Source: Hymenobacteraceae bacterium (GTDB taxonomy: Bacteria; Bacteroidota; Bacteroidia; Cytophagales; Hymenobacteraceae). From it: DNA of 41,795 nucleotides. The stretch covers positions 1 to 41,795 of the forward strand of contig JBKJUQ010000056.1 in the NCBI GenBank assembly GCA_046590685.1. Reading direction: 5' to 3'. Of the stretch, positions 1 to 41,795 are shown piece after piece. Numbering within the stretch: the first letter of the stretch is position 1; each line of letters opens with the position of its first letter. Under the pieces are notes generated by a model that did no database searches, was not told where the DNA came from, and saw only the letters and a list, made by a program, of their open reading frames with translations. Both the position numbers and the translations under genes were made by a program.

Positions 1-734
1 CACGGCCGCAAAAACCGTGAAGCCGGAATGTTGAAGGGCGCGTGGGCACCCGCGACGTCTTCGAGGCGAAAGGTGTGGTGCCCGGATACATTCAGGTAAG
101 CGTCGAGCAGGCGCGCACCGCGCTTCCAGAGCGCCTGCTGCTCCTCCGAGCGCTCCTTGTAAATCCAGTGCAGCTCGTTGCCGCGGTAACTCAGCAGACC
201 CAGCTCGCGGCAAATGGCGAGATACTCGGCGTTAGCCTGGTTCCGCGGAAAGACGAGCGACTTGATCTCAACACCGATCCGGCGACCGGCGGCAATCGCC
301 GCTTCCAGATCGGCGCGGAAGGCCGCGGCCGTCTGACCGCGCTCCAGCGCGTAGTAGTGGCAGAACGTGTGGGTGCCAATTTCCTGCCCCGGCGTAGCTT
401 GAATCTGTCGCAGCAGGTCGAGGCCGAAATGGTAGGGATCGGTGGCTTCGTCGGGGCCAATATCGGCCAGCGCCGGATACGGCGACAGGTTCGCGTTGAC
501 GTACGCCGGCTGCACGGCGGGCAGGTTCGCGAGCAGTTCCGCTTTCTTATCAAAGAACAGAAAGCCGACCGTCGCCCACGTCGCGCGGATCCCGTGGGCG
601 GTGAAGCAACTGAGCATCGCCGGCACGGCTTCCCGGGTACCGAGCAAGTTTGTGCCGTAGCCCGTGATCGTGCGCTTGTCGCGCACCCCCCAGAAAAGCT
701 CGTAGTCGAGAGAGATAACGAAGGTGCCGGGCAT
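1..734 (-). CDS. Polysaccharide deacetylase (NodB-fold) family protein; 3' end cut by the window edge
   Basis: Not in the ORF track because it runs off the window. Manual minus-strand translation from the ATG at 734 gives MPGTFVISLDYELFWGVRDKRTITGYG...GTHTFCHYYALERG...VFPRNQAN, typical of glycan-locus deacetylases. There is an in-frame upstream stop at 786-788. The listed 42..740 plus ORF is its antisense shadow. Confidence 0.7.
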   Translation of the reverse strand, partial: MPGTFVISLDYELFWGVRDKRTITGYGTNLLGTREAVPAMLSCFTAHGIRATWATVGFLFFDKKAELLANLPAVQPAYVNANLSPYPALADIGPDEATDPYHFGLDLLRQIQATPGQEIGTHTFCHYYALERGQTAAAFRADLEAAIAAGRRIGVEIKSLVFPRNQANAEYLAICRELGLLSYRGNELHWIYKERSEEQQALWKRGARLLDAYLNVSGHHTFRLEDVAGAHAPFNIPASRFLRP

Positions 735-839
735 CAGTAGGAGCAGCTTGAGAGGTGAGGAATGCGTAAGGAGCGACGCGACGTCTTATTGGCAAGGCAC
801 AAAAATAGGCTCTTGCCCTACCGCTGCCGCCGTCAGGGG

Positions 840-2198
840 TTACCCGAGGGCCAACACAACGACCGTGAGGACCGCAGTGGCGGCCGCCGTTATGAGCAGC
901 ATCGATTGAAAATGGCGCCGCTGCCCCGACTGCGTAACCGCAAGGATCAGCATCGCCGCGACGGGCACCAGCTTAGCCCACGCCGCCCCTTCTACGCCCA
1001 GCCAGACCAGAAAGTAATAGCTCGCCGCCGCATAGAGTACGAGACCAATCAGCGAGTTCCACAGCAGCTGCTTCGTGCGGCCCGTCGTAACGAGCAGAAC
1101 GCCCCCTAACTGATACACGGCCTTCAGGAAGAAACCCACCAACAGCACCCGCGAAAGGTGCACCGACGGCCCGAATTTGCCGTGAGTGAGCACGTCGATC
1201 ACGAAACCGGCTAAGCCGATCAGCACCAGAGCCGTCCCGGCGAAGAGTCCGATGATCCCGATGAACGAGCGGTTCATCCGGCCGTAGGCTCCATCGGCGG
1301 CGAGCTTGAAGTAGGTGGGCTCGTAGGTTCGATAGATACTCAGGGCCAGGATGTTGATCATCCCACCGTACTGCATCGCCACGTTGTAAAGGCCAATCTC
1401 ATCGAGCGGAAAGCGCAATCGTTCGAGGAATACGCGGTCGAGGGTATCGAACAGCAAGGCGATAAGAGCAACCGGAATCAGCGGGATCGCGAACCGGAGT
1501 GCCGGGCGGAGCACGGCCGGGTCGAACCGCCACCGCAGCCGCGGCCAGAGCACAACCAGCCCCGCCGCTCCGGCTAGCAACGTACCGACCGCCGTTCCCG
1601 CCAACCGGCCTTCGGGCCCTCGCTGTAACTGAATAACCAGCCACAACCCCAGCATATTCTGTAGCAATGCCTGCGTGACCGTCAGGACGGCGAACGCGCC
1701 CGCGCGCTGCTGAATGCGGTACTGCAAGGTGGCGTAGGCGAACACGCCCAACCCCATATTGCCCACCAATGCCGTGAGCATAAAGGGGTAAAAAGCCACA
1801 CGGATATCCGCCGCCCGAAAGATTACCGCCCCCAGCCCCGCCAGCACCAGCGTCAGCAGCAGGCCCCAAGCCATGGTGTAGGCCACGATCGTGCTCAGCA
1901 GGGCATCGCGCCGGACTTGGTCAGGCTCCCGGTAATATTCGCGAATGTACCAAGAGTTGACACTCAAGGTAAAAAACGGCGCCAGGAACGCGTTGATGGA
2001 CGTCACGTACCCTACCACCCCAAAATCAGCCCGGCTCAGGTACCGCGAGAACAGTGGGATGGTGAGCATCGAGAGCGCCGCCCCAAACGCCGACGCGCCC
2101 AGGTAAAGTAGCGTGTTACGCACTTTTTCGGAGCGCGCTAACGCCAGTAAGGCTGGGCCATTAAGGCGCGCGCGCAGGGCAGAAACCGAAAGAGCCAT
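840..2198 (-). CDS. wzx: Wzx-type oligosaccharide/polysaccharide flippase (MOP superfamily)
   Basis: Multi-pass membrane protein starting MALSVSALRARL...KVRNTLLYLGASAFGAALSMLTIPLFSRYLSRADFGVVGY, the typical Polysacc_synt N-terminus. The start was trimmed to the ATG at 2198, because the track start at 2276 reads through an intergenic hairpin. Confidence 0.75.
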   Translation of the reverse strand: MALSVSALRARLNGPALLALARSEKVRNTLLYLGASAFGAALSMLTIPLFSRYLSRADFGVVGYVTSINAFLAPFFTLSVNSWYIREYYREPDQVRRDALLSTIVAYTMAWGLLLTLVLAGLGAVIFRAADIRVAFYPFMLTALVGNMGLGVFAYATLQYRIQQRAGAFAVLTVTQALLQNMLGLWLVIQLQRGPEGRLAGTAVGTLLAGAAGLVVLWPRLRWRFDPAVLRPALRFAIPLIPVALIALLFDTLDRVFLERLRFPLDEIGLYNVAMQYGGMINILALSIYRTYEPTYFKLAADGAYGRMNRSFIGIIGLFAGTALVLIGLAGFVIDVLTHGKFGPSVHLSRVLLVGFFLKAVYQLGGVLLVTTGRTKQLLWNSLIGLVLYAAASYYFLVWLGVEGAAWAKLVPVAAMLILAVTQSGQRRHFQSMLLITAAATAVLTVVVLALG

Positions 2199-2202
2199 AA
2201 CG

Positions 2203-2278
2203 GGTTGGTATCTGGTACTTAGTATCTGGTACTCAGACTGAATACCAAGTACCAGATACCAGTTACCAAGTACCAACC
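2203..2278. repeat. Imperfect long inverted repeat built from GGTAC/GTACC words, between the legB stop and the wzx start
   Basis: GGTTGGTA (2203-2210) pairs with TACCAACC (2271-2278). TATCTGGTACT (2223-2233) pairs perfectly with AGTACCAGATA (2248-2258). CCAAGTACC occurs twice (2245-2253, 2266-2274). Confidence 0.6.
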
Positions 2279-2280
2279 GA

Positions 2281-3264
2281 CTAAATGTTGTAGATATCGT
2301 GCTTGTACTGGCTCAGATTCTTCGGCTCGCGGAACCACGCCACCGTCTCGGCCAAGCCCTGGTCGAGAGTATACTGGCAGCGCCAATCGGTGAGGCGCTG
2401 AATCTTCTCATTTGAGCCAAACAGACGCCGCACCTCACTTTTGTCGGGGCGCAGGCGCTGCTCTTCGCTCACGATGCGCGCTGACGGATGAATCTGGTCG
2501 ATAAGCTTCTGCGCGAGATCGCCTACCGTGATCTCCGACTGCGTGGCGATGTTGACTTCCTCGCCAATCGTGGCATCGTGGCGCGCGATTGACTCGAAGC
2601 CACGGACCGTATCCTGCACAAACAGCAGATCGCGCGTCGGGGTGATGTCGCCGAGCTTGATCTCCTCCACGCCGTTGAGCAGCTGCGTGATAATAGTCGG
2701 AATGACGGCCCGCGCGCTCTGCCGCGGCCCGTACGTATTGAACGGCCGCACGATCGTGATGGGCATCTCGAACGAGCGCCAGAACGATTCGGCGATCCGG
2801 TCAGCACCGATCTTGGTGGCCGAGTACGGCGACTGCCCCTGAAACGGGTGCTTCTCGTCGATGGGCACGTATTGGGCGGTGCCGTACACTTCCGACGTGC
2901 TCGTGACCAAGATGCGCTTGGTGCCGAGCATCCGCGCCGCCTGCAACACGTTGAGCGTGCCCTTGATGTTGACGTCGACGTAGTTGTCGGGCGAGTGGTA
3001 CGAATACGGGATAGCGATCAGGGCCGCCAGGTGGTACACGGTGTCGATGCCTTTCATCGCCTCGCGCATCCCATTAGGGTCGCGCACGTCGCCGGCGAAG
3101 AACTCAATTTGATCCTTGATCTCTTTCGGAATGGTGTCGAGCCAGCCGTACGAGTTAAAGGAATTGTACAGTACAAACGCGCGCACCTGATAGCCAGCGC
3201 GCACGAGGTATTCGGTCAGGTGCGAGCCGATGAAACCATCGGCGCCGGTTACGAGAACTTTCAT
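2281..3264 (-). CDS. legB: NAD-dependent sugar-nucleotide 4,6-dehydratase, LegB-like extended SDR
   Basis: MKVLVTGADGFIGSHL Rossmann motif, YNSFNSYGWL segment, TSTSEVYG and YSATK catalytic motifs, RPFNTYGPRQSARAVIPTIITQ. The pattern matches my memory of LegB-type dehydratases. The ATG at 3264 is preferred over the TTG at 3279. Confidence 0.7.
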   Translation of the reverse strand: MKVLVTGADGFIGSHLTEYLVRAGYQVRAFVLYNSFNSYGWLDTIPKEIKDQIEFFAGDVRDPNGMREAMKGIDTVYHLAALIAIPYSYHSPDNYVDVNIKGTLNVLQAARMLGTKRILVTSTSEVYGTAQYVPIDEKHPFQGQSPYSATKIGADRIAESFWRSFEMPITIVRPFNTYGPRQSARAVIPTIITQLLNGVEEIKLGDITPTRDLLFVQDTVRGFESIARHDATIGEEVNIATQSEITVGDLAQKLIDQIHPSARIVSEEQRLRPDKSEVRRLFGSNEKIQRLTDWRCQYTLDQGLAETVAWFREPKNLSQYKHDIYNI

Positions 3265-3270
3265 TTTTCT

Positions 3271-3362
3271 AATGTGCAAATATGCTAGTGTGCTAGTGTG
3301 CGAATGTACAAGTGAGCAAAATCAGTATTCGCACATTCGCACATTGCTCACATTTGCACATT
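3271..3362. repeat. About 90-bp imperfect inverted repeat made of shuffled words (AATGTGCAAAT, GTGCGAATGT, GTGAGCAA)
   Basis: AATGTGCAAAT (3271-3281) pairs with ATTTGCACATT (3352-3362). GTGCGAATGT (3298-3307) pairs with ACATTCGCAC (3333-3342). GTGAGCAA (3312-3319) pairs with TTGCTCAC (3344-3351). Internal tandem copies: GCTAGTGT x2 and CACATTCG x2. Confidence 0.6.
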
Positions 3363-4101
3363 AAATAATCGACCAGCCGCCGTCTACTACCAGATTGTGG
3401 CCGGTGATGTAGCGGGAATCGTCAGAGAGCAGAAAAACGACGGAGGGCGCAATGTCGTCGGGAGTACCAAGGCGGCGCAAAGGCGTTTTGCGCTCGTAGC
3501 GCTCAACGAAGGAAGGTATCTGGTTGTCGAAGATCCCTCCCGGCGAAAGCGTATTGACTCGCACGCCATGGGGGCCGTAGTAGGCGGCGAGGTAGCGGGT
3601 CAGGTTCGTAATCCCGCCCTTGATCGCCGCGTAGATGGCAGAGTTGGTTAGCTCCGTACCCTCGTAGATCCAGAAATCCGGCCCCAGAAAGCCGTAGATG
3701 GAGCCCATATTGATCACCGAGCCGTGGCCCTGCGCCTTCATTGCTTCGAGCACTTGCTGGCAGCACAGGAAGTAGCCGTTGAGGTGCATATCCACGTTCT
3801 GGCGCCACGATTCGGGCGTAGTCAGCTCAAAGCGAACCCCCCAGTCTTTGGTCCGCGGATAGGCATTGTTGACCCAGCCGTCGAGGCGGCCGAAGCGAGC
3901 AAGCACGGCCGCGACGAGCTTTTGGATCGACTCCAGCGACGTGATATCGAGCTGGTGCTGGTGGCGGTCGAGGTCGGTTTCAACCGCCAGGTCGGCGTTG
4001 ATCGCAATGCCACCGGCGGCGGTGATCGCTTCGCAATAGCGCCGGCCCAGCAGGCCACTGCCGCCGGTTACAACGATAATATTATCAGTCAGAGAGCTCA
4101 T
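3361..4101 (-). CDS. Short-chain dehydrogenase/reductase (classical SDR) family oxidoreductase
   Basis: IIVVTGGSGLLG cofactor motif, NNAY, YAAIK catalytic Tyr-Lys, ATG start. Shares an unusual insert (PDFWIYEGTELTNS) with the SDR at 5069..5863. Confidence 0.8.
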   Translation of the reverse strand: MSSLTDNIIVVTGGSGLLGRRYCEAITAAGGIAINADLAVETDLDRHQHQLDITSLESIQKLVAAVLARFGRLDGWVNNAYPRTKDWGVRFELTTPESWRQNVDMHLNGYFLCCQQVLEAMKAQGHGSVINMGSIYGFLGPDFWIYEGTELTNSAIYAAIKGGITNLTRYLAAYYGPHGVRVNTLSPGGIFDNQIPSFVERYERKTPLRRLGTPDDIAPSVVFLLSDDSRYITGHNLVVDGGWSII

Positions 4102-4109
4102 AGGTAGAT

Positions 4110-5075
4110 TCAGGAAGCGGCAGCAAACTCCGAGAGGGCGACGGGGCGGCCTTCCGCCCGGGCACGTTCTGCCGCCATCAGGATGTGCATCATCATACGC
4201 GTGTGAGCGGCCGGAATTGCGGGCTCGCCCGTCCGAATCTGGCGCACAAACTGGCCCAGCAAGCGGCGGAAGGCGGCGAAATTGTCGTTTATCTCGGCGT
4301 GCGCGCGGCCTTTAGTACCGAAAAAGTCGAGCTGGAAAGTTTTGGCCGCCGCTCCAAGCGCGTCGATCTGCACGAGCGGATGCCCCGCAGACTGGCGGAG
4401 AATCACGGACTCGTGCCGTTGGCCCGGCACGACCCACACTTCCTCGACGTGGCACGGCAGTACCCGGAAAATGGCTTCCAGCATGGTAATGCCATAACGC
4501 GAGAAGTTCGCCACCACCGCGCCGCGAGCCAGGAGTACCTCACCGAGCTCGCCGCTCAGCAAGGCGCCCACTACGGGGTCGGTTTCGCGGGCAAAACGAC
4601 CACCCGCGCAGCTCATCAGCAGGCCGTTCGCCAGGTAAGGCTCGAACCATGCCAGCTCAACCGGGTCAAGCGTCAGCGGCTTGTCAATGAAAACGGGAAT
4701 GCCCGCTTCCAGAAACGGCCGCGCCAGCGGCAGGTGCGTTTCGTAGTCATCGCGACACAGCAATAAGCCGTCAATCTGACCGAGCATCTCGGCCGGATCG
4801 GCCACAGCGTGGGCGATTCGGCTAGCCCGGCACAAACGGGCGGTTTCGGCGGGGTCCTGCGTCCAGGCGTGGGTGACGGTCACTCCGGGAATCCCGAAAT
4901 CAGCCGCATCGCGCGGGCGGAGGTAATTGTAAATCACGCCCCAACCGGATTCGCGCATGCCGGCGTCGTCGTAGCCATTCACGGCTGCCGAGAACGAGTA
5001 CGGGTGCCCGTTGCCCTCATTAAGGCCGATGACCCCGAGGCTAAGCGGCCGCTCGGCCGCGCCGGCGCTTACCAC
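4110..5075 (-). CDS. Gfo/Idh/MocA family oxidoreductase
   Basis: LSLGVIGLNEGNGH N-terminal Rossmann segment and a FIDKPL motif. The start is uncertain. The GTG at 5075 overlaps the upstream stop (GTGGTAA), whereas the track start at 5138 would overlap the upstream gene by 70 nt. Confidence 0.7.
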   Translation of the reverse strand: MVSAGAAERPLSLGVIGLNEGNGHPYSFSAAVNGYDDAGMRESGWGVIYNYLRPRDAADFGIPGVTVTHAWTQDPAETARLCRASRIAHAVADPAEMLGQIDGLLLCRDDYETHLPLARPFLEAGIPVFIDKPLTLDPVELAWFEPYLANGLLMSCAGGRFARETDPVVGALLSGELGEVLLARGAVVANFSRYGITMLEAIFRVLPCHVEEVWVVPGQRHESVILRQSAGHPLVQIDALGAAAKTFQLDFFGTKGRAHAEINDNFAAFRRLLGQFVRQIRTGEPAIPAAHTRMMMHILMAAERARAEGRPVALSEFAAAS

Positions 5076-5863
5076 GCGGCCCACCCGCCGTCGACGGGAT
5101 AGTTCTGGCCGGTGATGTAGCGCGAGGCATCGGAGCACAGCAACGCGACTACACCTTTGAGGTCTTCCGGGACTCCAACCCGGCCCACCATCGTCTTGCC
5201 CGAAAGGGTTTTGACGAAGTTGGGGAAATCGACGCCGGTTTGCGGGAACGGAAATGGGCCGGGGCTAATCGCATTAGCGCGAATGCCGTGCGGCGAGAGA
5301 AACGATGCCAGGTACTTCGTGAACTGGATAATGCCCGCCTTGGCCGCTCCGTAGGAGGGGGAGTTCACGAGCCCGTCGTCTTCGTATATGCGGTAGTCGG
5401 GCGCCACGTGACCGTACATCGACGACGTGTTCAGGATTACTCCGCGCGTCAGCTTCAGGTAATCCGCCGCCTCCTTAACCGTGTTAAACACGGTGTTGAG
5501 CGACATATCCACGTCCCAATGCCAGTCGTCGTAGGAGATAGAGTCGAACGAGTTCTTGCGAATCGCGGCGGCGTTGTTGATCAGGATATCCAGCTTACCG
5601 AATCGCGCGACGGTTTGGGCAAGCGCCGCCCGGATGGACTCCGGCTTCGTCAGGTCGGTGCTGACACCCAGGGCCGGGGTGCCGTACTCCGCCGTCAGGC
5701 GCTCGGCGAGGGCTTCGCACTTGGCTCCGTCGCGGGAGGCCACTACTACGTGGGCGCCCAGCTCGGCGAGAGTTTCGCACATCGCGGTGCCGAGGTAGCC
5801 GGCACCACCGGTCACAAACGCCACTTTGCCACTTAGCGACAGCAGGTCTTGCAGTTTACGCAT
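5069..5863 (-). CDS. Short-chain dehydrogenase/reductase family oxidoreductase (paralog of 3361..4101)
   Basis: KVAFVTGGAGYLG, NNAA, YGAAK, ATG start. The segment SSMYGHVAPDYRIYEDDGLVNSPSYGAAKAG aligns by eye with GSIYGFLGPDFWIYEGTELTNSAIYAAIKGG of the other SDR. Confidence 0.8.
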   Translation of the reverse strand: MRKLQDLLSLSGKVAFVTGGAGYLGTAMCETLAELGAHVVVASRDGAKCEALAERLTAEYGTPALGVSTDLTKPESIRAALAQTVARFGKLDILINNAAAIRKNSFDSISYDDWHWDVDMSLNTVFNTVKEAADYLKLTRGVILNTSSMYGHVAPDYRIYEDDGLVNSPSYGAAKAGIIQFTKYLASFLSPHGIRANAISPGPFPFPQTGVDFPNFVKTLSGKTMVGRVGVPEDLKGVVALLCSDASRYITGQNYPVDGGWAAW

Positions 5864-5915
5864 CGAAAGGACTGATCAAAAAAAAGAGATGAAAAGCAAA
5901 ATAGGCTTATGAGAC

Positions 5916-6668
5916 TCAGGCCCCGAAGTCGGTTCCCTGCTCCTGATGGTAGCGAATGACCTGCTCGGCAATCACCAGATCGAACGGGTCATCAATATCA
6001 ATGGCCATTGAGCGGGGCGTTACCAGCGGATACGTGCGCCCAAGCAGGGGCGACGCGGAGCCCGGGTTTGCGGCCAGCACCGCCGTGCTGATGGCGTAAA
6101 TCTGGCCGTTGCCCTGATACGCTTTCGGCTGAAGCTGACGCGGGAGCTGCGCCTGGGACCCGTCGAGAAACGGGACGACGGTGCCGGCAGCTTCATCAAT
6201 GCGCCACATACGATGCGGCGAGACCTCCGTCTCCGAGAACGACACGACCGAATCGGCCGCGCCACTCAGCACGAGCTCAATGGCGTGGTCGAGATCGCGA
6301 ACGCGCCGCACGGGGGAGGTGGCTTCGAGCAGCACGAACGCGGCCGGCGAGTAGCCCCGCTCCGCCAGATTGGCGAGGGTGTAGCGCATCGCGTCCATCA
6401 CGAGCGCGGTATCAGTGGCGAGCTCGGCGGGGCGCCAAACGACTTCAATGCCGAGCGACTCGGCAAGGGCGCCAATCTCCGCGTCGTCGGTGGAAACGAC
6501 AATCCGGTCGATGAAGCGCGAAGCGCGGGCCGTGTCGATCGGATACTGCAGCAAGGGCTTGCCGAGCAGCTCGCGCAGATTTTTGCGCGGAATCCCTTTC
6601 GAGCCACCACGCGCGGGCACAATAGCGAGAACGGAGGGCGAAGTGGAAGCGGGGGCAGAGTCGGTCAC
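5916..6668 (-). CDS. Acylneuraminate cytidylyltransferase family; CMP-nonulosonate synthetase (NeuA/LegF-like)
   Basis: LAIVPARGGSKGIPRKNLRELLGKPLL is the CMP-NulO synthetase signature. It has a GTG start and no internal Met before the conserved motif. Confidence 0.8.
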   Translation of the reverse strand: MTDSAPASTSPSVLAIVPARGGSKGIPRKNLRELLGKPLLQYPIDTARASRFIDRIVVSTDDAEIGALAESLGIEVVWRPAELATDTALVMDAMRYTLANLAERGYSPAAFVLLEATSPVRRVRDLDHAIELVLSGAADSVVSFSETEVSPHRMWRIDEAAGTVVPFLDGSQAQLPRQLQPKAYQGNGQIYAISTAVLAANPGSASPLLGRTYPLVTPRSMAIDIDDPFDLVIAEQVIRYHQEQGTDFGA

Positions 6669-6745
6669 GAGGCGAAAACTAGGCGTGGGTGCGCGGCATC
6701 AGCCTGGGTACGGCACCTCAACGGGATGGCAAAGGTAGGCGTACG

Positions 6746-7879
6746 CTAGTTGACGACCGGCGCCGGCGCGGGAGTTGGGCTTGGCACGGGGACTACCGGT
6801 GCGGCCCGTAGCAGGCGGTCCACGACGGCGGGAGTACAGTGCATTCCGTCGTAGAAATTGGCGGACGTCAACTTAAACGGGGCCGGATCGAACGAGCCGA
6901 TGACGCGTAACCCTTGCGCGGCGGCAAACTCCCGGCACCAGGATTCGGCACGGGGCGCGTACTGGTACTCAGGGCGCGTTTGCAGAAAGTGCCATACCGT
7001 GGGGTGGTAGGGAGCTAAAAAAAGCTGGACCACCGCGCCGTGGTCGCGGGCGTGAGTGACTAGCTTAGCGAGAGTTTGACGGGTATCAGCTGCTAGCCCC
7101 GTGAACGTACCCAGCGAATACACGGGCTTAAGCGCCAGGTACGCTTTTGCCGCCGCATCAGCATCCTGCTCGCGGAACTTGCGGTCGTAGGCGATCGAAT
7201 TGTCCGAATGCTTCGTGAACTCCTCGTTCACCGGCGCGGTGGTGGCGCGGTAGGCACTGGGGCGCTTGCTCGGATCGCGCAGCGCGCGGATGGCTTCCTG
7301 AAAATAGCTTAACGACACCAGCTCGGCCAGCTTGGCGACGGTCGAGCCGGTCTGGACAATCCCGCCGAGCCCCTCCCCTTCCGAGGCTCCGGCGGCTTCG
7401 GCCCCAAGCGTGCGCCGCATCTGGAGCGCTTCCGGAGCTAACGTCTTCCAGCGTTCCTGCCCGTGATTGGCGTTAAACATCCACGGATCAAGCCCGATGA
7501 TGAGCGTGTCGGGGTGCCACCCGCGGGCCGTGTAGAGCTCATAAACGGCTAATAGATCTTCCAGTACTCCGCCGGATACGGCGCCGTTATGGAGCGTACC
7601 CTTCGGAAAAAGATTTTCCCCGATCAGCATCGCGCGGCTCGACCCCACGACCAGCACCGGCGGACGCTGCGAAAGGCCCTGAATGGAGAACTTCTGCAGC
7701 AGACGCTCATCAAAATTGCGCAGGTTGGTTACGTTTTGACCACGGGTCAGCAGCGCGGCGACGCCGCGCTCGTAGGTACCGCCCGAAAACAGGTTCGCCG
7801 GATCGACCAGGTAGTTGACGCCGACCAGCAGCAGTCCCATCGGGGCAAGCAGCAGCAGGCGCAGGAGGAGGGCTTTCAT
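6746..7879 (-). CDS. Membrane-anchored SGNH/DltD-like protein, putative partner of the adjacent MBOAT
   Basis: N-terminal anchor MKALLLRLLLLAPMGLLLVGV, VLVVGSSRAM (candidate nucleophile block), FYDGMHCT (DxxH-like block) and a Pro-rich tail PVVPVPSPTPAPAP. It lies immediately downstream of the MBOAT gene. The ATG at 7879 is preferred over the track start at 7963. Confidence 0.5.
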   Translation of the reverse strand: MKALLLRLLLLAPMGLLLVGVNYLVDPANLFSGGTYERGVAALLTRGQNVTNLRNFDERLLQKFSIQGLSQRPPVLVVGSSRAMLIGENLFPKGTLHNGAVSGGVLEDLLAVYELYTARGWHPDTLIIGLDPWMFNANHGQERWKTLAPEALQMRRTLGAEAAGASEGEGLGGIVQTGSTVAKLAELVSLSYFQEAIRALRDPSKRPSAYRATTAPVNEEFTKHSDNSIAYDRKFREQDADAAAKAYLALKPVYSLGTFTGLAADTRQTLAKLVTHARDHGAVVQLFLAPYHPTVWHFLQTRPEYQYAPRAESWCREFAAAQGLRVIGSFDPAPFKLTSANFYDGMHCTPAVVDRLLRAAPVVPVPSPTPAPAPVVN

Positions 7880-7985
7880 ACGTAGAGCGAGGGGGACATT
7901 AGTACCTGGTTGTCGGTAGTTAGTATAGTTAAGGCGAGGGAGCGCGTGCAGTCTGGCTACCAACTAGCAAGGGCCACTTGTCGCC

Positions 7986-9464
7986 TTAAAACTGGAAATA
8001 GATAAACTGCGACATATCGAATACGCCAAAGCACATAATGGCTAGAATTACCGCGTAGTACACGGCCCAGCGCACGGCAAAGGGGCGCACGTTCAGGATC
8101 TGCCGCACCGACCGATCGCGCTGAATCCAGTGAACGCCCTCCATTAACCCAATGGCAAGCAACGTGACCAGAACGTAGCGGGGGTCTTTGCCGAGCCAGA
8201 GCAAGTCCTGGCGGGCGGCGGCATCGGCGCGGATAGCTGCCAGCTGCGGTCCCCAGCCGCTAAATAAGTGCGTTAGCACGTAGCTAGCGTCGGCGAAAGT
8301 CGCGGCCCGGAAGAAGATCCACGCCAGATCGACGAGGATGAACGTGCAGGCAATATTGACGATTTTATCAAGCCACCCGCCATCGGCTATCCCGAGCGCC
8401 TGCGCTAAGCGCAGCCGGATGGATTTGGTCCAGACCCCGACGATGAGGTAGGTGCCGTGAATGGCGCCCCAGAGGATGAAATTCCAGCTCGCCCCGTGCC
8501 ACAAGCCCGAGATCAGGAATGTGAACCACAGGTTGAAGTACCGCCGACCGGTGCTCACGCGGTTGCCGCCAAGGGAGATGTAGAGGTAGTCGCGAAACCA
8601 CGTGCTCAGCGAGATGTGCCAGCGCTTCCAGAACTCCGAGATCGACTTCGAGAAGTAGGGGCGGTCGAAGTTCTTCATCAGGCTGAACCCCATCGCTTCG
8701 GCCGAGCCGAGGGCGATGTCGGAGTACCCGCTGAAGTCGCAGTAAATCTGGATAGCGAACCCGAGCGTGGCGAGCACGAGCGGCAGCCCGGTGTATTGCG
8801 TGGGGTCGTTGTAGACGTGGTTCACCATCACCGCAATCCGATCGGCGATGACTACTTTTTTGAACAACCCCCACGCCATCAGCTGCAGCCCGCTGACCAA
8901 ATGCGGGTAGCTGAAGGGGTGCTTTTCGTAGAACTGATGCAGGACGTTCTGCGGCCGCTCAATGGGCCCGGCCACCAGCTGCGGGTAGAACATCACGTAC
9001 AAGGAGTAGATACCAAAGTGGCGCTCGGCAGGCTGCCGACCACGGTACACCTCAATGGTATAACTCATCGCCTGAAACGTGTGGAACGAGAGGCCGATGG
9101 GCAGCAGAATGGCGAGAGCCGGAATCGGATTCTGCCCCAGGTTTAGGAGCGAATACAGGCCGCTGATATTTCCATTAAGGAAATTGTAATACTTAAAAAC
9201 CGCCAATACGCCGACGTTTGCCACCAGGCTCATCACCAGGTACCACTTGCGCCGCCGCCCGTGGGCTTTCTCAATCAGCAGCCCCGCGATGTAGTCGATA
9301 ATGATCGTGAAAAACAGGATCAGAATGTAGACCGCCTTGAAGAACATGTAGAACACGCACGAGGCCGCCAACAACCACCACCAGCGGTGCCGGTGCGGGA
9401 GCAGAAAGTACCCGAGCGTGACCACGGGAAAGAAAATCGCGAACGCGAAAGAGTTGAAGAGCAT
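7986..9464 (-). CDS. MBOAT family membrane-bound O-acyltransferase (AlgI/DltB-like)
   Basis: MLFNSFAFAIFFPVVTLGYFLLP N-terminus, a multi-pass membrane protein, and conserved FWKRWHISLSTWFRDYLYISLGGNR and LISGLWHGASW blocks that include the MBOAT His. Confidence 0.85.
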   Translation of the reverse strand: MLFNSFAFAIFFPVVTLGYFLLPHRHRWWWLLAASCVFYMFFKAVYILILFFTIIIDYIAGLLIEKAHGRRRKWYLVMSLVANVGVLAVFKYYNFLNGNISGLYSLLNLGQNPIPALAILLPIGLSFHTFQAMSYTIEVYRGRQPAERHFGIYSLYVMFYPQLVAGPIERPQNVLHQFYEKHPFSYPHLVSGLQLMAWGLFKKVVIADRIAVMVNHVYNDPTQYTGLPLVLATLGFAIQIYCDFSGYSDIALGSAEAMGFSLMKNFDRPYFSKSISEFWKRWHISLSTWFRDYLYISLGGNRVSTGRRYFNLWFTFLISGLWHGASWNFILWGAIHGTYLIVGVWTKSIRLRLAQALGIADGGWLDKIVNIACTFILVDLAWIFFRAATFADASYVLTHLFSGWGPQLAAIRADAAARQDLLWLGKDPRYVLVTLLAIGLMEGVHWIQRDRSVRQILNVRPFAVRWAVYYAVILAIMCFGVFDMSQFIYFQF

Positions 9465-9567
9465 AGAGTAAGGAAGCCTGCTGGTCTCGCCCCGGATGGC
9501 CGGGCAGTTTAGAAGAAGTCACTCGCGCCCCGCCAGTACTTTGCCTGAGTCAAGTCAGTCATTTGCT

Positions 9568-9645
9568 TAAGCCACCTGAATCGTTTGGCTAAGCCACGTG
9601 AGTCGTTTGGTTAAGCCACATGGATCAGTTTCTTAAGCCAATTCG
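9568..9645. repeat. 22-bp tandem direct repeat, about 3.5 units (consensus TAAGCCACNTGANTCGTTTGGN)
   Basis: Units at 9568-9589, 9590-9611 and 9612-9633, plus a partial unit from 9634. A degenerate unit precedes them at 9546-9567. Located between the ptmE-like stop (9692) and the MBOAT start (9464). Confidence 0.7.
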
Positions 9646-9691
9646 GGGCTTCGTCCGGCCCGCGAGAAGCAAGCGGGGGACGGAGGGAGCA

Positions 9692-10735
9692 TTATAGCTG
9701 CAAATGCCGAATATCTTCCTGCGCCTTACGATAGTCCTCGTGCTTGCCCACGTCGAGCCAGTACCCCAGCAGGGGGTAGTAGCCGACCTTCCGTCCCTCC
9801 GCGATGAGCGCCTCCATCAGGTCAGTGGCGTTGAACAGCTCGCCCTTCGGGATACGCTCAATCAGGGAGCGCTTAAGCAGGTAGATGCCGCCGTTGGAGT
9901 AGTAGGTGTATGTTGGCTTTTCCTTGAAAGACAGAATCCGCTCATCGTCCACTTCCAGTACCGCATATGGAACGGGGACGGAGTACGGCACGCTCGCCAC
10001 CGTCATATCGGCGCCGGACGCGCAGAAGGTCGCGAAGAAATCCTCGAAATCGATGTCGGTCAGCAGGTCCGAGTTCATCACTAGCACCGTGTCGTGCTCC
10101 AGACCTTCTACCAGCGCCAGCGCCCCCAGGGTACCGAGGGGCTCAGCCTCCCGGGTATAGGTAATCTGCGCGCCCTTGGCCGATCCGTCGCCGAAATACG
10201 CTTCCAGCTGCTCGCCGAGGTACTTCACCGTGATGCTCATGTTCCGAACCCCGTAGGAGATCAGCCGATCGACGTTGTGCTCGATGATGGGCTTGTCGCC
10301 CACGGGTAGCAACGGTTTGGGAGTAGTGTCGGTGAGGGGTCGCAGGCGCTCGCCCCGTCCGCCGGCCATAATGACGGCGTCGAGGGGGAGGATTGAGCGA
10401 TCGGTGCGCAAGTCCGCGACCCGCACCAGGCGCCCCAGCTCGTCAAGCAAGGGTACCAGATCGATCTGGCGGGCGCGCAAGGCGCGGATATCGGCCACGG
10501 TATAAGCGCCGCGCTGCAACGCCCGGAACCCCGCGTTCATCAGACGGGTAACGGGCTCATCGAGGCTCACGCCGGCCAACATCCCCCGCCGGACATCCCC
10601 ATCGGATAACGTCCCGGCCAGGCGCCGGTCAGCATCGAGCACAAACAGCGTCTTCGGGCCACTCACGCGGTCCAGCTGGGTAAGGGCTTCGCGGCCAGTG
10701 GCGGAATCGGAAATGGTATGCGAGAGCAAGGTCAT
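9692..10735 (-). CDS. ptmE: CBS-pair plus sugar-phosphate nucleotidyltransferase (PtmE-like)
   Basis: The N-terminal CBS region contains TLFVLDADRRLAGTLSDGDVRRG. It is followed by AVIMAGGRGERLRPLTDTTPKPLLPVGDKPII, the NTP-transferase signature. The track start at 10771 is an ATT codon, so the ATG at 10735 (MTLLSHTISD) is preferred. Confidence 0.75.
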   Translation of the reverse strand: MTLLSHTISDSATGREALTQLDRVSGPKTLFVLDADRRLAGTLSDGDVRRGMLAGVSLDEPVTRLMNAGFRALQRGAYTVADIRALRARQIDLVPLLDELGRLVRVADLRTDRSILPLDAVIMAGGRGERLRPLTDTTPKPLLPVGDKPIIEHNVDRLISYGVRNMSITVKYLGEQLEAYFGDGSAKGAQITYTREAEPLGTLGALALVEGLEHDTVLVMNSDLLTDIDFEDFFATFCASGADMTVASVPYSVPVPYAVLEVDDERILSFKEKPTYTYYSNGGIYLLKRSLIERIPKGELFNATDLMEALIAEGRKVGYYPLLGYWLDVGKHEDYRKAQEDIRHLQL

Positions 10736-10771
10736 GCGGCAAAAAGCGAGTAAACGGAGCGCGAACGGCAA

Positions 10772-11986
10772 TCAGGCCTCGGGCGGAGCGACGGGCAGGT
10801 CGTAGAACTGCTTTTTGAGCAGCGGCGCCAGCTCAACGGTCCTAAGCACGTCGAGGATGGCGGCCGAGGGGTTAGCATCACCGTACGGATTACGGGCCGC
10901 CGGTAGCGCCGCCTGGAAAGGAACCGAGTAGAGCGTAGCCAACGCTTGGCGAATGCCTTCCCGCGTGGGCTCGCAATCGATGACGCTGCTGGCCTGCAAC
11001 CGCCCTTTCTGCCGATCGCCGACGTTGACGGTGCCGATTCGAAAGCTGGGCGCCTCGGCCAGGCCGCTCGACGAATTGCCCACCACGCCGTCGACCCAGC
11101 GCAAAGCCGAGAGGTAGCGGAGCTGCCCCAGGGAGATAAACGCCACCGCCGTTTGCGGCCGACGCGCCACAAATCGGTCAATCATATCGATCAACTCCCG
11201 ACCATCGGTATCGGCATTGGGCTTGGTGAAGATCAGATGCGTATCGGGCAGCTCGTCGAGGGCCGCCAGCAGCTCCGTCATTTGCGTGCTGGCCGTATTG
11301 GCTTCGAGCGTGACCGGGTGAAAGGTGACGAGCAGATTGCGACGACCGAGCGGGAAGTTGATCGATTCCTCAAAAGCCGCTCGATCGAGTAGCGGCAGGC
11401 GATTGATATTCTCGATGCCCATCGAGCCTACGTTGAATACGCGGCGCGGATCCTCGCCCAGCTGCACCACGCGGCGGCGGTAAGGCTCGGTGGCGGTAAA
11501 GTGCAGGTGCGCCATCTTGGTGATGGCGTGCCGCACCGACTCGTCGAACGCTCCTTCAGTCGTTTCGCCCCCGTTGAGGTGCGCCACCGGGATGCGAAAC
11601 ACCAGGGCCGCCGAAACGGCGGCCAGAATCTCGAAGCGGTCGCCGAGCACGACGATCAGGTCGGGCTGTAAATCGGCCCACACATCGGCAAAACCGATCT
11701 GCCCGAGGCCCATCGACTTGGTGATGCCCACGGGCGTATCGCTCGAGAGCAGCATCTCCACTCGCCGGGTGATGGGCAGTCCGTCGGCCTCAATCTGGCG
11801 CACGGTAAGCCCAAACTCGGGCGAGAGGTGCATCCCCGTCGCCACCAGCTGCAGCTTAAAGGCGGGGTCGTCGGCGATCCCGCGGATCAGCCAATACAAC
11901 AGGCCGTACTCGGCCCGGGTACCCGTTACGACGCAGACCGTGCGGGGCCTTGGGGCCGACGGGGCGGCAGACGCAGCTATCATCAC
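10772..11986 (-). CDS. legG: Hydrolysing NDP-N-acetylhexosamine 2-epimerase (NeuC/LegG family)
   Basis: VCVVTGTRAEYGLLYWLI N-terminus, plus GDRFE and HLNGGE motifs. The GTG (11986) and ATG (11983) candidate starts both overlap the TGA stop of the upstream neuB-like gene. Confidence 0.8.
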   Translation of the reverse strand: MMIAASAAPSAPRPRTVCVVTGTRAEYGLLYWLIRGIADDPAFKLQLVATGMHLSPEFGLTVRQIEADGLPITRRVEMLLSSDTPVGITKSMGLGQIGFADVWADLQPDLIVVLGDRFEILAAVSAALVFRIPVAHLNGGETTEGAFDESVRHAITKMAHLHFTATEPYRRRVVQLGEDPRRVFNVGSMGIENINRLPLLDRAAFEESINFPLGRRNLLVTFHPVTLEANTASTQMTELLAALDELPDTHLIFTKPNADTDGRELIDMIDRFVARRPQTAVAFISLGQLRYLSALRWVDGVVGNSSSGLAEAPSFRIGTVNVGDRQKGRLQASSVIDCEPTREGIRQALATLYSVPFQAALPAARNPYGDANPSAAILDVLRTVELAPLLKKQFYDLPVAPPEA

Positions 11987-12999
11987 GTCAGATCCTGGGG
12001 GCTCAGCTTATGATCTTCCGTCAACGCGTGCGCCAGGCGGCGCCCCACGAGCGAGTCGACCAGCATCGGGGAGATGCCATCGCCGGGACGCTTCATGATC
12101 AGATCAGTTGCCGCGAGTACGTGGCCCGCGGGCCGGTCAACGGCTAAGTGGACGCTCTTGCGGGCAATAAGGCGGTTGGGCAGCTCGGAGGCCGAAGGCC
12201 GCTTTCGACCATCGCCGAGCGCCCGCTCGATGTTTCGGATCGCCGCCACCATCGCCGTTAGCTCCGCGGGCTCCAGGGAAGCGCGATGATCGGGCCCGGG
12301 CATATTCTTGTCGAGCGTGATGTGCTTCTCGATGCAGACCGCGCCAAGCGCCACCGCCGCGATGGGCACCTCGATGCCGAGTGTGTGGTCGGAGTAGCCA
12401 ACGGGGACGCCCAGCGCCTGCCCGATGGTGCACATCGCGCGCAGGTTCACGTCGGTCATCGGCGTCGGATACTCCGTGTTGCAATGCAGCACCGTCACCT
12501 GCTCGCGCGAAGTACCGGCCGCGACGAGGATGTCGAGGGCGGTTTCGATCTCGCCGAGCGTCGCCATTCCGGTGCTCATAATCACGGGCCGCCCTAAAGC
12601 ACCAATCTGCCGCAGAAACGGCAGGTTCGTGAGCTCGCCCGATGGCACCTTGCAGAAGTCGAGCTCGAACTCGGCCAGCATGTCCACGCTCACCGCGTCA
12701 AAAGCCGTTGAGGAAAACTTGATATTGCGCTCACGGCAGTACGCGATAAGCGCCAGGTGGTCGGCGCGGGAAAGCTCCAGCTTCTTGACCATCTCCAGCT
12801 GCGACTCAGCGCCTCCCGTGGTGTCGAGCTGGTACGTGGCCTTCTGGGCTTGCCGGCTGACGTTGTGCTCGGCAATGAAGGTCTGGAACTTGACGTAGTC
12901 GGCGCCAGCGGCGGCGGCAACGTCCACCAGCTGACGGGCCAGCTCCAGGGAGCCATTATGGTTGACGCCGGCTTCGGCGATGATGGTTACTGGCCGCAT
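11983..12999 (-). CDS. legI: NeuB family nonulosonic acid synthase (LegI-like)
   Basis: MRPVTIIAEAGVNHNGSLELARQLVDVAAAAGADYVKFQTF and a C-terminal SAF-like segment. The ATG at 12999 overlaps the upstream stop by 13 nt. The track extension to 13131 lies inside the acetyltransferase gene. Confidence 0.8.
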   Translation of the reverse strand: MRPVTIIAEAGVNHNGSLELARQLVDVAAAAGADYVKFQTFIAEHNVSRQAQKATYQLDTTGGAESQLEMVKKLELSRADHLALIAYCRERNIKFSSTAFDAVSVDMLAEFELDFCKVPSGELTNLPFLRQIGALGRPVIMSTGMATLGEIETALDILVAAGTSREQVTVLHCNTEYPTPMTDVNLRAMCTIGQALGVPVGYSDHTLGIEVPIAAVALGAVCIEKHITLDKNMPGPDHRASLEPAELTAMVAAIRNIERALGDGRKRPSASELPNRLIARKSVHLAVDRPAGHVLAATDLIMKRPGDGISPMLVDSLVGRRLAHALTEDHKLSPQDLT

Positions 13000-13583
13000 T
13001 GTGCGATGATAGCAGAGAAATCGGCGGGTTGGTAAGGATACTTGCGCATCAGCTCCTCCTGCAATTCCAGAATGCGCCCGACGGGTCGGTCCTTCACGCG
13101 ACGAGCCGGCGAGCCCATATATACGCCCCACGGCTCCAAATCTTTAGTCACCACGCTGCCGCTGCCCACTACGGTGCCTTCGCCGATGGTTACCCCCGGC
13201 TGTACCACCACGTTGGTGGCCAGGAAAGAATTCTTCTTCAGAATGACGTGCGAACGGGTGTACGACCGAAATTCCGCGGGTACCAGCGGGCTCGGAATAC
13301 CTTGGCCCATCACGTTATCGGTACCGGTAATGATGCGCGAGCCCGCCGCCACGCCCACAAAATCTTCGGCGATGAAAATGCCGCCGCCCGAAATAGCCGT
13401 GTGCGCGGCCAAATGAATGAAGTTGCCGAGGTACGTGCCCTGGCCACCCGCCAGGTACACAAACTCGCTCAGGATGATGTGACTCTTGAACGTAATGACC
13501 TCGGGCTTGATGATCGTAACCGGGTCGTAAATCGTGACGTCTTCGCCGATCTCTCGGAAGATCCGTGGGGGTGCTGCTGACAT
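12987..13583 (-). CDS. Hexapeptide-repeat (left-handed beta-helix) acetyltransferase; positional candidate for the LegH step
   Basis: Repeated [LIV]-G-x4 hexapeptides (VVVQPGVTIGEGTVVGSGSVVTKDLEPWGVYMGSPARRV) and an ATG start. It sits between legC and legI. Confidence 0.75.
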   Translation of the reverse strand: MSAAPPRIFREIGEDVTIYDPVTIIKPEVITFKSHIILSEFVYLAGGQGTYLGNFIHLAAHTAISGGGIFIAEDFVGVAAGSRIITGTDNVMGQGIPSPLVPAEFRSYTRSHVILKKNSFLATNVVVQPGVTIGEGTVVGSGSVVTKDLEPWGVYMGSPARRVKDRPVGRILELQEELMRKYPYQPADFSAIIAQCGQ

Positions 13584-13658
13584 GGGTGCGAATGCTGGTT
13601 GTTAGGTGCGAGCGACGGCTTGGGCGAGTAAACACCCAAGCCGCCGCCAGCAACAGTT

Positions 13659-14885
13659 TTATAAACCGACGGTGCTCGGGATGTTGATCAGGCGCCGGGC
13701 AATGCTGGCGGCGCCGCTTAGGTCGGCTGCGGGGCAAGCGGCGTACATCGGCAAGCGGCTCATCAGCTCCCAGGCCGGACGGGTCATCAGGCCCACGTCG
13801 TTGGTCGCGGCCAAAATGAGGTCGCGCTGCTCTTCCTGTCCCTTATCGAGCAGCAGGCAGTTGAGCCAGTAGTTCGAATGCCCGAATGCGGGCTCTTCCA
13901 CGAACCGAATACCCGGCACCGACGCGAATGCGGCGGCGTAGCGGGCCGCCAAATCGCGCTTTTGCGCCAAAAAGCCGGGCAACTGCTCCAACTGGGCACA
14001 GCCAAGCGCGGCGTTCAGGTTCGGCATGCGGTAGTTGTAGGCGGTCTCGTCGTGAACGAACTCCCAGCGATGCGGAACCTTAGCCGTAGTGGTCAAGTGC
14101 TTCGCGCGGCGGCCCAGCTCCAGGTCGTTCGTCAGGATCGCCCCGCCCCCGCCCGTAGTCAGCACTTTATTGCCGTTGAAGCTCAAGGCGGAAATACGGC
14201 CGACGTTGCCCGTGTGCTTGCCTTTATAGTAAGACCCGAGCGATTCGGCGGCGTCTTCGATCAGCGTGATGTTCCATTCGTCACACACGGCCGCTAGCGC
14301 GTCCAGATCCACCGGATGCCCAAAGGCGTGCATGGGCACGAGTGCCTTGATGCGACGCCCCGTTTGCCGATTGTACGTGAAGCCATCGGCGCGTCGCTCA
14401 CCGACGGAGCGCAGATGGTCAGCAAGCTTGGCCGCATCTACGCCAAGGGTGGTTTCCTCGGAATCCACGAAATGTGGAATAGCGCCGCAGTAACTCACGG
14501 CGTTTGCCGTCGCCACGAACGTGAGCGTCGGCATCAGCACTTCATCGCCCTGTACTACGTCGCTGAGCAGCAAGCAAATGTGCAGCGCGGCGGTACCATT
14601 GGCTACCGCTACGGCGCGCTCGACGCCGCAGAACGCCGCCAGGTCGGCTTCGAAGCGGTCAACGAACTTACCGACCGACGAGACCCAGCCCGTATCGATG
14701 CACTCTTTGAGGTAGCTCCACTCGTTCCCTTTGAAAGTGGGAATGTGAAGTCCGATAAATTGACCATCAGCCTGGTGCCCGTGAATCACGGCGCGGAGGG
14801 TGTCGACGATGGTTTGGGAAAGCTGGCCCACTGGGGCCAAAGAAGCAGCGGTCGGGACGACCGGTGCAGAAGCGTTTTGCGGCAT
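13659..14885 (-). CDS. legC: DegT/DnrJ/EryC1 family PLP aminotransferase, LegC-like
   Basis: IPTFKGNEWSYLKECIDTGWVSSVGKFVDRFE resembles the LegC-family N-terminus. SFNGNKVLTTGGGG contains the PLP lysine region. The ATG at 14885 is preferred over the TTG at 14918. Confidence 0.8.
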   Translation of the reverse strand: MPQNASAPVVPTAASLAPVGQLSQTIVDTLRAVIHGHQADGQFIGLHIPTFKGNEWSYLKECIDTGWVSSVGKFVDRFEADLAAFCGVERAVAVANGTAALHICLLLSDVVQGDEVLMPTLTFVATANAVSYCGAIPHFVDSEETTLGVDAAKLADHLRSVGERRADGFTYNRQTGRRIKALVPMHAFGHPVDLDALAAVCDEWNITLIEDAAESLGSYYKGKHTGNVGRISALSFNGNKVLTTGGGGAILTNDLELGRRAKHLTTTAKVPHRWEFVHDETAYNYRMPNLNAALGCAQLEQLPGFLAQKRDLAARYAAAFASVPGIRFVEEPAFGHSNYWLNCLLLDKGQEEQRDLILAATNDVGLMTRPAWELMSRLPMYAACPAADLSGAASIARRLINIPSTVGL

Positions 14886-14915
14886 AAGGCGCGATAAGTG
14901 AAAACGAATCCGCCG

Positions 14916-14949
14916 CAAAGGTAGCCCCGCCCCGCCCCTGCGATGGCAA
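14916..14949 (-). promoter_or_regulatory. Candidate Bacteroidota-type promoter for the glycan operon (-33 TTG, -7 TACCTTTG)
   Basis: The minus strand reads TTG (14949-14947), then 23 nt, then TACCTTTG (14923-14916). This matches the TAnnTTTG -7 consensus and lies 30 nt upstream of the legC ATG. The spacing is at the long end of the accepted range. Confidence 0.3.
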
Positions 14950-15026
14950 CCGGGGGTGACTGATTCGGTAATCGGAGGGCTGAGCCGTGCCGCGCCACCA
15001 CCCGAGGAACACCGCTGGATAGCGAG

Positions 15027-15401
15027 TTAGTCGGCGTGCGGCGCCGCCGATTTCTGGCAGCAATCCGGCAGGCGTTGATGCGCGCGCGGGTCGGCTTGCA
15101 CAGAATCGGCGTCGTAGCCCGTGCGCGCAATGGCTAAGCGCAGCTTATCGAGCGACGTTTTGTCGGGCTGATAAACGATGGTCAACATCTTTGATTCTAC
15201 GTCCAATTCAGCGGCCTTCACGCCCTTTTCGTAGGCCATTGCCTTTTCGAGGGTGGTTTTGCACATCGCGCACACTGCGGAAGTCAGGATCTGCGCTTGC
15301 GCCGTACGGGCCGGAGTGGCTTTCGTCGGCGCACCGCTTTGGGCAGTGGCACTAGCCGTGGCGGTCAGCACTAATATCAAAGCGAGCAATATTTTTTTCA
15401 T
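15027..15401 (-). CDS. Secreted heavy-metal-associated (HMA) domain protein
   Basis: Signal peptide MKKILLALILVLTATASATAQ, a CAMC (CxxC) metal-binding motif in an HMA-like fold (KGVKAAELDVESKMLTIVY) and a C-terminal DCC...H cluster. The ATG at 15401 is preferred over the TTG at 15407. Confidence 0.75.
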   Translation of the reverse strand: MKKILLALILVLTATASATAQSGAPTKATPARTAQAQILTSAVCAMCKTTLEKAMAYEKGVKAAELDVESKMLTIVYQPDKTSLDKLRLAIARTGYDADSVQADPRAHQRLPDCCQKSAAPHAD

Positions 15402-15446
15402 CAGCAAGGGAAAGGGGTAAAGGAAGGGAAATTAAATAAACGCACC

Positions 15447-17759
15447 TTAACGCAGCGTGTAGCGCAAGCCCGCGTAGGTTAGGCGCCCAAAAACCGGTCC
15501 CCACACCATCCCCGCGTCGAAGCGCGAGCTAAAGGGGGCATCAGCAGCTACAATGACCGCTGGCTGGCGATAGTTGGTGAAATTTTCAACCCCCACGTAG
15601 ATCTCCAGTTGCTTAAAGGCTCTGGTGACTTGCGAGTTGAACAGCGCATAGCGGGGTGTAGTGCGCATCGGGGGAGCGAGGGCCGATTCAGGGGTGCCCG
15701 CTTGAGTATGGGCATGGTCGAGGCCGGGCAGCGGGCGCTGGCCATACCACTGCGCGGTGAGGTCGAACCGCCATTTATCAAATGCCGACGCGTACCCTAA
15801 GTTCAGAAAAGCGCGGTGGCGCGGCAGCAACGCCCGCGGCAGCTCATAGCCGCCCGAGTAGGTGCTACGCACGTCGTACCATTTCCAGGCGCCCTTTACT
15901 TGGAGACCTTTCAGCACTTCGTAGTGCGCTTCTACCTGCACCGCTTGCGCCACGGAGTTACCGCGCAGATTCGAGAACGTGATCGCGGCGGGGTTGGCAT
16001 ACATATCTACTACCACTTGCTGGGTGAACGTGGTGTGGTAGTAATCGAGAATGACCGCCCCGGGGCGGCCGTGCCACGCGAAGTAGCGCGTCAGCGAAGC
16101 CCCCAGGTTGCGGGCGCGCTCGGGCCGCAGCACCGAGTCGAGGAATACGATCGACCGCGAAGAGGTGAGCGCGTACGAATTCTCCGCCACCGGATTCGCC
16201 ACCCGGAAACCCGTACCGGCGCTCAGGCGCAGTACGGTCTCCGGCGTAAAATCGTATTTCACGCTCAGCCGGGGCGTCAGGATTGGCCCATACAGGTTGT
16301 GCTGATCTATCCGTAAGCCAGCAACGGCCGTCAGCCGACGACTGTCTTGATACGTGTACTCGCCGAAGGCGCCGGGCACGCGCTCGCGGCGGGTTCGCGG
16401 GCGGGCGCTATTCAGCGTCTCGCTGACGTCATCGTACAGGTAGGAAACGCCCGCTTTCCACACGTGCGCCGTCGTACCCAAAATCCCCTGCATCAGGGCG
16501 GTAGCCTGAAAGGTATTCTGGCGCCCACCGTAGGGCCGGCGGCCGTAGACAGCGACCCCGTCGTGCCCGGTCACGTTGGCGAGTACGCCAATGGTTTGGT
16601 ACGGCCGCCCAGCGAACGTGTAGGCCGCCCGGCCAAATGCCGTCAGTCGGTTGGTGGTACTCGTCACGCCGTAGGCAGCACTGGTCAGCGGATTGTCGCT
16701 CCGCCCAAAGGCCATTTGGCCGGCCCGCCGGGTTTCGCGCAGCCCTCCTCCGCCTAGCTCTACCATCCAGTTTGTCCCATCCTTGTACTTCCACTTCGCC
16801 AGCGCATTGTACTGAGTGGCGAGGGGCAGATCCAGGAAGCCGTCGTGGTTGCGGTCGGCGCGGTGAGCAAGATGGTCGGCGTGCAGCAGCAGCTCGGCGG
16901 AAGTACGCGCCGTGAGCGGCGTGGCGGCGACTACGTTGTAGTCGGTTTTGCCCAGGTCGTTGCCGTAAACGTTTACGTGGAGTCGCTCGGCTTTATCGGG
17001 CTCTTTGAGGCGGATGTTCACCTGCCCGCTAATGCCTTCGTAGCCATTCACCACTGAACCCGTGCCTTTGATGATGTCAATTGCCTCGATCCACGGGCCA
17101 GCCAGGTAATTAAGCCGGTAGGGGGTCGCCAGGCCCCGCAACGCGGGCTGATTGTCTACCGTCAGCAACGAGTAAGCCCCGTCGAGTCCGAGTAGCTGAA
17201 TCTGCTTGGCGCCGGAAACCGCATCCGTGGTGGAAACCTCTACGGCCGCGTTGGTTTCGAAGCTTTCGGCCAGATTGCAACACGCCGACTTCGTAAGGTC
17301 ACGCGTCGAAATCGTTTCCATCAGCCCGACACTACTAGCCGAATGCGCTTCGCGCTGCCCGACCACCCGCGCCTCACCGAGGGCCGTGGGCGCTTGAAGC
17401 CCAATGGTCACGGGTCCCGCAGCGGGGCTCATCAGGCGAAGCGTATCGGGCCGCAGGCCCAGAAACCGGACGACTAATCGCCACGGTGGCGCGGTGGCGG
17501 GGTAAGCGATGGAAAACTGGCCGTCCGCATCCGCCGCCGTGCCCTGCCGGGTGCCCAGCCAACTGATGCTCGCCCCCGGCAGGGCTTCCCGCGCACCAGC
17601 GGCTTCCGTCACGCGGCCCGTCAGCGGGCGAATGCCGGCCGACGGCGCCTGCGCCCAGCCGGGCGCGGTGCGCAACAGCGCGCCCAGCAGCAACAGCCAG
17701 GCACCTAATTGGCGCGTGGCTTTCCGAAGGCAAGAAATACCTACTGGAGCGTGCATCAT
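15447..17759 (-). CDS. TonB-dependent receptor with N-terminal CarboxypepD_reg-like domain
   Basis: Signal peptide, LTGRVTEAAG...GASISWLGT...TAADADGQFSI (carboxypeptidase-regulatory-like domain), plug segment KSACCNLAESFETNAAVEV...IDIIKGTGSVVNGYEGISGQVNI, and a C-terminal barrel ending GLRYTLR. Confidence 0.85.
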   Translation of the reverse strand: MMHAPVGISCLRKATRQLGAWLLLLGALLRTAPGWAQAPSAGIRPLTGRVTEAAGAREALPGASISWLGTRQGTAADADGQFSIAYPATAPPWRLVVRFLGLRPDTLRLMSPAAGPVTIGLQAPTALGEARVVGQREAHSASSVGLMETISTRDLTKSACCNLAESFETNAAVEVSTTDAVSGAKQIQLLGLDGAYSLLTVDNQPALRGLATPYRLNYLAGPWIEAIDIIKGTGSVVNGYEGISGQVNIRLKEPDKAERLHVNVYGNDLGKTDYNVVAATPLTARTSAELLLHADHLAHRADRNHDGFLDLPLATQYNALAKWKYKDGTNWMVELGGGGLRETRRAGQMAFGRSDNPLTSAAYGVTSTTNRLTAFGRAAYTFAGRPYQTIGVLANVTGHDGVAVYGRRPYGGRQNTFQATALMQGILGTTAHVWKAGVSYLYDDVSETLNSARPRTRRERVPGAFGEYTYQDSRRLTAVAGLRIDQHNLYGPILTPRLSVKYDFTPETVLRLSAGTGFRVANPVAENSYALTSSRSIVFLDSVLRPERARNLGASLTRYFAWHGRPGAVILDYYHTTFTQQVVVDMYANPAAITFSNLRGNSVAQAVQVEAHYEVLKGLQVKGAWKWYDVRSTYSGGYELPRALLPRHRAFLNLGYASAFDKWRFDLTAQWYGQRPLPGLDHAHTQAGTPESALAPPMRTTPRYALFNSQVTRAFKQLEIYVGVENFTNYRQPAVIVAADAPFSSRFDAGMVWGPVFGRLTYAGLRYTLR

Positions 17760-17796
17760 CGAGCCGGTGGGGTCGTAGCAGAATTCTTTAGGGTTG

Positions 17797-17873
17797 GTAG
17801 CATTCCGCAGAAAAAATTACGCAATGCTACAAATCCGTAGCATTCACCAGAAAAAAGAATTGAAAGCTACAAA
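17797..17873. promoter_or_regulatory. Two tandem 40-bp units, each with an internal inverted repeat GTAGCATT...AA(T/A)GCTAC, upstream of the TonB-receptor operon
   Basis: Unit 1 (17797-17833) is GTAGCATTCCGCAGAAAAAATTACGCAATGCTACAAA. Unit 2 (17837-17873) is GTAGCATTCACCAGAAAAAAGAATTGAAAGCTACAAA. They lie 38-114 bp upstream of the receptor ATG at 17759. Confidence 0.45.
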
Positions 17874-17914
17874 CGTGCGCTCAGCTTCGACCGCAATGAG
17901 TTTGCGCCAAAACG

Positions 17915-17953
17915 CCACGGCCCGCCCACGAACCTTTCGCGGGCGGGCCGTGG
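17915..17953 (-). terminator. Rho-independent-type terminator after the PorU-like gene
   Basis: Perfect 13-bp stem CCACGGCCCGCCC (17915-17927) with GGGCGGGCCGTGG (17941-17953). On the minus strand it is followed by CGTTTTGG. It lies 20 nt downstream of the stop at 17973. Confidence 0.6.
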
Positions 17954-17972
17954 CCCCGTCAGTACTACGCCG

Positions 17973-20900
17973 CTAGCGCAGGATATAAAGCTTGCCCCAC
18001 GTCTTGTGGAAAGCCTTATTATCGCCCGCCGTCTTGAAGCTCTTGAACGAATCGGCGTCGTCCTGCACGACCACCCGGTAGAGGTAAACCCCGTTGGCGA
18101 GCGGATCGCCATACTCATCGGTGCCGTTCCAGGTAGCCGTGCTGGTGTTGTTGCCCACGCGCAGGTCGGTGCCAAGCTCCTCCTTCGTGATCTCGCGCAC
18201 CACCCGGCCCGTTACGGTCATCACCTGAATCTTCAGATTCTGGGGCACTTTGCCCGTAATCGTGAACAGGAAGCGGGTGTTCGTCGAGAACGGGTTCGGA
18301 TACGGGTAGAAGTTCGAGATCATGGTCTCGTTGATTACCCGAAACTCCGATTTGTAGGTGTCGACCCCGGCGATGTTACCGGCAGGGTCGGTTGCCTGCA
18401 CCTCCAGCTTATAGACTCCATCGGCGAGCCTTCCGGGCTCGTACGTGACGAGTAGCGGTCGGGTAGCGGTAGCGGCCTGAATCCGCACCTGAGGGGAAGT
18501 GATGGGAATCTGCTCGCCCACAGTTTGGCCGGGGCGAGTCAGAACGAGTACTACCTGTTGCGGATCAAGCGGCACATTCCTGTCCTCATCCCGCACGGAA
18601 ATGGTAATTATTGGCGCGGGCGCCACGATATCACCGTGCAGAATATGCTGCCCATCGAACGCCACATCGATCAGGGGTGCCAGATTCGGATTCACGACCC
18701 GGAAGGGAGTTTCAAAGGTGTTGTTGAATTCGTACTGCTCAGGCTGCATCAGGCCCGGGTTCACCGTCACGCGCAACCGGTAATCGCCGGTTACCTGGGG
18801 CACGGGTAGACGAATAGACGCCCAGGCAATCGAGTCAGGTCGCAAGGGGGCAATTTTGACCGGCAACAGGCTGCCGACAACGTTATTGCCCAAAATCAAT
18901 TCGAACTTCACGGTGATAGAATCGCGAAATGCCACGGTCGAGATATTCTGAAACGGCACTTTCAGGTGCACGAAACCACTATCGACCTGCGGGCTAAGAT
19001 CCAGCGCCCAACGCGGCACCAGATCGGTGCGGACGACCCCTTCCGGCACGCCTTCGTACGTTACGAGCCACTGGCGCAGCTGCGGCGCCACGCGGTTAGC
19101 TGAGTCCTGCGAGGACATCTCAAGGCGAGCTTTCGGAAAACGCACCGGGTCAATTTGCCCTGTGAGCGAGAACGGCGAATCAGAAGCCGTCAGGATCGGA
19201 ATCGGAGCACCGTCGCGGCCGTCGGTATCAATCGGCACTAAAGTCAACTGGTAGTTGGAGGTAGTCGACAGGCGCTTGACCGTGTGATGAACTTCCAGCC
19301 ACCGCTGTACCGGCCCGATGACCGTAGAGACGACCCGACCGCGCGGCTCGTTCGTCTGCCGAATGGTATCAAGAACGATGGTCTGCCCCCAGCGCTCTGG
19401 CAAGCTACGGTCGTAGGTTTTTTCGCTCGCTGAGCCCGGAGCGCCACCCTTCGTGCCCACGATTACGAAAGGATCGCCGGAATGCAAGGAGTCAATCAGG
19501 TTTGAGCCGAGTGAGCGAATAGCCTCCAGCATGGCTGGGCGTTGCGCGCGGATCTCATCGAAGGGTACGCGGTTAGCTGAAACCAGCGCCACGATATAGC
19601 CAGCGGGTACCCGCTCCAGCAGCTTAGCCACGGAGTCGACACGGGCCGAGGTCAGCGTATCATAAACATTTCCGGTAGTTCCGATGCGCACCCGCTCCAT
19701 CAACCCTACCCGGGAAAGCGGCACCGCGGGATTGACGTTTCCATAGGCGCTGAACATGTTGTAGGGATAGTTTGGCGAACCATCATCCTGGCCGTACGCG
19801 GTCGAAGGATCGGCAAGGACCCGCTTCTGCCCACTGCTAGTGACGAAGATGGAATCAACAATCGTGACCGGCTCCAGCGTGCGCGGATCGAAGACCATCA
19901 GGAAGACGTTCGAAACGGCGATGTGGGTCGTCGCGCGCATGCCGGCCGATTGGTTGAACGTGATACCATTGGGCGGAACCGTGAACGTGCGGCCCGCCGA
20001 AGAACCGCCACTGACCTGATACACGGAGCTGTCGCCACTGACCGTACGCAACACGAGTCGTAGCAGCGTAGGCGAGTAGTTCCACCGTCCTGAAGGAGTG
20101 GCTTGCCGAAGACTCGTTTTACGATCGCGCGCGAACTGCCCGTAGTGGCTCTGCGACCACCCACCCGGCGAAGCCATTACGTGTCGGAATGAGGAAGTAG
20201 CCCACGACGAATCCTCAGCGGGTAAAATTGTCTGCGGCCGGAAGCGCCAGTACCACACCAGCGAGTCTTGACCAACTACGGCTGGCAGTGTCGGGCGCCA
20301 GATTGGGTAACGACCTGCAGTGACGAGCTCCTGACGCCGAATCGGCGAGCTGAAGCTCGCCACCGTGTCCAACTCAAAAGTGTAGGTGCGGTTTTGGGCC
20401 AATGGCTGATCGTATTCCCCGACCAAGCCGGGGCTACTCGTTGGCACGATGGCAAACTCCTGGGGGAACAGCGGGAACACACTACCCGACGGGAAGGTGT
20501 GCTGCAACACCGCCCGGTTGTTCGTCTCGTTTAGCTCCTGGACCGAATCCGGCCAGTCGACCGTGACCTCGAATGTGTTGACACCTTGCGCGGCCGCGTC
20601 GGGCGGATTAGGCACGGTGATAACGAGTGTATCGCCAAAGAAGACGGGCCGGAAGGTTTGGTTTACGGGCTGCGTACTGCTCGCGTACGAGCGCCGAACC
20701 TGAACGCGCACCGAATCGTGGGTGGCTTTGCCGAGGTTGCGAACCGCCACGACCACTTCCACGCCCGTAGCACGCGCCGTCAGACGCTGTCCGGGTAAGG
20801 GACGAAGACTGATCGTGGTATTATCGATTTCGTAATCTGGCTGCGTTGGAGTATACAGGTGCGTGGCGGGATCGCTTTGCAAGATCATTTCCAGCAGCTG

Positions 20901-23300
20901 CACCACGCCGCCTTCGCCGAGGGGCACCAACGTGGGCGACGCGCGCTCGATGGCACGCTTCTGCTGATCACCGAGGTTACGACCGTAAGTAAGCGGATCG
21001 TTGAAGGCCGCCGCGTAGAAGGCATTAGAATAGGTGTTGAGCCGATCCGGGTAGCCTTTGGCGCTATACGCCATAAACGCGATAGCTCCACGCTGGGGCG
21101 TAAGCACCCAATCTTCGCCGAAAGACGGGTTGTATTGACCCTGGATAAGGTTATTGTAGAAAATATTGCCCGAGTTGCAGCCGTTCATCAGCAGCATCGG
21201 GTAGCGCCCGGTATTTCGATAGTTAGCCAACGGATCGGAAGCTAAACCGATATCGATATCCGATACCAACGTCGAAGAATGACCGAAGAAGGTAATCAGG
21301 GCCAACCCACGGTTCACCTGGGCCGAAACGTTGATCTCCGAGACGTTTTGACCGGTATTACCCCGCAGAATGCTCGTCACGTGCCCCCCGAAGTAGACAG
21401 AGTCTTCAACGCGAGAGGCATAGTTATTCAAGTAGCCCCGAAACTGCGACTGCTCACCATTGCCCTTACCTCCCCCCAAATGCAGTACCTCTTTCCGCCA
21501 AGCAGCGGGCGGAGCAGCTTCATGCTCCTGTACTTTAGTCAGGTAATCGGCTACGTGGGCCGTCGTACGGGCCGCGATTCGCCCCGTCGGTATCCGCGGC
21601 GCATATTGGTTGTTACGGAAATCAGCCGTGAACATGACGTCCGAAGCGGGAAATCCGAAAGCCGGGACGAAGCCTTTGTCGTACAGTGAACGATTTTGGA
21701 CGAGCGTTCCCGCCGCGCCGTCACGTGGTTGCGGCTGGTAGCCCTTGCCTACCAGAAACAGGTAACGCGCTGGAGTAGGGCCACTATTCATGAAAGACGC
21801 GAAACGCCGAATCGCGTTCGGCGAAGCATCGCCGTAGTGAAACATGTCGTAAAGCTGATCCATCGCCATCACCACGGTGTCGTAGCGGCCACCCAGCGCC
21901 GAGGCCCGGTACGCCGCGTAGTCGCGGATAGGGTGAGCGCCAGTAGAGTCGGTCATGAGCTCCCGACCGGTAACCAGCAGAAAGGCGTTGCCAACGGGGG
22001 CTAGGGGACGCATCATCACGCCTTGCCCACGGGGCGGTACCTGGGGGTTAGCGTCATCGGCTACGAATACTTGCCGGGCACCGGTAGCCGCTGTGGGCAC
22101 CACCACGCCCCACTGTGCGCCAGTATTGACCCCCGTAATTCGGACTGGGGATGCAGCGTTCGTTACGTCATAGCCCATCGCAGCCGCAGGAGCCGTATCG
22201 AAGAGCAGGTACTGCCTAGTGGTCGTAAGCGTAGAATCGGTTACAACCAGCCGGCTTTGCCGCGCCAGGGTATTGGGTACGGCCGACGCGAGCCGCGTAT
22301 AGGACAACGCCACAATCCGCGAGACGCCCACCGGGGGAACGTCTGCGAGCTCGACGCGGAATACCAAGGAGTTAGTAGCGTCAAAATCGGCGTACGCGAG
22401 CGGTACTTCCAGCAACTGGTGGCCGTAGCCTGTCAACCCGGAGAACGGCCCAATGCTGCGCACAACGGTAATTACTTGACTAGTCCCGGTGCCCGTGACG
22501 CGGACGACGCTTACCTTAAGGGGCTGAGGGGCATCGCCGAAGCTTGCCACCATCACCTGTAAGTGCGGCGCAAGATGCGTGGGGTCAGGAGCAGTAGGCA
22601 GCGTGATCGTCTGAACATCACCAAACTGGACCGTGACGGGCCCGTTGCCTGTCTGAAGAGTATAGCCGAATACCTTACCAACGAAGCCTTCCGACTTATC
22701 GAGCCACGGCATCGAAGTCTCGGCCGACGTATCATACACCTTTCCCCGCTCGTAAAACGAGGTAATAGCTTTCTGCACCCGCGTTACGTGGTAGCGGATC
22801 GGCGTGAGACCCGCTGGGGTCGACGCGAGAGCAGTCATGCGGCGAGTAGGGGATCCGGCCGGAGCGATAGTCAAAAAATAGGCAGCGGTATCCGTGTAAA
22901 GCGGCGCGATGTGCGACACCTGATCTGCCGGATTCTTGTAAAGTTCCGCTTCCAGGAGGCCATCGTTGGGTAGGCCCCAGAAATCGACGTAGTCCGCCGC
23001 GTCCAGACGGCCATCGGCTTCGCCGGCCACGTAAATGGCTTGCTCTTGCCCACGGCGCCAGAGCTGCAACCGGCGCGGGTCGAGGGAGGTAACGGGTACC
23101 CCGGCCGCCGTCAGCCAGTCGCTCGTCAGGCGCTGGATGCCGCGCTGCCCAACTTTGATCTTATAATAGGGCTGGCCGGCTTGAATCCACTCGTTGCCAA
23201 ATTGGCCAAGTGGCGCCGGTTGCGCCAAGGCACGACCGGAACACAACAGTAGACCTAGCAGCGGAAGCAGGCGAACACTGAGAGTAAGAGATCGGATCAT
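17973..23300 (-). CDS. Giant (1775 aa) secreted PorU-like protein with a gingipain-type peptidase C25 domain, CARDB-like domains and a T9SS-type C-terminal domain
   Basis: Signal peptide MIRSLTLSVRLLPLLGLLLCSGRALAQ. C25-like core at about residues 437-760 (YLFLVGKGYQ, FFGHSS with His674 at nt 21279-21281, LLMNGCNSG with Cys708 at nt 21177-21179). CARDB-like segments (VAVRNLGKATHDSVRVQV...ELNETNNRA; QYEFNNTFETPF). C-terminus NFYPYPNPFSTNTRFLF...GVYLYRVVV...GKLYILR. Confidence 0.8.
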   Translation of the reverse strand: MIRSLTLSVRLLPLLGLLLCSGRALAQPAPLGQFGNEWIQAGQPYYKIKVGQRGIQRLTSDWLTAAGVPVTSLDPRRLQLWRRGQEQAIYVAGEADGRLDAADYVDFWGLPNDGLLEAELYKNPADQVSHIAPLYTDTAAYFLTIAPAGSPTRRMTALASTPAGLTPIRYHVTRVQKAITSFYERGKVYDTSAETSMPWLDKSEGFVGKVFGYTLQTGNGPVTVQFGDVQTITLPTAPDPTHLAPHLQVMVASFGDAPQPLKVSVVRVTGTGTSQVITVVRSIGPFSGLTGYGHQLLEVPLAYADFDATNSLVFRVELADVPPVGVSRIVALSYTRLASAVPNTLARQSRLVVTDSTLTTTRQYLLFDTAPAAAMGYDVTNAASPVRITGVNTGAQWGVVVPTAATGARQVFVADDANPQVPPRGQGVMMRPLAPVGNAFLLVTGRELMTDSTGAHPIRDYAAYRASALGGRYDTVVMAMDQLYDMFHYGDASPNAIRRFASFMNSGPTPARYLFLVGKGYQPQPRDGAAGTLVQNRSLYDKGFVPAFGFPASDVMFTADFRNNQYAPRIPTGRIAARTTAHVADYLTKVQEHEAAPPAAWRKEVLHLGGGKGNGEQSQFRGYLNNYASRVEDSVYFGGHVTSILRGNTGQNVSEINVSAQVNRGLALITFFGHSSTLVSDIDIGLASDPLANYRNTGRYPMLLMNGCNSGNIFYNNLIQGQYNPSFGEDWVLTPQRGAIAFMAYSAKGYPDRLNTYSNAFYAAAFNDPLTYGRNLGDQQKRAIERASPTLVPLGEGGVVQLLEMILQSDPATHLYTPTQPDYEIDNTTISLRPLPGQRLTARATGVEVVVAVRNLGKATHDSVRVQVRRSYASSTQPVNQTFRPVFFGDTLVITVPNPPDAAAQGVNTFEVTVDWPDSVQELNETNNRAVLQHTFPSGSVFPLFPQEFAIVPTSSPGLVGEYDQPLAQNRTYTFELDTVASFSSPIRRQELVTAGRYPIWRPTLPAVVGQDSLVWYWRFRPQTILPAEDSSWATSSFRHVMASPGGWSQSHYGQFARDRKTSLRQATPSGRWNYSPTLLRLVLRTVSGDSSVYQVSGGSSAGRTFTVPPNGITFNQSAGMRATTHIAVSNVFLMVFDPRTLEPVTIVDSIFVTSSGQKRVLADPSTAYGQDDGSPNYPYNMFSAYGNVNPAVPLSRVGLMERVRIGTTGNVYDTLTSARVDSVAKLLERVPAGYIVALVSANRVPFDEIRAQRPAMLEAIRSLGSNLIDSLHSGDPFVIVGTKGGAPGSASEKTYDRSLPERWGQTIVLDTIRQTNEPRGRVVSTVIGPVQRWLEVHHTVKRLSTTSNYQLTLVPIDTDGRDGAPIPILTASDSPFSLTGQIDPVRFPKARLEMSSQDSANRVAPQLRQWLVTYEGVPEGVVRTDLVPRWALDLSPQVDSGFVHLKVPFQNISTVAFRDSITVKFELILGNNVVGSLLPVKIAPLRPDSIAWASIRLPVPQVTGDYRLRVTVNPGLMQPEQYEFNNTFETPFRVVNPNLAPLIDVAFDGQHILHGDIVAPAPIITISVRDEDRNVPLDPQQVVLVLTRPGQTVGEQIPITSPQVRIQAATATRPLLVTYEPGRLADGVYKLEVQATDPAGNIAGVDTYKSEFRVINETMISNFYPYPNPFSTNTRFLFTITGKVPQNLKIQVMTVTGRVVREITKEELGTDLRVGNNTSTATWNGTDEYGDPLANGVYLYRVVVQDDADSFKSFKTAGDNKAFHKTWGKLYILR

Positions 23301-23381
23301 AGAGAAAAACCGGAAGGATTAGTAAAGGTGCCCAGCACTGCAGCGGCGATTAGCTAGCCGGTGCGGGCTGCCCAAAACAGA

Positions 23382-24485
23382 TTAATTGAAGGAGTAACCG
23401 AGCGAAACGATGATGCTCGACAGCTTGGCGGAGCCCGTCTGCGAAACGTCGGAGTTAGCCGCGACCTTGGAAAGGGCTAGATCGAGCGTCAAGCCATTGG
23501 TGGCGACGCCAACGCCAAAATTTGGCTGAACGCGTGTTTTATCGCTCCCGTCAAAAGACTTGATTTTCTGCACGTTGTTGAGGCCAGCGCGCACGTAGGC
23601 AATCTGCGCCCAACCAATCTCCAACCCGACGCGGGGATCGACACTGACTGCTTTGCCCGCAAGTAATACATTTCGTTTACCATCGAAGGTGGCGTCGAGA
23701 TCCAGCGCGGTAAGCACCGTAAAGTCCTTACCGATGGCGAACTGCCGGCTTATGCCCAACACCGCGCGCGGCAGCGTCAGCTCTAATGTGTTACCCGGGA
23801 TGGTATTACCGGTTTGCGCGTAGACATCCTTCAACTCATCGGCGTTGATCGACCACGCGTTGAAAGTGCTCGTGACGTCCTTCGCCATCAAGCCGAATTG
23901 CCATTTCCCGCGTCGCAGCTGGGCGCCCGCATCAAGGCCAAAACCGACGGCATTAGCAAACTTGCCCACGTTACGATAAATCACCTTGGCGTTGGCGCCG
24001 ATGCTCAGGCCTTCTACCTGGCTGAGCTTTCGCCCGTAGGACACAAGAAAAGCATAATCCGCGACGGAGAAGTACTGAATCTGATCATATCGCAGATACC
24101 CGTACTGATCGGCAAGGCCCCGCGTATCGGCGATATCATCAACTCCCATTCGAATGACGGACACCCCAAGTGCCGATTTATCGTCGAGGGGCATCGCGAA
24201 AGCCGCGTAATCGTTCTTGACAATGCCCGAGAATAGCTCGGAGTGCATCAGGATGCCATTAAATTTCTTAGGTTGGTACACCAGCCCGGCGGGGTTCCAG
24301 TAACCCGCGGTTGGGCCGTCGGCAATCGCGGCCTGGACGTTACCCATTCCCAGGGCGCGACCGCCAACGCCGATGTTCAAGAACTCGTTGGAATACTTCG
24401 GCGTAGTGGTTTGCGCAAGGGCTGGAAAAGTGGCTACACAGGCCAGCCCGAGCAACGTGGTCAACAAACGGGGAAGTGAGCGCAT
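23382..24485 (-). CDS. PorV/PorQ-family outer-membrane beta-barrel protein (T9SS shuttle-like)
   Basis: Signal peptide ending PALAQ. FLNIGVGGRALGMGNVQAAIADGPTAGYWNPAGL matches the PorV/LptO-type N-terminal signature. Alternating beta-strand pattern with a C-terminal aromatic residue (SLGYSFN). It lies 81 nt upstream of the PorU-like gene on the same strand. Confidence 0.75.
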   Translation of the reverse strand: MRSLPRLLTTLLGLACVATFPALAQTTTPKYSNEFLNIGVGGRALGMGNVQAAIADGPTAGYWNPAGLVYQPKKFNGILMHSELFSGIVKNDYAAFAMPLDDKSALGVSVIRMGVDDIADTRGLADQYGYLRYDQIQYFSVADYAFLVSYGRKLSQVEGLSIGANAKVIYRNVGKFANAVGFGLDAGAQLRRGKWQFGLMAKDVTSTFNAWSINADELKDVYAQTGNTIPGNTLELTLPRAVLGISRQFAIGKDFTVLTALDLDATFDGKRNVLLAGKAVSVDPRVGLEIGWAQIAYVRAGLNNVQKIKSFDGSDKTRVQPNFGVGVATNGLTLDLALSKVAANSDVSQTGSAKLSSIIVSLGYSFN

Positions 24486-24844
24486 TAAATTAAAGCAGAG
24501 AAAAACAACGAACGGCGGGTAAGCCGGCCCGGTACATTACCGGATAAGAAGTATAACGCTGAAGCGTGACGCCAACGTACACGCGGACTGAAAAAATTCA
24601 GCCCGCACTCGTTGCGATACAAAAATACAGTCCACTACCCGCGCGCCGGGCTACGTTCGCTCAACCGGCACAATTCGGGCTGTGAGTGCCGGATTTAGCG
24701 GGGCCGACGCCCGTACGCCACAATCTGCATTAGTATCGCCGGGCTTGGTTTAGAGCCTACTGGCTAAGGAGTTATTCGCGAAAGGCTAGGTGAGGGCTGA
24801 TAAAAGACTGATCGCGGGGTATAAGCGCTTCTACCTTCGCGGCG

Positions 24845-26086
24845 ATGGCAGCCTCTCCCCTTCCATACATCCGGGCCCTCGACGGCGTCCGCGGCGGCGC
24901 AGTATTGCTCGTGGTGTTCTCGCATTGGCCACTGGGGCACTGGCAGGTACCCCTGGGCTGGGTGGGAGTGCCGGTTTTCTTCGTGCTCTCGGGTTTTTTG
25001 ATCACCCGGCTGCTCGTGGCCGACCGGGAGCAAGCAGTGGGGCCATACCTGCGACGGTTTTACTGGCGACGAACGCTGCGGATTTTTCCGCTTTATTACG
25101 TCTACCTGTTCAGCGTCGGCGGGGCGCTGCTGGTCGCAATGCGCCTACTCCCCACTGCGCCCGCGTGGCTGGCAACCAACGCACGGGCCGCCCGCACCGA
25201 CGCGCTGCTGCTGCTGACCTACCTCTACAACTGGCAGGACCTCCTCCATTGGTTCGACAGCCGCCCCGATTCGCAGGCTGCGCGCGCCTTCAATCACCTT
25301 TGGTCGCTGAGTGTAGAAGAGCAGTTTTACCTTACCTACCCGTTAATCGTCTGGGCACTGCCGACGGCCCGGCTGCGGCGGGTGCTGCTGGCGCTGGTGC
25401 TGATCGGCCCGTTGCTCCGGTGGGGCTTGGGGGAGGTACTCCGCGAACTGCCCGCGCGGCCCGGGGTGTGGGCTTTCTTCGCGAACCGAGCCACCCCTTT
25501 CTACCTCGACGCGCTGGCCGTTGGCGGACTACTGGCCCTCGGGGTGGGTGCGCAGCTACGCCGGCCGGGGCGGTGGCTACTCGGCGTATCGACCGCGACC
25601 CTGGCGTGGAACCTAGTGGTGGTAGCAGCAAATCACATTGCCCTCGGGCGGGGCTGGCCGTCGTGGCGTTGGCTGGGTTATGAGCATCCGCTTCAGCTTT
25701 ACCAGTGGGCCGCGCACGCACCGCCGGCTGGCCGCTGGCCGTGGGCGCTCCTCCCGACGCTGGTGAACGTGCAGGCTGCCTTCCTGCTGCTTTGGGCTAT
25801 CCGGGGCGGTCCGACGGTTGCGCGGTGGCTGGAAGGACGGCCGATTCGGTACGTCGGTCGCATTTCCTATGGCCTCTACATCTGGCATATGCCCTTGACG
25901 CTTCTGGTGCTTCACGGGCCGGCGTACGACTGGCTGAAAACCGGCTGGCTCCCCGAAACGCTCGGGCTAATGACGTACCTGCTGGTGGTGGGAGGCGTCG
26001 CGACGGGCAGCTACTACGGCTTTGAAAAATTATTTCTGCGGCTAAAGGAAGCAAAAACCCCCTCTACGGCCTCTAATGGGCCTTAG
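24845..26086 (+). CDS. Acyltransferase family 3 (OafA/NolL-like) integral membrane protein
   Basis: LPYIRALDGVRGGAVLLVVFSHW...GWVGVPVFFVLSGFLITRLL is the Acyl_transf_3 signature. It has about 10 hydrophobic segments and an ATG start. Confidence 0.8.
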   Translation: MAASPLPYIRALDGVRGGAVLLVVFSHWPLGHWQVPLGWVGVPVFFVLSGFLITRLLVADREQAVGPYLRRFYWRRTLRIFPLYYVYLFSVGGALLVAMRLLPTAPAWLATNARAARTDALLLLTYLYNWQDLLHWFDSRPDSQAARAFNHLWSLSVEEQFYLTYPLIVWALPTARLRRVLLALVLIGPLLRWGLGEVLRELPARPGVWAFFANRATPFYLDALAVGGLLALGVGAQLRRPGRWLLGVSTATLAWNLVVVAANHIALGRGWPSWRWLGYEHPLQLYQWAAHAPPAGRWPWALLPTLVNVQAAFLLLWAIRGGPTVARWLEGRPIRYVGRISYGLYIWHMPLTLLVLHGPAYDWLKTGWLPETLGLMTYLLVVGGVATGSYYGFEKLFLRLKEAKTPSTASNGP

Positions 26087-26123
26087 CAGATCCAGAGACT
26101 TCTAAAAGGGTGAATTTTTTCAT

Positions 26124-26271
26124 CAAGTACCTTGCATAGCCAAGTACCTTGCGTCTACCTTTGTGTCGTTCATCAGCAACAACTCGCCCACCAGGGCTTT
26201 TTTTACCGCCATCTACTTGGCAATACCAAGTACCAGGCCTTTGGCAGTACCCGGCTCAGGCCAGTACCGGC
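26124..26271. promoter_or_regulatory. Array of AGTACC-core motifs with 17-bp phasing upstream of padR
   Basis: CAAGTACCTTGC at 26124-26135 and 26141-26152. CCAAGTACCAGG 26226-26237, GGCAGTACCCGG 26243-26254, GCCAGTACCGGC 26260-26271. A degenerate in-phase CTACTT at 26213-26218. TAC cores sit at 26214/26231/26248/26265 and at 26128/26145. Confidence 0.45.
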
Positions 26272-26314
26272 TGATACCCACCTCGCTTTCTCTCACCTTT
26301 TTATATCCCCCCTT

Positions 26315-26710
26315 ATGAAAGTTGAAAATACGCAGGTCCAGATGCGAAAGGGCATTCTGGAGTTCTGCATCCTTGAAATCATCGGCCGCGGCGAGACCTA
26401 CGCGTCCGACATGCTCGCCGAGCTCACGGCAGCGCGGATGCTGGTAGTGGAAGGCACGCTTTACCCGCTGCTCACACGTCTCAAAAATGCCGCCCTGCTC
26501 GAGTATCAATGGATTGAGTCAGTGAGCGGTCCACCGCGCAAGTACTACGTGCTGACCGAAGACGGCCGGCGCTTCCTGAGCTTGCTGCGCCAGACGTGGG
26601 CCGAGATGGTCACCTCGATCCAGATCATTCAGCAGCACCCGGCGGCGGCGAAATCCCTGCCCCCGGCCCCTACCGGCGATGCTGCCGCCGACTTCACTGA
26701 GATTGCCTAA
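26315..26710 (+). CDS. PadR family transcriptional regulator
   Basis: MRKGILEFCILEIIGRGETYASDMLAEL...VVEGTLYPLLTRLKNAALLEYQWIESVSGPPRKYYVLTEDGRRFL is a classic PadR winged helix. The ATG at 26315 (MKVENTQ) is preferred; the track extension from 26132 covers the motif array. Confidence 0.85.
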   Translation: MKVENTQVQMRKGILEFCILEIIGRGETYASDMLAELTAARMLVVEGTLYPLLTRLKNAALLEYQWIESVSGPPRKYYVLTEDGRRFLSLLRQTWAEMVTSIQIIQQHPAAAKSLPPAPTGDAAADFTEIA

Positions 26711-26736
26711 CCCGCCCCTTTCCCCTCGCTACCCAG

Positions 26737-29490
26737 ATGAAAAAGAGTATCAGCATCAACCTGCAAGGCCTCCTGTTTCACATCGAAGAGGATGGCTACG
26801 ACATCCTGCGCCGCTACCTGGCCGAAGTCAAGCAGCACTTTTCGGCTTATGCCGGACACGAGGAAATCGTGGCCGACATTGAAGGCCGCATCGCCGAGCT
26901 GTTCGCCGCCCGGCTGACGCCCAGCAAGCAAGTCATTACGCTCGAAGACGTACTCGCCGTCACGGCGCAGCTGGGCCGCGTAAGCGAGTTCGAGCTACCC
27001 GACGATGAAGACGTGCCCGCCGCTGGCGCGGCCTACAGCCGCCCGGCTGCCTTCGGAGACGCCCCGATGGGTGATAGCCCGCTGGCCGGCGAGCCTCGCC
27101 GCTTGTTCCGCGATGAGGCGAACAAGAAAGTAGCAGGCGTAGCCGCCGGCCTCGGTCACTACTTCAACATCAACCCGCTCTGGATCCGGTTGGCGTTTGT
27201 GCTGGTGGCGCTGCTCAACACCGACTTTCTCTTCAACCTAGACCGCCATTTTCACTTCAACTTCGGCGGACTGAGCTTCCTGACCTACATCATCCTGTGG
27301 GTGGTGATGCCGAAGCGCGCGGGCTTGCCGGTAGCTGGTGGCCCGGATACCCGCGGCCCCGGCGCGGGCCGCAAGCTGTTCCGCGATACGCAGGCCGGCT
27401 CGGTAGGCGGCGTGGCGGCTGGGCTGGCGTGGTACCTCAAGCTCGACGTCACGCTCGTGCGGGTGCTGTTCGTGGTGCTGATGGTTGCCGGCGGCTCGGG
27501 TTTCCTGCTCTACCTGATTCTGTGGATCGTGGTGCCCGAAGCCAAGACTCTTTCCGACCACCTGGAAATGCGCGGCGAAGCCGTCACGCTCTCCAACATT
27601 GCTTCCTCGGCCTCCGCCGACCCCATCGGTGCCGGCCGGGCGCGCGTGGTGCAGGAAAACCTGAGCTCGATCGGCTCCAGCATCGCGCCGATCTTCCGAT
27701 TCATCTTCATGCTCATCGCGTGGTTTGCCGCCTTCGTGCTGCTGTGCATCGCCGTGGCGCTGCTGGTAAGCATCGGCTCAGTGCTGGGAATCGTACTGGG
27801 TGCTTTTCCCGACACGGGCTGGGTTCATACCGGCGAAATTCCGGTCGAGCTTCTGCGCTCCACTGTTCCTACCTGGGGCCTGGTGGCGGGTTTCGTAGCG
27901 GCGCTGGTACCCACCATTGCCTTGATTACGCTCGCCGTGCGGTTGTTCACGAAACGGCCGATTCTGTCGGCCTCGGCCCGGCTTACCCTCTTCGGGATCT
28001 GGCTGCTCGCCATCGTCGGGGTAGCAGCGGCCGCGGGCCGCGTAACCCGCGACTTCCGCGAACGCGCTGAGGTGACGGTTCGCCAGCAACTGGAAGTCGC
28101 CACGCCCATCGTGGTGCTCGATGTGGCACCCAGCATCGACTCCGACTTGCTGCGCATCGATGATCTGACGGTTCGCCGCGCCGATTCGGGCGCTACCCCT
28201 AGCCTGAGCTTGCGCATCAGCGCCCGGGGCGAAACCCCCGACGCGGCTCGCCAGGCCGCCGAGATGGTCGAGTACCAATCGCAGGCCGTCGATTCCATCA
28301 TCACCCTGTCACACGCGTTCCGGTACCGCCAGGGGGCGGTCTGGCGCGGCCAGGAAGTGGATCTGGCGCTGCACCTGCCCGCCGACCGCCGCTACCGCCT
28401 GACGGAAGCGTTCACGAATATGCTCGACCGTGACGTGTACGACGACCGGTACAGCCACGACAACAAGAACCAGCAACGACTTTTCACGGTCGAAAAAGGC
28501 CGTTTCAAGCTGGTGAGCGGCCCGGAAGCCAGCTTCGACGCCGACGATGAGGAGAACGACGAGGCGGATTCGGAGGATGCCGACGATAACGACAACCAAT
28601 TTGATGTGAATGTCAACGGCGAGCACATCCACATCGACCTACCCAGCTTCGGCAACCGCGAGGGCTTCCGCCTCCGCGAGCCCGGAGGGGCTGCCGCCAG
28701 CCGGACCTGGAGCCTCGATGACTTCAAGCGGCTGGATGTCAGCGGCGCTTATCAGGTGCGCTTGCGCCGCGGCGATACGTTCCGCGTGTCGGCCCGCGGC
28801 CCGCGCCGGGTGCTCGACAAAGCGCGCGTCTGGGTAGAAAACGGCACGTTGCACCTCGATCCTGAGTCGGGTTTCAACCTCTCGCTGTTCGGCCAGAAAG
28901 GCCGCCGCCACGAGGAAGTACTGTTCGAGATCGAGATGCCCGAACTGGAAGGCCTGGATGTGAGCGGGGCAGTCCGCGCCGACGTGGGCAATTTCGGTGG
29001 GCCGAACGAAATTCAGGTCGACCAATCCGGCGCTACCTGGGTGAAGCTCGAAGTGGCCACCACCCCGGTGAGCCTCGACGCCAGCGGCGCCAGCCACACG
29101 ATGCTCATCGGGGCAACCCGCTCCCTCAACGCGGAGCTGAGCGGCGCCTGCGACTTGCGGGCCCAGCGCCTCGAAGCGCGGGAAGTAAAGGTAGAAGCTT
29201 CCGGTGCCAGCCGCGCCAGCGTGAATGCCCGCCACCAGCTCCGCGCCGACGCCTCCGGCGCCAGCCACATTACCTACTACGGTCAGCCCGAAAACATCGA
29301 AAGCGATGCCAATGGCGGCTCGACCATCAAGCGCGCTTCCCGCAAGGCCACCGATGAGGAGGCCACTGAGGAGGACGCCGACGACGAAACCAGCGACGGG
29401 GCCAAAGCCCCCGTCGCCCCCGCAATGCCAGCGCCCCCGGCGGGTCCCGCAACGCCCGCCACTCCCGCGAAACGGGCGGTTGGCACCTGA
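26737..29490 (+). CDS. Large membrane protein with two PspC domains and a C-terminal DUF2807/GIN (Toastrack-like) beta-helix region
   Basis: The N-terminus MKKSISINLQGLLFHIEEDGYDILRRYLAEVKQHF is typical of PadR-partner sensors. PspC motifs: RLFRDEANKKVAGVAAGLGHYFNINPLWIRLAFVL and KLFRDTQAGSVGGVAAGLAWYLKLDVTLVRVLFVVL...LYLILWIVVPEA. Repeated LDVSGA...strand segments occur in the C-terminal third, with acidic low-complexity tracts. Confidence 0.8.
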   Translation: MKKSISINLQGLLFHIEEDGYDILRRYLAEVKQHFSAYAGHEEIVADIEGRIAELFAARLTPSKQVITLEDVLAVTAQLGRVSEFELPDDEDVPAAGAAYSRPAAFGDAPMGDSPLAGEPRRLFRDEANKKVAGVAAGLGHYFNINPLWIRLAFVLVALLNTDFLFNLDRHFHFNFGGLSFLTYIILWVVMPKRAGLPVAGGPDTRGPGAGRKLFRDTQAGSVGGVAAGLAWYLKLDVTLVRVLFVVLMVAGGSGFLLYLILWIVVPEAKTLSDHLEMRGEAVTLSNIASSASADPIGAGRARVVQENLSSIGSSIAPIFRFIFMLIAWFAAFVLLCIAVALLVSIGSVLGIVLGAFPDTGWVHTGEIPVELLRSTVPTWGLVAGFVAALVPTIALITLAVRLFTKRPILSASARLTLFGIWLLAIVGVAAAAGRVTRDFRERAEVTVRQQLEVATPIVVLDVAPSIDSDLLRIDDLTVRRADSGATPSLSLRISARGETPDAARQAAEMVEYQSQAVDSIITLSHAFRYRQGAVWRGQEVDLALHLPADRRYRLTEAFTNMLDRDVYDDRYSHDNKNQQRLFTVEKGRFKLVSGPEASFDADDEENDEADSEDADDNDNQFDVNVNGEHIHIDLPSFGNREGFRLREPGGAAASRTWSLDDFKRLDVSGAYQVRLRRGDTFRVSARGPRRVLDKARVWVENGTLHLDPESGFNLSLFGQKGRRHEEVLFEIEMPELEGLDVSGAVRADVGNFGGPNEIQVDQSGATWVKLEVATTPVSLDASGASHTMLIGATRSLNAELSGACDLRAQRLEAREVKVEASGASRASVNARHQLRADASGASHITYYGQPENIESDANGGSTIKRASRKATDEEATEEDADDETSDGAKAPVAPAMPAPPAGPATPATPAKRAVGT

Positions 29491-29512
29491 TTTTTTCCAT
29501 ACTCTGGCTGGA

Positions 29513-29544
29513 AAAAGCCGCCCGCATTGCGGGCGGCTTTTTTG
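29513..29544 (+). terminator. Rho-independent terminator (potentially bidirectional) after the PspC-domain gene
   Basis: AAAAA-GCCGCCCGC (29518-29526), loop ATT, GCGGGCGGC (29530-29538), then TTTTTT (29539-29544). It lies 23 nt after the stop. Confidence 0.8.
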
Positions 29545-29714
29545 TGGGCGACAGATTGGCGTATCGGCCGGACGGGTTCGGCGAGAATCCTCCCCGGTTG
29601 GGCGAGTAAATACTGGGACTCACCAGCCAACCACTTGATGATGTGATAGCTACGCAGGAGGCGAACGAGCAGCTTTGCTCTATTCCAAAGCACTTTTATC
29701 CCCCGCTCCAGCTG

Positions 29715-32270
29715 ATGAACCACCACCTGCTTTCCTTAAGCTTGCTGCTGCTGACCACCGCGCAGTCGCTGCCGACCGCCGCCGCCCCCGTGCTGACGCC
29801 CGGCGCGGCCCCCGTTTCGGTGGGCCGCTACCAGAAATTTGAGCTGCCCGTACGAGCGGCCGGCACGGTCTACACCAACCCGTACTCGTTCGATGTCGGC
29901 ACGGGCGGCGCCATCCTACGCGCCACGTTCACCGCCCCGAGTGGCGCGGTGAAAACGATCGATGGCTTCTGGCAGGACGGGTACTCCCTCGCCAGCACCA
30001 CTACCGGCGCGCTGAGTGCGGTGCCGGCGCAGAATGGCTGGCGCGTACGCTTTACGCCCACCGAAACGGGCGTCTTTACCTATTCGCTCACCTTACAGGA
30101 TGGCTCGGGAATGTCGGCCCCGATAACGGGCTCTTTCTCGGCAACGGCTTCGGCTGGCACGGGCTTCGTGCGGCGGCAGGCGGGCAAGAATTACCTGCGC
30201 TTCGACTCGGGCGCGCCGTACTTCGCCGTCGGCGAGAACCTGGCGTGGGGCAACAGCAAGCGCCTCGGCGACTACAAGGTGTGGCTCGACCAGCTCGCCG
30301 CCAACCGGGCCAACTGCATTCGGGTGTGGCTCTGCTACTGGGGAATGGAGCTGGAGTGGAAGAATATTGGCTTCGGCGGCTATAGCGGCCTGAAGCGCTT
30401 TTCGCAGACTTCCGCCTACGAGCTCGACTGGCTGCTGGAGTACTGCGCCGCGCGGGGCATCTACGTGGAGCTGTGCCTCAACAACCACGGTCAGCTTTGC
30501 GCCGGCGGTGATACCCCGCAGTGGGGGAGCAACCCGTACAACGCGGCCAACGGGGGGCCCTGCCTCGCCACCCAGCCGTGGAGCTTTTTCACGAACAGCA
30601 GTGCCCGCGCTACCTACAAAAACAAGCTGCGCTACCTGAGCGCCCGCTACGCCTACTCGCCGAACCTGCTGGCGTGGGAGTTTTTCAATGAGCTGGATCT
30701 GGTGGATGGCTACGCGACGGCTACCGTCCGCTCGGCCACTGCTGCGTGGGTCAGCGAGATGGCGGCCTACCTCAAAGCCATCGACCCCAACCGCCACCTC
30801 GTCAGCAACTCCTACGCGATGAGCACGGGCAACCCCACGGTCTGGAACAACGCCAACATAGACTTCCTGCAAACCCACGTTTACCAGAAACGCGCCGACC
30901 TCGAAACGCCCCTGGCCGACGCCAGCACCGCCCTGCGCGCCGCGCACAACAAGCCGTACCTGACGGGCGAGTTCGGCATCAATATTTACCACAATGCCCA
31001 GACGAATACGATGGTCGACGACCCCAACGCCGTGCACTTCCGCACCACGCTCTGGTCATCGGTGTTTAACGGCTCGCTCGGCGCGGGGCTGACGTGGTGG
31101 TGGGACGACTACGTGCACACCCGCCCCACCAAAACCTACCCGCTGCTGAAGGCCGTGCGCCTCTTCACCGATGCCAATCTAAACGTCGCGACCGGCAACT
31201 ACCAGCCCGTGACGCCTGAAGTGGCTACGCCCCGGGGCACCACGCTCACCCTTGTTCCCGGCTTCGCGGGCTTCCAGCCGCCCACGTACGCGGCCACCCC
31301 CGCGCCGGCCAGCAGCTTCGTGGTAAGCACCACCGGCCAGGTGACGCCCTCTACCGCCAGCTTAGGCACGGTGCTCTTCGGCGCTTATCACGCCGCCGCG
31401 CGCCGGCCGCCGTCATTTCAGGCCAACTTCCCGGCCGCCGGGCAGGTGCAGGTTGTGACGGGCGAGCGCGGCCTGAGTGCCGCCGCCACGCTGGTGATCC
31501 GGGTCAACGGGGCTGTCGTCCTCACGCAGGTCAATCCGGTGCGCAACGCCACGTACACGATTGGCCTGCCGCCGGGTCCCTGCGTCATCGCCCTGGACAA
31601 CAGCGGCGACGAGTGGCTCGAAATCCAGGCCGTGCACTTTACCAACTACCAGGCGCGGCTCGTGGGCCAGGCCCTGCGCGATGGCAACCGCGTAGTGGGC
31701 TACGTGCGCAACCGCGATTTCAACTGGCAGTACTACCTCTACCACAACCAAGCGGCCCCCACTGCCGTGGCCGGTGGCACGCTCACGGTACCCGGGCTCG
31801 TGGCGGGGGCCACGTACTCGTTTCGCGCGTACAGCGCCCTCACGGGGGCTGCTACCGGAATCGTGCAGACGCTGACGGCCTCGGCGGGCGGGGTGGCCGT
31901 TGCCGCGCTGCCGACGACGGCGAGCGATCTGGCGTTCGTCTTCGCCCCGACCGGCGCGGCGCGGCCGCTGGCCGTGGCTCCCAATCCCGCCCACCCTACG
32001 GTGCCCGCGCTAGTCGTCGAGGTGTGGCCTAATCCCGCGTCGGCCGGCACCGGCACCACGGTCGCGCTGCCCGATGCCACCCCCGGCCCGGTGCGCTACG
32101 AGCTGCTCGACGCGCTGGGTCGGATCTGCCGCACGGTCGTGGATGAAAGTGCAGCGCCAGCCGCCCGCCAGCAGGCGCTCCCGCTTACGGGCCTGCCCGA
32201 GGGCACCTACGTCCTGCGCGTACGCACTCCCGCCAATCAGCACGCCGTACGCGTGGTAGTGGGCCGATAA
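29715..32270 (+). CDS. Secreted DUF5060-GH5 family glycoside hydrolase with a T9SS C-terminal sorting domain
   Basis: Signal peptide MNHHLLSLSLLLLTTAQSLPTAAA. DUF5060-like VGRYQKFELPV...IDGFWQDGY. GH5 blocks NCIRVWL, WEFFNELD (acid/base NE) and YLTGEFG (nucleophile E). CTD VEVWPNPASAG...GTYVLRVRT...VRVVVGR (about nt 32010-32267). The ATG at 29715 is preferred. Confidence 0.8.
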   Translation: MNHHLLSLSLLLLTTAQSLPTAAAPVLTPGAAPVSVGRYQKFELPVRAAGTVYTNPYSFDVGTGGAILRATFTAPSGAVKTIDGFWQDGYSLASTTTGALSAVPAQNGWRVRFTPTETGVFTYSLTLQDGSGMSAPITGSFSATASAGTGFVRRQAGKNYLRFDSGAPYFAVGENLAWGNSKRLGDYKVWLDQLAANRANCIRVWLCYWGMELEWKNIGFGGYSGLKRFSQTSAYELDWLLEYCAARGIYVELCLNNHGQLCAGGDTPQWGSNPYNAANGGPCLATQPWSFFTNSSARATYKNKLRYLSARYAYSPNLLAWEFFNELDLVDGYATATVRSATAAWVSEMAAYLKAIDPNRHLVSNSYAMSTGNPTVWNNANIDFLQTHVYQKRADLETPLADASTALRAAHNKPYLTGEFGINIYHNAQTNTMVDDPNAVHFRTTLWSSVFNGSLGAGLTWWWDDYVHTRPTKTYPLLKAVRLFTDANLNVATGNYQPVTPEVATPRGTTLTLVPGFAGFQPPTYAATPAPASSFVVSTTGQVTPSTASLGTVLFGAYHAAARRPPSFQANFPAAGQVQVVTGERGLSAAATLVIRVNGAVVLTQVNPVRNATYTIGLPPGPCVIALDNSGDEWLEIQAVHFTNYQARLVGQALRDGNRVVGYVRNRDFNWQYYLYHNQAAPTAVAGGTLTVPGLVAGATYSFRAYSALTGAATGIVQTLTASAGGVAVAALPTTASDLAFVFAPTGAARPLAVAPNPAHPTVPALVVEVWPNPASAGTGTTVALPDATPGPVRYELLDALGRICRTVVDESAAPAARQQALPLTGLPEGTYVLRVRTPANQHAVRVVVGR

Positions 32271-32367
32271 CCGAAGTCAGCTTATTACTTATTAAAGATT
32301 AAGTAGGAAGATGCGAGGCGCGAGATTAGTCCAGCGGGGCTAATTTTGTGCTTCGCTTCTTCTCTTC

Positions 32368-32754
32368 ATGCTTAACATGGTTGCCCCGGCGTACTGGCTC
32401 ACCTTTGAAGACCGCCCTGGGTACTTGCTTGCCTGCGTGTGGGGGCACCGCGACTCGCTCGAAACGTCCATTGCGTTCTGGCAGGAAATCGCTCTGGAAG
32501 TTTATACCCGCCGCCCGACCCGGCTGCTGGTCCAGGAAAGCTTTCTGAACAACGTGAGCATGCCCGACATGCTCGAAGTGGTAACCTTCGTGACGCAAAT
32601 GGGCCTTCACGATCTCTGCATCGCGTTCGTGGATGAGCAGGCCGAGCAGCTCCCAAGCAACCGCATCGCCGAAGAGCTGGCGGTGGCTCACGGCTTGTGC
32701 GTCAAAGTTTTCACGGAGATCGGCGAAGCCGAAAAGTGGCTGCTGACGGCGTAA
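32368..32754 (+). CDS. Hypothetical small protein, possibly SpoIIAA/STAS-like fold (DUF3478-like)
   Basis: Good GC3 bias and a protein-like composition, ending ...FTEIGEAEKWLLTA as many STAS/SEC14-like DUF proteins do. The antisense 121-aa ORF looks compositionally spurious. Confidence 0.5.
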   Translation: MLNMVAPAYWLTFEDRPGYLLACVWGHRDSLETSIAFWQEIALEVYTRRPTRLLVQESFLNNVSMPDMLEVVTFVTQMGLHDLCIAFVDEQAEQLPSNRIAEELAVAHGLCVKVFTEIGEAEKWLLTA

Positions 32755-32777
32755 TGAGCCCGCGAGGCGCCGTTTTT
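32745..32777 (+). terminator. Weak terminator-like hairpin overlapping the stop of 32368..32754
   Basis: ACGGCG (32745-32750) pairs with CGCCGT (32767-32772), followed by TTTTT. The stem is only 6 bp and the loop is 16 nt. Confidence 0.3.
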
Positions 32778-32895
32778 TCTAATGAATCCCGCCCTTCAGC
32801 CTGAATCGCTAGTCGACGTTGCCATCATCGGCGCCGGGCCGATTACGCGCTCCTGCCCGCCCTCGGCATACCGCGCGGGCAGAACCTGAAATACC

Positions 32896-32933
32896 AAACG
32901 GCGCGGCGCCCAAAGTGGGGCCGCGCCGTTTTC
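32896..32933. terminator. Bidirectional rho-independent terminator between convergent genes
   Basis: AAA-ACGGCGCGGC (32898-32907), a 12-nt loop, then GCCGCGCCGT (32920-32929) followed by TTTT. The 10-bp stem is perfect and is flanked by an A-run and a T-run. Confidence 0.6.
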
Positions 32934-32968
32934 GGATCCGCGCCGCGCCGGCCGAAGCCGCCCGCCGA

Positions 32969-33730
32969 TCAGTAGCTCTCGCGCTGGAAGCCGAAGGCGC
33001 GCAGCTGGGCCTTGTATTCCTTCCGGTCGGGGTAGTTGCCGTCGAGCACTTTGGCGATGGCGCGCAGCACGGTCACGACTGCCTCGCGCAGTAGGTCCTT
33101 CTCGCCAACGGCGTCGGAGATGTCGCCGGTGTCTTCGGTGAGATCCTGAAGCGCCTGCGCGTACTCCGTGGCGATGGGCTGCCAAAAGGCCGTGCCGTAC
33201 GGAAACACCACCTGCCCGCCGGGCAGCGTCTGCGTGACGAAGCCCTCGGCGTCGAGGCCCTCGACGAGCAGCTTGAGCGCCGCGCTCCGTTGACTGCGCT
33301 CGCGCGGCAGGATGAACGACTTCGCTTGCCGGACGATCCCGAGCTTGCCGAAGTACGCCGGCGCCGTCCGCTTATTGTACTTATCGGTCAGCATCCCCTT
33401 CACGCGGTACAGGTGCTCGTTGATCTCGGCGTCGAGCACGTCGATACGGGACTTCGACCCCGGCCGCTCGGCGCCGACGCGCACGCGATCGGCCACGGCC
33501 TGCTTGTAGGCAGTGGCTTTGGCGACGAACCCGGCCACCGTCGTGAAGCGCAGCGTCAGCCACGGCTGCTCCTGCCAGAAGCCGGCGGCGAAAACGGCCA
33601 GATCGGCCAGCTTGGCATCCGCCTCGGGGATGATGTCGGTCTTGACGGGTTTGCGCGGGGCCGGGCCACCGCCCTCAGTCGAAGCGCCCGTTTCCGGCGC
33701 GCGCAGCGGCTGCTTGCGAACTACTACCAT
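32969..33730 (-). CDS. Hypothetical protein (253 aa), no family recognised
   Basis: Coherent composition and GC3 bias from MVVVRKQPLRAPETG to ...KEYKAQLRAFGFQRESY. The ATG at 33730 is preferred. The Arg/Pro/Gly-rich track extension to 33976 crosses the palindrome-rich intergenic region. Confidence 0.55.
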   Translation of the reverse strand: MVVVRKQPLRAPETGASTEGGGPAPRKPVKTDIIPEADAKLADLAVFAAGFWQEQPWLTLRFTTVAGFVAKATAYKQAVADRVRVGAERPGSKSRIDVLDAEINEHLYRVKGMLTDKYNKRTAPAYFGKLGIVRQAKSFILPRERSQRSAALKLLVEGLDAEGFVTQTLPGGQVVFPYGTAFWQPIATEYAQALQDLTEDTGDISDAVGEKDLLREAVVTVLRAIAKVLDGNYPDRKEYKAQLRAFGFQRESY

Positions 33731-33797
33731 GGAGAGAAAGGAAAAAAAGGTGACGCGCGAATGCGCTTCGCAATGTAGGGGTATCCCGGCGATTGGG

Positions 33798-33981
33798 CCG
33801 TGTGGCGGCCACGGAGCGCTCCCCGGCGCCCGCCCGCCCGCTGGGGCCGCCACACCGCCCTCCCTGGCGCCAGTATAGAATTCGTGGAAGCCACCATAGG
33901 ATTCCTGCTTCCCGGCAGCCCTCTGTGGCCGCCACAGAGGTGCCCCGGCGGCCCGGCCGCGCGCTGTGGCGGCCACGGCGC
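33798..33981. repeat. Three to four copies of a TGTGGC-N-GCCACA palindrome in a divergent intergenic region
   Basis: CCGTGTGGCGGCCACGG 33798-33814. Half-site GGCCGCCACA 33845-33854. A perfect 10+1+10 palindrome CCTCTGTGGC-C-GCCACAGAGG at 33920-33940. GCGCTGTGGC-G-GCCACGGCGC at 33961-33981 with one arm mismatch. Confidence 0.55.
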
Positions 33982-34091
33982 GGCCCGCGTACTTTCGCAG
34001 CCGCTGTTTTTACTTATTCGTTATGGCTGCCCCCGACAAATCGCGCTTCCTTCAGGGCATCACCATCCGCAACTTCAAGTGCTTCGAGGCC

Positions 34092-35765
34092 ATGCGGCTC
34101 GCCAGCCGAATGGCGGTTGTGATCCTCTTCCTTGCAGGCTTGACGGGTGCTTTACCGGCGGTGGCTCAGCCGACCGGCCCCACCTGGCAGTGGGTAGCCG
34201 CCGGCGGCTCCACCGCCTACGATCAGGCCGAAGCCATCGCGGTGGATGCGGCCGGCAACACCTACGTAGTGGGCGAAGCCCTCGGCCCGCTGCAAATCGG
34301 CGGCGCGACGCTCCCCAATCAGGGGCGCGACGATATTTTCATCGCCAAATACGACCCAACGGGCGCGCTGCTGTGGCTGCGTGGTGGCGGCAGTCCCCAG
34401 CGCGACGATGTAACGGGCCTGGCGGTTGATGCGGCTGGCAACTGTTACGTAAGCGCTACGCTGCGCGGAGCCAGCGTACTGGATGGACAACCGATCGGCG
34501 CTGGTGGTATCCAGGCCGTGGTGGTGGCGTATGACCCCGCCGGTACCCGGCGGTGGCTCTATACGAGCGGGGGCAGTCAGATAGCGGCGGCCAGCGGCCT
34601 GGCCCTCGACGGGGCCGGGAACGCCTATGTGGTAGGCGGGTTCATCGGTCAACTGACGGTTGGCACCACCACCCTGCGCGACACCAACGGCCTTTCGTTT
34701 GTCGCCTCTTTCGACCCGACGGGCGGGGTGCGCTGGGCCCGGCAGTTCGGCGGCACCACCGGCGGCGACGCACCGGCCGCAATCGGGGTCAGCGCAACGG
34801 GCGACTATTACGTGGGCGGCCAGCTCGACAGTGCCGTGACCATCGGCTCGACCACCCTGCACAGCAGTGGCACGACTGACGGGTACCTCGCTAAGTTCAA
34901 CGCGGCCGGCGCCGTGCAGTGGGCCACCGCTTTCGGCGGAGCCGATGGCAGAACCAACCTGGCAAAGATGGTTGTAAGCCCGAACGGCGACTCTTACCTG
35001 ACGGGCGATTTCGATGCTGCCACGCTGACCTTCGGCGCCACGCAGCTCACGCGCTCACCCACGGGCAATTCCTTTGGTTACACCGTGCGCTACACGTCGG
35101 CGGGCGCGGCGCGGTGGGCCCTGGCGGCCAGCAGCAACCAGGATGCCGGCACGTACGGCATCGCGCTGGCCGGCAATGCCGTGCACTTGACGGGTGGTTT
35201 CAGCGGCATCGCCTCGTTTGGGGCTTCATCGCTGACGGCCCGGGGGGCGGCCGATCTGTTCGTGCTCGCCTGCGATACGGCCGGCCAGGTGCTGACGCTC
35301 GCGCAAGCGGGCGGTACCAATCCCGCGAACGATATCACCCTTGGGTACGCTATCGCGGTGGATGCGCTCGGCAACCGGCGCGTAGCCGGCGTAATCAGTG
35401 GTATTACCGCGGGTGGGCAAGCCCAGTTCGGGTCCTTGCCCATAGTGACAGCCCAAGGCGACGCCGATTTCTTTGTTGCCTCGCTCAGCGCCGGACCGCT
35501 GGCCCTGCCATCGGCCTTGGCCGAAGCTGATTTTCGCGTTTTTCCGAACCCTGCGACGCCGCGCGACCGCCTTACCGTGAGCGGCCTGCTGGACGGACCG
35601 GTTAGCCTGACGCTCTTGGATGTTCTGGGCCGCCCGGTGCAAACCACCACCGGCGTTTCGGCCGCGGGAGTCGCAGCCTTCTTCCCCCGCGTACCCGCCG
35701 GGCTGTACACGCTACGGGCGGAACAGGCCGGCCGCGCGCGGACGCGCCGAGTGCTGGTGCGGTAG
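34092..35765 (+). CDS. SBBP-repeat beta-propeller protein with a T9SS C-terminal sorting domain
   Basis: Signal peptide MRLASRMAVVILFLAGLTGALPAVAQ. Repeated motifs AIAVDAAGNTYVVGE / GLAVDAAGNCYVSAT / GLALDGAGNAYVVGGF / AIAVDALGNRRVAG. CTD FRVFPNPATPRDRLTVSG...GLYTLRAEQ...RRVLVR (about nt 35529-35762). Alternative in-frame starts at 34023 (ATG) and 33966 (GTG). Confidence 0.75.
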   Translation: MRLASRMAVVILFLAGLTGALPAVAQPTGPTWQWVAAGGSTAYDQAEAIAVDAAGNTYVVGEALGPLQIGGATLPNQGRDDIFIAKYDPTGALLWLRGGGSPQRDDVTGLAVDAAGNCYVSATLRGASVLDGQPIGAGGIQAVVVAYDPAGTRRWLYTSGGSQIAAASGLALDGAGNAYVVGGFIGQLTVGTTTLRDTNGLSFVASFDPTGGVRWARQFGGTTGGDAPAAIGVSATGDYYVGGQLDSAVTIGSTTLHSSGTTDGYLAKFNAAGAVQWATAFGGADGRTNLAKMVVSPNGDSYLTGDFDAATLTFGATQLTRSPTGNSFGYTVRYTSAGAARWALAASSNQDAGTYGIALAGNAVHLTGGFSGIASFGASSLTARGAADLFVLACDTAGQVLTLAQAGGTNPANDITLGYAIAVDALGNRRVAGVISGITAGGQAQFGSLPIVTAQGDADFFVASLSAGPLALPSALAEADFRVFPNPATPRDRLTVSGLLDGPVSLTLLDVLGRPVQTTTGVSAAGVAAFFPRVPAGLYTLRAEQAGRARTRRVLVR

Positions 35766-35788
35766 ATAAGCCCGCCGCGCGCGACAGG

Positions 35789-37255
35789 TTATTCCGGCGC
35801 CTGAACCGGTAGCGGCGGCAGCTCGGCCACCACCGCCAACTCCCGCGCTTCGGCTTCGGGCACGAGCCACGCCAGGCAGGCGTCGCGGTCATTCCGCACC
35901 TTGCCGTCCAGAATCGCCTCCATCACCAGCGCTTTCAGCTCGCCGACGGTCTTGGAGGGCTTCAGGCCGAAGACGTGCATAATGTCGTCGCCGGTGAGGG
36001 CGGGCTGGAAGGCGCGGAGGTGGTCTTTTTCCTCCACTTCGCGCAGCTTCTGCTCCACTTCGGTGAAGTTGCGCAGGTAGCGCGCCACCTTGGTCGAGTC
36101 CTTCGAGGTGATGTCGGCGCGGCAGAGCTGCATGAGGGCATCCACGTCGTCGCCGGCCTCAAAGAGCAGGCGGCGCACGGCCGAGTCGGTCACGATCTCC
36201 TTTACTAGCGCGATGGGGCGCAGGTGGAGCCGCACGAGCTTCTGCACGAAGCGCATCTCTTCGCCGAGCGGCAGCTTGAGCTTGGTGAAGATGCCGGGTA
36301 CCCAGCGGGCGCCTTTCTCCTCGTGGCCGTGGAAGGTCCAGCCCTGGGCAGGGTAGTACTTCTTGGTGGCGGGCTTGGCGATGTCGTGCAGAATAGCGGC
36401 CCAACGCAGCCAGAGCGACGCCTCGGGCTGGGCGACCACCAGGTTGTCGAGCACCTGGAGGGTGTGGTAGAAATTGTCCTTGTGGGCGTGCTGCCCGACT
36501 TTCTCGACGCCCTGCAACGCCACCAGCTGCGGGAGCATCAGGTGCAGCAGCCCGGTCTGAAACAGCAGCTTGAACCCGTAAGAGGGTTTGGCGGCGAGGA
36601 TAATCTTGTTGAGCTCGGTCGTGATCCGCTCCTGGGAGATGATGGCGAGCCGGTCTTTGTTGCGCCCGAGCGCGTCGAAGGTATCGGGCTCGATGTCGAA
36701 GCCCAGCTGAGTGGCGAAGCGCACCGCGCGCAGCATCCGCAGGGGGTCGTCGGAGAAAGTGACGTCGGGGTCGAGGGGCGTGCGAATGGTTTTGCTCGCG
36801 AGGTCCTTCAGGCCCTCGTATTGATCGACGACGGCGCCGAAGTCCTCCTCGTTCAAGCTCAGCGCGAGGGCGTTGATCGTGAAATCGCGCCGGGCGAGGT
36901 CTTCCGCCAGTGTGCCCGGCGCCACGTCGGGCTTGCGGCTCTCGCCCCGGTAGCTCTCCTTGCGGGCGCCGACGAACTCGACTTCGCCGCCGTCGTACGT
37001 CACCTGCGCGGTGCCGAAGCTCTGGAAGACGCTCACCGTCGCTTTCCCCGGCAACGCCTTCGCCACGGCGCGCGCGAGCCGGATGCCGTCGCCGACGGTC
37101 ACCACGTCGATGTCTTTGCTGGGGCGGCCGAGGGCGCGGTCGCGCACGTAGCCGCCCACCACGTAGGCGGGCTGGCCGAGCGCGGCGGCAGCGGCGGCAA
37201 TGACCCGAAAAATCGGCTGATCGGCGGGGAGGGTAGGGAGGTCAGGCATCGGCAT
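35789..37255 (-). CDS. CCA-adding tRNA nucleotidyltransferase / poly(A) polymerase family protein with HD domain
   Basis: AYVVGGYVRDRALGRPSKDIDVVTVGDG (PolyA_pol head), RDFTINALAL and an HD region AAILHDIAKP. The start is ambiguous among ATGs at 37249, 37255 and 37288. Confidence 0.8.
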   Translation of the reverse strand: MPMPDLPTLPADQPIFRVIAAAAAALGQPAYVVGGYVRDRALGRPSKDIDVVTVGDGIRLARAVAKALPGKATVSVFQSFGTAQVTYDGGEVEFVGARKESYRGESRKPDVAPGTLAEDLARRDFTINALALSLNEEDFGAVVDQYEGLKDLASKTIRTPLDPDVTFSDDPLRMLRAVRFATQLGFDIEPDTFDALGRNKDRLAIISQERITTELNKIILAAKPSYGFKLLFQTGLLHLMLPQLVALQGVEKVGQHAHKDNFYHTLQVLDNLVVAQPEASLWLRWAAILHDIAKPATKKYYPAQGWTFHGHEEKGARWVPGIFTKLKLPLGEEMRFVQKLVRLHLRPIALVKEIVTDSAVRRLLFEAGDDVDALMQLCRADITSKDSTKVARYLRNFTEVEQKLREVEEKDHLRAFQPALTGDDIMHVFGLKPSKTVGELKALVMEAILDGKVRNDRDACLAWLVPEAEARELAVVAELPPLPVQAPE

Positions 37256-37294
37256 CGGCCCGCAAAGGTCGCCTTGACAGCCCATCATCGCCCA

Positions 37295-40120
37295 TTACGC
37301 CCCGAACCGCCGCAACTGGTACGTAAACGTTAGCAGCCAGTAGCGCGTCAGCACGCGGTTTTGCTGGTCTTCGAAGTAGGTGTCAGCGGTCAGGCGCCGG
37401 GCGCCCCGGTTCTGGTCGAGCAGGTCGAAGACGGTCAGCTTCAATTCACCTTGCTGGTTGCGGAAGCACTGCCACGCAAGGCCCGCGTTTAGTAGCGTCA
37501 CGCGCGGATTGTAGCCGGCGGCGCGGCCGGTGGTGGCAGTGTGCCACGCGTCGGCCGTCAGGACGAAGTGGCCGGGAAGCTGGTAGTAGCCGTCGGCAGT
37601 GACGGCGCGCGACCAGTACGCGGTGTTCTGCTGCGGCAGGCGCGCGTACATCGCCCGCTGCCACGAGACGTCGGCGCCGACGCTCAGTTCCGCGCCTTCG
37701 CCGAGTGTCGCGTTCACTTTCAGCGCCTGCCCCACTTGCCACGTACGCACCCGGTTGGGCTGGTTTTGCACAAAGCTGATGCCGCGCGTGGCCGCCAGGC
37801 TAGTGTTGAGGTTGACGTTGAGTTTGAGCGGCGTGAAGCGCTGCCCCAGCGAGAGAAAGCCGTTGAGCGCGCCGTAGTCGTCGGCATTGACGGGCCGCGT
37901 CAGTTGCGCGCCCGCCGGACTGAGCGTCGTGGACGCCACGATGCGGTCGTGGATGCGCTGCCCGCTCAGGAAGCCGAAAACGGAGCGGTTGCGGCCAGCG
38001 TCGAAGTGGGTGTAGGTGGCGGTGAGTTGCTGCACGTATTCGGGCCGGAGCCGTGGGTTGCCGGTCTGCACGTCAAGCGGGTTCGAGTTATCGGCTACGG
38101 GCTGCAATTGCGCCGCGTCGGGCGCTTGGAGCTGGGTGCGGTAGTTGAGCCGAAGCTGACGCCCGCCAGCGCCGGTCCAACTCGCTAACGCGTTGGGCAG
38201 CAGCGCAGGGAAGGCGCGCGCGAAGGCTGTGTCGGCCGACAGGTTGCGCACCCGCAGGGTGGCGGGCTGCGCGTCCAGCCCGATGGCCCAGGCGTAGCGC
38301 AGGCGCCGGGTCTGCACGCGGGCACCCAGGCGCGGCGCGGCGTAGGTACTCCGAAAGGCGTTGGTGAGGGCCTCGTTGGGCTGGTCGTAGGCGTTGGTGG
38401 CGGCGCTGAAGTCGGCGGCGGCGCGGTCGGCGCGCACGGCGTTGTGAGTCAGTTCGGCGTGTACTTCCAGCTTGCGCGTGAGCGAGAGCGGCTCGACGTA
38501 CGACAACGTCAAGCCCTGATTCCACGCCGTGCCGTTCTGCCCGATGCGCTGGTCGAGGCGCCCGGCGAGCGTATCAGGCGCGAACAGCTGCTGGGTAGCC
38601 CGGTTGAAGGCTGCGCCATCCTCTGCATTGAACTGCGAGGAATAATTAACTGAAAACGTGCGCCCCACACGCCGGAAGCGCCGCATCAGCAGGGCCGTGC
38701 CGCCGCCGGTGAGCGCGTTGGTAGTGGCGTCGTACTGGCTCCGGCCGGTGTTGAGCAACGCCCCAACGGCCGCCGTCTGCTGATCAGTGCGCTGGACGCG
38801 GCTGGCCGACTGGCTGACCACGTTCGGCGTCAGGCGCAGGCTCGTGAGCGAATCGAGGGAATAATCAAGCCGACCGAAGAAGCGGTGGCCCGTGGTGGTT
38901 TCGCGCTCCCACGCGGCGCGGTCAGTGACGAGCGGCGGGCGGGATTCGGCGTCGCCCGCACCGGTACCGGGCCACACGGTGTGGCGACGGCTGTACTGGT
39001 CGGTAGTCTCGGTGCCGCGGTTGCTCAACAGGCTGAACGCTACCTCGGTCCGGCGGCCCCAGGCGTCGCGATAGTTGAGGCCCAGCGCGCCGGTCTCCTG
39101 AATGCTCGTCGGCTGGGCGTTGCCGTTGCCGTTGCCGCTGCTGCCCCCGCTGCCGAAGCTGCCCCGCTCGCCGCCGCCGAAGATCGACCCGATGCCCGGC
39201 GTGCCATCGGCGCCGACAGGCAGCGCGTGGGCATCGCTGAAATCGTTCTGGTTGAGGTTATTGGCGGAACCAAGCAGCGACAACTGGCGCCCGTTATCGA
39301 AACGATTGACGCCCAACCGGCCCTGGTAGCGGCCGGCCGTACCCGCGCCGCCGCCGTTGGCGCCAAACCAGCCCTTGCGCTTGTCGCGCCGGGTGATGAG
39401 GTTGATGGAGCGCTGGCGGGTGCCGTCGTCCATCCCGCTGAACGCCGACTGATCGCCCTGCTGATCGAAGAGCTGCACCTGATCGATGATATCGGCGGGG
39501 AGGTTGCGGGTGGCCGCTTTGGGGTCGTCGCCGAAGAACGGCTTGCCGTCTACCAGCACCCGCTGCACGGTCTGGCCCTGCGCCCGAATGGTGCCGTCGC
39601 GGTCTACTTCCACGCCCGGCAGTTTTTTGAGCAACGCTTCCACGGCGGCGTTGGGCTGGGTTCGAAACGCCCGCGCGCTGAACACCAACGTATCGCCCTG
39701 CACACGCACCGGCGCCCGTTCGTGCGCCACTACTGCCTCGTCGAGTTGCTGCGCCAATGGTGCGAGGCGCACCGTGCCAAGCTGCACGGCCGCATTCCCG
39801 GCCGCGTTTTCGGGGGGCAGGCGCACCAGCCGGCGGCGGGCGGCGTATCCAAACATCGTAATCAGCACCTGATAGGTGCCCGGCGCCACGCCGCGCATCG
39901 CAAACTGCCCCTCGCCGCCGGTAAGCGTGAACGTGAGGTACGCCGAATCAGCCGCCGCCAGCAGCGTCACCGATGCCTGCATCACCGCCTGACCGCTGAG
40001 CGAGTCGAGCACGACCCCCGTGATCGTGTGCCGGCCGGGGGCTTTCGCGGTTGGCTGTTGCGCCCGCGCAGAGGTGGCCGCGACTGCCACGAACAGCCAG
40101 ATAGTGAGTAAGTAGCGCAT
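37295..40120 (-). CDS. Outer-membrane beta-barrel family protein (TonB-dependent-receptor-like) with CarboxypepD_reg domain
   Basis: Signal peptide MRYLLTIWLFVAVAATSARAQ. ITGVVLDSLSGQAVMQASVTLL...GEGQFAMRGVAPGTYQVLITMFGY. Plug-like LLKKLPGVEVDRDGTIRAQGQTVQRVLVDGKPFFGDDPKAATRNLPADIIDQVQLFD. C-terminal LTFTYQLRRFGA. Confidence 0.8.
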   Translation of the reverse strand: MRYLLTIWLFVAVAATSARAQQPTAKAPGRHTITGVVLDSLSGQAVMQASVTLLAAADSAYLTFTLTGGEGQFAMRGVAPGTYQVLITMFGYAARRRLVRLPPENAAGNAAVQLGTVRLAPLAQQLDEAVVAHERAPVRVQGDTLVFSARAFRTQPNAAVEALLKKLPGVEVDRDGTIRAQGQTVQRVLVDGKPFFGDDPKAATRNLPADIIDQVQLFDQQGDQSAFSGMDDGTRQRSINLITRRDKRKGWFGANGGGAGTAGRYQGRLGVNRFDNGRQLSLLGSANNLNQNDFSDAHALPVGADGTPGIGSIFGGGERGSFGSGGSSGNGNGNAQPTSIQETGALGLNYRDAWGRRTEVAFSLLSNRGTETTDQYSRRHTVWPGTGAGDAESRPPLVTDRAAWERETTTGHRFFGRLDYSLDSLTSLRLTPNVVSQSASRVQRTDQQTAAVGALLNTGRSQYDATTNALTGGGTALLMRRFRRVGRTFSVNYSSQFNAEDGAAFNRATQQLFAPDTLAGRLDQRIGQNGTAWNQGLTLSYVEPLSLTRKLEVHAELTHNAVRADRAAADFSAATNAYDQPNEALTNAFRSTYAAPRLGARVQTRRLRYAWAIGLDAQPATLRVRNLSADTAFARAFPALLPNALASWTGAGGRQLRLNYRTQLQAPDAAQLQPVADNSNPLDVQTGNPRLRPEYVQQLTATYTHFDAGRNRSVFGFLSGQRIHDRIVASTTLSPAGAQLTRPVNADDYGALNGFLSLGQRFTPLKLNVNLNTSLAATRGISFVQNQPNRVRTWQVGQALKVNATLGEGAELSVGADVSWQRAMYARLPQQNTAYWSRAVTADGYYQLPGHFVLTADAWHTATTGRAAGYNPRVTLLNAGLAWQCFRNQQGELKLTVFDLLDQNRGARRLTADTYFEDQQNRVLTRYWLLTFTYQLRRFGA

Positions 40121-40132
40121 TTGACTTACGTG

Positions 40133-40965
40133 CTACTTGACGCTGTCCACGAGGTGGCGCATAAAATCGGCCTGCGCCTTTTTGCGTATTTCAGTCAGTT
40201 CTTCCGTGCTCACGGCGCGGGCGTCGGGCGCGGGGCGCAGGTCGGGCACGGGTTTGCTGTCGAGGCGGGTGGCGACGTACTGCTCCGTCGCGCTTTCGAG
40301 GCGCAGCACGACACCCGTCGGCGGCGTCACGTCACGCGCCGGCGAGTAGGTGAAGGGCAGTTCAGTCGTGAACCACACCGTGTAGGCCACGCCCGCCACG
40401 GTGTGGCCTCGCGGGCGGCCCGGCCCACGATGGTTTTTCGGCGGCCGGTTTCGCGCCAATCGGGCGGGGTAGTGTAGGACGCCTCCGTGCGGTAGCGGGT
40501 TTCCTGGGCGCCGGCGCCAACCGTCAGCACCCGCACCTGCGTGCGGTCGGCGAGGCGCGCGTGGGTGGTTTCAGCGTAAGACGGACGGAGAACGGCGGGG
40601 TCAAGGGCGGGGCGCGAGGCGGCGGAGCGGGCCGTTTGGGCACGCCCGCCGTCGCCGTCGAGCTGAATAGACGTTTCCTCTCCGTCCTCGCGAGCGTACG
40701 TACCGTCGAAGGCCAGGGTCATCCCGTGGTTGAACACGTCGGGCAGATCGGCGGGGTAGTCGGGGCTGCTAGGTTTCAGCTCTACGCCATCGAGGCCGAT
40801 GATTTTCGGCGCGTCGAGGCGGCGCGTAACTTCGTAGCGAAGATGCCCGGCAGCGGATTGGCCAGCGGATTGGCCAGCGGGTTGGCCAGCGGGTTGAACT
40901 GCTGGCTGGGCGGCGGCGGCAAAGCTGAAACCGACGAGCGCGGTCAGCAAAAACGACTTTAACAT
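40133..40965 (-). pseudogene. GLPGLI-family protein gene interrupted by a frameshift near 40400
   Basis: Two track ORFs (40327..41004 and 40133..40459) are consecutive parts of one family member. The first carries the signal peptide MLKSFLLTALVGFSFAAAAQ, then GHLRYEVTRRLD...WRETGRRKTIVGRAAREAT. The second continues VAGVAYTVWFTTELPFTYSPARDVTPPTGVVLRLE. The two reading frames are separated by 2 nt (the CC of ACA-CC-GTG on the minus strand, at 40400-40401). The span is 833 nt, one short of a multiple of 3. Confidence 0.6.
40854..40901. repeat. 12-bp tandem repeat x4 inside the GLPGLI-like gene, encoding (Q-P/S-A-G)n
   Basis: GCGGATTGGCCA x2, then GCGGGTTGGCCA, then GCGGGTTGAACT. It encodes AQPAVQPAGQPAGQSAGQSAAG directly after the signal peptide. 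Confidence 0.7.
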
Positions 40966-41141
40966 TGGGCACAAAGGGGTGTGTGAAAGGAGGATGCAAA
41001 GCACCGGCGCCGGTGTGTTAAGTACTGGTAAATAATGTTAAAGAGTGTTAAGGCGCCCGGCGCGGCCGGGCGCGGCTGGTACTTTCGGGGCGGGGTAGTC
41101 CATTGTCGGCGGCCCATTATCCTTGTTCCCTCCGGCCACCA

Positions 41142-41795
41142 GTGAAGCACCGTATCCGCGTCATTTTTGGATTGATGACGCTCTGCATTGCGGGCATCAA
41201 CGGGTTCCAGGGCTACTGGCTATACACCACGTGGGGGCTGACCCGCCAGCAGTTTGCCCGCGATGCCCGCGAAGCGCTCTTCGTGGTGGGCCAGCGCGAG
41301 CAACAGGCGTTTTCGCAGTTTCTGACGCGGGAGCTGGCCCAAACCGCCGCCCCAATACCCCAAAAAATCCGGGCGACGCGGGTCGATGAGCAATCGTTTA
41401 CTGACCCCGGGAAACGGCCGCTCGATTCTGCCGATGCCGCCGCGACGGATCGATTGACTATCCGGCAGTTCAAAACGGATTCGTTCGCGTTCATCGGCCT
41501 CGACCGCATCAATCGGATTACCAATCGCTGGCAACTTAATCTGCGCACGATTGGCCGCGCCTACGCTCAGGAGCTGCGGCTGCGGGGCGCCGAGGCCGAT
41601 TTTCAGCTTGATACCCTTCGGCTGGCCTCGGTGCGCCGCTTTCAGATGAGTGATTCTATGGAGGTGCAATGGTCAGGAGCGGGCGGTAGCACTTGGCCCA
41701 GGCAGACGTACGTGTACGCGCTGACCGCGCGTGATTCCGGTGGTTTCGCGCCACTCAGCCGGCTGCGTGATTCGCTGGCTGACCGCCGCGCGCGC
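41142..41795 (+). CDS. Probable membrane sensor histidine kinase, N-terminal part only (runs off the window)
   Basis: Not in the ORF track because it has no stop in the window. Manual translation from the GTG at 41142 gives VKHRIRVIFGLMTLCIAGINGFQGYWLYTTWGLTRQQFARDAREALFVV..., open for 218 codons to the window end. This N-terminal pattern (a TM helix followed by FQGYWLY) is what I recall from Bacteroidota sensor kinases. The overlapping listed ORFs (41123..41389 plus, 41213..41669 minus) look compositionally spurious. Confidence 0.5.
   Translation, partial: MKHRIRVIFGLMTLCIAGINGFQGYWLYTTWGLTRQQFARDAREALFVVGQREQQAFSQFLTRELAQTAAPIPQKIRATRVDEQSFTDPGKRPLDSADAAATDRLTIRQFKTDSFAFIGLDRINRITNRWQLNLRTIGRAYAQELRLRGAEADFQLDTLRLASVRRFQMSDSMEVQWSGAGGSTWPRQTYVYALTARDSGGFAPLSRLRDSLADRRAR

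Follow-up and report, generated by a model that had tools for sequence, protein, structure and literature searches.

The window analysed here, a 41,795-nt stretch of DNA from a Hymenobacteraceae bacterium, carries two neighbouring genes related to those of the Bacteroidota T9SS (type IX secretion system) attachment proteins PorV and PorU:

23382 to 24485, minus strand: PorV2 gene, encoding a 367-aa outer-membrane barrel of the PorV/PorQ superfamily
17973 to 23300, minus strand: PorU2 gene, encoding a 1775-aa PorU-related C25 cysteine peptidase

According to the list of open reading frames, both genes lie on the minus strand and are separated by 81 nt (positions 23301-23381), with the barrel upstream, as a first-pass annotation of this DNA had described. 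Every motif that it quoted is found in the translations (FLNIGVGGRALGMGNVQAAIADGPTAGYWNPAGL in the barrel, FFGHSS and NGCNS in the peptidase). Terminator prediction gave nothing in the 81 nt between them. Among 80 related loci, PorV2 is located immediately upstream of PorU2 on the same strand in 66, and the two reading frames, taken as longest-ORF calls, commonly overlap by 4 nt. An adjacent PorV2 is missing in the other 14, and in at least one of these (L034) the sequence breaks off shortly upstream of the gene. We infer that the PorV2 and PorU2 genes form an operon.

The barrel matches the NCBIfam model NF052325 (PorVQ2, “putative type IX sorting system protein PorV2”) over its full length with 518.4 bits (cut-off 325), and the PorV_fam/PorV-PorQ superfamily model NF033709 with 94.9 bits (cut-off 90). 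With the canonical PorV model NF033710, it scores 31.9 bits, below the cut-off of 250; for comparison, the canonical PorV of H. swuensis scores 459.5. The Pfam PorV model gave no match on PorV2. The protein has a signal peptide, and its first mature residue is predicted to be Gln25. When aligned by hhalign with Hymenobacter PorV sequences, PorV2 matched over 315 columns (probability 93%, 21% identity), and its comparison with PorQ gave no significant similarity. The AF2 model shows 14 strands arranged in a FadL-like manner, with moderate confidence (pLDDT 68.5). In a Foldseek search with this model, PorV of the F. johnsoniae translocon (8GL6_F) came first among the PDB matches, with a TM of 0.61, and barrels of the FadL family came next. 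A strongly conserved N-terminal motif, TPKYSNEFLNIGVGGRALGMGN, is peculiar to PorV2.

The peptidase behaves in the same way toward the family models. It matches NF052324 (“putative type IX secretion system sortase PorU2”) with 854.1 bits (cut-off 450), from residue 28 to 928 and over positions 15-879 of the 879 in the model. In contrast, its score with the canonical T9SS_sortase/PorU model NF033707 is 160.7 bits, below the cut-off of 420, whereas a true Hymenobacter PorU reaches 1218. Searches identified 253 PorU2 homologues, with identities of 36-78% among the 120 matches listed; many are named PorU2 by NCBI, and the closest named relatives belong to the genus Hymenobacter. Hence, the label “putative PorU2/PorV2”, given in the first-pass annotation, is correct. 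The search with C25, PorU and PorV models that it had proposed gave a match to Pfam C25, with the PorU2 and PorV2 cut-offs passed and the canonical ones failed, which supports its view of the pair as distinct paralogues of PorU and PorV. The domains of PorU2 were positioned as follows:

23223 to 23300, minus strand: signal peptide, residues 1-26 (ending in GRALA, with Q next), read from the sequence
21981 to 23222, minus strand: PorU-type N-terminal domains, residues 27-440, from hhalign and NF052324 cross-matches
20859 to 21938, minus strand: Peptidase_C25 catalytic domain, residues 455-814 (Pfam PF01364, E 4.5e-57)
20514 to 20768, minus strand: CARDB domain, residues 845-929 (Pfam PF07705, E 3.8e-10)
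18681 to 20513, minus strand: family-specific insert, residues 930-1540, from AF2, Foldseek and profile search
18321 to 18683, minus strand: PorU-type Ig-like domain, residues ~1540-1660, from profile A1 and T9SS_sortase matches
17976 to 18320, minus strand: C-terminal domain (CTD), residues 1661-1775, T9SS type A-like and PorU-like (TIGR04183)

Gln27, the residue that follows the signal peptide, is invariant in 22 homologues. Secreted and outer-membrane proteins of Bacteroidota typically begin with Gln once the signal peptide is removed. The next ~430 residues had been considered to be of unknown fold; they are in fact homologues of the domains at the N-terminus of canonical PorU. With profile A1, hhalign aligned PorU2 residues 44-~815 with residues 169-971 of H. 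latericus canonical PorU (probability 99.6%, 688 columns), and canonical PorU fragments cross-match NF052324 across the PorU2 N-terminal region. The gingipain/PorU-like C25 centre noticed at first reading and one of the CARDB-like modules match Pfam models, and CARDB-like PDB entries (3IDU, 2KL6) were also retrieved for the CARDB domain by profile search. Toward the C-terminus, profile A1 positions 1454-1672 align with residues 930-1144 of PorU (6ZA2), and PorU2 residues 1618-1754 match T9SS_sortase model positions 954-1086. Overall, PorU2 consists of a PorU scaffold (N-terminal domains, C25, Ig-like domain, CTD) into which some 600 residues peculiar to the family are inserted, and its 1775 aa agree with the size of about 1650-1780 aa that goes with this architecture.

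In the C25 domain, the translation contains the expected His-Cys pair 34 residues apart, His674 in FFGHSS (positions 21279-21281) and Cys708 in NGCNS (positions 21177-21179). Whether these residues align with a known C25 dyad had been named beforehand as a test of the proposal. In a 22-homologue profile, they fall on the catalytic His/Cys pairs of P. gingivalis PorU (6ZA2), Kgp (4RBM) and RgpB (1CVR). The dyad is invariant in the 22 homologues, and GH...C is found in all of the 80 loci that are readable at this position. Directly after the catalytic His, the PorU2 family has Ser, Ala or Gly instead of the Gly that is usual in clan CD, a point against reading the pair as a second PorU/PorV-type module. 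This alignment with known C25 enzymes, together with the retention of the dyad across related loci, argues for an enzyme under selection.

The insert is made of a conserved β-sandwich (residues 941-1089) bearing a WYWR...GGWSQSH motif, an ILEI/FAM3/POMGnT1-stem-like α/β module (~1112-1295), a second β-sandwich (1307-1423) and a second CARDB-like domain (1443-1535). Its AF2 model, built from a 14-sequence alignment, has a pLDDT of 80 and a pTM of 0.70, and Foldseek retrieved Ig/MG-domain arrays as well as the POMGnT1 stem (5GGJ_B, target-normalised TM 0.76). The Pfam ILEI model scores 25.4 bits on the insert, under its cut-off of 27. With E<=1e-30, a profile of the insert matched 1173 representative clusters. 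Among the 150 best, almost all are proteins of 1600-1770 aa that have the insert at the same location. The profile match with P. gingivalis PorU contains no counterpart of the insert. The ILEI-like module, a putative glycan binder, is the least conserved part of PorU2 (0 invariant columns) and is missing from two homologues; a mechanism common to the family therefore cannot depend on it. In the clade of the window's PorU2, this module contains about 50 extra, poorly modelled residues.

Conservation is distributed unequally along the pair. The CTD, foreseen as a T9SS-type domain at first reading, is recognized by the type-A model TIGR04183 with 23.9 bits, marginally over the cut-off of 23, and the C-terminal ends of the PorU and PorZ models match there too. 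No other part of PorU2 is as well conserved as the CTD, which has a mean identity to distant homologues of 60.7% and 31% invariant columns, as compared to 28-42% mean identity for the other regions. Over 64 loci, median identities are 57% for the CTD, 49% for PorV2, 38% for C25, 32% for the N-terminal region and 25% for the insert. With the CTD and PorV2 ahead of all other elements in conservation, the pattern is the one expected if the retained CTD serves as a docking surface. On the other hand, the CTD is just as conserved in loci without an adjacent PorV2, so that its conservation may reflect T9SS recognition rather than docking. The pair is a paralogue of an existing system, as a redundant or decaying porU-porV duplicate devoid of its own function would be. 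Such a duplicate is very improbable given the intact full-length genes found in at least 573 stretches and in more than 1000 protein clusters, the invariant dyad, the conserved CTD and PorV2, and the fixed architecture.

These at least 573 stretches matching the PorU2 family come from GTDB species genomes, mostly of Cytophagales, and annotated PorU2/PorV2 members number in the hundreds, in Hymenobacter, Pontibacter, Rufibacter, Adhaeribacter, Cyclobacteriaceae and others. The separate canonical pair that the first-pass annotation had suggested looking for is present in relatives. A single H. latericus chromosome contains canonical porU followed by porV at 2.64 Mb and PorV2 followed by PorU2 at 0.53 Mb, so that the reversed gene order described in the first-pass annotation is also real in relatives. 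Another 13 or more Hymenobacter species or strains, matched by name, have canonical PorV together with PorU2 or PorV2, and H. swuensis has canonical PorV, PorU and PorQ. The window pair is related to canonical PorV/PorU and distinct from it.

Could PorU2/PorV2 instead have taken over the main role in CTD processing from canonical PorU in some Cytophagales, this organism perhaps among them? A published survey retrieved PorV, PorQ and PorZ without PorU in three Rufibacter genomes and one Pontibacter genome (PMC7323717 supplements), and all sampled Pontibacter and Rufibacter carry both PorU2 and PorV2. However, the missing PorU of the survey may stem from its BLAST thresholds, both systems are present in Hymenobacter, and canonical PorV is kept side by side with PorV2. 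We consider replacement unlikely.

Only one neighbourhood is conserved with the pair. In the window, it corresponds to:

26316 to 29490, plus strand: PadR regulator, whose true start is probably 26316, and a PspC/LiaF-TM/Toast-rack/DUF2807 membrane protein of 917 aa, from Pfam

PadR and PspC-domain genes are divergent from PorV2 and located upstream of it in 47-48 of the 80 loci, in several families, while any other gene family occurs in at most 21 of the 80. No cargo gene, glycan-synthesis/LPS gene or PorZ/PorQ paralogue is consistently linked to the pair in these 80 loci. In relatives, the intergenic region shared by PadR and PorV2 contains a conserved repeat with a 17-bp spacing. This linkage and the shared repeat could point to surface remodelling under envelope stress, in which the pair, tied to the PadR-PspC/Toast-rack module, would for example shed or re-sort surface proteins upon envelope damage. 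However, the repeat lies 12-100 bp from the PadR start and therefore looks like PadR autoregulation, not control of PorV2. In the window, an acyltransferase gene sits between PorV2 and PadR, and the repeat was not found in the PorV2 upstream region. Moreover, the linkage is missing outside core Cytophagales, and the synteny may be inherited gene order. A functional link between PadR-PspC and PorV2-PorU2 is uncertain, and we give the envelope-stress role little probability.

Previous work on T9SS provides a frame for the pair. The CTD of PorU remains bound to PorV and that of PorZ to PorQ, and cognate PorV-like barrels have been proposed to shield CTDs from cleavage (PMC10202324). In F. johnsoniae, close linkage of barrel and substrate genes is a hallmark of specialised shuttle/substrate pairs (PMC12618676). 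We lean, with modest confidence, towards the pair being a second, paralogous PorU/PorV-type T9SS surface module, encoded by an operon. By analogy with PorU-PorV and PorZ-PorQ, Sec and then the T9SS would export PorU2, the latter via its CTD. The CTD would be kept and would dock onto the cognate barrel PorV2, holding the enzyme at the cell surface. There, the C25 domain may cleave the CTDs of some T9SS cargo, which PorU2 would then release or transfer to a surface acceptor, while the Ig-like domains of the insert could provide a stalk or a binding platform. From homology and synteny, the pair may be a sorting machine for a subset of cargo or an alternative anchor.

A less probable but serious alternative is that PorU2 has no sortase role and is a large T9SS-secreted surface protease or adhesin, involved for instance in nutrient acquisition or processing of surface proteins, with PorV2 as its dedicated shuttle and anchor, like the PorP/SprF-like barrels, whose genes lie next to those of individual type-B substrates that cannot do without them. 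The same gene linkage is indeed seen in F. johnsoniae shuttle/substrate pairs (PMC12618676), ordinary secreted proteases also have a C25 domain (as the Kgp and RgpB matches illustrate), the insert resembles an adhesin-like Ig/MG array with a lectin-like module, and cargo or acceptor genes are not linked. However, the homology with PorU exceeds the protease core, extending to the N-terminal, Ig-like and CTD regions, and the PorU match (E 4e-20; hhalign probability 99.6%) is much stronger than the gingipain one (E 3e-09). In addition, PorV2 belongs to the PorV and not to the PorP/SprF family, the CTD is type A/PorU-like and not type B, and the architecture is fixed over more than 1000 clusters, a constancy not usually seen in adhesins or nutritional proteases. 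Neither TIGR03519, the model of PorP/SprF barrels, nor the type-B CTD was among the matches of the two proteins; a genuine PorP/SprF protein at a related locus (L033) scores 240 bits.

Coming back to the surface module, a more elaborate version would make it a self-contained second attachment machine, independent of PorZ/PorQ. The insert, with its β-sandwich and lectin-like ILEI/POMGnT1-stem module, would bind the acceptor, and a dedicated cargo subset would be ligated to a surface glycolipid other than an A-LPS-type anchor. The machine would be the only sortase where canonical PorU is absent, and would perhaps act in concert with the PadR-PspC envelope-stress module. We regard this version as rather unlikely.

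The choice of the T9SS between cargo release and covalent anchoring, as well as the identity of the anchor outside Porphyromonas, is an open question (PMC10202324; PMC12860637). An additional PorU-like enzyme, equipped with a barrel of its own and conserved beside the canonical sortase across hundreds of species of Cytophagales, is an obvious candidate for directing cargo to different fates. In the T9SS literature searched, we found no published study of the PorU2/PorV2 pair, in agreement with the first-pass annotation, which knew of no experimental work on such pairs. The family is already catalogued and named by NCBI curators, to which the window pair adds one member; it is therefore a further example with a clearer anatomy, not a discovery. 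The anatomy clarified here comprises the PorU scaffold with its insert, the CTD and barrel conserved together, and the neighbouring PadR-PspC genes.

Members of NF052324 and NF052325 have the same length, domain order and gene order as the window pair, and the window clade, with 51-78% identity to its nearest PorU2 relatives, differs from them in nothing of substance. Canonical PorU (P. gingivalis PG0026, PDB 6ZA2; C. hutchinsonii CHU_3237; NF033707) is the T9SS C-terminal signal peptidase/sortase, which, acting with PorV, PorZ and PorQ, cuts CTDs off T9SS cargo and links the cargo to anionic LPS. Its N-terminal domains, C25 core with the aligned His/Cys dyad, Ig-like domain near the C-terminus and type-A-like CTD recur in PorU2, and it is also encoded beside a PorV-family barrel. 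Unlike canonical PorU, PorU2 contains the ~600-residue insert between the CARDB and Ig-like domains; conversely, it lacks the “long-form” N-terminal extension (NF052318) found in Hymenobacter PorU. The barrel gene precedes the peptidase gene at the PorU2 locus, whereas porU precedes porV at the canonical one. Canonical PorV (F. johnsoniae, PDB 6H3I and 8GL6; NF033710), the T9SS shuttle and an outer-membrane channel protein, belongs to the same superfamily as PorV2 and aligns over its full length (probability 93%), but with only ~21% identity. The gingipains RgpB and Kgp share the catalytic fold and dyad with PorU2, but the similarity is far weaker than that between PorU and PorU2, which has PorU-type flanking domains instead of a gingipain prodomain or haemagglutinin-adhesin architecture. 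With PorZ, the match is confined to the CTD. Finally, the PorZ-PorQ and PorP/SprF-type-B pairs, in which the CTD probably stays attached to the barrel (PMC10202324; PMC12618676), follow the same logic as PorU2-PorV2, that of one barrel associated with one specific CTD protein.

The large protein and the barrel gene preceding it are adjacent on the minus strand, with 81 nt between the two reading frames:

23382..24485, minus strand: PorV2, outer-membrane barrel, 367 aa (ORF reading)
17973..23300, minus strand: PorU2, C25 cysteine peptidase, 1775 aa (ORF reading)

The motifs quoted in the first-pass annotation were all found where it had placed them, including, in PorU2, FFGHSS with His674 (codon 21279-21281) and NGCNS with Cys708 (codon 21177-21179). 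Both N-termini carry Sec signal peptides ending in ALA-Q, and the Gln that follows the ALA cleavage site is invariant among PorU2 homologues and likewise among PorV2 homologues. Promoter and terminator scans gave numbers of sites not above chance.

Scores of the two proteins against family models
PorU2, NF052324 (putative T9SS sortase PorU2): 854 bits, cut-off 450, passes
PorU2, NF033707 (canonical PorU): 160.7 bits, cut-off 420, fails
PorV2, NF052325 (putative PorV2): 518 bits, cut-off 325, passes
PorV2, PorV/PorQ superfamily: 94.9 bits, cut-off 90, barely passes
PorV2, NF033710 (canonical PorV): 31.9 bits, cut-off 250, fails

Because the pair passes the NF052324 and NF052325 cut-offs and fails the canonical models, the automated label "putative PorU2/PorV2", given in the first-pass annotation, is right. 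The family has already been catalogued by curators under this "putative" name, and the pair in the window is a new, fairly divergent member of it. Database searches retrieved homologues named PorU2/PorV2 by NCBI in Hymenobacter, Pontibacter, Rufibacter, Adhaeribacter and others; among the matches listed, the closest relatives are Hymenobacteraceae MAGs (78% identity for PorU2, 90% for PorV2). Looked up by exact sequence, the PorU2 of the window matched no record. Full-text literature searches found no published experiment on PorU2/PorV2, only false positives or unrelated papers, and the T9SS papers retrieved name one PorU and one PorV each. For C. hutchinsonii, these papers give one PorU/PorV pair, CHU_3237/CHU_3238.

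Domain matches were obtained in PorU2 as follows:

Residues 455-814, minus strand: Peptidase_C25 (Pfam, E 4.5e-57)
Residues 845-929, minus strand: CARDB (Pfam)
C-terminus, minus strand: T9SS type-A sorting domain, marginal (23.9 bits against a cut-off of 23)

The PorU and PorZ models, too, match this region with their C-termini. Searched as single sequences, neither PorU2 nor PorV2 matched any PDB sequence, and nothing useful was obtained. PDB matches to PorU2 required a profile built from 22 PorU2 sequences, which retrieved P. gingivalis PorU (6ZA2, E 4e-20), Kgp (4RBM and 4TKX, E 3e-09) and RgpB (1CVR). FFGHSS is aligned with the catalytic-His motifs of these PorU/Kgp/RgpB structures (AGHGG, AHGS, GHGS) and NGC with their catalytic-Cys motifs (ATC, NCC, VAC). 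His674 and Cys708, proposed from the sequence as the catalytic pair, do align with the C25 dyad of the three enzymes. Both are invariant in the 22 PorU2 sequences (22/22), and the GH...C pair is kept in all readable loci among 80 related PorU2 loci, where the Cys stands in NGC or NSC/NNC and the catalytic His is followed by Ser, Gly or Ala. Judged by these alignments, the C25 active site of PorU2 is intact and under selection.

The resemblance to PorU extends beyond the peptidase. When profiles were compared with each other, PorU2 residues 44 to ~815 aligned with residues 169-971 of a genuine Hymenobacter PorU, which scores 1218 bits on NF033707 (alignment probability 99.6%, 688 columns). The N-terminal ~430 residues, described in the first-pass annotation as of unknown fold, are therefore PorU-type domains. 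In addition, residues 930-1144 of P. gingivalis PorU, comprising an Ig-like domain and the CTD, aligned with the C-terminal ~230 residues of the 22-sequence profile. PorU2 residues ~930-1540 have no counterpart in PorU. Modelled with AlphaFold2 (pLDDT 80, pTM 0.70), this insert contains four units:

Residues 941-1089: well-conserved beta-sandwich, motif DSVVWYWR...GGWSQSH
Residues ~1112-1295: alpha/beta (ILEI-like) module
Residues 1307-1423: second beta-sandwich
Residues 1443-1535: second CARDB-like domain

Because the insert profile retrieved 1173 representative clusters at E<=1e-30, and nearly all of the top 150 representatives are 1600-1770 aa long with the insert at an identical position, the insert is a hallmark of the PorU2 architecture. 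Foldseek returned generic Ig/MG-domain arrays for the insert model; its match for the alpha/beta module was the stem domain of POMGnT1, which binds carbohydrate (5GGJ_B, TM 0.76, target-normalised). A Pfam ILEI match below threshold and profile matches to FAM3 both agree with the POMGnT1-stem result. Conservation within PorU2 is lowest in the ILEI-like module, which has 0 invariant columns; its ~190 residues are missing from two PorU2 homologues of ~1510 aa, P0116 from H. psychrophilus and P0118 from H. amundsenii. The idea that it replaces PorZ in acceptor binding is weakened by this variability and by these two absences. In H. aquaticus, PorU2 is encoded twice, by genes whose locus tags are consecutive (E5K00_01075 and E5K00_01080; proteins P0086 and P0093).

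A Hymenobacter PorV alignment matched the full length of PorV2 (probability 93%, 21% identity), and comparison of PorV2 with one PorQ sequence gave nothing significant. The AlphaFold2 model of PorV2 is 14-stranded and of moderate confidence (pLDDT 68.5). Among PDB structures it is closest to PorV from the F. johnsoniae translocon (8GL6_F, TM 0.61); FadL-family channels and 6H3I_F come next.

Canonical proteins occur alongside the PorU2/PorV2 family. As references we used H. swuensis PorV (Hsw_0468), PorU (Hsw_0469) and PorQ (Hsw_3169), sequences that accompany a T9SS survey (PMC7323717). They score 459 bits on NF033710, 360 bits on NF033707 (for a 560-residue N-terminal fragment) and 385 bits on NF033711, respectively, and all fall far under the PorU2 and PorV2 cut-offs. 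A search with H. swuensis PorV found canonical PorV in many Hymenobacter species, and at least 14 of the species or strains retrieved are also among the PorU2 or PorV2 matches listed:

Named Hymenobacter species: seoulensis, latericus, canadensis, psychrophilus, fodinae, wooponensis, crusticola, persicinus, saemangeumensis, jeollabukensis
Unnamed strains: NST-14, CRA2, 5516J-16
Other: a record labelled "Microvirga sp. STR05"

Evidence for a second module is most direct on the H. latericus chromosome (CP110136.1), which carries both pairs: porU (1324 aa) followed by porV (396 aa) at 2.64 Mb, and PorV2 (370 aa) followed by PorU2 (1698 aa) at 0.53 Mb, with PadR-PspC divergent from the latter. On the question whether such pairs are the only PorU/PorV homologues present and group with canonical PorU/PorV, H. 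latericus and the other relatives speak for the second sortase/shuttle module put forward in the first-pass annotation. The supplementary fastas of the survey list three Rufibacter genomes and one Pontibacter genome with PorV, PorQ and PorZ and without PorU; both genera carry PorU2/PorV2. Either a divergent PorU escaped the survey (PMC7323717) or these genera have PorU2 as their sole PorU-like enzyme.

Scanning GTDB, with each species represented by one genome, gave at least 573 confirmed PorU2 matching stretches; linkage was counted in the best-scoring 80 of these, which are not a random sample. They belong to Hymenobacteraceae, Cyclobacteriaceae, Roseivirgaceae, Fulvivirga, Marivirga and Thermoflexibacter, and include MAGs labelled Flavobacteriales, Chitinophagaceae, Sphingobacteriales and Bacteroidales. 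PorV2 lies directly upstream of PorU2 on the same strand in 66/80, frequently with a 4-nt overlap of the reading frames (longest-ORF calls), forming an apparent operon. The other 14 loci have unrelated housekeeping genes beside PorU2; in one (L034) the sequence ends just upstream of PorU2, and in another (L069) PorU2 is split in two, the upstream ORF being its own N-terminal fragment. Divergent barrels upstream of PorU2 in loci without PorV2 were rejected, the ORFs there being housekeeping genes or the L069 fragment. In Thermoflexibacter ruber (L033, 6508-9732), PorU2 has no adjoining PorV2; the nearest upstream ORF runs opposite to PorU2 and matches the PorP/SprF model with 240 bits. Another ORF, assigned by clustering to the same family as this one, is located farther upstream.

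De novo neighbour clustering recovered PadR and a PspC/LiaF-TM/Toast-rack/DUF2807 protein divergently upstream of PorV2 in 47-48 of the 80 loci; beyond PorV2 and PadR-PspC, no neighbour family is common to more than 21. Across Cytophagales families, PadR-PspC is the sole conserved neighbourhood beside PorV2-PorU2 in these 80 best loci. In the window they are:

26132-26710, plus strand: PadR, as called mechanically from a TTG start at 26132
26737-29490, plus strand: PspC-type membrane protein, 917 aa, with two PspC domains, a LiaI-LiaF-type TM region, Toast-rack and DUF2807

The mechanical PadR start is probably ~61 codons too early: alignment with homologues begins at about residue 62, and direct repeats fall inside the N-terminal extension. 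The true start is likely the ATG at 26316 (MKVEN...). The operator-like repeat lies just upstream of PadR (26125-26151 and 26228-26270), its copies reading approximately AAGGTACT or CCAAGTACY with exact 17-bp spacing. The 8-mer AAGGTACT occurs in 29/43 PadR-PorV2 intergenic regions (loci L002-L059), and the window has three occurrences of GTAC-N13-GTAC, where 0.35 would be expected. The repeat is probably a PadR autoregulatory site. Control of PorV2 by this operator is without support, since the repeat adjoins PadR and is missing upstream of PorV2 in the window.

Other genes of the window are:

840-2276: flippase-like gene, with the cluster that follows
2281-14918, minus strand: legionaminic-acid-type nonulosonic acid biosynthesis cluster (LegB, LegC, NeuB, NeuC, sugar-phosphate nucleotidyltransferase, PseF-like cytidylyltransferase, SDRs, acetyltransferase, DltB/MBOAT-like protein)
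15027-17759, minus strand: TonB-dependent receptor (770 aa), then a small secreted heavy-metal-associated (CopZ/MerP-like) protein
24845-26086, plus strand: Acyl_transf_3 family membrane acyltransferase, between PorV2 and PadR
29643-32270, plus strand: T9SS type-A CTD cargo, DUF5060/apiosidase-like putative glycoside hydrolase
33966-35765, plus strand: T9SS type-A CTD cargo, SBBP beta-propeller protein

The acyltransferase occupies the same position in just 1-3 of 80 related loci. The TonB receptor and CopZ/MerP-like genes, directly downstream of PorU2, are not conserved neighbours. Because they recur in just 1-2/80 loci, the legionaminic-acid cluster and the TonB receptor were rejected as anchor-synthesis partners.

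PorU2 has flanking domains of PorU type and a partner of the PorV superfamily, and the pair coexists with a canonical one. Over 64 loci, the CTD and PorV2 are the most conserved elements (median identity 57% and 49%), followed by C25 (38%), the N-terminal domains (32%) and the insert (25%); the CTD has 31% invariant columns among 22 homologues. Cleavable cargo CTDs are normally poorly conserved. Because the CTD and PorV2 are the most conserved elements, this pattern supports docking of the one on the other. According to the main rival explanation, PorU2 would be no more than a dedicated surface protease served by a shuttle of its own, comparable to the PorP/SprF-type-B pairs (PMC12618676). As a sorting enzyme, purely by analogy, PorU2 may cleave or transpeptidate the CTDs of a cargo subset. 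It would itself be exported by the T9SS, and its retained CTD would dock on PorV2, in the manner in which PorU docks on PorV and PorZ on PorQ via their retained CTDs (PMC10202324).
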